64,000 bases of DNA, from assembly GCA_032718475.1 (NCBI GenBank), contig JAUCBJ010007043.1, positions 175,404 to 239,403 of the forward strand. The letters run 5' to 3'. The notes under the pieces were generated by a model. That model did not search any database, was not told the DNA's origin, and saw only the letters and a list, made by a program, of their open reading frames with translations. Both the position numbers and the translations under genes were made by a program. Origin of the DNA: Nemertoderma westbladi. Taxonomy: Eukaryota; Animalia; Xenacoelomorpha. Positions within the stretch are counted from its first letter, which is position 1. Each line of letters opens with the position of its first letter. Shown piece after piece: positions 1-64,000 of the stretch.

Positions 1-41
1 GTAAACCTACTGTAAGAGTACATCTTCCACCGCAGTTAAAC

Positions 42-644
42 CTACTGTATGAGTACATCTTCCACCGCAGTTATTTCTTTCTGTTTATCATCATCATTCG
101 CAGTTAAACGCTTTCTCATGAAAAAGTGTAGCATCTCATACCCCCCAACGCGTTTTGCTGAGCAGTATCGCAGACAGTTATCCCTTATGTTTAAGTGGAA
201 CGCACATTTATTTTCTACTATAGTAAATTGATCGTGGAAGCGATAGGGGGTTAAATAATCATGATATTGCTTATATATTCCCAATTTCTCCACCGAATTT
301 GGTGCGAGAACATCGAGTTGGGTGTTTAATATTGCTTGCTTCAGCAACCCAAATACAAATATATTTTTTTTATATTTTAAATGTCTCTTCATATATTTTT
401 TAAAGTCATCTTGCGAAATGTCACCGTAGTCCCAGGGCAAATGAGAAGTCATATCTCGTAAATTGTTTACGTGAGCTACATCTAAAGCTGATAATTTAAT
501 ATTAGGTGGGCCTTTAATTAAAAACGTCTTTACATTAGTTTTGGTGTAATTAGAATCGAATATAGCAAATTCTTTAAATACTACCGGATACTCTTTATTG
601 TCTATCTTATAATATTGAAAATCAACAAAAATAATATTATCCAT
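42..644 (-). CDS. Maverick accessory protein, possibly with a DEDD-exonuclease-like N-terminus
   Basis: N-terminal IFVDFQ...FKEFAIFD, LPWDYGDI and C-terminal CxxH...C pattern resemble a recurrent small Maverick ORF; context supports it. Confidence 0.5.
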   Translation of the reverse strand: MDNIIFVDFQYYKIDNKEYPVVFKEFAIFDSNYTKTNVKTFLIKGPPNIKLSALDVAHVNNLRDMTSHLPWDYGDISQDDFKKYMKRHLKYKKNIFVFGLLKQAILNTQLDVLAPNSVEKLGIYKQYHDYLTPYRFHDQFTIVENKCAFHLNIRDNCLRYCSAKRVGGYEMLHFFMRKRLTANDDDKQKEITAVEDVLIQ

Positions 645-675
645 TTTATCTGATAAACAAAAGCTAAATGATTAA

Positions 676-1128
676 TTACAACGCTTGTTGGTTTATTTTA
701 TAATAATTAACAAGCCATTTATATAATATTATTTCATTTATTTCCACATTATTTGTAAACGCACTCATTGGATAGTTTGTGTGAATTCGATTTACCAAGT
801 AATAAAGACAGTATAGGACGCATGTGGTCCTCCTTGGGTCTTGAAATTGTTTGCGAGTAGTACGCCATCTTGCGGAATTTTTCTCAAGCCATTTTTCGAT
901 GCATCTGTTTGGATATTTTGATCCGAATGAATCAAATAATTCAGCCTCATTATCTCGTATATATATTGCGATCCAATGAATCCCGGGCAGATGCTCTTTA
1001 TCGGTATTTACTATTAACCCATAATCTCTCCGCTTATTATTATCTAATTTAGGTAATTTATTAGCTGGAAACGCTCCCAAATAGTGACCACCCACTGGAA
1101 ACATATCAAGGTCCTCTGTAGATAACAT
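676..1128 (-). CDS. Adenain-like cysteine protease (virion maturation protease)
   Basis: IVNTD...PGIHWIAIY...FDSFG...QFQ...TTCVLYC: His/Asp/Gln/Cys catalytic arrangement of the adenoviral/Polinton protease. Confidence 0.9.
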   Translation of the reverse strand: MLSTEDLDMFPVGGHYLGAFPANKLPKLDNNKRRDYGLIVNTDKEHLPGIHWIAIYIRDNEAELFDSFGSKYPNRCIEKWLEKNSARWRTTRKQFQDPRRTTCVLYCLYYLVNRIHTNYPMSAFTNNVEINEIILYKWLVNYYKINQQAL

Positions 1129-1130
1129 AC

Positions 1131-2390
1131 TTAATCGATATGTATTTCTTTCCTGCTATTTAAACTTAATGATTGATCATAAATATTAAAAACGATTACA
1201 TTTATGGTTTCAACCAACGGTTCGGCAAATCTTAATTTTAATTGGCCGTTAGTATATATCGACGGTTGCGGATCTCTAACATAGCCGTCGGCGGTTAAGT
1301 CCCAGGATAGGAGGGGGCAATTACCTAAGTAGGTTTCATGGTCTATATTATTACCTCCATAACCGTTAATATATGTATTAATGTTCTTCATTAATTGAGT
1401 ATACTCAAAAATATATGTTCCATCTGTAAAATTAGGATCGTATATTACACCACCTACTGGAAGACTGTCTACAATCAGTTCCGCGCGTCTAAGGTTAAAA
1501 TGTTCAAATTTCAAGGGATTGCTAATTAATTCTCCCGAATAAGCGTTATTTGTTATGAAGCCGATAATAACTAATTTGGGTTTTTTACCATCAAATATGT
1601 TTGTTTGGGTGTAATTTGTGGTTTGAGCGGGAATAGTAAATGTTGTAACCTCCTTTTTTTGGAATTGATATTCAATATCGTAACTCTCTAAACCTTTTAG
1701 GTGACTGCTTTCTATTACCGGATTAACCTCCATTCTAGGGATTAGGATCTTTATTTCATCTAATTCTAGCCGAAGATTTGTCACCGCGTTTGCGTTTGGA
1801 GTGATTTTAAAAATAAACGAATTTGATACTTTTCTAAAATGCAATCTTAAATCATACCCGGGTTGTATTATTTTGCTTTCAGTATCAAAATCAATCGTCA
1901 ATCCACTTACAAATTGCATTTGTTTACTAAAGGCATCGCCAATAGGATGCGCACCGGGATCAATTTCATTTCCGTGTTCAGATAAAGGCTGATGAAAGCC
2001 ACCCGCACCCAGTAGCCCATTTTTATCCTCGTAAGTTGTAAATAATAAATTGGATAAGTACGACTTGTAGAAATAATGGTTATTGCTATTTTCAACCTGC
2101 TTCTCATTAAGGTCTATTTTAATATCACTCCACATAGTTTCAGCGGGGTAATTCAGCATATATATATGGGAGTTTTCAAGTCGTCTATCCCACCGTACAG
2201 TACATTTTGTAATTAATAACGCATCTTGCAGTTTCGTATAGAATTCATTGGATCTCGGTACAAGGAACGTGACTTCCCTAGACTCACTTCTGAGATTAGA
2301 TACGGGGTAAATTGTTTCATAATGCTTTGCTTTAAATTCAGTCTGTATTGGCTGTGTAGAAAATAAATCTAATTCCTTAATAATTGACAT
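1131..2390 (-). CDS. Major capsid protein (double jelly-roll, Polinton PY/hexon-like)
   Basis: ELDLF.TQPIQT N-terminus, NIFDGKKPKLVIIGFITNNAYSG...NPLKFEHFNL, WDLTAD and LRFAEPL...INVIV motifs; 419 aa, intact. Confidence 0.88.
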   Translation of the reverse strand: MSIIKELDLFSTQPIQTEFKAKHYETIYPVSNLRSESREVTFLVPRSNEFYTKLQDALLITKCTVRWDRRLENSHIYMLNYPAETMWSDIKIDLNEKQVENSNNHYFYKSYLSNLLFTTYEDKNGLLGAGGFHQPLSEHGNEIDPGAHPIGDAFSKQMQFVSGLTIDFDTESKIIQPGYDLRLHFRKVSNSFIFKITPNANAVTNLRLELDEIKILIPRMEVNPVIESSHLKGLESYDIEYQFQKKEVTTFTIPAQTTNYTQTNIFDGKKPKLVIIGFITNNAYSGELISNPLKFEHFNLRRAELIVDSLPVGGVIYDPNFTDGTYIFEYTQLMKNINTYINGYGGNNIDHETYLGNCPLLSWDLTADGYVRDPQPSIYTNGQLKLRFAEPLVETINVIVFNIYDQSLSLNSRKEIHID

Positions 2391-2392
2391 TA

Positions 2393-2953
2393 TTAAAAAA
2401 TACTTTTTTCGCAGTGTTTCAGTTTGCCTTTTATTTTTCTCTTTTTACTACGTTGATGATGTATGTTCATAGACATTGGTCTAGCGGGTCGCTTTAAATC
2501 TCTATAAACTTTTTCTACAACTGACCTTGTTGACGGTTTCATTTTATTTAATGCTTTATTAATAACCGTATTAGCCTGCTGATGTAAGACCCGCTTACCT
2601 TTTGGTATTACGTGTTGTCTCATAAATTTTGTGGTAAATGGTAAAGCTTTTTGTAAAACTTTTTTAGCTAATGGCTTACCAAATTTTTTCAATGTCGATA
2701 AAGCTTCTGTAAATATACCTTCTCCGTGTTGATTTGCCCACATACCTCTACGATAACGCTGAAAACGACGTTGTTTTAAGTTTGGACCAAATGCACCAAT
2801 TTGTTGACCGTAAGGGTCAATATATGAACCACCACGAAAAACAGGAACTTGCGTCGAGCCTCTCGTACTTCTACCACCTTTAAAAACAGCAAGATTAGAG
2901 TCTGCACCACCATATTGAGGTTTACTGTATCTTTGAAATAAATCAGAATCCAT
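2393..2953 (-). CDS. Basic core/membrane-lytic-like virion protein
   Basis: R/K-rich; repeated xxGG/xGxG motifs (QYGG, FKGG, FRGG, QHGEG) followed by an amphipathic helix IFTEALSTLKKFGKPLAKKVL; lies between penton and MCP. Confidence 0.6.
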   Translation of the reverse strand: MDSDLFQRYSKPQYGGADSNLAVFKGGRSTRGSTQVPVFRGGSYIDPYGQQIGAFGPNLKQRRFQRYRRGMWANQHGEGIFTEALSTLKKFGKPLAKKVLQKALPFTTKFMRQHVIPKGKRVLHQQANTVINKALNKMKPSTRSVVEKVYRDLKRPARPMSMNIHHQRSKKRKIKGKLKHCEKSIF

Positions 2954-2954
2954 T

Positions 2955-3344
2955 TTAATTTATTCGTTTAAAGTGTAATGTAATAGATGTTGTCCCGTAT
3001 TCAAAATTCAAATCTTTTCCTTCTTTGTCTGTTATTTCAATATGAATGTATGTTATCTTATATGATTTTTTTACAGGGATATAATGAATTGTATCCTCGA
3101 CAAATTCTTTATTTATTACGCTACCATATTTCACGTCATCAGGTATCGTAACACGACGAAGTAAAGCTAAACCAAAGTCATTAATATATTGATTTTCAAT
3201 TATATTAGTAGTCACGTACATGTTCGATTTAGGTTCTGGAATAGAATTGGGTGGTTGAGGGCATAAAAATACCATCTGGTAAGCTTTTTCTCCATTTCCG
3301 ATAACCTTTATTAAATAACCCTTTATGTTATTTTTCGTCTTCAA
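2955..3344 (-). CDS. Minor capsid (penton-like) protein, C-terminal part, 5'-truncated
   Basis: MYVTTNIIENQYIND...LLRRV...HYIPV...IHIEITDKEG...TSITLHFKR is the typical Polinton penton C-terminus; upstream sequence to ~3440 has a stop and is then cut by the LINE. Confidence 0.75.
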   Translation of the reverse strand: MKTKNNIKGYLIKVIGNGEKAYQMVFLCPQPPNSIPEPKSNMYVTTNIIENQYINDFGLALLRRVTIPDDVKYGSVINKEFVEDTIHYIPVKKSYKITYIHIEITDKEGKDLNFEYGTTSITLHFKRIN

Positions 3345-3441
3345 AATAATTTAAAAATTTGGATTTAAATTCGCACCGAGATTATTTTCAGTAATTCCAA
3401 AATAATAGGCTAATTGTTGACCTATAAATAACTCTACGTAG

Positions 3442-5930
3442 TTAGAGACAGGATAGAACACAAAAGGCAATGGATAGAATACCGTGATTTTACTAATTTT
3501 AGAGAAAGTGAGTTCTTAGCAGAGATTCATAGAATAACATGGGAAAAAATATACTGGGAAACAAATATTAATGTACAGTATGAAATTCTTGAAAATACCA
3601 TAGAAAAAATACTCGATAAATATGCACCATACAGACGAAAGCTTGATACTGGCCGTCCACGGGAAGCAAATAACAATAAACCTGATTGGTCCACAGATGA
3701 ACTAGAGAAACTAAATGCAGATAAGTATTCACATTTTTTAAAATGGAGAAAAACGAAATTAGACGCAGATTATAAAATATATAAAGCCATACGAAATAAA
3801 TACAACAATCTAAGTAGCAAATTAAAAAATTCGTGTATAAAGCAAAAATTTCAGGAAGCAACGGACAGCAAGAAAAGATGGAAATTAATAAATCAAATAT
3901 TACATAAAAAGGGAAAACTAAATGTTATCTGTAGTTTAAAACACTTAGGAAAGGTAATAACTGACAGCAAGAGAATGGCGGACATATTTAATGATGTTTA
4001 CATTAATATTGGGAATTTTTATGATGGGGTATCGATATCGCAACAAATAGCACATTTAAATGTACCTAATAGCAATAATAATAATAAACCACAATTTTCA
4101 TTTAGATGTACAAATGACAATGAAATATTATTAATACTTAGTAAGTTAAAAGAAAACAAGTCTAGTGGGCCTTCTAGAATTCCGGTTCGAATAATTAAGA
4201 AAATATCTGCAGACATATTAGCACCACTAACATATATTATTAACCAAAGTTTTACCAGATCTGAATTCCCAAATAAGCTTAAATTAGTTGATATAACACC
4301 AGTTTTTAAGAAAGGGGACAGTTCGGATCCTGAAAATCATCACCCTTAACTAAAGTATTTGAACGGGCAATATTTAATCAAATAGTTAGGTACATAGACC
4401 ACAACAATATGCTTTACTGTAAACAGTTTGGCTTTCGGAAGGGGTACTCTACAGTAGATGCCATAACTTACTTGACTGAATACTGGAGAGAAAAGTTAAA
4501 TAAGGGGGCATACGTAGCTGTTGCATTCTTGGATCTCAGCAAGGCCTTCAATTCCATAAACAGGGAAATATTATTACACAGACTGACCGACATGGGATTC
4601 CACAAAACGGCAATATCATTAATCAGAAGCTATCTCAATCAACGACAACAAAGGGTAAAATTACAAAACACAAAGTCCAACTGGAAAACAGAACTAAGAG
4701 GGGTTCCACAGGGTACAATTTTAGGTCCTTTATTATTTACTCTCTATACAAACGACATTCCAAAAAAAATAAGCAGCACCACAGATTTGATACAATATGC
4801 GGACGATACAGTTATATTTACAACAGACAAAAATCCAAAAAAAGCATCACAAAAATTGGAACAGGAAGTTATAAAACTAAATGATACATTCAGACTTCAC
4901 CACCTTAAACTCAATCCATCAAAAACGGAATTCTTACTTTTATCCCCTAAAGAACGAAACACACCTGAACAAATAGAACTAAATGTTGGAACTGCAATAC
5001 CGATAAACCAATCAAAATCAGTAAAGTACTTAGGAGTAGAAATAGATAACAAATTACAATGGAAGAATTATATAGATAATATATTACAAAAGATGACCTT
5101 GAGCATTTCTAGTTTACGCAGTATTAAGGGGCAATTAACTAATAGAACCAAATTAAATATATACAAAGCTCTAACATTACCATATCATAACTACTGTAGT
5201 CAATTACTGGTATCATTGCATGGAAAACATGGTTACAAAGACATACTGTATAAATTTGAAAAGGTACAAAATTATGCACTTCGCTTAATATTTGGAAAAA
5301 AAATAAGGGACACGACAGGTACAGAACTTCGACAAAAAGCTAAGGTCCCATTATTATCTGCCCAACGAGAATATTTCGCTTTAATTTATTTTTACAAATA
5401 CATACATAACATATCTAAGCCCTACCAAAATTTAAATTTACCCTTTCGTTCAAACAAAAATCAGAAAATTAACCAACGCACTAACAATATAGTCATACCT
5501 AAAACGAAAAACAAACACGGCCATGACAGCCTCATAGTATCTCTCATAAAATTATGGAATAAGCTACCGTTAAATGTATCGGGTGCTGCTTCATTATTAA
5601 TATTCAAGGCGAAATTATGGAAAATATACCAAACTAAATATGCAAGGGAAGAGGTAACTTAACGGATAGATGCTAATATAAATATAAATTTACATATGTT
5701 TTATTCAGTTATTATAATTTGTTTGTGCTATAATTGGTTAGCTTGGATTTAAGTATATTACTTTATAGTAGCTTACATACTGTACGTACAGGTGCTGCGA
5801 AGCAACACCTTGGCCCTACGACGCTTATTCATTTTGATTATCAGTCTACTCTTAATGTAGACTGCCTCATGTGTTATTTATCATAACTATGAGTTTTAAT
5901 GAATAAAAGAGATAAACTTAAATTAAACTT
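3442..5930 (+). mobile_element. 5'-truncated LINE (L2/CR1 group) with frameshifted ORF2
   Basis: ORF2-like sequence from ~3442 (WIEYRDFTNF...), frameshift near 4345, AATAAA at ~5902 followed by an AAACTT-type tail. Confidence 0.85.
3975..5662 (+). pseudogene. Non-LTR reverse transcriptase (split into 3975-4349 and 4409-5662)
   Basis: ITPVFKKGD, QFGFRKGYST, FLDLSKAFN, GVPQGTILGPLLF, QYADD, KYLGV motifs. Confidence 0.92.
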
Positions 5931-6008
5931 TTTTTCAACTATTATTCCGACGGCAACGAACCTGCGATATTAGTAGATCATCCGGAGTCGCGAGAAGCGA
6001 TAAGATTC

Positions 6009-7880
6009 TTGCCGATGGTAAGAATGGCGGATCATTGGAACATTGACTGTCTACGGGAAGTTTTATGCGCGAAGTTCTTGCGTGATGTCCCAATGCAGAT
6101 CACAGATTATGACACATTGGACAAGATTGGAGCTCCGTGGAAGGAGAGCAAACTGTTTGGATGGTTGGATAAGTACATCAAAGTATGGGTCGCGGTGGCT
6201 ACATTCCCAGACGACGAGGAGGTAGACCAGACATGGCTGAGGAGGAAGGGTTCTTACACCCGATATGATGACCACAAGGCTATCGAGCGCATGTGGACCC
6301 CATCAGACGAGATTCAGCGTCAGTGGAGGAAAACGGAGGAATCACTGCAGGATTGGAGGGTGATGTTCTACGACAATGAAGGAGGGTCCCATCAGGAATG
6401 TTTGACTAGCAAGTGCATTCAAATTCGCGCAGCCGATGGTGTGACTCATGTGTTTATGCGCGTGAGGGCGGATCGAGAGAGACTGGAGCCCATCATAACG
6501 ACACAATATCGGAGGGGGAAGGATCCTAGGGAGCAGATTTTGGAGGTATGCAGGCGAGGAGGTATGCACGGAGCGGAGCGTATCGACGCCAGGATGCTAC
6601 CCAAGAAGGTTAGGAGAGGATTAGCGATATTCGAAGGAGTATATCGACAGAACATCGGAGATTTGGGAGACCGACCGTCGATGGAATATCCGACGCCAGA
6701 GGCCTTGGAGAAGTGGTTCGGGAATCAAACCCGCGGGTTTGGTACTCCCTTCCACTCGGAGGCTGATAGACCCGTTAAGGAGGGTTGGCCGGAGACGTTA
6801 GTAGAGGTGTTCGGAGTAGATCTTCCGGTGGAGAAGACATATCCGAAACGAACGCGGGAGGAAATATTGGAGATAGAGGACAAGGGCGAGGATGTTTACT
6901 TTGTTCCGGATCGACAACCGCTGACCGGAGAGGACGACATCGTATTAGACATTGGGAAAGAAGGAAGTGCGAAACCGATTGGAGACCTCATATACGAGAG
7001 GGTCTGGTTTCCACAAGCGCGGAGGTGTAAGTTGTGCGGCAGCACAAGGCACAATCAAAAATCGTGCGACGCGGTAGTAGAGGCGGCGCATAAGTTCTGC
7101 CGTTGGTGTAATGAGACCGACCATTCGTTTCACACGTGCACCGTCTTCATTTCTCAATGCGGATACTGTGGGGTAAAGGGACATCGCAGCGCGAGATGTC
7201 AGCTGCGAGACGATTCCTTCCAAAACCACAGCGCTAACCTACTTCGGGAGATGCTAGATAAGTGGGAGGGTGTGGCCGACTACCACATCCAAGCGCAGAT
7301 GCGTTGGTTACCATTTAAGGCGGGATACGGGTTTTGGGCAGTAGACCCATCTCACGTTGCGTATGAGCCGTATCTACAGTCTTTGCCACAATATCAGGAG
7401 CTCATCTTGACCGCTCAAGACCTTCCACAGAACACTGGAGTAATTGTTGTTCAGGAATACTTTAGACAACTAAATATGGATAACAAGTACACTTGGAACT
7501 TCGTTGCTATTTGCGATCGAATCACGAAGGGTGTATTTTCGGAAACTAGAAAGGTGGTACGCGCGAGAGGAGATTGGAGGATGGCGGCTATACAATACCG
7601 CAACGATTTCTTGTTGACTCATGTACCAGTGGGGTCATTGACCGCTGAGAGGATACAGGAACAGAGAATCGCAGCGACCACAACGTCGACCGCTGGAGCT
7701 CAAGGCTCGTGGAGAGAACCAGGAGGAGAGGTCCAAGACAAGCGTCAAGTCAAGGACGACCACTACCACTCGATAATAGAGGCACAACGGTTGCAGCGCA
7801 AGGCGCAGGGTGCATCGGAAAAGGCAAGAGTGCAGCTGCAGAAGGAAGAATTGGCACCTAAAGAGGTGAGGTCTCTATAG
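6009..7880 (+). CDS. Triple CCHC zinc-knuckle protein (frame open from ~5931; both ends truncated)
   Basis: CKLCGSTRHNQKSC, CRWCNETDHSFHTC, CGYCGVKGHRSARC. The frame stays open back to the LINE tail; the natural C-terminus appears to be at 9011-9220. Confidence 0.8.
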   Translation: MPMVRMADHWNIDCLREVLCAKFLRDVPMQITDYDTLDKIGAPWKESKLFGWLDKYIKVWVAVATFPDDEEVDQTWLRRKGSYTRYDDHKAIERMWTPSDEIQRQWRKTEESLQDWRVMFYDNEGGSHQECLTSKCIQIRAADGVTHVFMRVRADRERLEPIITTQYRRGKDPREQILEVCRRGGMHGAERIDARMLPKKVRRGLAIFEGVYRQNIGDLGDRPSMEYPTPEALEKWFGNQTRGFGTPFHSEADRPVKEGWPETLVEVFGVDLPVEKTYPKRTREEILEIEDKGEDVYFVPDRQPLTGEDDIVLDIGKEGSAKPIGDLIYERVWFPQARRCKLCGSTRHNQKSCDAVVEAAHKFCRWCNETDHSFHTCTVFISQCGYCGVKGHRSARCQLRDDSFQNHSANLLREMLDKWEGVADYHIQAQMRWLPFKAGYGFWAVDPSHVAYEPYLQSLPQYQELILTAQDLPQNTGVIVVQEYFRQLNMDNKYTWNFVAICDRITKGVFSETRKVVRARGDWRMAAIQYRNDFLLTHVPVGSLTAERIQEQRIAATTTSTAGAQGSWREPGGEVQDKRQVKDDHYHSIIEAQRLQRKAQGASEKARVQLQKEELAPKEVRSL

Positions 7881-9713
7881 GGGTGCCAGTAACAGGCGGC
7901 GGCGGACTCGTGAGGGTCTGGGGGCACGTTAAATCTCTTCCTAAGTGCAAGGGAGATACTGATGGCCCTCGTGTCTAGCGAACCATGAATCAACATGGTG
8001 CCGTGGTACCGTCTAGTCGGCATGTTGCCGTACTGCCAGTCCTGTACACAGTAGGGGTGGTGGCATGGCGTGATTTGTGGTTCATGTGGTGTGAACTGTG
8101 ATTTGTATGTGGGCGATCAGTGGCAGTTGCTTGGGGCTTGGATGGGTTCCTTTGACCATCAGCTGTTACGTTTTTTTGATACTATATGTTATTGTCTCCA
8201 TGTTCAGCTGATTGGTCTTTGAGATTTGTTTGGGTCTTTGAGCTTTCTGTTGCTGTGGGTACGTGAGTACACGTGATTGTGTGTATGGCCACTGCGAGTG
8301 AGTGTGGGAAACCTTGCCAGTTGGCTCAGTCGCCACTGGTATTAGTAGGACCATATTTTACTGCGCCCTAGCATACTTTGTGCACACAAAGTTATTTTGC
8401 CCTGACGGCAAAATAAGGTACTCTCGACTCTCATGTTCTCTCTAGTCGATACAACTAGTCCCTCCCGATTTTGACCCCGATTTTGTCTTTACCGATTATG
8501 TCCTCTGTGTGTGCATGGTATGTGTCCAATTTGTGTACTTGATATTGTGAACATCTGTTGAGTACATGTGTACAGTGACTGGTAAGTGGTTACTTGTTCT
8601 TAGCTTTTGAGCAAGACAGTATTGTTTTTCAATACTGCCGGCGATGCGGGTGAAAACGATTCAAAATTCCATGTTGGGTAGCGCAAGCCCACATGGGACA
8701 AGACCGTCGGTTAGGCCCAAGGGCGACCTTGGTGCTCGATCGCTATCGACTGGCCCACCTGCCGGTTGACTCTCTGAGTTGGCTCAATGTACAGTCAGGC
8801 CACAGTAAGTTGACAGTAGCCGACCATCTGGCTACACGTTCGACGAGCTGTGCCGGTGTGATCGGGGAATTGAAAATTGAACCCGGGAAGCATCGGGCCA
8901 CCCCCCGGCCCGGTCTGATAATAACATCAGTCGGACTGGCCCCAGGGGTGGTGGAAACACGTCCGCCTCGTGGGTGCGCCTCGGGGAGGAGCCCAGAAGG
9001 ACGAAAGCAGGAAGCGACCACGGGAGCACGACAATCGGGACGAGGCCGAGGTAGAAGTACCAGTCGGGAGTCTGTCGGGGCTCAGGGAACATCGTCGCCG
9101 GTTCCGGGGAATGACGCCTCACGGACGCCGTCAACCGAGTCGACTAGAGGAAGACTGGTGTATCTGGGAAGAGGGCGAAAGAGGGTAGCGAGCCCAAAGA
9201 ACCCAGGAGCGGGTCGATAATGCATTTATAGCACAGGGCGACAGACTCTAGATATATACATCATCGTCGCTCTGATGTATATTGTAGCATTTTAGAAATA
9301 TCCGACTAGACTCATATACACTAGTTGCGCTGTTTTGAATTTATATTATGAGAGAGGCGAAGGAAGTGATTGGGGAGACAAACCTGCGGGTTTGGCTTAC
9401 TCCTTTCACTTACCCTAGCAAAATTTTATATTTTGATCTTGTATGTAGTAATCATTATGTAAGAACGAACGAGAAACAATATTTTGTAAATTTAATTTGT
9501 ATGTAATAATCGTTAAACAGTGAGAGAGATAATATTTTGTAAATTTAATTTGTATGCAATTCATTATGCAATATCTATAGCAATATTTTGTAAATAAGTG
9601 GATTTATAGTATCAAGTATTTAGATTATTTGGAAGAAATTTATTTTGTTTGTATACATCACCTATACTCTTCTACAGTTGGAGGGAAACATTGTATGATT
9701 TCCCTTGGAGCGG

Positions 9714-11941
9714 TGTTACGGTATATGGCGCTGTACACATTATTAGCCATTATACAGTATAATATATTGGTTCATTATACAGTATAATATATTAGTCCGT
9801 TATACTGTACGCAATATTAGTCCGTTATGCAGTATAATATTTTAGATAAGACATAATAGCGAGGTGATATTTAGATAAGGAAACTGAAACGCCCATATAT
9901 TTTGAACTCATCCATTTTGTATAGTATGTAGCCCTACCTACGTAATTTCGTATTAAGATATAAGTAGATAGTTCCAGGGTAGCAAGTTCAGTTGGACCCT
10001 GGATATGTGCTTGCTGTTATTAGCTTCGATAGGGCTAGCATCTAGGGACGCAATCCTAACCATTCCGCAGCCAGGGACATGATCCATTACCATATATGGT
10101 AATAATTCGCGGTTTGGAAGCCCTGAGGTTCACAATCCGGCTTTCTTATTGGACTAACTGTTTCCAGGTTGGTCTAATGCTAGCGCGGACTGGAGAGCCA
10201 ATAGGAGAGCGATTGCATCACCCTTATTGCATCATCCTTCTCGGATCACCTATAAAAGAGCTGTACAATCCAATCCTACTCCTCTACAACACCAACCCCG
10301 TATCATTATTCTGTGTTAAGTTTAGGAGTACAATTTGTGCGTATTTTCTGCATTTCTACCCTTTGATTAATTTTCTTGGAATGATTCGTTAGTGTTATTA
10401 TTCTTAACTGTGTTTCTCAATCAATCCTATTGATTACTGCTAATTACAACCGGAACTATGATTTCTACCTCTTTCGTTAATGGTTCTATGTAATTTATTT
10501 CGAAGCAATAATCCTACGGGATTTCTGAGACTGTCAGACTTGTGATTTGCATGCGCCGCTACGGTAGCTATTCCATAAATGGAGGGCTAAGGTGCCAGTA
10601 GGCGGTGGGCGCATTGGGGGGTTAGCGACGAAGGGAGAGCGGAGGATTCAAAAGCGGGCAACGCTGGCGGGGGTCAACGTTGTGGTCGGGCAATTTGGAC
10701 TGTAGGTTGGAGACCGCTCGCTGGTACGGTAATTAGGGGGCTGATGATCCAGGTTTTGTCTCTATTTAGTATTAGGGGGCAGGAATTGGGTTAGTTAGGA
10801 AGTCTAGACGTACCCGGGAGGGGCCTGCATACCTTACAGTAGATTGCGAATCAGTAAGTTGCGAATTAGTCAATTGCGAATTATTACGTTGCGAATTATA
10901 TAATTGCGGATTGTATAATTGCAAGTTATGCTATTGTGATCTGTGATTGCTGACGCTGATTGTTGTGTTACTGAAGTGTGCCTATGATTACGAATGCTTA
11001 GGTAGGCGCCCCTTTCTCTTTGATTGATTTCTATTTCTTAGTTACAACAAATAATTACTGATTAGGTCAAAGTAATAGGGCATTTTAGGCTATTACTAGC
11101 GAAACCTGTTGTGTAATAAATTAGAATTACGCATTCTGGAACTCTTAGTAATTAGTACGCTGTTACATATTTGTGACTGTAATTGATTAGTAAAATTAAG
11201 AATTAGTACGCAGCATAGCGGAGAGTAGCTAAGGTAATAATTTAGAGTACCGTAAACTATTCACGCTGAGCGGTTATTTGCATTAGCGGGCAATAAGCTA
11301 GATCGCAGTAGTCAGTACGCAAGACACTAGTAGATTGCTGGCCTAAAGCCAGCTGCAGGCAAGTTTAGACCCAGAGCGGTATCACCTACGAAAGACAGTG
11401 TACTGTACCAATTTTTTTGATTATTTTAAATATTCTCGCATTCACACATTCCGTTAGGGAACCGAACCCCCAGTATTCGCGATTAGAAAAGACGTAGGCA
11501 ATAGTGTGCTTCAATAGTGGTAAAATTAGGCGTAAGAATACTCTGAGTGCAAAGCCCCTCGCACTCGTCTTAAGTAAGCTTAGGGAGCCGACTCGGGTTT
11601 ATTGTTTTGGTTATTCCTGCGTGGCTCATAGATTCGAACAGTTAGCTCTCTATCGAGCGATCGGTAGAGAAAGGAACAAGCGATTTTGCAGGAGCCGTGT
11701 AAATTTAGTAAAATATATTAGCGGACGGCAGATTAGCGCCATCCAACGGTAAGTAGCGGTTTTGTATTTAGCAGCCTTTACAATTTAGTAATAGCACGCT
11801 CCTGATCCCCTTTACTTAATAGTAGAGCAGTCTTTGTGTCTTATTGGTTAGGCGAGAACTCATTAGGTTGGCAGAGAGGTATACGGGTATTTGTCTGTTC
11901 AACAGTTCTGCTGTCAGTATAGGGGTCGCAGTTGTTTAACA
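9714..11941 (+). repeat. Long LTR (~2.2 kb), copy 1
   Basis: TGTTA...TAACA inverted termini, preceded by purine-rich GGAGCGG (PPT-like); TATAAAA at 10251; ~25-bp tandem repeats at 9740-9840; homologous to 59832-62058. Confidence 0.7.
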
Positions 11942-13249
11942 GAGTCAATTAAACGTAAACAATGAAACGATTGCGATGGACAACTGAGTGTCTATATTCA
12001 ATCCATAACGATACGATGGCGATGGAGTCTATTACAGTATTAAACACGCAACCAGCAACCAAAGCTATCAGACGATGGCGAGGTAATCTACAAAACACAG
12101 AATGACAGGAAGGCGACGGAGTTTATTAAACCCAGTAAGATGGTGCATAGCGAAGCGATCGAGACGGATAACGGAGTCTATCACAGTATTAAACCTGGAA
12201 CGAAGACAGTGGAGTCTGTGTTCCAGGCCTAACTAAACCTAGAACAATGCGAACAAGGCTACCGGTACTGTAAAGTTAGACTAGACTGGTTTGTGAGATT
12301 AACTTGCCAATACTAACTCAATACAATTTGCTTTCTTCGAATTCCTAATAATATTTTAATCTTAATAATAATTATTCAACATCAATTATTTTATAAGTCT
12401 TTTCAATGTATAAGATTGCTAAAGACTAAAGAGCTAACTTTAGGATAATCTGCCTTATATTTTTAGAATTATTATAATTAATTTTGTTATGTTTATAATG
12501 AATTGTATCTTTTGACAGACTACTTGATGCGCGACCGTGATAATAAAATTAAATGGTGCCGAAATATTTTCACTTAACTGCAGGTGGGGGGGGGGGGGGG
12601 GGGGCAATCAATATTCTTCCCTCTCCAGGTGAAAATCGACGCAAATAACAGCTTGTTAACTACTAAAATAAAACTGCATCCTGGAAACAACATTATAGGG
12701 GAAATTATAGCAAGTTGTGTTTATTTTAGCCGATAGACAAGATTTCATGTTTACCAAGTTTGGTATAATTTAGTCAAAGATTGAATGAGTTACGATTTTG
12801 AATTATCAGTGGAGGGTGAAGGCGCCGGGCCAGGATTCAGTTATACTTGAATAAAGAATAGTGATTAAACCAAGGGATACGCGATATATGACACTGCTGT
12901 ATAAGTTCATTGAATGACTGTTGATTTCGAAACATTTAAATCAAAACTATATAAATGTTAATATAATTTTGGATTTTTTTTTGTAATAATTAACAGATGA
13001 ATTATATTTCATTAATTTATTTTTTTTATCTAATCACATTATTAAATAACGAAGCACAGAAATAATACTAAGATTGAATATTGAATTGAAGGTACAGTAC
13101 CGAATTGAATATTTGACATTCTGACATTGCATAAGATAGAGTATTGAATATTGAATATCTTCGGCCGTCATCCCGTTGGTGACTCCATTGGCAACCATTT
13201 CGACAGTTTCGATTGGTTTCGGTTCTTCAGTCCCCGAATAGACCGATGG

Positions 13250-13525
13250 CGGCGTGGTTGTTGTCCCCATGACTGAGGCTGCATTACCAACCAAAATTGC
13301 CATCTCCAAGCGCTGGAGCAGAAACTGGTGTGACCGCGCTTCGTGGGTGGCACTGTGGAGACGAGCCCCGATCTCCCGGAGGAAGGTGGATGTCTCTGGA
13401 CCGGGGCGGCCAAAGGTCTCAAAGGCAAAGGGGTGAAAATAGTTTTTAATGCGCACCGCCCCCTCAGCTGAGTGCCCCCCAGCAATGATGGTTTGTTGAA
13501 GGTGGCTGGGGGCCAGTGGATCTAG
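13250..13525 (-). pseudogene. C-terminal fragment of a CRE-clade (restriction-like endonuclease) non-LTR retrotransposon protein
   Basis: FHPFAFETFGRPG...FLREIGARL...FLLQRLEMAILVGNAASVMGT matches the CRE-type C-terminal motif; the remainder of ORF 13034-13615 looks like read-through. Confidence 0.75.
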
Positions 13526-14229
13526 TAATAATATCGCAAAGATATGATTAGGTAGGCCTACGTGATAGTTTCTCAAACCAAATCTATCCATCCATTGACG
13601 TCCAAATATATCCAATTTCTCAATCCATACTAATCAGTATGTAATAATGTACGCTGTAATGCAATAATGTCAATGTCCAACCAAACAATGAGTTGAGTGT
13701 TATCGGACCAGCCTCCGAGAAATGTTAGGCTAACGGCACCTCGCTCTGTCGTCATCAGTTTTTGTAGTGGTCTAGTTCCAAGTTCCAGGCTACCAGAATC
13801 CGTTAGTGGATGATATAGAATCAGCACATCCTGACATCTGTGCAACTCCTGAACTCAGGCGAGCATTTTACAGATGGTGGTCTAATTTATATGGTCTTGT
13901 ACCGCGAAACCGTGTATTATTTACAGATGTAGGCTAAATTTCGGGTCTTGTACCGTGCACAGTACTGGTGGGCCTACACAGCTACTGCTATTTTGCCTAA
14001 TACAGGTCCCAGAGGTAAATCCTTACCCCACAGGCTGTGAGCTGGGGGAAGATCTTCTCTGTGCTGGGGGTAAGACCGCGTAAGAAAAGGGGGAAGAGGG
14101 GGAAAGAAAAGGGGTATGGATCTATAAATAGCATCCAATGGGATGCCTCTACTTTACGACCGTTCTATACTGTAAACATACAGCTGTCTACCTTATTGAG
14201 AAGTGGTAATACTATTTAATAGTTGCTAA

Positions 14230-16680
14230 ACTTACCCCCACCCACCCACCTATCATTACACACCTACTGTACTTAACCATACATACCCATTCCTACATAG
14301 CTACTTACACGTACCCTCCCACCCACCTAAGCACGTCGACTTAACTGCACCCACCCACCCACCTAAGCACACCTACTTAACCGCACCCACCCAAGCACGT
14401 CTAATTAACCGCAACCACCCACCCACCTAAGCGCGTCTACTCACCCACACCCACCCACCTAATTAAGCACGTCTACTTAACCGCACCCACACACAAACCT
14501 AAGCACTTCTACTTACCCGCACCAACCCACACACCTAAGCACGTCTACTTAACTGCACCCACCCACCCACCTAAGCACGTATACTTACCCGCACCCACCC
14601 ACCTACCTAAGCACACCTAGTTAACCGCACCCACCTAAGCACGTCTACTTAACCACACCCACCCATACACCTAAGCACGTCTACTTACCCGCACCCACCC
14701 ACCAACCTAAGCACGTCTACTTAACCGCACCCACTCACCCACCTAAGCACGTATACTTACCCGCACCCACTCACCTACCTAAGCACACCTAGTTAACCGC
14801 ACCCACCTAAGCACGTCTACTTAACCGCACCCACCCACCCACCTAAGCACGTCTACTTAACCACACCCACCCAGACACATAAGCACGTCTACTTCCCCGT
14901 ACACGCACCCACCCACCCACCCACCTAAGCACGTATACTTAGCCGCACCCACCCACCTACCTAAGCACACCTAGCTAACAGCACCCACCTAAGCACGTCT
15001 ACTTAACCACACCCACCCACACACCCCAGCACGTCTACTTACTCGCACCCACCCACCAACCAAAGCACGTCTACTTAACCGAACCCACCCACCCACCCTA
15101 AGCACGTCTACTTAACCACACCCACCCACACACCTAAGCACGTCTACTTACCCGCACCCACCCACCCACCTAAGCACGTATACTTACCCGCACCCACCCA
15201 CCTAACTAAGCACACCTAGTTAACCGCACCCACCTAAGCACACACGTTCTTAACCGCACCCACCCACCCACCCTCATAAGCACGTCTACTTAACCGCACC
15301 CACCCAAGCACGTCTACTTAAACACAACCACCCACCCACCTAAGCACGTATACTTACCCGCACCCACCCACCTACCTAAGCACACCTAGTTAACCGCACT
15401 CACCTAAGCACATCGACTTAACCGGACCCACCCACCCACCCAAGCACGTGTACTTAACCACACCCACCCACCCACCCACCTAAGCACGTCTACTTACCCG
15501 CACCCACCCACCCACCTAAGCACGTATACTTACCCGCACCCACCCACCTACCTAAGCACACCTAGTTAACCGCACCCACCTAAGCACACACGTTCTTAAC
15601 CGCACCCACCCACCCACCCTCATAAGCACGTCTACTTAACCGCACCCACCCAAGCACGTCTACTTAACCACACCCACCCTCCCACCTAAGCACGTATACT
15701 TACCCGCACCCACCCACCTACCTAAGCACACCTAGTTAACCGCACTCACCTAAGCACATCGACTTAACCGCACCCACCCACCCACCTAAGCACGTGTACT
15801 TAACCACACCCACCCACCCACCCACCCACCCACCTAAGCACGTTTTCTTACCCGCACCCACCCACCTACCTAAGCACACCTAGTTAACCGCACTCACCTA
15901 AGCACATCGACTTAACCGCACCCACCCACCCACCTAAGCACGTGTACTTAACCACACCCACCCACCCACCTAAGCACGTATACTTACACGCACCCACCCA
16001 CCTACCTAAGCACACCTAGTTAACCGCACTCACCTAAGCACATCGACTTAACCGCACCCACCCACCCACCTAAGCACGTGTACTTAACCACACCCACCCA
16101 CCCACCCACCTAAGCACGTATACTTACCCGCACCCACCCACCTACCTAAGCACGCCTAGTTAACCGCACTCACCTAAGAACATCGACTTAACCGCACCCA
16201 CCCACCCACCTAAGCACGTGTACTTAACCACACCCACCCACCCACCTAAGCACGTATACTTACCCGCACCCATCCACCTACCTAAGCACACCTAGTTAAC
16301 CGCACTCACCTAAGCACATCGACTTAACCGCACCCACCCACCCACCTAAGCACGTGTACTTAACCACACCCACCCACCCACCCACCCACCTAAGCACGTG
16401 TACTTAACCGCAAACACCCACCTAAGCACATCGACTTAACCGCACCCTCCCACCCACTTAAGCACACCTACATAACCGCACCCACCAACCTAAGCACGTC
16501 TTCTTAACTGCACCCACACACCAAACTAAGCAAGCACGTCTACTTAACCGCACCCAACCTCCCCTACCCCTACACACCTAATTACCCGCACTCACCTACC
16601 CCTACCCACCCTCCCTCCCTCCCACACCATATTTACTCGCACCGACCACCCGAACCTAACAAACACACCCACCCCTACTT
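14230..16680. repeat. C-rich minisatellite, ~26-34-bp unit CACCCACCTAAGCACGTCTACTTAACCG with variable (CCCA)n
   Basis: Tandem array seen directly, with degenerate edges. Confidence 0.95.
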
Positions 16681-18314
16681 TTTCTACCTTATTCAGACTC
16701 CACGGCAAACATTCTCGGAGCAATAATGCCGTACCAGAAATTTGCAAAAACGGAAAGCAGGGACAGTTTTTGCCAAAACCTTTTTTACAAGAACCGTTTT
16801 TTGATAATAGTTTCCTATAAAATAATGCTAAGTATTTACATCCTAGAACATTCGAGAACTATTGTAAATAATTGTAATTAATTGGTTGGTTGCTTTTTTT
16901 TACCATATATTATTAAATAAATGTGAGATAGTTAGTGCAGTTAGTTTAATTATAATATCATAAATATCACTGCACAAAAACGCGTTTTACACACCAGATC
17001 TTAAAAACATTAGCTTTATTCGCATGCGAAAATAAGGGTTATGCCAGAGCCAGCCTAGAGGCCAAGCAAAGTACCGGTAGCCGTAGCAATGCAAGAAGCT
17101 AGAAGCTTCCTATTGGGTGCTATTTTTAGATCCTTCCCCCTTTTCTTACCCCCTCATCCGTGCCACCACTGGTTCAGCCAAACAACCCAGGCAGCTCCGT
17201 AGCCCATCATTGTTCCAATTCTTCCGGTAGGCTATCATTACGGCTCTCCTAATTTGTTTCAAATTTGTTTCACTGGCATACTTAACATTGTTCCAATTTA
17301 TTGAGCTCCGTAGCCCATCATTGTTCCAATTCTCCGGTAGACTATCATTACGGCCCTCCTAATTTGTTTCAAATTTGTTTCACTGGCATACATAGCATTG
17401 CAGGTAGGACACCATTACGTGGCTACCTCTCTGACTGACAGCGCAACTGCCCTCTCTCGGTAGGATAGCATTAATTCCCTATACATTCACTCACTCTCCA
17501 TAGAACTGGCTGACGGGGGGTGTGTGTGTGTGTGTTTAGGTATCAGTTATTCAATGGCATTAATATTATTACTAAAGTAACGTCGGGATGTGGGGCGAGA
17601 CACGTATGGCGAGTCATCAGCGAACTGATATAATTATACTATGGCCGTTTCTCAAAAGTCTGTGTGTGTGTGTGTGTCGGAAGCCATAAATGTCGGAAGC
17701 CATAATCGAAGTTAATATCTTCAGCTAAATTGTATGGTTGAGTTATTTTGAACGGTCTCTCCATGGAAATTAATTGTTTAGCACCATACGATTAAAGTTA
17801 TTTTGCACTGAAATTAGATATCTGGAATCCATGTACCCCATCCCATTATAGTTTTTATTTTTTCAAGTGATTTGCGTTAATAAATTTATTTTTAATTGAT
17901 TTAAACATAATTAACATTGTAAATTCATACGCTGATTCCATTCTCCCCCATAGAGCCTAAGGCATGGCAAGGGCAGCCGTGCCCAATAATATTTCTTGAA
18001 GTTTTACATTACTGCAAGCTAAAGTCTTTGACCAAGCCAGTGCCTAGGCTAGTACATAAGGACATAGTAGTCCAGTAGAAGGAATAGTGCTCCTTCAATA
18101 CATCTCAACAGACATCAATTCATTTGCCTGTGCATACCATAACATAACATATATCCTTGATTTCCAATCACCTCTCACCACAATTATTATTAGTAATTAA
18201 AAGTTTCAATTCGATTTGTCTTTCCGTTATCTGGTTATTCAGTTATTGCATTATTAATAAATAAATGTTTTAAAATATATCTTACGAAATATGGTTAATA
18301 AATAAAACTTGTCG

Positions 18315-18712
18315 CTAACATTCTCGCTATGGGGGTTTTAAGGAGTGCTGATTACATTTCTGATGTCAGTTTTCACGTTTACATAAATCTAGTCTGTCTG
18401 TCTGTCGGTCATTCTGTCAGTCAGTCTGTAAAAAATTAAAAGATAATTCAAATTAACTAACATTCTCGCTATGGGGGTTTTAAGGGGTGCTGATTTCATT
18501 TCTGATGTCAGTTTTCAGGTTTACATAAATCTAGTCTGTCTGTTTGTCGGTCTTTCTGTCAGTCAGTCAGTCTGTCAAAACTTAAAAAAGAATACAAACT
18601 AACTAACATTCTCGTTATGGGGGTTTTAATGGGTGCTGATTTTATTTTAGATGTCAGTTTTCACGTTTAAAAAAATCTAGTCTGTCTGTTTGTCGGTCTT
18701 TCTGTCAGTCAG
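18315..18712. repeat. Three ~143-bp tandem units with GTCT/GTCA microsatellite (non-autonomous element internal repeats)
   Basis: CTAACATTCTCGxTATGGGGGTTTTAA recurs at ~18315, 18457 and 18603. Confidence 0.85.
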
Positions 18713-19772
18713 TTGGTGGCTACACCACATCTACTCCCCAATGGTCAGCATCTACACCGCTATGGTGGCTACACCACATCTACTCATCAATGGTCAGCAT
18801 CTACTCCACTATGGTGGCTGCACCATATACTCATCAATGGTGGCAGCACCACATCTACTCCCCAATGGTGGGTGCGCCAGATTTACTCCCCAATGGTGAC
18901 TGCGCCACATCTACTCCCCAATGGTGGCTGCACCACATCTACTCATCAATGGTGGCTGAACCACATCTACTCCCCAATGGTGGGTGCGCCAGATTTACTC
19001 CCCAATGGTGGCTGCACCACATCTACTCATCAATGGTGGCTGTACCACATCTACTCCCCAATGGTGGGTGCGCCAGATTTACTCCCCAATGGTGACTGCG
19101 CCACATCTACTTCCCAATGGTTGCTGCACCACATCTACTCATCAATGGTGGCTGCACCACATCTACTCCCCAACGGTGGCTGCATCACATCTACTCCCAA
19201 GGCCCAATGGTCAACATCTACTCCCCAATGGTGGGTGCGCCAGATTTACTCCCCAATGGTGACTGCGCCACATCTACTCCCCAATGGTGGCTGCACCACA
19301 TCTACTCATCAATGGTGGCTGAACCACATCTACTCCCCAATGGTGGGTGCGCCAGATTTACTCCCCAATGGTGGCTGCACCACATCTACTCATCAATGGT
19401 GGCTGAACCACATCTACTCCCCAATGGTGGGTGCGCCAGATTTACTCCCCAATGGTGACTGCGCCACATCTACTCCCCAATGGAGGCCGCACCACATCTA
19501 CTCCCCAATGGAGGCCGCACCACATCTATCCCCAATTGTGGCTGCATCACCTCTACTACCCTATGGTCAATATCTACTCCCCATGGTGGCTGCGCCACAT
19601 CTACACCCCAATGGTCAACATCGACTCCCATATGGTGGCTGCACCACATCTAGGCCTACACCCCAATGGTGGATGCACCACCACCCAAACGGTGGCTGAA
19701 TCACATCTACTCCCCAATGATGCTGCACCACATCTACTCCCCAACTGTGGCTGAACCACTTGTACTCCCCAA
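18713..19772. repeat. 28-bp minisatellite TGGTGGCTGCACCACATCTACTCCCCAA
   Basis: Tandem array with recurring variant order; explains the overlapping repetitive ORFs. Confidence 0.95.
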
Positions 19773-20276
19773 CTTTATAAACCAAACGTAAACCTTACTA
19801 TCTATATACACCATATAAACCCAACTTTATAAACCTAACGTATACAAATGTATACAGTGATTTATCAATAACACTACCAGCCTACCTGTACTGTAAAGCT
19901 TATCCTGGAAATATTATTATCTCATTGGACAATCCATCTTTCGAATACCCAATCAAAATTCTCAATATCGCTTTGCCAAAGCATTTAAAAAACCATCTTT
20001 CCTATACCACCAGGTAGTCATCATGTCAATACCTGAAAACACAGCATCTAAAATCGTTCGTTAAAGGAAGTGTGATAGTGCCTCAATTGGGTGAAACCAA
20101 CTTATAATTAGTTAAAATTATGCAATTCGTAGTGAAATAAATTCAGTGTATACAAAAATATACAGTCGGCCGGAAAGGGTTAAAGAATGTATTGATGACT
20201 GTTCTCTTATGTATGTATTCTATATATTTCAAGAATTTTATTTTCAAGATTTTATTTCAAGAATTTTATTTCAAAA

Positions 20277-20765
20277 GAGAACTGTTCGTGCATTGGTGTA
20301 ACCAAGGAAACAGGTGACATCATGGTGATTGATGTTAAAGAATGTATTGATGACTGTTCTCTCATGTATGTATTCTATATATTTCAACTGCTTTTGTTTT
20401 TCACTATGTTCACCATAGCAACACCGGCGACTCAAATTCTAATACGTTCTGTAAAATCCCATCAACAAAGTTTGGCATTGGGAATTAATAACATAGCATT
20501 TAAGTTGTTGGGGTCTATCCCCGGGCCTATTGTTATGGGAGCTTTACTCGACTATGCCTGTGATATTTGGTTGACATCATGCACCGGCGACACAAATTGC
20601 CTGTCATACGACAATATTAGGTTGTCAAGATACTTTGTTATTCTTGGAATGTCTTGCAACCTTATCAACCTCATTGTTTTCATCATCACTTACTTTGTTT
20701 ATAAACCACCACCACAGAAGTCTGATGATGTAGACCACGGCAGGGACGACAACACTAGGCTGTGA
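20277..20765 (+). pseudogene. SLCO/OATP organic anion transporter C-terminal fragment (copy 1)
   Basis: In-frame ENCSCI (Kazal end), then LIRSV...SLALG...LLGSIPGPIVMGALLDYACDIW..SC....NCLSYDN. No upstream exons recognisable in the window. Confidence 0.85.
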
Positions 20766-22424
20766 CGTCACCCATCACATATTGTGGGGCGAGCCACGAA
20801 GTGAGCGAAGCCTTAGCATATGGGTGCCATTGGCGAGTTGTCTGTCGTCGTCGTCTGTCGTCGTCGTCGTAAATTTTTGATCGCAATAACTCGGTTATTC
20901 TTTGATGAAATTAAACGAAACTTGGTATGTATATAGTCCATCAAAAGTTTAGAAATAATCTGAAGTTTGGTCAAAAACGAACAAACGCAACGAGGCTCAA
21001 GAGGAGGGCGAGTTTGTGTTGAAGACTTCTGACTAACGACAGACAACTCGTTAATGGTGCCCATATGCTAAAGGCTTTGCTCACTTCCAGTGCTGCGCGA
21101 AGGCCCCCACGAACGTGTATGAATACAGAATGGTTAGAAAATATATTAGTTCTTTTAAATTCATGTTTTCATACCCATATAGTAGTGACTAGGAAATGAT
21201 GAAATACAAATTTAATTTTGTAATAATATGGTCCCGTTAATTAGGAAAAATAATATCGAAATTGTCAATTGATTATTATTTATTGGTGTGTTCGCGCTTT
21301 CAGACCTTTAGCAGTTTAACCTGCCAATTTTAGGTGTCCTCTTGTTTATAAATCGACTTTAGCCTATAACAATTATTTAGTGCACATGAAGTAACATTAG
21401 CCGAAGCCAGTCTATGCGCGATCATTCACCCACTGTTAAGGGAGACTGGATTCGGGTGCTTTGAAAGTTATTGCGGTGCAGACCTACTGTATTATTCGAT
21501 TGATCGTTACTATATAATCTCTGACAATATTATTCACTTTCGGGGAAATATTAACAGTTCCTTTAGGACTTGGCGCTTTAAGTATATAAACAGAGTTATG
21601 ACTTATACTAAACACAACTAGATGGCTATTGAGTTTCGTAAATAGCGCATTCTTTAGGAGATGCTTTATTATCTGTCACACTACTGCACACGACTTCACA
21701 ATACTTCACACTGATCTGCCGACCGTCACTGAATTTGATCATATATAAGGAGGATAGCAACTGACACATGTAGTGATTATGAAATAGCATTTAATTCACA
21801 CAAAACCACTGTAAGTCGCAATTGCTACCGGTAACCGGTCCCTCTTACCTTCAGTAATCAAGAAGATTGGGGGTTTTATGATTATTTATCGGTATTCTCC
21901 AAATATATCAACAATATATCCATATAACAACAATTAATAACAGACAGTAAACAGAAGTAAAATAATGCGGTGAAAGTCAGTATGTCGGTAGGTGCCGAGT
22001 AATGTTCCCAGTCAGATAATAGATTTACGTTCTTGTAATCAAAGCCGTCTAATGTTGGCCAAAGTCTGAAACTTCTACAGAAGCACAGAAGAATTTCTAA
22101 GCCAATGTTCCGAGGCTCAGAAAAGGTAAACAAAAACCGTAATGCATTTACATAGGCCCTTGTCCAACATAAAATGAAAATCGCTCTGATTGGATGAGCC
22201 GAACAAAGAGAGGTTCCACGTTTACAGTAAATCAGCTGACAGATTTCGTCATCTGAGTTCCAGTCTTTTAGAGTATTAGGCGCATTGCGGCAGAAAATGG
22301 CTTGTTATGTCCGCTAAAGCACCTACACGGTACATTGCGGAGAAAATGGCTTGTTATGTCCGCTAAAGCACCTACACGGTATATTGCGGAGAAAAATGGC
22401 TTGTTATGTCCGCAAAAGCTTTTA
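20322..22424 (+). repeat. Segmentally duplicated block (copies at 57907-59831 and partial at 35401-36501)
   Basis: Near-identical direct repeats with a few substitutions and indels. Confidence 0.92.
20783..21111. mobile_element. Non-autonomous fold-back element (MITE or Helentron-associated type)
   Basis: ~50-bp imperfect inverted repeat (GAAGTGAGCGAAGCCTTAGCATATGGG... / ...CCCATATGCTAAAGGCTTTGCTCACTTC) with (GTC)n; copies at 58368-58696 and partial at 51571-51668. Confidence 0.7.
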
Positions 22425-22561
22425 CACTGCTCCCAGAAAATGGGATTTAATTCTATAAAATATAAAAAATCACAGTTTCTAAAATATAAAAATAGAGTAT
22501 TTTTATATTTTAATTTAATTAATTAATTAATTAAATTAAAATATAAAAATACTCTAAACAG

Positions 22562-22978
22562 TTAGTCCTTCTTACGCGAATGGCGTTTACACAGTTTTTT
22601 GAGGCTAGCAAGAGTCCTTTTCTCTTTGGGGCGAGCCACTTTACTAGGAGGGTTATAACTCCTGGGTGAAGGGTGCAATACAATTGCATCGGAAGGTTTA
22701 GGGTTACGGTCGGTGTATCCGCCAGTCGAGGTACCCAGTTGATCGATATCAACCTCAGTGGAACGAGGTCGAACAACCTTGAGAGCGCGTTTTAAGACAG
22801 CAGCTCTTACTGGTCCCTGACGGATCGTTTGCATGAGAGCAGTAGGTGGACCGTGTGTAGTGAGAAATTTCCTCGGTTTGATGGTTCTTTCCAACTCGCG
22901 TTCTCGGGCTCTATCGGAATCGATATGCTTTTCCTCGAGCTGATTTTCCTCCGCTTGTCGATGGAAGCATTCGTCCAA
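22562..22978 (-). CDS. Hypothetical basic protein
   Basis: 138-codon ORF co-oriented just downstream of 23020-24183; no recognised motif; may be a broken-off continuation. Confidence 0.35.
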   Translation of the reverse strand: MDECFHRQAEENQLEEKHIDSDRARERELERTIKPRKFLTTHGPPTALMQTIRQGPVRAAVLKRALKVVRPRSTEVDIDQLGTSTGGYTDRNPKPSDAIVLHPSPRSYNPPSKVARPKEKRTLASLKKLCKRHSRKKD

Positions 22979-24183
22979 ATCTCTTGCAGAGAGTAGGGTC
23001 GTCTAAGTTCGCTATCTTCTTAGAGATTCTGGATTTCCCGATCGAACTGAGATAAAGCTAATTCGTTTACCACTTGGACTTGCTGCTGCAATTTACGTTT
23101 CTCTAAACAATCGTAGGTTCCTTTTCCGATCTTTTGTCGAATAGTGTCTAACGCGTTTCGTACAACGCTCTCCTCGACTTCGGTGACGGGTTGTATCGGG
23201 GTTAAACCGGGACGATTGTATGGGTTGAACGGCGATATTAGATGTCCGCGTCCCAATCCAGCTAGGTAGGATGGGCGAATATCTAGAGAGCCCACTACCG
23301 GAGTGCCACCGATTAATTGTTTGGGTAACACAAGATCTTTGAACAGTGAGTACAGTTCAGGAGGATCCGTTATACTATTAGGATCAAGAGTTTGAGGTCT
23401 CACTAGGGAATGAGGAGGTCTGACCGAGTATTCAGGAACTCTGATCATGGGTTTATTTAAGGATCGTTTGAGTCGAGCGAGCGTAGGTGATACGTCGAAC
23501 AAGTTTCGCTCGAAACACCCGTAAGTATAGCGAGTAAAACTGTGTTTAGCGCAACATCTCCGCGGATGTTTATGTCTTTCCGTTTGCTGGTAGGGTCTAG
23601 GGCATTCATCGCAATAATACCAAAGACGCACATCCTGTAGGGGAAACGCGGGTGATTGTTCTCCAGTTTTACAATATTCCTCCATCTGTTCGAAGCTATC
23701 CGGGACAACAGGTAGCGGTCGATCGGCGGTAAGATACATCATAGTGAAATAGAGCCGTTTGAGTTCTATCATAGGGTCATGATGTATACCTTGAGGATAT
23801 CGAGTTTCTAGATTTTGTTGACTGGCAATATTGAGATATGTTTCTCTCAATAATTCCAGATATTCGTTAAAGTCACTGCGTTTATCCTTCTCTTCGACGT
23901 CTTCTCTTTTGAGTCGGTTTCGAATAGAATTCTCGTGTTCGATTCTCTGTTTGCCGTTTCGACTCCGCTGGGTATGATATTTAAATATAACCATTTCCCT
24001 TTCGGTGTCTACATCGTCCGTATTGTGTAAATCGATAGGCTGACCAGTAGTTAAGAAGTCCATATACATACCATTACGATGCGTATAGCGAGCGGTGAAT
24101 TTTCTATAGTCCAATTCTCGCGTGAGTTGTTCCTTTGACATTGGCGGTTCGATATAACGGCCATCGTCCTCCGTAGTAGTTGG

Positions 24184-24395
24184 TGTGACTGCTCTGGAAT
24201 AGGCCATGGCTCTGGTGATGGGATGATTGAGGTGATGTGACAGTACCGGTTCCTACTGTACTTATGTATAGCAGTATAGGCCTAGCGTTAGAATAGGAAG
24301 GACTGATTTATGCAAGTATGTGATTATTGTCTAAACCAATATATACATTATAGCATTATAGAACTGAGTATTATGTTATGTTATGATATTTCACA
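24184..24395 (+). repeat. Copia 5' LTR
   Basis: TGTGACTGCT...TATTTCACA; identical by eye to 29431-29642. Confidence 0.95.
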
Positions 24396-24657
24396 TTTGG
24401 TAGCAGAGCGTGGTTATCAGCAATAAGAAGATGTCTGGATGTGTAAATCGATGTACCGGTCACCCGGTAGATGTACAGATGTATGTATACTGGTATATGG
24501 CAAATCTGCAAATTGCAGAACTGGGAACTCTAAATTAGGCTAGACATAACTACAACTGTATTAGGCAGTTAGGCCTATTGCTATTAACGGCGCGGTGCCT
24601 GTTTGTTATTACAATTAATTGAATAGAATACGGTACCGGTACCTTCTAAGTTTTAAT

Positions 24658-27600
24658 ATGGCAACTGGAGGTACAGGTAGACCTACCGGTACAACTGGGA
24701 TGACTGGTGGTAGTGTAATGTGGAAGATTCCACCAGCGCTTAAAGATAAAGCCAGCAGGAATGAATATGAACAGTGGAAGTTCGACATAGAGGTATGGTC
24801 CGAACTAACAAGTTTACCAGCGGCAAAACATGGAATGGCGGTTTATTTGGAGTTGAAAGGTAAGCCTAAAGATGCTGTATCCTCACTTAGCGTTGATCAG
24901 GTAAAACAGGCTGACGGACTTGCTCATGTGTTACTGAAACTTGATAAGTTACATTTAAAAAAAGATTCACAGGCTGCGTATCAGTCTTATGCAGAATTTG
25001 AAGAATTTGTTAGAGATAAAGATAGTTCGATTGAGAATTTTGTTATCGATTTTGAGCGTCTTGTTGAAAAGATGAAAAAATACAAAATTGAATTACCTGG
25101 GCCTGTTTTAGCTTATAGGCTGTTAAAAAGTGCGAATATTCCTAGAGATAAAAAAGATTTGGCTCTGGCTACGACTACAGAAATAAATTATGAGGGAATG
25201 TCAGACACACTTTTGAGGATATATGACATTGTACTGCAAGGAAGTACCACTAGTGGTATTAGTGTGAGTGCTACCGGTAGTGGTACTGGAGGAAGAGAGG
25301 ATAAAATTAAGATTGAACCGGTGGATAGTGATGCAGAGATATTGTTTGTGAATCATCGTAGAGGAGGTTTTTATGGATCTAGGAGGGATCAAAGAGGTTG
25401 GGTTCAAAGGGGTAACTTTAATCGAGGTTCAGAACGGGGAAGATATTTACAACGAGGTCCGACATTGCAATTCAGAGGATCGGGTATCAGTACTGGTAGA
25501 TCTGGCCAACCTAGTTTCAGGGCTCGCCAAAATGTAGTTGATTCAAGTGGATATGTGCGACGTTGTTATAATTGCAACAGTACAGAACATTATGTGGCTC
25601 AATGTCCTGCACAGCAAGCTGTATTTCTTGCTGATAGTTATAGAGATAATGCAGATTTTAATGACAATTATGATAATACAAATGGAGAGAGAGTGTTTTA
25701 CACATTTTTTCAATCATGTGAGGGGATATCTTTAGGTGAAACTGTTAATGGGATCAGTAATGTTGATCGGCTTATGGAATCCGTGTCAGAGGTTGACTGC
25801 CTGTTTGTAAAGGAGGCTTTATCGTGTGCAATTATAGACACTGGCTGTACGCGTACAGTTTGTGGGCGAGATTGGTTGAATAGATACAGGGAAACTCTCA
25901 GTGAAGAAGATGATAGATTAATAGAAATTACATCTTGTTGCACACCTTTCAAATTTGGAGTTGGAAACCCTGTTATATCAGATACATTGGTTAAAATACC
26001 AGCATTTCTTAGGCATCTTTCAGTGTTTATAGAGTGTAATGTTGTTGACAATAATCTGCCATTACTATTAAGTAATACATCACTTAAAAAGGCTGGAGCT
26101 TCTTTATGTTTTACTACTAACACGATTGAACTTTTTGGTACCAAATTGAAATTAGATCTTACGTCCACAGGTCACTTTTGTTTACCGCTGAATAATTATC
26201 GTCGATCGATATCAAATATTCCTGATCAAAGACCAAAGTTGGTTTTTAAAGTGACCCCATTAAAAGATAAGAGTGATTCTGATTTAAGAAGTGATGTTCT
26301 TAAACTTCATCGTCAATTTGCACATGCAGATGCTATTAAATTGAAATCTCTCCTTAGAGATGCCAGGATTTTAGATAAGAGGCTTTCTTTGACAATTGAT
26401 GATGTATGTTCTGTTTGTGAGGTTTGTCAGAAATACAAAAAGCCTAAACCCCGACCTATTGTAGGGTTGAAGCGAGCACATGAGTTCAATGAGGTTGTGG
26501 CAATGGATCTGAAAGAAATTCGTCCGAGAGTATATATTCTTCATCTTATAGATTTAGCATCGAGATTTTCTGCAGCTTGTTTGATTTCAAATAAACAGAA
26601 GGATAGTGTCATTAAAGGTTTATTTAAGACATGGATATGGTGCTTTGGGGCTGCAAAGAAATTCATGTCTGATAATGGAGGGGAATTTTCTAATGAACAT
26701 TATAGAGACATGTGTCAGAATTTTAATATACAACTACAAGTATCGTCAGCAGAATCTCCATTCTCCAATGGGATAGTGGAGCGGCACAATGCTGTGTTAG
26801 CAGAAACTTTAGAGAGAACATATCAGGATTCAGGCTGTGATTTAGAAACTGCCTTATATTGGGCCCTAAGTGCCAAAAACTCACTTCAAATGGTACATGG
26901 TTATAGCCCTAATCAACTAGCCTTTGGCCGCAACCCTACTTTACCAAATGTGTTAGTCGATGAATTACCGGCTCTAGAAGGGAGAACCTGTAGTAAATTG
27001 GTTGGGTCGAATATCAATGCTATGCATTTAGCGAGAGAAAATTATATCAAAGCTGAATCTAGTGAGAAAATACGACGAGCATTGAGACATCAGGTACGTA
27101 CCAGCAATGACGTCAGTTATAATAATGGAGATAAGGTTTATTTTAGAAGAAATAAACATAAATATTGGAGTGGACCAGCTATTGTTCTAGGGCAAGAAGG
27201 TCAAACAGTTTTAGTTAAACATCAGTCTGAGTATTATCGAGTACATCCCTGTCATTTAAAGCATGTAAAATCTGTTACATTTGGACAAATGGATGACTTG
27301 CACAACCCTGTGGAGAAAAGTTCGAAGGAGGAAAGTGGAAGAGGTTCTATCGATAAGTCACCCCTGTCTGTTGTCAATACAGATATAAACGATTTCCAAT
27401 CGAAACAAATTGAGGTTCTTTCAGATAATGATACTGCTGTTCTAGATGAGGACAGCCAAGTTAACCATAATAATACAGAGAGATTAGTAGGATGTGATGA
27501 TGTGGCAATTCTGGAAAATAATGACAATAGTGAAATTACAGTTCAAGGTTCAATGAGTAAAGATGCGGAAATACATTCTTATAAGAATGGTTCAATAATC

Positions 27601-29325
27601 CCAAAGATTCGAAATACTGTTTTATTTCGACCGTATGAATCTGAACAATGGAAGGAAGGCAAGATATTAAGCAAACTCAAGTCAACTGGGAAGTATAATA
27701 CATTTGTAAACATTAAAGTTGCTGATGAAAAGGAGCCAAAATGTGTAGACTGGCCAGATTATGTGAGTCAATGGAAAATTAAAGATGAAACCTTAAACGA
27801 AGTTTTAGTAACCACTGTTACCCATAAAACTCATTCAGTGCAGGAAATAATGGATGCTAAGGTAAAAGAACTGACAAGTTGGAAAGAAAATGATGTTTAT
27901 TTGGAGGTTGATGAGATAGGTCAAGAAACTATTTCAATAAAATGGATATTAACAGAAAAAGAACTCAATGGTCATAAATTTGTGAAGGCAAGGCTTGTAG
28001 CAAGGGGCTTCGAAGAAATTACAGATGTTCGCTGTGATTCACCAACATGTAGTAAGGAAAGTTTTAGGATGGTTTTGGCCACAATAGTGAGCAACAACTG
28101 GGAACTCAAGTCATTTGATGTTCGTGCTGCCTTTTTACAGGGAAACCCTATTTCACGGGAAGTATATGTTCAGCCTCCAAAAGAATGTCACATTCCAGGG
28201 AAAATATGGAAACTAAAGAAATGCGTTTATGGATTGGTCGATGCGCCTAGAATGTGGTACACACGATTTAGGGACCAATTGTTAAAATAGGGCATGACTG
28301 TCAGTAAGATTGATCCGGCAATGTTTATTTACAAGATATCGGGTACATTACATGGAATTGCTGTGACCCATGTTGATGATATTGTTTACAGTGGTACAGA
28401 AGTTTTTGAGAGTCGGGTTATGAGGAAAGTTCGATCAACATTTCTATTGAGTCATGAAGAACTTGGTACCTTTAAATATATAGGCTTAGATTTGATTCAA
28501 ACAACTGAAGGTATAACTATTAGCCAAGACAACTATATACAAGAGCTACAGGAAATTGAGGTACCATCGCATCAGTACAGTGAAGATAAACTAAATGATA
28601 ATTGTAAAAAATCATTAAAAACTGTATTGGGACAACTCATGTGGATCTTCAATCAAACGAGACCAGATATTGGATATGAGATCTGCATTTCAAGTACTAA
28701 TATTAAAAATGCGACAATAAATGTAATACGTACAGTTAATAAGGTCATAAAGGATATTAAATACGAGAAACTGGATGTTTATTATCCCAATCTAGGATCT
28801 ATTGAAAATTGTATATTACAGGTGTATAGTGATGCATCATATGCGAATTTATCAGATGGATCATCACAGGGTGCATTCATTATATTTCTGACTAATCGAC
28901 GAGGTGTTTGTCTGCCATTGGCTTGGCAAAGCAGAAAATTACGAAGGGTGGTGAGGAGTACATTAGCTGCCGAAACGTTAGCTCTGGTGGAAGGGATAGA
29001 TGCTGCTGGAGAGATTTTAGCTATTGTGGAGGAAATTCATGGTGTTCAGCTCCCGTTGGTGTGTTTAATTGACAACAGAAGTCTATTTTCGGCAGTCCAA
29101 ACTACGAATGTCGTTCAGGATCGCGGTCTTAGGGTTGACATTGCCTTTCTCCGTCAGAAGGTAGAACGGCACGAGCTTGAAATTCTTTGGGTAGAAGCTA
29201 AAGAGCAAGTGGCGGACTCGCTGACCAAAAGAGGGGCGTCTAAAACTCTTCTACGTGGGGTATTGAAATCAGGGCAATTACAAAATCATTCTTATTTGGG
29301 ATGGTGTAATAAAACTAATGAGTAA
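24658..29325 (+). CDS. Copia gag-pol polyprotein with one in-frame TAG at 28288-28290
   Basis: CYNCNSTEHYVAQC knuckle; IIDTGC protease; HRQFAH...CEVC plus MDL/SDNGGEF/VER integrase; KARLVARGF, YGLVDAPR, HVDD RT; YSDAS...ADSLTK RNase H. Confidence 0.93.
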
Positions 29326-29430
29326 TATCACTAACTCAAAACTCATAGATGTTATTTGTTACAAAGTTGGGGGAGATATACATATTGATTTATTCTGTAC
29401 TGTTTTCATTAATATTGTAAGAGGGGAGAT

Positions 29431-29642
29431 TGTGACTGCTCTGGAATAGGCCATGGCTCTGGTGATGGGATGATTGAGGTGATGTGACAGTACCGGTTCC
29501 TACTGTACTTATGTATAGCAGTATAGGCCTAGCGTTAGAATAGGAAGGACTGATTTATGCAAGTATGTGATTATTGTCTAAACCAATATATACATTATAG
29601 CATTATAGAACTGAGTATTATGTTATGTTATGATATTTCACA
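29431..29642 (+). repeat. Copia 3' LTR
   Basis: Direct repeat of 24184-24395, follows the PPT. Confidence 0.95.
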
Positions 29643-31017
29643 GTTGGACTAGCGTCGCCGCGTATTAAACTATCAACAAATGCTTGCAATGGTAGGGTAT
29701 ATCGCTCCCTGATACCAAGATCATCTTCTATCAACTCAGTCATAGCTGCTATATGAGTTTATCGATATTATAATTAATTATAATTAGGCTAGCGGTCGTC
29801 GCTGCCTACCCCTCAATACCCCCGGACAGCGCAAGATCCTCAGCGCTGATGTACTGTCGTTGCTGTGCCTATCGCCAACGTAGTAGCTACACAACGACCA
29901 CAATAACCAGCGCGAGTCACTCCACTGTCCGTCCCAAGGGCTTAGATTTACTTCAGGTTCTTACTGCAGAGGTAGGGCTACTTTCACAACTGCGACTCGC
30001 TACTGTAAACACACTTTAGTAGTAACATTCACCTATAAACGCACAAATTCCACACAACTGTCACAAATTGTACACATTCGGGCCATTTGTCCGTTAGTCA
30101 AGTGCCTTCCAGAATGCCACGTTATTATTATGTATCCCTGGATACTAGCAGTGTGCTATTTATTCCGTATGCTATTCAATGGGGCAAGCTTTCTATTGTT
30201 CTTTTAACTCGCTTCTAATTCTAGTGTGGTTGTTGCTATGGTGACATTATGGAAAGCTAGCAGTAGAATTAGGGTAATTCTCATGCATACAGATCTGGGA
30301 TGCTATTTAATAGTAATTCTTTAATTGTCAATATTCCCCTTTATACATGATTGTATGAATTTTATCGGCTATTGACTATATATTGGAGATTCTCTCACGC
30401 TAATATACTTAATAGGATGAATCTCCGCTCCCATGATCTATTAATTAATGTAATTTTGGGAATGTTATAAATTGTATAAAATGACAATTTATTAAATTCA
30501 TGAGAGGATATGAATTTAAAATTTATTCCCGTAAATTTTATTATTTAATATTAAAATAGACACAATTTTATTCCAGAACACGTCTGGGAACTAGGATCCT
30601 CAATTCTAGAAAATTTGTCTTTTTAAGAGTATCGGTAAGTGCTACGATATCTTAATCGACTAGAATTTTAAAGGATCTAAATTTCAACAGATTTTAATTT
30701 ATAGATTTTCTAGAGTAAACTTGTAAGCATTTACTCTATTATATTTGTTTTAATAGATTTTTATAAATATTAAATATTTAATATTTAAGATGGGCACCGA
30801 TTTATTCCAGAACATGTCTGGGGACGTTAACCACTGATTCTAGAATTTTGTCTTTCAAGTATATCGGTGGGTGCCGCGATATCTTAATCGACTAGAATTA
30901 CAGATGGTCAAAAGGTTTAACAGATTTATTTTGCGTTTTACTCTACTGTTAAAGGGACATCACGCTACTATATGTATTATTTAATATACGGTATGAGAGC
31001 AATATTGCAAGAAGCAA

Positions 31018-34000
31018 TGTCAGTGAGAAGAGGCAAGTCGTTTCCAAGGTCTACCCAGAGCTTGGTTTAGCCGAGACACGAGGATCTGAACTTTGCATTC
31101 CTAATACTCTACTTACCAATAATACTTGAGTATAGTAGGAGCTTTATTGTACTTTAATAAGTACGGAGATTTCATCTTACTGTAGTCACGCATATATAAT
31201 ATGATACGGACAGTAAGGAAAGAGAAAAATAATTATTTCTCGCCGTTGCACTAAATATAATATTAAGTAATTAAGTAATAAAAACGAGTATATATTGCAC
31301 TAATCTACTAAATAATCGCTAAAATAACATTCTACTAAATAAAATTAAAGAAAACGATTATAATAAAATTACGTAATAATACATACATAAATATAAAAAT
31401 AATAAAAACATATAAAATAATATAGTCACACACCCACTCCAGACACGGTTACGTTGGGGAGTCCCTAGATGTTTGTTGGATTAGGGAGGTGGTCATGGGA
31501 AGAGTATCTTGCCTTCCATAGTTTCCGGATAGTTCTCTGTCTCTTTCCAGTAAACATAAACGACCAACTGGGCGATTGAGCTGTTGTGTTTCGAATACAA
31601 TTCCAGGTTTCTTAAAGTTACGTCGCATGACGACGAGTTCTACCAATCACACTAAACCATCATCAGATATATGAGTCTCGATGATACAACCTGTCTGCCA
31701 CCGCTTACATGGAAGATCTGAGTCCACAATAAGGACCATGTCTCCAGCGCTGACGTTTTCTTGCTGCGCAAACCACTTGGTTCGAAGTTGTAGCGTAGGC
31801 AGATAATGTTTTTTGAAATGGTCAGTGAAACAACGGGATAATAACTGCATAAGTTGCCAAGTTTGTCGGCAGTGTTCGTCTCCGTCCGTGATTTCAGATC
31901 GTGGGAGCATGGTTACAGGTTTCTTCAGTAGGAAATGCGCGGGTGTTAGCGCTTCTAGGGAGTCGGGACTCGATGAGACTGGCATAAGCGGTCTCTCGTT
32001 AAGATAGGCGGCGATTTCTTCCATTAACGTCTGTAAAAGTTCGTCGGTGAGATACGCGCGGCAAGGCACTATAAAGTTAAATGCGGTCTTCACGCTCCTT
32101 ATTAATCTCTCCCAACTTCCTCCCCACCAAGGGGCGTCAGCGGCGTTCAAAGTCCAGCTAGATGCTGTTACCCTTAGCTGATCGTCCACCTGTCTTTGGT
32201 TCCAATCTTTAACGTAAGCCTTGATCTCATTATTGGCGCCAATGAAGTTCGTTCCCTTATCAGATCTCATCGTGTTGCTAGTTCCAAAGCGAGCGATCTG
32301 TCGGCGTAAACTCAGTATGAAGCTGTTGGTAGATAGATCGTTCACCATATCTAGATGGATCGCTCTACAAGTCATACAGACAAAGATGACACACCATCGC
32401 TTGACTATAGTCCTAGCACGATATACTTCAATAGGGCCAAATAAATCCACACCGGTATTAGTAAAGGGTGGTTCATAGAAGCTTACTCGTTCCCTAGGTA
32501 ATTCTGCCTCTCGCTGTGTTAAAGGCCTACTGAATGCTTTCCTACAGGGTATACAGTTCCTAAGAACTTGGTTCAGAGCTCTACGGGGTTTATGGAAATA
32601 ATAGCGAGTTCGAATTTCGCTAAGATCTACCAGCATGGTAAAGCTTACTGTGAACATCTACAATCATCTTGATTTCTATTTCAAGATTTCTAATGAGTAT
32701 GGGAAACTTAGTGTCAAAGGATAATGGAGCATTAGTTAATCTCCCTCCAACACGTATTAACCCATCTATCATTGTGCTAGAGAAACGATCCCTTAAGCGC
32801 GTCTGTGGATTTCTCAACAACAGGAAATACTTATTGGAATCTTCATAGCATTGCAGAAGTCTCAGTATCTGCTTATTTGTTTCTTCATGCTCCTGGTAAC
32901 TGATCTTCTCCGTCAGAAACCTATCTGTTACTTTATATTTGGGAAGATCTTTAATAGCATGGACCTGCTTGGATGTCGGTGGAGCGGTATCACTAGCGAT
33001 CTTCGTCCTGGAGTAGTGATGATGGAAGCATTGCTTCAAATACACAACGGCCTTACAAAGCCGATTCCAGGAGCTATAGTGATTTATCGCTCTCTGCAGG
33101 AGAGGTGAGAGTCCATGCGAAACGTCTGGTGTTCCAGATTTCCAGTCTCTTTCTCTAATTTCCATGACAGATTTATTTGTGGCGGGGGAGTTTAGATCCA
33201 CAGCGTCGTCCCCGGAAATGTGTAGTACAGACAGATCTATCACGTGTTTAAATAACTTTGATTTACTTGTCCGGGTTTTAGGTTTGACTTTCTCCGCTCC
33301 CTTGGCTTGTCTAATCTCAGCCGTGGTAAGATGAGGAGGCCATTCATCTTCTACTTTACTTAGGAAGTCGGGTCCACCTAACCAGTCTGGAGTATCTATC
33401 AGTTCTTTAGGAGTTGCTCCTCTGGAGGCGATGTCAGCTGGATTAATCGTCCCAGGGCAATGTCTCCATTGATCTACATTAGTACGACTAAATAATGGCT
33501 ACTCTGTTGGTAACGAAGACGCTGAACTGACAGACTTCATTGGTTATATACTCCAAGACGAGTAAAGCATCGGTCCAATAGACAGTTTTCTCCAGTGGAT
33601 AGTCGATCTGTTCTGTTACATTCCGGCCGATGGCTGTAGCGTATAGAGCTGCCTTTAACTCCGCTCGAGGAACTCGTAGCTTGTTGTTTATCAAGGCCTT
33701 AGAGGTAACCAAGGCAACTTTGATTCCATCCGGAGTTTCAACCCTCAGGTAGGCTACTATACCTATTCCCATATCGCTGGCGTCTCCAAACACATGGAGT
33801 TGATAGGAATACGTGGGGAGAACGTGACCAAAATATGAACGGGAAATCGTAAAGTTCTCGATGGATGGTAGAGAATCTTCCCATTTCATCCACTTCTTTG
33901 GTAGTTCTCCCTTAAGTGGATCGTCCCACGAGTGGTTTTCAAGCCACATTTGTTGCACTAAGCTCCGAGCAACCAATATAACTGGGCTAATAAATCCCAA

Positions 34001-34975
34001 TGGATCGAAATAAGTGCTCAGGATACTTAGACAAATCCATTTAGTTAGAACTGGATTATCTCGCTGTTTTAGCTGGAAAAACAGGATATCTCTCTCCGTG
34101 TCCCATTTCAGACCAAGCGTCTAGGTTTCCGGAAGATCGTCCTTGATAAGGTCCAGGTCTTTAACCCCTCGGTCTTCTACTGGGATTGATTCCAGAAACT
34201 CACGGGAGTTGCTAGTGAATTTGGTTAGTCGAAATCCACCGTGTTTCAAGCACTCTACCGTTCCCTTGGCAACATCAATGGCTTCTTCCACCGATGGGAG
34301 GGACTTTAAATTGTCATCCATGTATATATCCCGTTTGATGTTGTCGATAACAGCTTTAGAGAAGGCATCTCGGTTGTCATCAGCAGTGGTACGTACTACT
34401 GAACAAGCGTTCGAGGGGCTCGAGATGATCCCGAAAGCCTGGATGGTCATCCAGTACTCCACCGGTTTTTGGTTGAGGTCTCCTTCAGGCCACCACAGAA
34501 ATCGTAGGCTGTCTCGATCCCTATCCAGCGCCTTGACTTGTAAGAACATGCCTTCTATATCCGAGGCGAAAGTGATATAATATTGCCGTAATCTTAAGAG
34601 TATTTCCAACAAGGATTGGAGTAAGTTGGGTCCCGGCAACAACTCAGAGTTAAGGGATTGGCCCATGTAAAGGGCAGAGCCATCGAATACTACCCGGAGT
34701 TCGTTGGGTTTACCGGGTTTGGGAACGTAATGATGTGTTAGGTAATACATTCTCTCAGTTATAGGTGTTTCTTCCGGTACTCGCTCCGCGTATCCCTTAT
34801 CGATGAATTTCTTCAGCTGGGTCTTATACATCTCTTTAGCTGAAGCATTGGCCGTAAGACGCCGATGTAGTTGCGCGATTCTCTTCTCCGCTAAAGGTCG
34901 GTTATTTATAAAGTTGGGTTCTCGCTGTTGGAACGGAAGACCAATCTCATACCTACCTTGATCTTTAAGAAAACG
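31018..34975 (-). mobile_element. Degraded, 5'-truncated BEL/Pao LTR retrotransposon
   Basis: pol fragments with stops and frameshifts; PPT-like GGAGTGGG then TGTGAC at 31430 (probable 3' LTR start); AATAAA at ~31148. The LTR end near 31018 is uncertain. Confidence 0.85.
31449..34970 (-). pseudogene. BEL/Pao pol (RT, RNase H, integrase) in several pieces
   Basis: GRYEIGLPF, LRVVFDGS, LLPGPNL, YMDD, QLHVFGDAS, VPRAEL, RVGGRL, TGVDLFGP, WGGSWERLIRSVK, LTPAHFL, RPVGRLCLL. Confidence 0.93.
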
Positions 34976-35400
34976 GGTTGTCGTTTCCTGAATTTGTTAG
35001 GCTCTACGGCTTCTTGAGTAAAGAATCGTACGGCGTGTTCATCGCGAATCTTATCGTGGTATCGATCTATCACCTCATTTAATTCGTCGTTGTAGTCGAA
35101 TTGTCCGCCATGATTGATGAGATGGCACAGGTGCACTTGGTTTCTCCAAGTTTCATTTTCGGTGAGGAGGTCGATTGTGTTTTCCTCGTCGAATAATTGG
35201 TGAATATCGTCATTATCTGGGCTTACGTCCTTCTGGGCTCCTCCCTGAGGCGCACCCACGAGGCGGACGCTGTCCCACCACCCTTGGGGCCAGTCCGACT
35301 GATGTTTTTATCAGACCGGGCCGGAGGGTAGCCCGATGCTTCCCGGGTTCAATTTTCAATCCCCCGATCACACCGGCACAGCTCGTCGCACGTGTAGCCA
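34976..35400 (-). mobile_element. Internal fragment of the 2.2-kb-LTR element family (copy 3)
   Basis: 35222-35400 matches 8829-9003 (inverted) and 62844-63022; continues into a unique open frame (DNDDIHQLFDEENT...). Confidence 0.75.
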
Positions 35401-37033
35401 GGTGTCCTCTTGTTTATAAATCGACTTTAGCCTATAACAATTATTTAGTGCACATGAAGTAACATTAGCCGAAGCCAGTCTATGCGCGATCATTCACCCA
35501 CTGTTAAGGAAGACTGGTTTCGGGTGCTTTGAAAGTTATTGCGGTGCAGACCTACTGTATTATTCGATTGATCGTTACTATATAATCTCTGACAATATTA
35601 TTCACTTTCGGGGAAATATTAACAGTTCCTTTAGGACGTGGCGCTTTAAGTATATAAACAGAGTTATGACTTATACTAAACACAACTAGATGGCTACTGA
35701 GTTTCGTAAATAGCGCATTCTTTAGGAGATGCTTTATTATCTGTCACACTACTGCACACTACTTCACAATACTTCACACTGATCTGCCGACCGTCACTGA
35801 ATTTGATCATATATAAGGAGGATAGCAACTGACACATGTAGGGATTATGAAATAGCATTTAATTCACACAAAACCACTGTAAGTCGCAATTGCTACCGGT
35901 AACCGGTCCCTCTTACCTTCAGTAATCAAGAAGATTGGGGGTTTTATGATTATTTATCGATATTCTCCAAATATATCAACAATATATCCATATAACAACA
36001 ATTAATAACAGACAGTAAACAGAAGTAAAATAATGCGGTGAAAGTCAGTATGTCGGTAGGTGCCGAGTAATGTTCCCAGTCAGATAATAGATTTACGTTC
36101 TTGTAATCAAAGCCGTCTAATGTTGGCCAAAGTCTGAAACTTCTACAGAAGCACAGAAGAATTTCTATGCCGGTGTTCCGAGGCTCAGAAAAGCTAAACA
36201 AAAACCGTAATGCATTGCGCGGTTTTACATAGGCCCTTGTCCAACATAAATTGAAAATCGCTCTGATTGGCTGAGCTGAACAAAGAGAGGTTCCACGTTT
36301 ACAGTAAATCAGCTGACAGATTTCGTCATCTGAGTTCCAGTCGTTTAGAGTATTAGGCGCATTGCGGCAGAAAATGGCTTGTTATGTCCGCTAAAGCACC
36401 TACACGGTACATTGCGGAGAAAATGGCTTGTTATGTCCGCTAAAGCACCTACACAGTATATTGCGGAGAAAAATGGCTTGTTATGTCCGCAAAAGCTTTT
36501 ACATGGTGCGTTTATAATAATAATGGTTCTTGTGTAACGATATGCAAAAAAAATTTTATTTTATTCATATTATTATTATCATTTTCTATTATTCCGAAAT
36601 AAACATCATTTCATAAAATACATACACTGTTCATATTCTAACATGGTGGATGCTTAAAATAATAGAATTCGTAGACAAATCAATTCTGAATGAATTTTCG
36701 TCTATATTCCATGTTAATTATCTGCATTCAACAGTGGTGAATTGGGGCATTGGGATCGGTCTAAATGGCAGCCGAGCACGCAAAACCCATAGAAAATTAA
36801 AGAGGCTAAACATGCAAGCTGACAAGTCTTGCAAGTCGTTAGGCCTCTTTTTAGTAGCTCCATTGGTGTATCATTGTCCTTGTATCTATAAACAGTAAAA
36901 ATAAATATAGAATAATAACATTACATAACTGCGGTACTCGTGTAGGCCTACTTTAAACTTTATTAATGTCGCTGTAATTTCCTTCTTTATAAACTTACAG
37001 TATTATACAGTAATACACTTTCGCTCCAACTAA

Positions 37034-37327
37034 AGCCCCGTTCACATCCAACGGTGCGTGAGCGGTAAAGTAGTCTGGCGGTATTGAAGCGGTAAGCCAG
37101 CGGTACACTACCCGGAGCCCGTCACACCCAACGGTACCGTTGCGGTAACCGTTGACTGTGAATTCAACAGGAAATTACATTAATTGTTTTAACATTGTTT
37201 AAATGGGCTGCGGTAAACCGCGCGGTTTAGCGCACAACTACCTGTTGGGTCGTTCACAGTCAGCGGTGTACCGCTGACCCTGCGGTACACCGCGCGGTGT
37301 ACCGTTCCGTTGGATGTGAACGGGCCT
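37034..37327. mobile_element. MITE, PIF/Harbinger-like
   Basis: TIRs AGCCCCGTTCACATCCAACGG / CCGTTGGATGTGAACGGGCCT; flanked by TAA / TGA; internal GCGGTA repeats. Confidence 0.8.
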
Positions 37328-38239
37328 TGAGCGGGTTAATAATAAATAACACTATTATATTTCGACGATTGGTACGGAGAAGTGAAGAAGAGGAGAAAGG
37401 TGTTGGTATTATGATTCATCTTTCTGAATAATACAATAAGAAATTTATTTTATTACATGGGAAAAAAAGTATAAATTTTTTCACTATTCTCGAGGAATTT
37501 TATTTACCGAGCGTCAGCGAGGATAATAAAGGGTCGAGATAATATTGAAAAAAAATTTAAATTTTAATTTAAAGTGAAATATGGAATTTTTTGTAATTTT
37601 ATTCTTAAATTGATACTTTTTTGTTGCTTAATTCTTTAATAAAACGTACAGCGATGTAGTGGTAGAAAATAAAATGACCTGCAGCTTTTTTCTATGTTGC
37701 TTCCATAAATACTGCGATTTAAATTGTTATACTGTTCAACTGCTGATACTGCCTTACTCAATGTTAATATTTTAGTGTTCACGAATACTTACTGTATTAC
37801 GTGACTAAAGAGCAGCTCAATTACATAAACCAATATTGGATATTGAGTTCAGTTTTGTAATACGCCTTGTCAGATATCCACTACAGAGCTTTGGACAGGT
37901 CAGGTATTCTATATCATTGATCAAGATAAGGACGCCCTTGGTCCTGGATTAAGGACCCATTTACTTGGTTGCAGGGGTATATGGCCTGGCCAGGCAGATG
38001 GTGATCTACCAATGGATGGTCAGGAGTAGAGTGTTCTCATGTCCACTCTGAGTGCACTTCACTGCGACCTGCACCTGGCAGCAGGGGTACAGGTCAATGG
38101 AGGGTCATGTGCGTCAGAGTAGGTATGGGTGATGGGCCTCATATCTGACACCACTGCGACACCCACCCTGTGGAATGGCAAACCAGGGTGTGGTATATGC
38201 CCCGAGAGCTGACTCGGGAAAAAAGCACCACCCCCCCCT

Positions 38240-39335
38240 ATGGATAACATTAGTAATGCGGAGGTCCGGCCAGTTGAGGCCAATGCAATTACCGGACACA
38301 ATCGGCCTCACAGGCGTCAGTTTTCTCCTGACCGGCTGCCTGTCTTACCCCCTACTGGAGAGAGAGCGGCCAACAATTCTTTGAGTCCCTTTCCTGATCA
38401 CCTTTCTGGCCCAAGCCCTGGGTCACCAGGGAGGCCAGATTGTGAGGGGGAGTGGGATTCTGGAGTTGGAGGCTACTCTCATGTTCCACCCCGACCAACT
38501 AAGCCATTGGTGAATCTGAGGCAAGTCACTAGACTAGCCTCAGTTAACACCCTAACACTCGGGTCCACAATGATACAAGGTGAGCGGACTGCCTTGGCAG
38601 ATAAGCTTTCTCTTAGCGCAGTGGGAATTCAAGAGCACCGAATGCAGACTGGGCAGACTAATGAGGTTCTGATTAAGGACATGGGGGCGGTTGGCGACTC
38701 GCCCTCGCATCAGCAGATGATAGTGGCAATGGTGGAATGGGTCTATTGATGAATCCAACTGCACATGCAGCATTGGACAAAATAGACCAAATCTCTAACC
38801 GCATCATCCGTTACCACTTCTCATGTTCTGGAAGACTGGCTAAGAAGTTTCCCAAGGTGGTTCTGATTGTGTGCTACTCTCCAACTAGTGTTGCCCCTGT
38901 GGAGGAGGTGGAAAATTTCTACCACAATTTTCAAGCAACTACAGATGGAGTGGATCAGCATGCATTATTAACATTCCTGGGAGACTTTAATGCAAGTCTG
39001 CATCAATCACCTACATCGCCCTGGGTCTATAGCGATAGTGTTAACCGAAATTCCGTCCATCTTCAGGATTTCATCTTTGGAAATTGACTGTTTTCAGCTG
39101 GAACCCAGTTCAAGAAGCGAACTGGAAATCCCTCATAGTGAACAAGACTCATAGTGGACCCAGTGGTCACAAGTCCCAGATAGACCATATTCTGTTTCCT
39201 AGAAAATACAGGAGCTCTATACAAGACTGTAATGCATTTACACTTCGACCCTTCTCCAGTGATCACCGCCTTATTGTGGCCAAGGTAAGACTTAGTCTGC
39301 ATGCTAGCAGAACAACGAAATCTACCTTGTCGCCG
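38240..39335 (+). pseudogene. RTE-clade LINE 5' part: AP-endonuclease domain, frameshifted
   Basis: RLASVNTLTL, GIQEHR, CYSPT, LGDFNA, QIDHIL, SDHRLI motifs spread over three frames; ends abruptly at the satellite. Confidence 0.88.
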
Positions 39336-42300
39336 TACCCTTATACTATACCTGCACTCTCTACTGTATCCATAGTACCCTTATACTGTACTATACCTGC
39401 ACTCTCTACTGTATCCATAGTACCCTTATACTATACCTGCACTCTCTACTGTATCTATAGTACCCTTATACTATACCTGCACTCCCTACTGTATCTATAG
39501 TACCCTTATACTATACCTACACTCTCTACTGTATCTATAGTACCCTTATACTATACCTGCACTCTCTACTGTATCTATAGTACCCTTATACTATACCTGC
39601 ACTCCCTACTGTATCTATAGTACCCTTATACTATACCTACACTCTCTACTGTATCTATAGTACCCTTATACTATACCTGCACTCCCTACTGTATCTATAG
39701 TACCCTTATACTATACCTGCACTCTCTACTGTATCTATAGTACCCTTATACTATACCTGCACTCCCTACTGTATCTATAGTACCCTTATACTATACCTGC
39801 ACTCTCTACTGTATCTATAGTACCCTTATACTATACCTGCACTCCCTACTGTATCTATAGTACCCTTATACTATACCTGCACTCTCTACTGTATCTATAG
39901 TACCCTTATACTATACCTACACTCTCTACTGTATCTATAGTACCCTTATACTATACCTGCACTCTCTACTGTATCTATAGTACCCTTATACTATACCTGC
40001 ACTCTCTACTGTATCTATAGTACCGTTATACTATACCTGCACTCTCTACTGTATCTATAGTACCCTTATACTATACCTGCACTCTCTACTGTATCTATAG
40101 TACCCTTATACTATACCTGCACTCTCTACTATATCTATAGTATCCTTATACTATACCTGCACTCTCTACTGTACCTATAGTACCCTTATACTATATCTGC
40201 ACTCCCTACTGTATCTATAGTACCTTTATACTATACCTGCACTCTCTACTGTATCTATAGTACCCTTATACTATACCTGCACTCTCTACTCCCTCTATAG
40301 TACCCTTATACTATACCTGCACTCTCTACTCCATCTATAGTACCCTTATACTATACCTGCACTCCCTACTGTATCCATAGTACCCTTATACTATACCTGC
40401 ACTCTCTACTGTATCTATAGTACCGTTATACTATACCTGCACTCTCTACTGTATCTATAGTACCGTTATACTATACCTGCACTCTCTACTCCATCTATAG
40501 TACCCTTATACTATACCTGCACTCCCTACTGTATCTATAGTACCCTTATACTATACCTGCACTCTCTACTGTATCTATAGTACCCTTATACTATACCTGC
40601 ACTCCCTACTGTATCTATAGTACCCTTATACTATACCTGCACTCCCTACTGTATCTATAGTACCCTTATACTATACCTGCACTCTCTACTGTATCTATAG
40701 TACCGTTATACTATACCTGCACTCTCTACTGTATCTATAGTACCCTTATACTATACCTGCACTCTCTACTGTATCTATAGTACCCTTATACTATACCTGC
40801 ACTCTCTACTGTATCTATAGTACCCTTATACTATACCTGCACTCTCTACTGTATCTATAGTACCCTTATACTATACCTGCACTCTCTACTGTATCTATAG
40901 TACCCTTATACTATACCTGCACTCTCTACTGTATCTATAGTACCTTTATACTATACCTGCACTCTCTACTGCATCTATAGTACCGTTATACTATACCTGC
41001 ACTCTCTACTGTATCTATAGTACCCTTATACTATACCTGCACTCTCTACTGTATCTATAGTACCCTTATACTATACCTGCACTCTCTACTGTATCTATAG
41101 TACCCTTATACTATACCTGCACTCTCTACTGTATCTATAGTACCCTTATACTATACCTGCACTCTCTACTGTATCTATAGTACCCTTATACTATACCTGC
41201 ACTCTCTACTGTATCTATAGTACCCTTATACTATACCTGCACTCCCTACTGTATCTATAGTACCCTTATACTATACCTGCACTCTCTACTGTATCTATAG
41301 TACCCTTATACTATACCTGCACTCTCTACTGTATCTATAGTACCCTTATACTATACCTGCACTCTCTACTGTATCTATAGTACCCTTATACTATACCTGC
41401 ACTCTACTGTATCTATAGTACCCTTATACTATACCTGCACTCTCTACTGTATCTATAGTACCCTTATACTATACCTGCACTCTCTACTGTATCTATAGTA
41501 CCCTTATACTATACCTGCACTCTCTACTGTATCTATAGTACCCTTATACTATACCTGCACTCTCTACTGTATCTATAGTACCCTTATACTATACCTGCAC
41601 TCTCTACTGTATCTATAGTACCCTTATACTATACCTGCACTCTCTACTGTATCTATAGTACCCTTATACTATACCTGCACTCTCTACTGTATCTATAGTA
41701 CCCTTATACTATACCTGCACTCTCTACTGTATCTATAGTACCCTTATACTATACCTGCACTCTCTACTGTATCTATAGTACCCTTATACTATACCTGCAC
41801 TCTCTACTGTATCTATAGTACCGTTATACTATACCTGCACTCTCTACTCCATCTATAGTACCCTTATACTATACCTGCACTCTCTACTGTATCTATAGTA
41901 CCCTTATACTATACCTGCACTCTCTACTGTATCTATAGTACCCTTATACTATACCTGCACTCTCTACTGTATCTATAGTACCCTTATACTATACCTGCAC
42001 TCTCTACTCCATCTATAGTACCCTTATACTATACCTGCACTCCCTACTGTATCTATAGTACCCTTATACTATACCTGCACTCTCTACTGTATCTATAGTA
42101 CCCTTATACTATACCTGCACTCTCTACTGTATCTATAGTACCCTTATACTATACCTGCACTCTCTACTGTATCTATAGTACCCTTATACTATACCTGCAC
42201 TCTCTACTGTATCTATAGTACCCTTATACTATACCTGCACTCTCTACTGTATCTATAGTACCCTTATACTATACCTGCACTCTCTACTGTATCTATAGTA

Positions 42301-45300
42301 CCCTTATACTATACCTGCACTCTCTACTGTATCTATAGTACCCTTATACTATACCTGCACTCTCTACTGTATCTATAGTACCCTTATACTATACCTGCAC
42401 TCTCTACTGTATCTATAGTACCCTTATACTATACCTGCACTCTCTACTGTATCTATAGTACCCTTATACTATACCTGCACTCTCTACTGCATCTATAGTA
42501 CCCTTATACTATACCTGCACTCTCTACTGTATCTATAGTACCCTTATACTATACCTGCACTCTCTACTGTATCTATAGTACCCTTATACTATACCTGCAC
42601 TCTCTACTGTATCTATAGTACCCTTATACTATACCTGCACTCTCTACTGTATCTATAGTACCCTTATACTATACCTGCACTCTCTACTGTATCTATAGTA
42701 CCCTTATACTATACCTGCACTCTCTACTGTATCTATAGTACCCTTATACTATACCTGCACTCTCTACTGTATCTATAGTACCCTTATACTATACCTGCAC
42801 TCCCTACTGTATCTATAGTACCCTTATACTATACCTGCACTCTCTACTCCATCTATAGTACCCTTATACTATACCTGCACTCTCTACTGTATCTATAGTA
42901 CCCTTATACTATACCTGCACTCTCTACTCCATCTATAGTACCCTTATACTATACCTGCACTCCCTACTGTATCTATAGTACCCTTATACTATACCTGCAC
43001 TCTCTACTGTATCTATAGTACCCTTATACTATACCTGCACTCCCTACTGTATCTATAGTACCCTTATACTATACCTGCACTCTCTACTCCATCTATAGTA
43101 CCCTTATACTATACCTGCACTCTCTACTGTATCTATAGTACCCTTATACTATACCTGCACTCTCTACTGTATCTATAGTACCCTTATACTATACCTGCAC
43201 TCTCTACTGTATCTATAGTACCCTTATACTATACCTGCACTCCTACTGTATCTATAGTACCCTTATACTATACCTGCACTCTCTACTGTATCTATAGTAC
43301 CCTTATACTATACCTGCACTCTCTACTGTATCTATAGTACCCTTATACTATACCTGCACTCTCTACTGTATCTATAGTACCCTTATACTATACCTGCACT
43401 CTCTACTGTATCTATAGTACCCTTATACTATACCTGCACTCTCTACTGTATCTATAGTACCCTTATACTATACCTGCACTCTCTACTGTATCTATAGTAC
43501 CCTTATACTATACCTGCACTCTCTACTGTATCTATAGTACCCTTATACTATACCTGCACTCTCTACTGTATCTATAGTACCCTTATACTATACCTGCACT
43601 CTCTACTGTATCTATAGTACCCTTATACTATACCTGCACTCTCTACTGTATCTATAGTACCCTTATACTATACCTGCACTCTCTACTGTATCTATAGTAC
43701 CCTTATACTATACCTACACTCTCTACTGTATCTATAGTACCCTTATACTATACCTGCACTCTCTACTGTATCTATAGTACCCTTATACTATACCTGCACT
43801 CTCTACTGTATCTATAGTACCCTTATACTATACCTGCACTCTCTACTGTATCTATAGTACCCTTATACTATACCTGCACTCTCTACTGTATCTATAGTAC
43901 CCTTATACTATACCTGCACTCTCTACTTGTATCTATAGTACCCTTATACTATACCTGCACTCTCTACTGTATCTATAGTACCCTTATACTATACCTGCAC
44001 TCTCTACTGTATCTATAGTACCCTTATACTATACCTGCACTCTACTGTATCTATAGTACCCTTATACTATACCTGCACTCTCTACTGTATCTATAGTACC
44101 CTTATACTATACCTGCACTCCCTACTGTATCTATAGTACCCTTATACTATACCTGCACTCTCTACTGTATCTATAGTACCCTTATACTATACCTGCACTC
44201 CCTACTGTATCTATAGTACCCTTATACTATACCTGCACTCTCTACTGTATCTATAGTACCCTTATACTATACCTGCACTCTCTACTGTATCTATAGTACC
44301 CTTATACTATACCTGCACTCCCTACTGTATCTATAGTACCCTTATACTATACCTGCACTCTCTACTGTATCTATAGTACCCTTATACTATACCTACACTC
44401 TCTACTGTATCTATAGTACCCTTATACTATACCTGCACTCTCTACTGTATCTATAGTACCCTTATACTATACCTGCACTCTCTACTGTATCTATAGTACC
44501 CTTATACTATACCTGCACTCTCTACTGTATCTATAGTACCCTTATACTATACCTGCACTCTCTACTGTATCTATAGTACCCTTATACTATACCTGCACTC
44601 TCTACTGTATCTATAGTACCGTTATACTATACCTGCACTCTCTACTGTATCTATAGTACCCTTATACTATACCTGCACTCTCTACTGTATCTATAGTACC
44701 CTTATACTATACCTGCACTCTCTACTGTATCTATAGTACCCTTATACTATACCTGCACTCTCTACTGTATCTATAGTACCGTTATACTATACCTGCACTC
44801 TCTACTGTATCTATAGTACCCTTATACTATACCTGCACTCTCTACTGTATCTATAGTACCCTTATACTATACCTGCACTCTCTACTGTATCTATAGTACC
44901 CTTATACTATACCTGCACTCTCTACTGTATCTATAGTACCCTTATACTATACCTGCACTCTCTACTGTATCTATAGTACCCTTATACTATACCTGCACTC
45001 TCTACTGTATCTATAGTACCCTTATACTATACCTGCACTCTCTACTGTATCTATAGTACCCTTATACTATACCTGCACTCTCTACTCCATCTATAGTACC
45101 CTTATACTATACCTGCACTCTCTACTGTATCTATAGTACCCTTATACTATACCTGCACTCTCTACTGTATCTATAGTACCCTTATACTATACCTGCACTC
45201 TCTACTGTATCTATAGTACCCTTATACTATACCTGCACTCTCTACTGTATCTATAGTACCCTTATACTATACCTGCACTCTCTACTGTATCTATAGTACC

Positions 45301-48300
45301 CTTATACTATACCTGCACTCTCTACTGTATCTATAGTACCCTTATACTATACCTGCACTCCCTACTGTATCTATAGTACCCTTATACTATACCTGCACTC
45401 TCTACTGTATCTATAGTACCCTTATACTATACCTGCACTCTCTACTGTATCTATAGTACCCTTATACTATACCTGCACTCTCTACTGTATCTATAGTACC
45501 CTTATACTATACCTGCACTCTCTACTGTATCTATAGTACCCTTATACTATACCTGCACTCTCTACTGTATCTATAGTACCCTTATACTATACCTGCACTC
45601 TCTACTGTATCTATAGTACCCTTATTATAATAATGCAGGGTGGAAATTATCAAATGACAAACGCACACTGTCACCAAAACAGTAAATAATTGAATAATGA
45701 TTAATTTATTATATTATATACCTGCACTCTCTACTGTATCTATAGTACCCTTATACTATACCTGCACTCTCTACTGTATCTATAGTACCCTTATACTATA
45801 CCTGCACTCTCTACTCCATCTATAGTACCCTTATACTATACCTGCACTCTCTACTGTATCTATAGTACCCTTATACTATACCTGCACTCTCTACTCCATC
45901 TATAGTACCCTTATACTATACCTGCACTCTCTACTGTATCTATAGTACCCTTATACTATACCTGCACTCTCTACTGTATCTATAGTACCCTTATACTATA
46001 CCTGCACTCACTACTGTATCTATAGTACCCTTATACTATACCTACACTCTCTACTGTATATATAGTACCCTTATACTATACCTGCACTATCTACTGTATC
46101 TATAGTACCCTTATACTATACCTGCACTCCCTACTGTATCTATAGTACCCTTATACTATACCTGCACTCTCTACTGTATCTATAGTACCGTTATACTATA
46201 CCTGCACTCTCTACTGTATCTATAGTACCCTTATACTATACCTGCACTCTCTACTGTATCTATAGTACCCTTATACTATACCTGCACTCTCTACTGTATC
46301 TATAGTACCCTTATACTATACCTGCACTCTCTACTGTAACTATAGTACCCTTATACTATACCTGCACTCTCTACTGTAACTATAGTACCCTTATACTATA
46401 CCTGCTATCTACCGTATTTATAGTACCCTTATACTATACCTGCACTCTCTACTCCCTCTATAGTACCCTTATACTATACCTGCACTCTCTACTGTATCTA
46501 TAGTACCCTTATACTATACCTGCACTCTCTACTGTATCTATAGTACCCTTATACTATACCTGCACTCTCTACTGTATCTATAGTACCCTTATACTATACC
46601 TGCACTCTCTACTGTATCTATAGTACCCTTATACTATACCTGCACTCTCTACTGTATCTATAGTACCCTTATACTATACCTGCACTCTCTACTGTATCTA
46701 TAGTACCCCTTATACTATACCTGCACTCTCTACTGTATCTATAGTACCCTTATACTATACCTGCACTCCCTACTGTATCTATAGTACCCTTATACTATAC
46801 CTGCACTCTCTACTGTATCTATAGTACCCTTATACTATACCTGCACTCTCTACTCCATCTATAGTACCGTTATACTATACCTGCACTCTCTACTGTATCC
46901 ATAGTACCCTTATACTATACCTGCACTCTCTACTGTATCTATAGTACCCTTATACTATACCTGCACTCTCTACTGTATCTATAGTACCCTTATACTATAC
47001 CTGCACTCTCTACTCTATCTATAGTACCCTTATACTATATCTGCACTCTCTACTGTATCTATAGTACCCTTATACTATACCTGCACTCTCTACTGTATCT
47101 ATAGTACCCTTATACTATACCTGCACTCTCTACTCCCTCTATAGTACCGTTATACTATACCTGCACTCTCTACTGTATCTATAGTACCCTTATACTTTAC
47201 CTGCACTCTCTACTGTATCTATAGTACCCTTATACTATACCTGCACTCTCTACTGTATCTATAGTACCCTTATACTATACCTGCACTCTCTACTGTATCT
47301 ATAGTACCCTTATACTATACCTGCACTCTCTACTGTATCTATAGTACCCTTATACTATACCTGCACTCTCTACTGTATCTATAGTACCCTTATACTATAC
47401 CTGCACTCTCTACTGTATCTATAGTACCCTTATACTATACCTGCACTCTCTACTGTATCTATAGTACCCTTATACTATACCTGCACTCTCTACTGTATCT
47501 ATAGTACCCTTATACTATACCTGCACTCTCTACTGTATCTATAGTACCCTTATACTATACCTGCACTCTCTACTGTATCTATAGTACCGTTATACTTTAC
47601 CTGCACTCTCTACTGTATCTATAGTACCCTTATACTATACCTGCACTCTCTACTGTATCTATAGTACCCTTATACTATACCTGCACTCTCTACTGTATCT
47701 ATAGTACCGTTATACTTTACCTGCACTCTCTACTGTATCTATAGTACCCTTATACTATACCTGCACTCTCTACTGTATCTATAGTACCGTTATACTTTAC
47801 CTGCACTCTCTACTGTATCTATAGTACCCTTATACTATACCTGCACTCTCTACTGTATCTATAGTACCCTTATACTATACCTGCACTCTCTACTATATCT
47901 ATAGTACCCTTATACTATACCTGCACTCTCTACTGTATCTATAGTACCCTTATACTATACCTGCACTCTCTACTGTATCTATAGTACCCTTATACTATAC
48001 CTGCTCTCTCTACTGTATCTATAGTACCCTTATACTATACCTGAACTCTCTACTGTATCTATAGTACCCTTATACTATACCTGCTCTCTCTACTGTATCT
48101 ATAGTACCCTTATACTATACCTGCACTCTCTACTGTATCTATAGTAACGTTATACTTTACCTGCACTCTCTACTGTATCTATAGTAACGTTATACTATAC
48201 CTGCACTCTCTACTGTATCTATAGTAACGTTATACTATACCTGCACTCTCTACTGTATCTATAGTAACGTTATACTATACCTGCACTCTCTACTGTATCT

Positions 48301-50215
48301 ATAGTACCCTTATACTATACCTGCACTCCCTACTGTATCTATAGTACCCTTATACTATACCTGCACTCTCTACTGTATCTATAGTACCGTTATACTTTAC
48401 CTGCACTCTCTACTGTATCTATAGTACCCTTATACTATACCTGCACTCTCTACTGTATCTATAGTACCGTTATACTTTACCTGCACTCTCTACTGTATCT
48501 ATAGTACCCTTATACTATACCTGCACTCTCTACTGTATCTATAGTACCCTTATACTATACCTGCACTCTCTACTATATCTATAGTACCCTTATACTATAC
48601 CTGCACTCTCTACTGTATCTATAGTACCCTTATACTATACCTGCACTCTCTACTGTATCTATAGTACCCTTATACTATACCTGCACTCTCTACTGTATCT
48701 ATAGTACCCTTATACTATACCTGCACTCCCTACTGTAACTATAGTACCCTTATACTATACCTGCACTCTCTACTATATCTATAGTACCCTTATACTATAC
48801 CTGCACTCTCTACTGTATCTATAGTACCCTTATACTATACCTGCACTCTCTACTATATCTATAGTACCCTTATACTATACCTGCACTCTCTACTGTATCT
48901 ATAGTACCCTTATACTATACCTGCACTCTCTACTGTATCTATAGTACCCTTATACTATACCTGCACTCTCTACTATATCTATAGTACCCTTATACTATAC
49001 CTGCACTCTCTACTGTATCTATAGTACCCTTATACTATACCTGCACTCTCTACTGTATCTATAGTACCCTTATACTATACCTGCACTCTCTACTGTATCT
49101 ATAGTACCCTTATACTATACCTGCACTCTCTACTGTATCTATAGTACCCTTATACTATACCTGCACTCTCTACTGTATCTATAGTACCGTTATACTTTAC
49201 CTGCACTCTCTACTGTATCTATAGTACCCTTATACTATACCTGCACTCTCTACTGTATCTATAGTACCGTTATACTTTACCTGCACTCTCTACTGTATCT
49301 ATAGTACCCTTATACTATACCTGCACTCTCTACTGTATCTATAGTACCCTTATACTATACCTGCACTCTCTACTATATCTATAGTACCCTTATACTATAC
49401 CTGCACTCTCTACTGTATCTATAGTACCCTTATACTATACCTGCACTCTCTACTGTATCTATAGTACCCTTATACTATACCTGCACTCTCTACTGTATCT
49501 ATAGTACCCTTATACTTTACCTGCACTCTCTACTGTATCTATAGTACCCTTATACTATACCTGCACTCTCTACTCTATCTATAGTACCCTTATACTATAC
49601 CTGCACTCTCTACTGTATCTATAGTAACGTTATACTTTACCTGCACTCTCTACTGTATCTATAGTACCCTTATACTATACCTGCTCTCTCTACTGTATCT
49701 ATAGTACCCTTATACTATACCTGCTCTCTCTACTGTATCTATAGTACCCTTATACTATACCTGCTCTCTCTACTGTATCTATAGTACCCTTATACTATAC
49801 CTGCACTCTCTACTGTATCTATAGTAACGTTATACTTTACCTGCACTCTCTACTGTATCTATAGTACCCTTATACTATACCTGCTCTCTCTACTGTATCT
49901 ATAGTACCCTTATACTATACCTGAACTCTCTACTGTATCTATAGTACCCTTATACTATACCTGCTCTCTCTACTGTATCTATAGTACCCTTATACTATAC
50001 CTGCACTCTCTACTGTATCTATAGTAACGTTATACTTTACCTGCACTCTCTACTGTATCTATAGTAACGTTATACTATACCTGCACTCTCTACTGTATCT
50101 ATAGTAACGTTATACTATACCTGCACTCTCTACTGTATCTATAGTAACGTTATACTATACCTGCACTCTCTACTGTATCTATAGTACACTTATACTATAC
50201 CTGCTATCTACCGTA
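39336..50215. repeat. 40-bp satellite TACCCTTATACTATACCTGCACTCTCTACTGTATCTATAG, ~270 copies
   Basis: Highly homogeneous array with one ~90-bp interruption at ~45626-45716. Confidence 0.98.
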
Positions 50216-51631
50216 CTTATTTACCTTTGCTGCAAATCTCTTGCAAATATCGACATGAACATCCCAGAACAAATTAAGTAAATTATAGTCAATCGGAGTG
50301 CCGAAGTCATAATTCCAGGAAGTTGCTTTTAAACCTGTGGTACAATGATTGAATGATATAATGAATGGTATACAATGATTATTATCGTGACTTTAAGAAA
50401 TTTCTAAGTACCAGCACACTCTATAATGATCAGAGATAAACATTCACTACTTTGATTTAATCCAATCTGATACTTTGACAGCGCTGCCCGACGTTATATA
50501 TTTTATTCACCTACTGTAGACACATAGACTCATGACTATATTGCACATCTGTCACATATCAGTCAGTATGAGTCACCACCAACAACTACTTTGTTCATAT
50601 TCACATGGTGTGCCTCAGTAAAATTCAAATTATATGTTATAATATAAATAGTACAGCGCAAGTTTATGAGCTAATGTTGATCTACTTGGTCGAAATCCGT
50701 TTTGGCTCGTATGTAGCAGTTTCTATATGTGAGGCCTAATTCTAATCCATCATTTTATTGTATATTTTGGTAGCTACCACAAGCAGACAGATCACACGAT
50801 AGTTTGTTATGGTACACCGAAGTCTCCTTTCATGGGGAGAGGCTTTAGTTGACTTTTATTCAGAATTGGCCTCTTTGCCTACTCTATAGATACGACCAGC
50901 CAAGCTTCTGCAAAGCCCCTAAATTTAGTGGGCCAGTTATTTCTCTCAGTTAGAATCCCTGAAACAATATATATAAAGACTCGAAAGTACTCGTCCCTAA
51001 CTAAAATGTTGTCCCCTTTTCAGATGAGACAAATAAAAATTTAATAGCTCCAGTAGTTATCGAGATACTGTATGAGATGTTCCTGGCACCCATTCCATAC
51101 AATTTCAGAACTTTCGGAATTGATTGTAACGAGTTGTATCGTGATCAGCGACCTTGAAATCCAGTGTATCTTCAGAAATATCAAACCTAAGGCAAAATCT
51201 TTTTGACAGTTTCTAATTTTTTGATACCTGTACTTTTCATTGTGGAGGACCTAAATAACACAAAAAATGATGGTTGCATCGCCATAAAATATTTTTAACA
51301 AGTTTTATCGTTATCAGCGACCTCTTAAACCCTTATACCATCAAAATTGAAATTTTTGAGTTATATAAAAAATTTATAAAATGAGTCCCTTTAACAGGCT
51401 GAGATAACTCCCCACCAAACATGACTCCCCAGTCGTCTCAGCCTAGGCTGAGAACACTAGTCAGTCGTCTCAGCCTAGGCGGAGAACACCTCCCAGTCTT
51501 CTCACCTTAGGCTGTGAAAACTCCATTTAGGCTGAGATAACTCCCCTCTAGTTGCAAAAAAATGTTTATTTGTGGGGCGAGCCACGAAGTGAGCGAAGCC
51601 TTAGCATATGGGTGCCATTGGCGAGTTGTCT

Positions 51632-51667
<36 letters not shown>

Positions 51668-51845
51668 TGAGTAAAGTGCTGGCTAAGTAAAGACGAGGTC
51701 ATACCAGATCTACTTTTCTGGCAACCAACCCATGGAAAGCGTAGTCGTGGACGACCGGCCATAACATCAGATAGGGGGGGAAACTGGACACACACATAAA
51801 AATATCTCTCCAGGGGAAACTGGACGCAAATCCCAGAAATGGTGA

Positions 51846-52316
51846 ATTTGGGATTTGGATTTTGGTAATAAGGAATTTGGGAATAAGGAATTTGGGATTT
51901 GGGAATAAGGTATTTGGAATAAGGTATTTGGGATTTGGGAATAAGGTGTTTGGGATTTGGGAATAAGGTATTTGGGATTTGGGATTAAGGGATTTGGGAA
52001 TAAGGCATTTGGGATTTGGGAATAAGGTATTTGGGATTTGGGAATAAGGTATTTGGGATTTGGGAATAAGGTATTTGGGATTTGGGAATAAGGTATTTGG
52101 GATTTGGGAATAAGGTATTTGGGATTTGGGAATAAGGTATTTGGGATTTGGGAATAAGGGATTTGGGATTTGGGAATAAAGTATTTGGGATTAAGGTATT
52201 TGGGATTTGGGAATACGGTATTTGGGATTTGGGAATAAGGTATTTGGGATTTGGGATTAAGGTATTTGGGATTTGGAATTAAGGTATTTGGGATTTGGGA
52301 ATAACGAATTTGGGAT
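51846..52316 (+). repeat. Left subterminal array (TTTGGGATTTGGGAATAAGGTA)n
   Basis: 22/15-bp units; inverted counterpart at 57210-57620. Confidence 0.95.
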
Positions 52317-53399
52317 CTGCCATTATTGGTTCTCTGAAGAAGATAAGCAATGCCAATCTCATTACGCCTCTCCTCAACAAGTCAACCCCACCGACTAGCG
52401 GCTCTGGCTGTTTCCGCTGACGGGTCTCAGTTGAACAACGCGTCCTTTGGGATCTGGGATTTGGGATTAACGTTTTTTGTTTATATTTCAACAAACGAAC
52501 AAAGATTATATAAATGAATACTGTAGAGTTATTGCCCAGGCCAAATGACCTTTACACGACCTATGGTCAAGCATATTGTTCGATCTTCCTTGGACATGTG
52601 GTATGTACAGTAATACATATTTGTGCCATTAAACGTTAATCTTCTATGAACCTAATATCCTCCTTAGTCAATTGGCAGAGGTAATTATTATTGGTTTCAC
52701 AGTGGCTGACTGATTTCCCCGTTCCTTTGGGGTGGTTGTGTGTATTAGAGCAAACACTAGCATATCTCACCTCAGCTCAGCCCAGCCTATCGTTGCTAAG
52801 ACAACACCCTATCAGAATACATGCTGTTTCTGTTGGTAGCAGTGTAAGAACAGGAGACACACCTGAAGTTAAACATGTCTCTCACTGCTCAGCACACTAT
52901 CCCAGGTTATCACTGCAGTCTGGCAGTACAGCGCTGCAGTACAGTGGTATTATATTGATTTTTATAGAAATGTATTTCCAGCTGAGAATACTATATTACA
53001 GTTCTGCAGTTCGCCCATGTGAATAATACCAGGATTTCACTTTTCGGTCGACTTTTTATTGGAAATTTATATATTAAGATTTTTTATTTTTTTTAATGTA
53101 TCTTTATTAAGTGTTTCACAGCGCTTATTTCTGTCTTAAAACCTGTACATGTACTAATTCGTTTATTGTTTTGGTTAGATTCAGCCCTTCTGTAACCTGT
53201 GTTTTTGGTGAAAACCTGGTATTCTTCACATGGGGGTAACTGCAAAGTGAAATATAACGGCAGAAAGTCTGGTATTCTTCACATGGGCCCTGCAGTTTGC
53301 AGTTGAATAATACTAGTAGTAGTGTTTTATTATTAGTTTTTTAAGAGGCGTTTTCGTTAAGATATTCAATTATCTTAATATTTAATTTTCATACTTTCT

Positions 53400-54591
53400 T
53401 TGGTGATGTTTTGCTGTGGGTTTCGCATGAAGACTATTGAGATTAGAGCAGATTGGTATGGAGAAAGTGGCAAAAAAGAATTTGTTGGGGTGCGATATAA
53501 ATGTAGGGGAAATTCTCGACAATTTGTGAAGGGTTGTGGAAGAAATTTAAAGCCTGGATTAACCATAACTGAGTCCACATTTGAGTATACTAATTTTGCC
53601 AATGATGCAATTGTATTTTGGGTGACAAATGTTAGTGTGTTTTCAAAATCTTTATTGAATCGATTTATAAGAGAATTGCACGTATTTGGTGCTACATTTG
53701 ATGCTATTGCGATTAATTACCGAATAGAAAAAGGTTGTGAGATAGAAAAACATTTATTATCCCAGGCTTTAGTCATGTATCGAATGCTGCAGTTCCATGT
53801 TATATGTAATTTACCTCCTATATTACAAAAATCATCTGTTTGACATAGAGACATTTCTGGAAGGTAGTGGCTATGCTTCACATATTGATGAGTTACTACA
53901 CAATAATCATTTAAATTGTAATGTTCCGAAATGTTCAGATGTAATTGTCGTTGATGGAAATTATAAGCTTTTTCGAGGTATGTGTGGCAGGCCTCTAGAT
54001 AACGGCGACGTTTGTGATTCTTCTGTAAAATTAGAAGCCGATGGCATGGTTAGGTGCAAAATACATGGACCAGTTTCCAAACCTACAAAATCCTCAGAGT
54101 GCGATCTTCAACGTACAGATATGGAGTGTTCAAAAGTAGTGCCGAAGTTTTCAGGCCGTACATGTGGTGTTCTATTTGGGGTTAGGTCATGCGGATATGT
54201 CGAGTCATTTGCTGAAATGTCAAAAAAGGAAAGTCTGAAACAAGTTGCTGATTTTATAAGCGTTGACTATAAGGATACCAAATTAATAATTTATGATTAT
54301 GCATGTGGACTTGATAAGTACGTAACTAGCCGTCGTCCCCATGAATGGTTGTTCATGGTAGATAAATTCCATGTAAAAGGCCATAAATCACCAGAGTGTA
54401 AACCTGCTGGAGTCAATTACTTTTCTCATTCAAAGTTTCTGGAATACGAGCACATTAATTCTTCTGCAGCTGAACAATTTAACAAAAAGGCCAATCGTTC
54501 GAAGTCTACACTTAACTTTTGTTCGAAAAATATGTTTTACTTTTTCCTGCGATCTTATATAGTTTTCTATAATACATATATATTGCATTAA
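53400..54591 (+). CDS. CxC5/CxC6-KDZ transposase, frameshifted near 53825
   Basis: Cys-rich N-terminus and ATFDAIAINY; VVDGNYK, CGYV...ES, IYDYAC, VDKFHVKGH...C, NSSAAEQFN catalytic motifs of KDZ transposases. Confidence 0.82.
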
Positions 54592-54708
54592 ACTTTGTTT
54601 TTCCCTACTAATACTTTTCATAATATAATAATTTCATAATAATATGTCGGTACATTAAATACAATTCGCATAATACCGGGTACTGTATTATTATATATAT
54701 TATGGAAG

Positions 54709-55899
54709 ATGTCTAAACTGCTGCAATATACAACGAATAAATCTCAATCTGCTGGTTGTACAAGTGGGCAGATAGCTATTCAGTTGATAAGTGCAACGTC
54801 AGTTATAATGGGAAAAGCAACAGTTAAACTTACCGATAATTGGTATGAGCCAGTCTTGGTATGGGCATGTAATATAGCGCAAAGTGGCTCCAATAAAAGT
54901 GCCGGGAGTAATGAATTGTGTGAAAGCATGAGGTTATTTGATGACGTGGGATACTATACTGACTTTACTATTGAAAAACTTTTGGCTGATCTGTCAACTA
55001 AAAACAGTAGAGCAACTTTGTTTTACGACGAGGGAAAACTATTCTTAAACCAAACAGGAAGAGACAAGGCTCTGAAATCACGGGCACATTTGAATAGTCT
55101 GTATGGGGGTGGTTCAGTAGTTAAAGATACTGTAAGTGGTGGCAAAATGGAAACTGAGTCTACGCGAGTTGCTGTGTTGATGAATATACAGCCGGGCCCA
55201 TTCATAGATAAATTATTGGGAGATGATAACAATGATGGTTTAGCATCACGATTTTTATTGGCCTTTAAAGAAGATCGCGAAGTGAGAACGTTTGAAAGTT
55301 TGAAATCTATTCCAAAGTTATCGACTAAAATCGCTGATATAATAAGCGCTGTACATAATTCTGCAGAGGGGATGGAATTTGTCTTTTCAGAAAATGCTGA
55401 ACAAGAGTTTGCAGCATTCCACAATGATCACGAAGAAAGAATTAAAAGCCGTGATACAATGAAAGTAGATGTGATTCGCGATGCATTAAGTAAGAATAAA
55501 GGTATGGTGTCACGTATTAGTGCATGCATTCATGTCCTTGAACTGGTCTTCAGTGGGATACCTATTGATAATGAAATAATGGGCAGCGATATTCAATACG
55601 CTATTGAACTGGTTCAGAATAGTGAGAATGCTCTTACAGTTCTAAGTGAATTAGGATACAACATACATGAAGAAGAAAAAAGTAAAGATCTTATCAACAA
55701 TTTAAAACGTATTGTCGACAAAACACTTAAGGCCAACAAGAGCTTTACATACCAGACAATGAACGATCGTTGTTCTTCAATGCTAAAAGCTTTCAATATA
55801 TCATCTGAAGAAGAATGGATATCACTTATGCAACGTCATGGTTTCGTGAAATCCCAAACGCTTAGAGGAAATAGGATTTGTTTCCAAGTTGAACAGTAA
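54709..55899 (+). CDS. DUF3987-like P-loop NTPase/helicase-like protein
   Basis: WYEP..VW...AQSGSNKS (variant Walker A), FTIEKL, TLFYDEG (Walker B), NIQP, DGLASRFL (Arg finger); 396 aa, intact, intronless. Confidence 0.75.
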   Translation: MSKLLQYTTNKSQSAGCTSGQIAIQLISATSVIMGKATVKLTDNWYEPVLVWACNIAQSGSNKSAGSNELCESMRLFDDVGYYTDFTIEKLLADLSTKNSRATLFYDEGKLFLNQTGRDKALKSRAHLNSLYGGGSVVKDTVSGGKMETESTRVAVLMNIQPGPFIDKLLGDDNNDGLASRFLLAFKEDREVRTFESLKSIPKLSTKIADIISAVHNSAEGMEFVFSENAEQEFAAFHNDHEERIKSRDTMKVDVIRDALSKNKGMVSRISACIHVLELVFSGIPIDNEIMGSDIQYAIELVQNSENALTVLSELGYNIHEEEKSKDLINNLKRIVDKTLKANKSFTYQTMNDRCSSMLKAFNISSEEEWISLMQRHGFVKSQTLRGNRICFQVEQ

Positions 55900-56059
55900 A
55901 TTCTAACTAATTTCATATCTATCTATGTATCACATTGTTATACTGTAATTCATATATATATCAGGCTTATAACTCATATATAGAGGCATATTATACTCTT
56001 CTACCTCAAGTCATTTATCGGTAAATCCGCATTTCATTTTTGTATTCATGCATATGCCT

Positions 56060-57209
56060 TTGTAACCCATTCTTTTACTAACCTGCATAAACACGTGACA
56101 CGTGTTATCTTTCGTTTATTGTTTTGGTTCTATCTACATGCTTCCGTAACCTGCTCCTTTACTAACCTGCATAATCTTGTAACACGTGTTAACTATCGTT
56201 TATTGTTTTGGTTCTATCTACAGGCCTCTGTAACCAGCTCCTTTACTAACCTGCATAATATTGTAACACGTGTTAACATTAACTATCTTTTCTTGTTTTT
56301 GTTTTATCTGCCCGCCTCTGTAACCTGCTCATTTACTAACCTGCATAATCTTGTAACACGTGTTAACTATAGTTTATTGTTTTGGTGCTATCTACATGCC
56401 TCTGTAACCAGCTCCTTTACTAACCTGCATAATCTTGTAACACGTATTAACTATCGTTTATTGTTTTGGTTCTATCTGCCCGCCTCTGTAACCTGCTCCT
56501 TTACTAACCTGCATAATCTTGTAACACGTGTTAACTATCGTTTATTGTTTTGGTTCTATCTACCCGCCTCTGTAACCTGCTCCTTTACTAACCTGCATAA
56601 TCTTGTAACACGTGTTAACTATCGTTTATTGTTTTGGTTCTATCTACCCGCCTCTGTAACCTGCTCCTTTACTAACCTTCATAATCTTGTAACACGTGTT
56701 AACAATCGTTTATTGTTTTGGTTCTATCTGCCCGCCCCTGTAACCTGCTCCTTTACTAACCTGCATAATCTTGTAACACGTGTTAACTATCGTTTATTGT
56801 TTTGGTTCTATCTGCCCGCCTCTGTAACCTGCTCCTTTACTAACGTGCATAATCTTATAACACGTGTTAACTGTCGTTTATTGTTTTGATTCTATCTGCC
56901 TGCCTCTCTAACCTGCTCCTTTACTAACCTGCATAATCTTGTAACATGTGTTAACTATCGTTTATTGTTTTGGTTCTTTCTACCCGCCTCTATATCCTGC
57001 TCCTTTACTAACCTGCATAATCTTGTAACATGTGTTAACTATCGTTTATTGTTTTGGTTCTTTCTACCCGCCTCTATATCCTGCTCCTTTACTAACCTGC
57101 ATAATCTTATAACATGTGTTAACTATCGTTTATTGTTTTGGTTCTATCTACATGCCTCTGTAATCTGCTCCTTACTAACCTGCATAATCTTATAACATGG
57201 GTTAACTAT
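56060..57209. repeat. 84-bp tandem repeat, ~13 copies, inside the KDZ element
   Basis: ACTAACCTGCATAATCTTGTAACACGTGTTAAC... with period 84. Confidence 0.95.
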
Positions 57210-57620
57210 CCCAAGTACCTTATTCCCAAATCCCAAATACCTTAATCCCAAATACCTTAATCCCAAATACCTTAATCCCAAATACCTTATTCCCAAATCC
57301 CAAATACCTTATTCCCAAATCCCAAATACCTTAATCCCAAATACCTTATTCCCAAATACCTTAATCCCAAATACCTTATTCCCAAATCCCAAATACCTTA
57401 ATCCCAAATCCCAAATACCTTATTCCCAAATCCCAAATACCTTAATCCCAAATCCCAAATACCTTATTCCTAAATACCTTAATCCCAAATACCTTAATCC
57501 CAAATACCTTATTCCCAAAACCCAAATACCTTATTCCCAAATCCCAAATACCTTAATCCAAATACATTATTCCCAAATCCCAAATACCTTAATCCCAAAT
57601 TCCTTAATCCCAAATCCCAC
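57210..57620 (-). repeat. Right subterminal array, inverse of the left
   Basis: (TACCTTATTCCCAAATCCCAAA)n. Confidence 0.95.
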
Positions 57621-57906
57621 ATGGTATTTGCGTCCAGTTTCCCCCCCTGTCTCCATAACATATATAGATCAACTTGAAAGGGATACTGAACTTGGGAGAA
57701 ACGAAATTGCGACAACTATGGAGAATCGGGTAGCCTGGAAGGATCTCATTTCCACTGTCCGAGTTCGCTCGACTTAGTAGTAGTAGTAGTTATCAGCCTA
57801 AGCTAAGATAACTGGGGAGTGTTCTCGTTTTGGCGGCGCAATTTTGCCGACAAGCCGGCACAGCATTCCCGGAGTTGCAATGCAGCATGCCGATCCTAGT
57901 AGTAGT

Positions 57907-58350
57907 ATGGTGATTGATTTTAAAGAATGTATTGATGACTGTTCTCTCATGTATGTATTCTATATATTTCAACTGCTTATGTTTTTCACTATGTTCACCA
58001 TAGCAACACCGGCGACTCAAATTCTAATACGTTCTGTAAAATCCCATCAACAAAGTTTGGCATTGGGAATTAATAACATAGCATTTAAGTTGTTGGGGTC
58101 TATCCCCGGGCCTATTGTTATGGGAGCTTTACTCGACTATGCCTGTGATATTTGGTTGACATCATGCACCGGCGACACAAATTGCCTGTCATACGACAAT
58201 ATTAGGTTGTCAAGATACTTTGTTATTCTTGGAATGTCTTGCAACCTTATCATCCTCATTGTTTTCATCATCACTTACTTTGTTTATAAACCACCACCAC
58301 AGAAGTCTGATGATGTAGACCACGGCAGGGACGACAACACTAGGCTGTGA
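57907..58350 (+). pseudogene. SLCO/OATP C-terminal fragment (copy 2, lacks the NCSC segment)
   Basis: Nearly identical to 20322-20765; homology begins at ATGGTGATTGAT. Confidence 0.85.
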
Positions 58351-59831
58351 CGTCACCCATCACATATTGTGGGGCGAGCCACGAAGTGAGCGAAGCCTTA
58401 GCATATGGGTGCCATTGGCGAGTTGTCTGTCGTCGTCGTCTGTCATCGTCGTCGTAAATTTTTGATCGCAATAACTCGGTTATTCTTTGATGAAATTAAA
58501 CGAAACTTGGTATGTATATAGTCCATCAAAAGTTTAGAAATAATCTGAAGTTTGGTCAAAAACGAACAAACGCAACGAGGCACAAGAGGAGGGCGAGTTT
58601 GTGTTGAAGACTTCTGACTAACGACAGACAACACGTTAATGGTGCCCATATGCTAAAGGCTTTGCTCACTTCCAGTGCTGCGCGAAGGCCCCCACGAACG
58701 TGTATGAATACAGAATGGTTAGAAAATATATTAGTTCTTTTAATTTCATGTTTTCATACCCATATAGTAGTGACTAGGAAATGATGAAATACAAATTTAA
58801 TTTTGTAATAATATGGTCCCGTTAATTAGGAAAAATAATATCGAAATTGTCAATTGATTATTATTTATTGGTGTGTTCGCGCTTTCAGACCTTTAGCAGT
58901 TTAACCTGCCAATTTTAGGTGTCCTCTTGTTTATAAATCGACTTTAGCCTATAACAATTATTTAGTGCACATGAAGTAACATTAGCCGAAGCCAGTCTAT
59001 GCGCGATCATTCACCCACTGTTAAGGGAGACTGGATTCGGGTGCTTTGAAAGTTATTGCGGTGCAGACCTACTGTATTATTCGATTGATCGTTACTATAT
59101 AATCTCTGACAATATTATTCACTTTCGGGGAAATATTAACAGTTCCTTTAGGACTTGGCGCTTTAAGTATATAAACAGAGTTATGACTTATACTAAACAC
59201 AACTAGATGGCTATTGAGTTTCGTAAATAGCGCATTCTTTAAGAGATGCTTTATTATCTGTCACACTACTGCACACTACTTCACAATACTTCACACTGAT
59301 CTGCCGACCGTCACTGAATTTGATCATATATAAGGAGGATAGCAACTGACACATGTAGGGATTATGAAATAGCATTTAATTCACACAAAACCACTGTAAG
59401 TCGCAATTGCTACCGGTAACCGGTCCCTCTTACCTTCAGTAATCAAGAAGATTGGGGGTTTTATGATTATTTATCGGTATTCTCCAAATATATCAACAAT
59501 ATATCCATATAACAACAATTAATAACAGACAGTAAACAGAAGTAAAATAATGCGGTGAAAGTCAGTATGTCGGTAGGTGCCGAGTAATGTTCCCAGTCAG
59601 ATAATAGATTTACGTTCTTGTAATCAAAGCCGTCTAATGTTGGCCAAAGTCTGAAACTTCTACAGAAGCACAGAAGAATTTCTAAGCCAATGTTCCGAGG
59701 CTCAGAAAAGGTAAACAAAAACCGTAATGCATTTACATAGGCCCTTGTCCAACATAAAATGAAAATCGCTCTGATTGGATGAGCCGAACAAAGAGAGGTT
59801 CCACATTTACAGTAAATCAGCTGACAGATTT

Positions 59832-62058
59832 TGATAAACAACCGCGACCTCTATACTAACAGCAGAACTGTTGAACAGACCAATACCCGTTAATATCCTT
59901 CTGCCAACCTAATAAGTTCTCGTCTAACCAATAAGACACAAAGACTGCTCTACTGTTAAGTAAAGGGGATCAGGAGCGTGCTATTACTAAATTGTAAGGG
60001 TTGCTAAATACAAAACCGCTACTTACCGTTAGATGGCGCTAATCTGCCGTCCACTAATATATTTTACTAATTTTACACTACTCCTGCAAAATCGCTTGTT
60101 CCTTTCTCTACCGATCGCTCGATAGAGAGCTAACTGTTCGAATCTATGAGCCACGCGGGAATAACCAAAACAATAAACCCGAGTCGGCTCCCTAAGCTTA
60201 CTTAAGACGAGTGCGAGAGGCCTTGCACTCAGAGTATTCTTACGCCTAATTTTATCACTATTAAAGCACGCTATTACCTACGTCTTTCTAATCGCGAATA
60301 CTGGAGGTTCCCTAACGTAATGTGTGAATGCGAGAATATTTAAAATATCAAAATGGTACAGTATCTGTTTCTACGTGGATAATACCACTCCGGGTCTAAA
60401 ACTGCCCGCGACTGGCTTTAGGCCAGCAAAATTACTAGCGTATCGTGCGTACCGAATAGTGCGTTCTAGCTGATTGTCCGCTAATGCAAATAACCGCTCA
60501 GCGTGAATAGTTTACAGTACACTAATTATTACCTTAGCTACTCTCCGCTATGCTGCGTACTAATTCTTAATTTTTACTAAGGCACAAATATTTAACAGCG
60601 TACTAATTACTAAGAGTTCCAGAATACGTAATTCTAATTTATCACGCAACAGGTTTCGCTAGTAATAGCCTAATTTGCCGTATTACTTTGACCTAATCAA
60701 TAACTAATTATTGTAACTAAGAAATAGAAATCAATCAAAGGAAAAGAGCGCCTATCTAAGCATTCGTAATCTTAGGCACACTTCAATAACACACCAATCA
60801 GCGTTAGAAATCACAGTTTACAATTGTGCAATTCACTACTCGTACTCCACACTCAACGTTATAATACGCGCAGGCCTCTCCCGGGTACATCTAGGATTCC
60901 TAACTAACCCAATTCCTGCCCCCTAATACTAAATAGAGACAAAACCTGGATCATCAGCCCCCTAATTTGCTGTACCGGCGATCGGTCTGCGTGCCGCAGT
61001 GCAAGTTACCCGCCCGCAACGGTGACCCTAGCCAGCGTTGCCCGCTTTGAATCCTCCGCTCTCTCCTAGTCGCCCAACCCCCGATGCGCCCACCGCCCAC
61101 TGGCACCTTAGCCCTCCATTACGCTAATAGCTACCGTAGCGGCGCATGCAAATCACAAAGTCTGACAGTTTCAGGAATCCCTTGGGATTATTGCGCAGAA
61201 AAGAATCACATAGAACCATCAATCAAAGGTAGAAATCATAGTTCGATTGTAATTTGCAGTAATCGAAGGAATTATTGAGAAACACAAGCAAAGTAATCGC
61301 ACTAGCAAATCATTCCAAGAAATTAATCAAAATTAGCAAATTGCAGAAAAATACAAAATTAGAGACAGCTCAGCAAGTAAATTGTAACAGGGGTGTATCA
61401 TGTGACAGATTGATGATAGGCTCTACCGGCACACCGCCAATTTATAGGTGATCCGGATGGGATGATGCAATAGGGTGACTCAATCGCTTTCTTATTGGCT
61501 CTCCAGTCCGTGCTAGCACTAGACCAACCTGGAAGCAGCTAGTCCAATAAGGAGGCCGGATTGTAGCCCTATTTGCTCCCTTTCCTCGAATTATTACCAT
61601 ATATGGTAATGGTTCACGTCTCTGGCTGCTGAATGGCCAGGACGGCGTCCCTATATGCTAGCCCTACTAAAGCTAATATCAGCAAGCACGGAATCCAGGG
61701 TCCGAATAAACTTACCCTGGAACTATCTACATATAACCTAATACAAAATTACGTAGGTAGAGCTACATACTATACAAAATGAATGGATGCAAAATATATG
61801 GGCGTTTCAACTTCCTTACCTAAATACCACTGCGTTATTATGCCTTATCTAAAATATCATGCTGCACAACGGACTAATATTACATACAGTATAACGGACT
61901 AATATTGCATACTGCATAATGGACTAATATTGCATACTGCATAATGGACTAATATTGCATACTGCATAATGGACTAATATTGCATACTGCATAATGGACT
62001 AATATTGCATACTGCATAATGGACTAATACTGTGGATACAGCGCCATATACCGTAACA
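59832..62058 (-). repeat. Long LTR (~2.2 kb), copy 2
   Basis: TGATAAAC...CCGTAACA on the + strand, adjacent to CCGCTCC (PPT-like); visibly diverged from copy 1. Confidence 0.7.
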
Positions 62059-64000
62059 CCGCTCCAAGGGAAATCATATAATGTTTCCCTCCAATTGTAG
62101 AAGAGTATAAGGTGATGTATACAAAACAAATAAATTTCTTCCAACCAATCTAAATAACATAATAATTCTACTATTTACAAATATTGCCATAGATATTGCA
62201 TAATGAATTACATACAAATTAAATTCACAAAATATTATCTCTCTCACTGTTTAACGATTATTACATACAAATTAAATTTACAAAATATTGTTTCTCGTTC
62301 ATTCTTACTACATAATGATTACTACATACAAAATCAAATATAAATTTTGCTAGGGCAAGTGAAAGGAGTAAGCCAAACCCGCAGGTTTGTCTCCCCAATC
62401 ACTTCCTTCGCCTCTTTCATAATATAAATTCAAATAACTCAACTAGTGTATATGAGTCTAGTCGAAGATTTTCAAATGCTACAATATACATCAGAGCGAC
62501 GATGATGTATATATCTAGAGTCTGTCGCCCTGTGCCATAATGTATTATCGACCCGCTCCTGGGTTCTTTGGGCTCGCTCCTCTCTTTCGCCCCCTTCCCA
62601 GATACACTAATCTACCTCTAGTTGACTCCGTTGACGGCGTCCGTGAGGCGTCACTCCCCGGAACCGACGACGACGTTCCCTGAGCCCCGACAGATTCTCG
62701 GCTCGAACTTCTCCCTCGGCCTCGTCCCAATTGTCGCGCTCCCGTGGTCGCTTCCGCCAACTCTTCCTTATGCAGTTGCACTCGCGCTTTTTCAGACGCC
62801 CCCTGCGCCTTGCGCTGCAACCTTTGCGCTTCTATAATAGACGCTTACGTCCTTCTGGGCTCCTCCCCGAGGCGCACCCACGAGGCGGACGTGTTTCCAC
62901 CACCCCTGGGGCCAGTCCGACAGATGTTATTATCAGACCGGGCCGGGGGGTGGCCCGATGCTTCCCGGGTTCTGTTTTCGGTCCCCCGATCACACCGGCA
63001 CAGCTCGTCGAACGTGTAGCCAGATGGGCGGCTACTGTCAACTCACTGTGGCCTGACTGTACATTGAGCCAACTCAGAGAGTCAACCGGCAGGTGGACCA
63101 GTCGATAGCGATCGAGCACCAAGGTCGCTCTTGGGCCTAACCGACGGTCTTGTCCCATGTGGGCTTGCGCTACCCAACATGGAATTTTGACTCGTTTTCA
63201 CCTGCCTCGCCGGCAGTATTGAAGAAACAATACTGTCTTGCTCAAAAGCTAAGAACAAGTAACCACTTACCAGTCACTGTACACATGTACTCAACAGATG
63301 TTCACAATATCAAGTACACAAATTGGACACATACCATGCACACACAGAGGACATAATCGGTAAAGACAAAATCGGGGTCAAAATCGGGAGGGACTAGTTG
63401 TATCGACTAGAGAGAACATGAGAGTCGAGAGTACCTTATTTTGCCGTCAGGGCAAAATAACTTTGTGTGCACAAAGTATGCTAGGGCGCAGTAAAGTATG
63501 GTCCTACTAATACCAGCGGCGTCTGGACCAACTGGCAAGGTTTCCCACACTCACTCGCAGTGGCCATACATACAATCACGTATACTCACATACCCACAGC
63601 AACAGAAAGCTCATCTCAGACCTAAACACACTCCAAAGACCAATCAGCTGAACATGGAGACAATAACATATAGTATCAAAAAAACGGAACAGCTGACGGT
63701 CAATGGCACACATCCAAGCCCCAAAGCTAACTGCCACTGGTCGCCCACATACAAAACACAGTTCACACCACATGAACCACAAATCACGCCATGCCACCAC
63801 CCCTACTGTGTACAGGACTGGCAGTACGGCAACAGGCCGACTAGACGGTACCACGGCACCATGGCAATTCATGGTTCGCTAGACACGAGGGCCTTCAGTG
63901 ACTCCCTCGCACTATAAGAGCTCATGTTTAACGTGCCCCCAGACCCTCACGAGTCCGCCGCCGCCTGTTGAAAGCACCCCTATAGAGACCTCACCTCTTT
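59832..64000 (-). mobile_element. LTR element copy 2 (inverted, accessory ORF internally deleted), runs off the window
   Basis: Inserted after CTGACAGATTT in the duplicated block (empty sites at ~22246 and ~36323); reverse complement of 7857-11941. Confidence 0.8.

Follow-up and report, generated by a model that had tools for sequence, protein, structure and literature searches.

To our knowledge, an ATP motor is rarely encoded by eukaryotic cut-and-paste transposons, AcademH being an example. The AcademH helicase belongs to superfamily 2 and is not an MCM-like AAA+ protein. IstB, MuB and TnsC are AAA+ partners of DDE transposases. AcademH is described, in the part of the source available, as a eukaryotic DNA transposon lineage defined by its helicase gene (PMC10045372). 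Among the KDZ elements, the Zisupton proteins are reported to be multi-exonic and up to 1400 aa long, and the available portions of these descriptions mention no helicase gene (PMC12730594, PMC9297572). According to the accessible part of one of these accounts, the fungal Kyakuja and Dileera carry an accessory gene, TET/JBP, within the element together with the KDZ transposase; Dileera has an 8-bp TSD, and Kyakuja a 7-bp TSD, CA..TG ends and no TIRs (Kojima 2025, PMC12730594). The terms DUF3987, helicase, ATPase and MCM are all absent from one supplement text of that paper (PMC12730594). The DUF3987 proteins known from the excerpts consulted are prokaryotic, usually linked to primases and found in no eukaryotic virus (PMC4889955, PMC5862659, PMC11724360). 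They are described there as SF6/MCM-related, with a winged helix at the C terminus (PMC4889955); for one of them, 5'-3' helicase activity and oligomer formation have been demonstrated (PMC11724360).

The window analysed here, a stretch of 64,000 nucleotides from Nemertoderma westbladi, contains an insertion that we interpret, with moderate confidence, as a copy, bearing a frameshift, from a young family of two-gene DNA transposons, in which a KDZ transposase would cut and paste and an MCM-like helicase (ORF2) would be its ATP-driven partner (Table 1). Related copies were sought in four sequencing runs (X1 to X4), of which X1, X2 and X3 represent two samples from two studies.

Table 1. Positions of the element, its parts and its surroundings in the window
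Feature	Positions	Strand	Remarks
Transposon body	51768-57653		22-bp TIRs and 8-bp TSD
Left TSD copy, 8 bp	51760..51767	+	Empty site visible in other LINE copies
Right TSD copy	57654..57661	+	
Left TIR, 22 bp	51768..51789	+	
Right TIR, 22 bp	57632..57653	-	
Host LINE 3' fragment, very high copy	51671..57790	+	Split at 51767/57662; short trinucleotide tail after; depth up to 6e5 in X1
Left subterminal array, period 22, 7-nt core, 22.4 copies	51846..52316	+	
Right subterminal array, inverse of left	57208..57619	-	
Nested MITE, very high copy	53012..53289	.	~21-bp TIRs and own 8-bp TSD
ORF1 5' part, 145 aa	53406..53843	+	CxC5-like cysteine cluster; ends at frameshift after 53838
ORF1 3' part, 250 aa	53839..54591	+	Putative KDZ transposase core
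ORF2, 396 aa	54709..55899	+	DUF3987 MCM-like AAA+ helicase domain (predicted) and predicted C-terminal winged helix
84-bp tandem array, 13.7 copies, 91% matches	56056..57210	+	

The same 8-mer flanks the element on both sides, as the earlier note had stated, with a chance probability of ~3e-5 at one fixed position. A 9-bp TSD was also considered, as one extra base matches, but the TIRs then become asymmetric, which makes it less parsimonious than 8 bp. The TIRs do have the length of 22 bp proposed earlier, but they are imperfect (20/22 matching, with mismatches at TIR positions 1 and 5); the element termini are CA..TC, and the TIR core is partly repeated just inside the left TIR (~51812-51832). 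Excising the element and one TSD in silico restores a single frame in the flanking LINE fragment, which we take to be RTE-like from its C-terminal motif. The clean split of an RTE frame described in the earlier note is thus borne out as to the rejoined frame, but what is interrupted is a ~70-codon piece of a LINE 3' end. The empty site can be followed in all four runs, where loose ends after 51767 run on into the sequence at 57662. In X3, a 71-nt contig (depth 193) starts exactly at 51768 and another contig shows 17 different letters ahead of this position. Since none of the contigs listed from the runs searched spans the junction 51767/51768 of the window copy, this particular insertion is unconfirmed in those runs.

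The element belongs to a young family of several near-identical copies with both genes. A 2179-nt contig from X1 (depth 202) covers ORF1 and most of ORF2, with 2 differing letters and a 26-nt gap with respect to the window, and a 1833-nt contig from X2 likewise covers ORF1 and most of ORF2; both genes are on one contig at one depth. By a rough measure, this depth is 6.6-11.7x the depth of a flank contig presumed to represent a single locus. Coverage in X4 is restricted to parts of the element other than ORF1, and this run was not counted as an absence. Occurrence of the pair in this copy alone, which the earlier note had named as a refuting outcome, is contradicted by the X1 and X2 contigs. 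The note had also called the element complete, whereas ORF1 is frameshifted in the window copy and spread over two frames (53406-53843 and 53773-54591). The contigs from X1, X2 and X3 have 26 additional bases after 53838, at full local depth, which join both frames into an open frame of ~403 codons in the sister copies. The missing bases reflect a deletion in the window copy or, possibly, an assembly error. As it stands, this copy would move only with a transposase provided in trans. X2 also contains a joint from 52919 to 55752, a derivative lacking the two genes, which fits any non-autonomous copy.

The ORF1 product scores 18.1 bits against the Pfam KDZ profile, below the curated cut-off (26.6); its KDZ membership rests on its relatives and on profiles of our own. 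Among the first 30 relatives scanned, 26 match KDZ at E<=0.01; a profile built from the relatives scores the 3' part at 130 bits, and the 16 columns that are invariant among 30 KDZ relatives are all retained. The KDZ core residues D, D, D-x-x-H and E are present, the acidic ones at codon positions 53953 (D), 54295 (D), 54361 (D) and 54472 (E). The Pfam CxC domains find no match in ORF1. The 5' part reaches 24.9 bits, against 7.7 for the best of 1000 shuffles, and scores 25.5 bits with our CxC5-group profile versus -0.5 with the CxC4-group profile. A tree built from 46 catalytic cores places the protein of the window between the CxC4 and CxC5 groups, on a long branch. Judged from its sequence, ORF1 encodes a divergent KDZ transposase of the CxC5 type that has kept DDE-like residues. 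No further coding match was found upstream of ORF1, the KDZ alignments matched nothing in viral contigs, and a sequence search of the PDB found no solved structure related to the KDZ transposase. A complex of the ORF1 3' part and ORF2, predicted without alignments, scored 0.00 and is uninformative.

ORF2 matches DUF3987 (PF13148) with 116.8 bits, above the cut-off. Its identity to 33 bacterial DUF3987 proteins is at most 20%, yet the Walker and arginine-finger residues are kept, K63 (Walker A), E108 (Walker B), Q161, G177, R181 and K262 being invariant in all 34 rows, including ORF2, which suggests long selection on the ATPase function. The roles assigned to Q161, R181 and K262 in ORF2 are presumed by analogy with MCM. 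Among the sister copies the signal of selection on ORF2 is thin: the polymorphic sites listed are all synonymous (4/4, p ~0.013 among these sites), some sister contigs carry a 1-nt ORF2 deletion at 55494, and two of the four synonymous sites are apparently on the contig with the deletion (same depth in X2). PDB sequence searches returned nothing significant, the word-index search and a pattern search of viral and genome contigs no ORF2 relatives, tblastn against phages and plasmids no match and a degenerate DUF3987 motif scan 0 matches; among 401 bacterial genomes, 12 had weak matches to ORF2.

The fold model of ORF2 (pLDDT 85, pTM 0.82) was built from bacterial DUF3987 rows and mirrors that family; a single-sequence model (pLDDT 34) was not used. 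The model used has a P-loop AAA+ fold with the Walker residues kept, in line with what the earlier note had expected of ORF2. In a comparison with 48,161 chains, ranks 1-11 are MCM proteins, the first with Z 19.6 and rmsd 3.3 over 250 residues; MCM helicases match with Z 15.6-19.6. Primase-helicases are among the best viral fold matches. Residues 348-394 are modelled as helices followed by a beta-hairpin (pLDDT 58-77), and a profile match to a FadR winged helix is weak (E 0.49). ORF2 is predicted to be an MCM-like ring helicase of phage style. Alternatively, it could be an ATPase for target selection or activation, comparable to IstB, MuB or TnsC, which would coat or remodel the target and recruit the transposase without unwinding DNA. 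The gene pair is indeed co-oriented, as noted previously, with 117 bp between the ORF1 stop and the ORF2 ATG. TnsC and MuB belong to the same AAA+ superfamily and match the model (Z 8.8, rmsd 3.3, 125 residues aligned, and Z 8.7, rmsd 4.1, 143 residues aligned, respectively), and the match list includes several MCM-clade relatives not known to be helicases, such as RavA and BchI at Z 13. Nevertheless, the MCM helicases match at twice the Z of TnsC and MuB and over 250-273 residues rather than 125-143, and the sole DUF3987 protein tested, as far as the part of the report available tells, unwinds DNA (PMC11724360). We consider a target ATPase unlikely, and the analogy with IS21, Mu and Tn7 suggested before is weakened, since TnsC and MuB are not the nearest matches of ORF2, which is MCM/SF6-like.

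Beyond N. westbladi, the evidence for the pair across genomes consists of one rotifer gene model. In Brachionus calyciflorus, the single partial model CAF1043593.1 has a DUF3987 C-terminal part (E 2e-5) fused to a KDZ domain, in a gene order opposite to that of the window element. Rotifers also dominate two DUF3987 clusters (175 and 71 members). The word-index search found no relatives of the N-terminal part of the rotifer protein and no KDZ proteins of 1170-3340 aa, the latter being weak evidence. In the tree of 46 cores, the transposase of the window is not sister to that of the rotifer, so that the tree does not establish a single origin of the pairing. Around P0001, which is the nearest relative of the transposase, no DUF3987 frame lies within 1.07 kb upstream or 0.95 kb downstream; the span searched is ~3.3 kb and its contig stops short of the element ends. 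Short metagenome loci have the partner in 0/3 cases. These observations on P0001 and on the two transposases, together with the gene-less derivative in X2, would suit a scenario in which ORF2 is cargo, a helicase gene, functional now or until recently, from another mobile or virus-like element, captured repeatedly by KDZ lineages and playing no role in transposition; KDZ elements do bear varied cargo, such as TET/JBP, in the portion available of their description (PMC12730594). Yet ORF2 remains open across 396 codons and retains its six invariant residues, though the searches brought up no close relative among viruses or bacteria, and the pair is present in the rotifer model as well, so that we regard mere cargo as improbable. 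No description of the pairing of KDZ and DUF3987 was found in the openly accessible literature, in the parts covered, and the earlier note likewise knew of none (Repbase and Dfam were outside the scope of this survey); the works on DUF3987 with transposons, in the parts available, concern prokaryotes.

The ends of the element contain short repeats. The 7-mer core has 38 forward copies in the left subterminal array, against 5 elsewhere in the window, and 29 reverse copies in the right one; these are candidate binding arrays. The nested MITE reaches a depth of 1e5-5e5 in X1-X3, with loose ends at 53012 and 53289; its junctions look shared with the sister copies, the contigs crossing each junction by only ~25 letters. 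About 40 bp of the 84-bp unit are similar to the MITE interior, and a 301-aa frame (55984-56889) was discarded as a gene because it is a read-through of the 84-bp array. The subterminal arrays, the 84-bp array and the MITE are absent from the earlier note. Rfam gave no match within 51300-58500.

In the reading that we favor, the KDZ transposase would bind the TIRs and the inverted 7/22-bp arrays, and would likely cut at the TIRs and paste with an 8-bp duplication. The helicase may use its predicted winged helix to load onto the element ends or the cut donor site, may unwind DNA or translocate along it, and could thereby aid excision, disassembly of the complex or template-directed refilling of the donor site. 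As no primase or polymerase gene exists among the open reading frames of the element, any copying would use host enzymes. One could also imagine amplification through an extrachromosomal or replicative intermediate, in which the helicase would open an origin within the terminal arrays and the element would be copied by polymerases of the host before it integrates. The iteron-like repeats at both ends and the viral primase-helicases among the fold matches are compatible with this, as is the proposal, in the parts of the sources available, that DUF3987 proteins serve phages and integrative elements as replicative helicases (PMC4889955, PMC5862659, PMC11724360). Nevertheless, frames for a primase or a polymerase are absent from the element, ORF2 lacks a primase part at its N terminus, and TIRs with an 8-bp TSD suit ordinary DDE transposition, which makes such an intermediate very improbable. 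Returning to transposition with a helicase partner, we tentatively propose an undescribed cross-phylum animal transposon lineage that might depend for its transposition on a phage-derived MCM-like ring helicase, a motor that may couple cut-and-paste to local unwinding and copying.

What the earlier note proposed, a TIR transposon that pairs a KDZ transposase gene with one for a P-loop DUF3987 protein, is supported in its pairing, its ends and its multi-copy state, but not in the intactness of the window copy. KDZ elements were known; the DUF3987 MCM-like partner appears to be new here, and its role in transposition is the part that we infer. If true, this would tie replication modules of prokaryotes to transposition in eukaryotes and account for the rotifer DUF3987 genes; with two short genes, defined ends and open-frame sister copies, the compact family would also be a test case for the requirements of KDZ transposases. 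Compared to known systems, the element shares with Zisupton the KDZ-type core, TIRs, 8-bp TSD and animal hosts, but the Zisupton transposase is long and multi-exonic whereas this family has ~403 codons in one frame with a CxC5-like start. Kyakuja and Dileera similarly have accessory genes beside the KDZ transposase, and Dileera also shares the TSD length; Kyakuja differs by its 7-bp TSD, CA..TG ends and lack of TIRs, against an 8-bp TSD, 22-bp TIRs and CA..TC here. AcademH has a transposase of another superfamily and a 9-10-bp TSD, unlike the KDZ type and the 8-bp TSD with symmetric TIRs of this element. IS21 (IstB), Mu (MuB) and Tn7 (TnsC) also combine a DDE transposase with a separate AAA+ ATPase gene, but they are prokaryotic and the predicted ORF2 fold is far nearer to MCM than to TnsC or MuB. 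Finally, ORF2 resembles the DUF3987 helicases of phages and integrative elements in its domain, motifs and predicted fold, and may have a C-terminal winged helix like theirs; whereas these are usually tied to a primase, ORF2 stands alone beside a eukaryotic transposase.

The transposon is bounded by a target-site duplication (TSD), for which the chance of an exact 8-mer match at one fixed position is ~3e-5, and by terminal inverted repeats (TIRs). The earlier note had described the TSD as exact, which is correct, and the TIRs as 22 bp long; this length holds, but the repeats are imperfect (20/22 matches). The 7-mer of the subterminal arrays occurs in 38 forward and 29 reverse copies within them, versus 5 and 4 in the rest of the window. 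Once the element and one TSD are taken out, the frame of a LINE 3' end is rejoined. The previously claimed clean split of an RTE frame is thereby retained, except that the frame, in an RTE-like LINE, covers just ~70 codons. In contigs of all four sequencing runs compared with the window (X1-X4), position 51767 runs straight into the sequence at 57662, and the empty site is therefore present in other copies of the host LINE. One X3 contig, with the depth of the element interior, begins exactly at 51768, and in a second the letters ahead of 51768 differ from the window, which points to further insertion sites. Transposition products of the element are thus observed.

Features of the element and of the remaining window (window coordinates)
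Feature	Position	Remark
Two-gene transposon	51768-57653	Based on TIRs and TSD
TSD, exact 8-mer	51760-51767 / 57654-57661	Both flanks
Subterminal arrays, 7/22-bp unit, mutually inverted	51846-52316 and 57208-57619	Interior to TIRs
MITE (nested short element), very high copy, own 8-bp TSD	53012-53289	Very high contig depth
ORF1, KDZ-type transposase gene	53406-54591	
ORF2, DUF3987 gene, 396 aa	54709-55899	
84-bp tandem array, 13.7 copies	56056-57210	
Four neighbouring frames	45-2959 (-)	One weakly matches adenovirus-type protease PF00770 (21.6 bits), the other three have no Pfam match; presumably part of a Polinton-like element
Open frame, 652 aa	5922-7877 (+)	No Pfam match at E 0.001
Open frame, 410 aa	23023-24252 (-)	No Pfam match at E 0.001
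Copia-type LTR retrotransposon pol (zf-CCHC, rve, RVT_2)	24619-29322	One in-frame stop near 28288
~10 kb of constant strong GC skew near -0.6	40001-50000	Probably a satellite array
OATP transporter C-terminal coding piece, two similar copies	20199-20762 and 57802-58350	Each adjoined by a copy of one and the same 89-bp repeat (at 20782 and 58367), pointing to a local duplication

The MITE interior partly resembles the unit of the 84-bp array. A similar tandem array of ~73 bp lies at the end of the metagenome locus of the closest transposase relative (L001:3050-3324).

A 2179-nt X1 contig (depth 202) and a 1833-nt X2 contig both span ORF1 and most of ORF2 at multi-copy depth, so that the pair is not confined to this copy, a possibility that the earlier note had raised. 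The interior of the element is 11.7, 9.7 and 6.6 times as deep as one flank contig of 1.65-1.71 kb that presumably represents a single locus. Depth does not equal copy number, but these values hint at roughly ten near-identical copies, and hence at a family that is young and has amplified its two genes together. A 1-nt deletion in ORF2 is present in some contigs, and an X2 joint from 52919 to 55752 corresponds to an internally deleted derivative. The element had been called complete, yet ORF1 is broken in the window copy, where 53406-53843 and 53773-54591 lie in different frames. Three of the runs, X1, X2 and X3 (two samples from two studies, one possibly the window's source), have contigs with 26 extra bases after 53838, at the full depth found locally. 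This shift joins the two frames; read by eye, the inserted bases hold no stop, which gives an open ORF1 of ~403 codons. The break may be an assembly error. At five or more sites in ORF1 and ORF2 the window differs from every covering run (4/5 of the listed sites are non-synonymous), as expected of a decaying copy.

ORF1 matches the Pfam KDZ profile weakly (18.1 bits, cut-off 26.6). A phmmer search returned 195 matches (best E 5e-16 at 38% identity), and KDZ was found in 26 of the first 30 scanned, with CxC5 or CxC4 in several. Aligned with 29 relatives chosen for comparison, ORF1 retains every one of the 16 invariant columns, among them those of the D-x-x-C, D-x-x-H-x-x-x-H and N/E motifs. For the 5' part, a profile built from 14 CxC5 proteins gives 25.5 bits and one from 13 CxC4 proteins -0.5; in a shuffle control it scores 24.9 bits, versus 7.7 for the top of 1000 shuffles. 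In a tree of 46 catalytic cores, from which one relative without the motif was left out, ORF1 falls between the CxC4 and CxC5 groups, on a long branch. From these matches, columns, profile and tree, ORF1 is, by sequence, a divergent CxC5-type KDZ transposase. Four KDZ relatives (P0017, P0022, P0064 and P0123) have a chromodomain inserted inside the transposase.

The description of ORF2 as a P-loop DUF3987 protein is borne out by its match to DUF3987 (116.8 bits), to PHROG 2373 'DNA helicase' (E 4e-18) and to ESM Atlas DUF3987 clusters (0.97). It shares only 15-20% identity with 33 bacterial members (the best 30 loci of one search and three of another) and has all six residues invariant among them (K63, E108, Q161, G177, R181, K262). 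A model built with this alignment (pLDDT 85, pTM 0.82) predicts an MCM-type AAA+ fold: in a comparison with 48,161 chains, MCM proteins take the first 11 ranks (Z 19.6 to 15.6), followed by RavA, BchI, BrxL and ComM (Z 13.7-11.7), and the Foldseek matches listed from the PDB are MCM complexes throughout. Viral fold matches are DUF3987 proteins and primase-helicases. This agrees with the literature: PMC4889955 places DUF3987 in SF6 as distant MCM kin that have a winged helix at the C-terminus, are frequently linked to primases and were not seen in the eukaryotic viruses surveyed, and one member is described, in PMC11724360, as an oligomeric 5'-3' helicase. TnsC and MuB score lower (Z 8.8 and 8.7), which weakens the proposed analogy to IS21/Mu/Tn7 ATPases; that ORF2 is a target-selection ATPase appears unlikely. 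We somewhat favor a cut-and-paste element, moved by the KDZ transposase, whose ORF2 product would be an ATP-driven ring helicase serving the transposase at the ends or the donor site, a role inferred here. No primase or polymerase frame was found among the open frames of the element, and passage through a replicative intermediate seems very improbable.

A DUF3987 part occurs in 1/185 KDZ-related proteins compared, a test that sees fused proteins and to which separate partner genes stay invisible. This one protein, the partial Brachionus calyciflorus gene model CAF1043593.1, joins KDZ with DUF3987, helicase part first, and the ESM Atlas contains eukaryotic DUF3987 clusters in which rotifers predominate, with 175 and 71 members. 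Nevertheless, none of three short metagenome loci, among them the one of 3.3 kb that holds the best transposase match, shows a DUF3987 partner, and in the 46-core tree the window transposase is not sister to the rotifer one, both of which count against a general pairing. ORF2 may be cargo, a reading we consider improbable, rather than the favored helicase partner. No KDZ element with a DUF3987 or helicase gene was found in the full texts searched or in the supplement text of PMC12730594; the family may already be present, without having been recognised, among the entries of Repbase. With its TIRs and 8-bp TSD the element resembles Zisupton, a likeness that concerns the ends and not its placement among Zisupton, Dileera and Kyakuja, and it differs from fungal Kyakuja, which, according to PMC12730594, has a 7-bp TSD and no TIRs.
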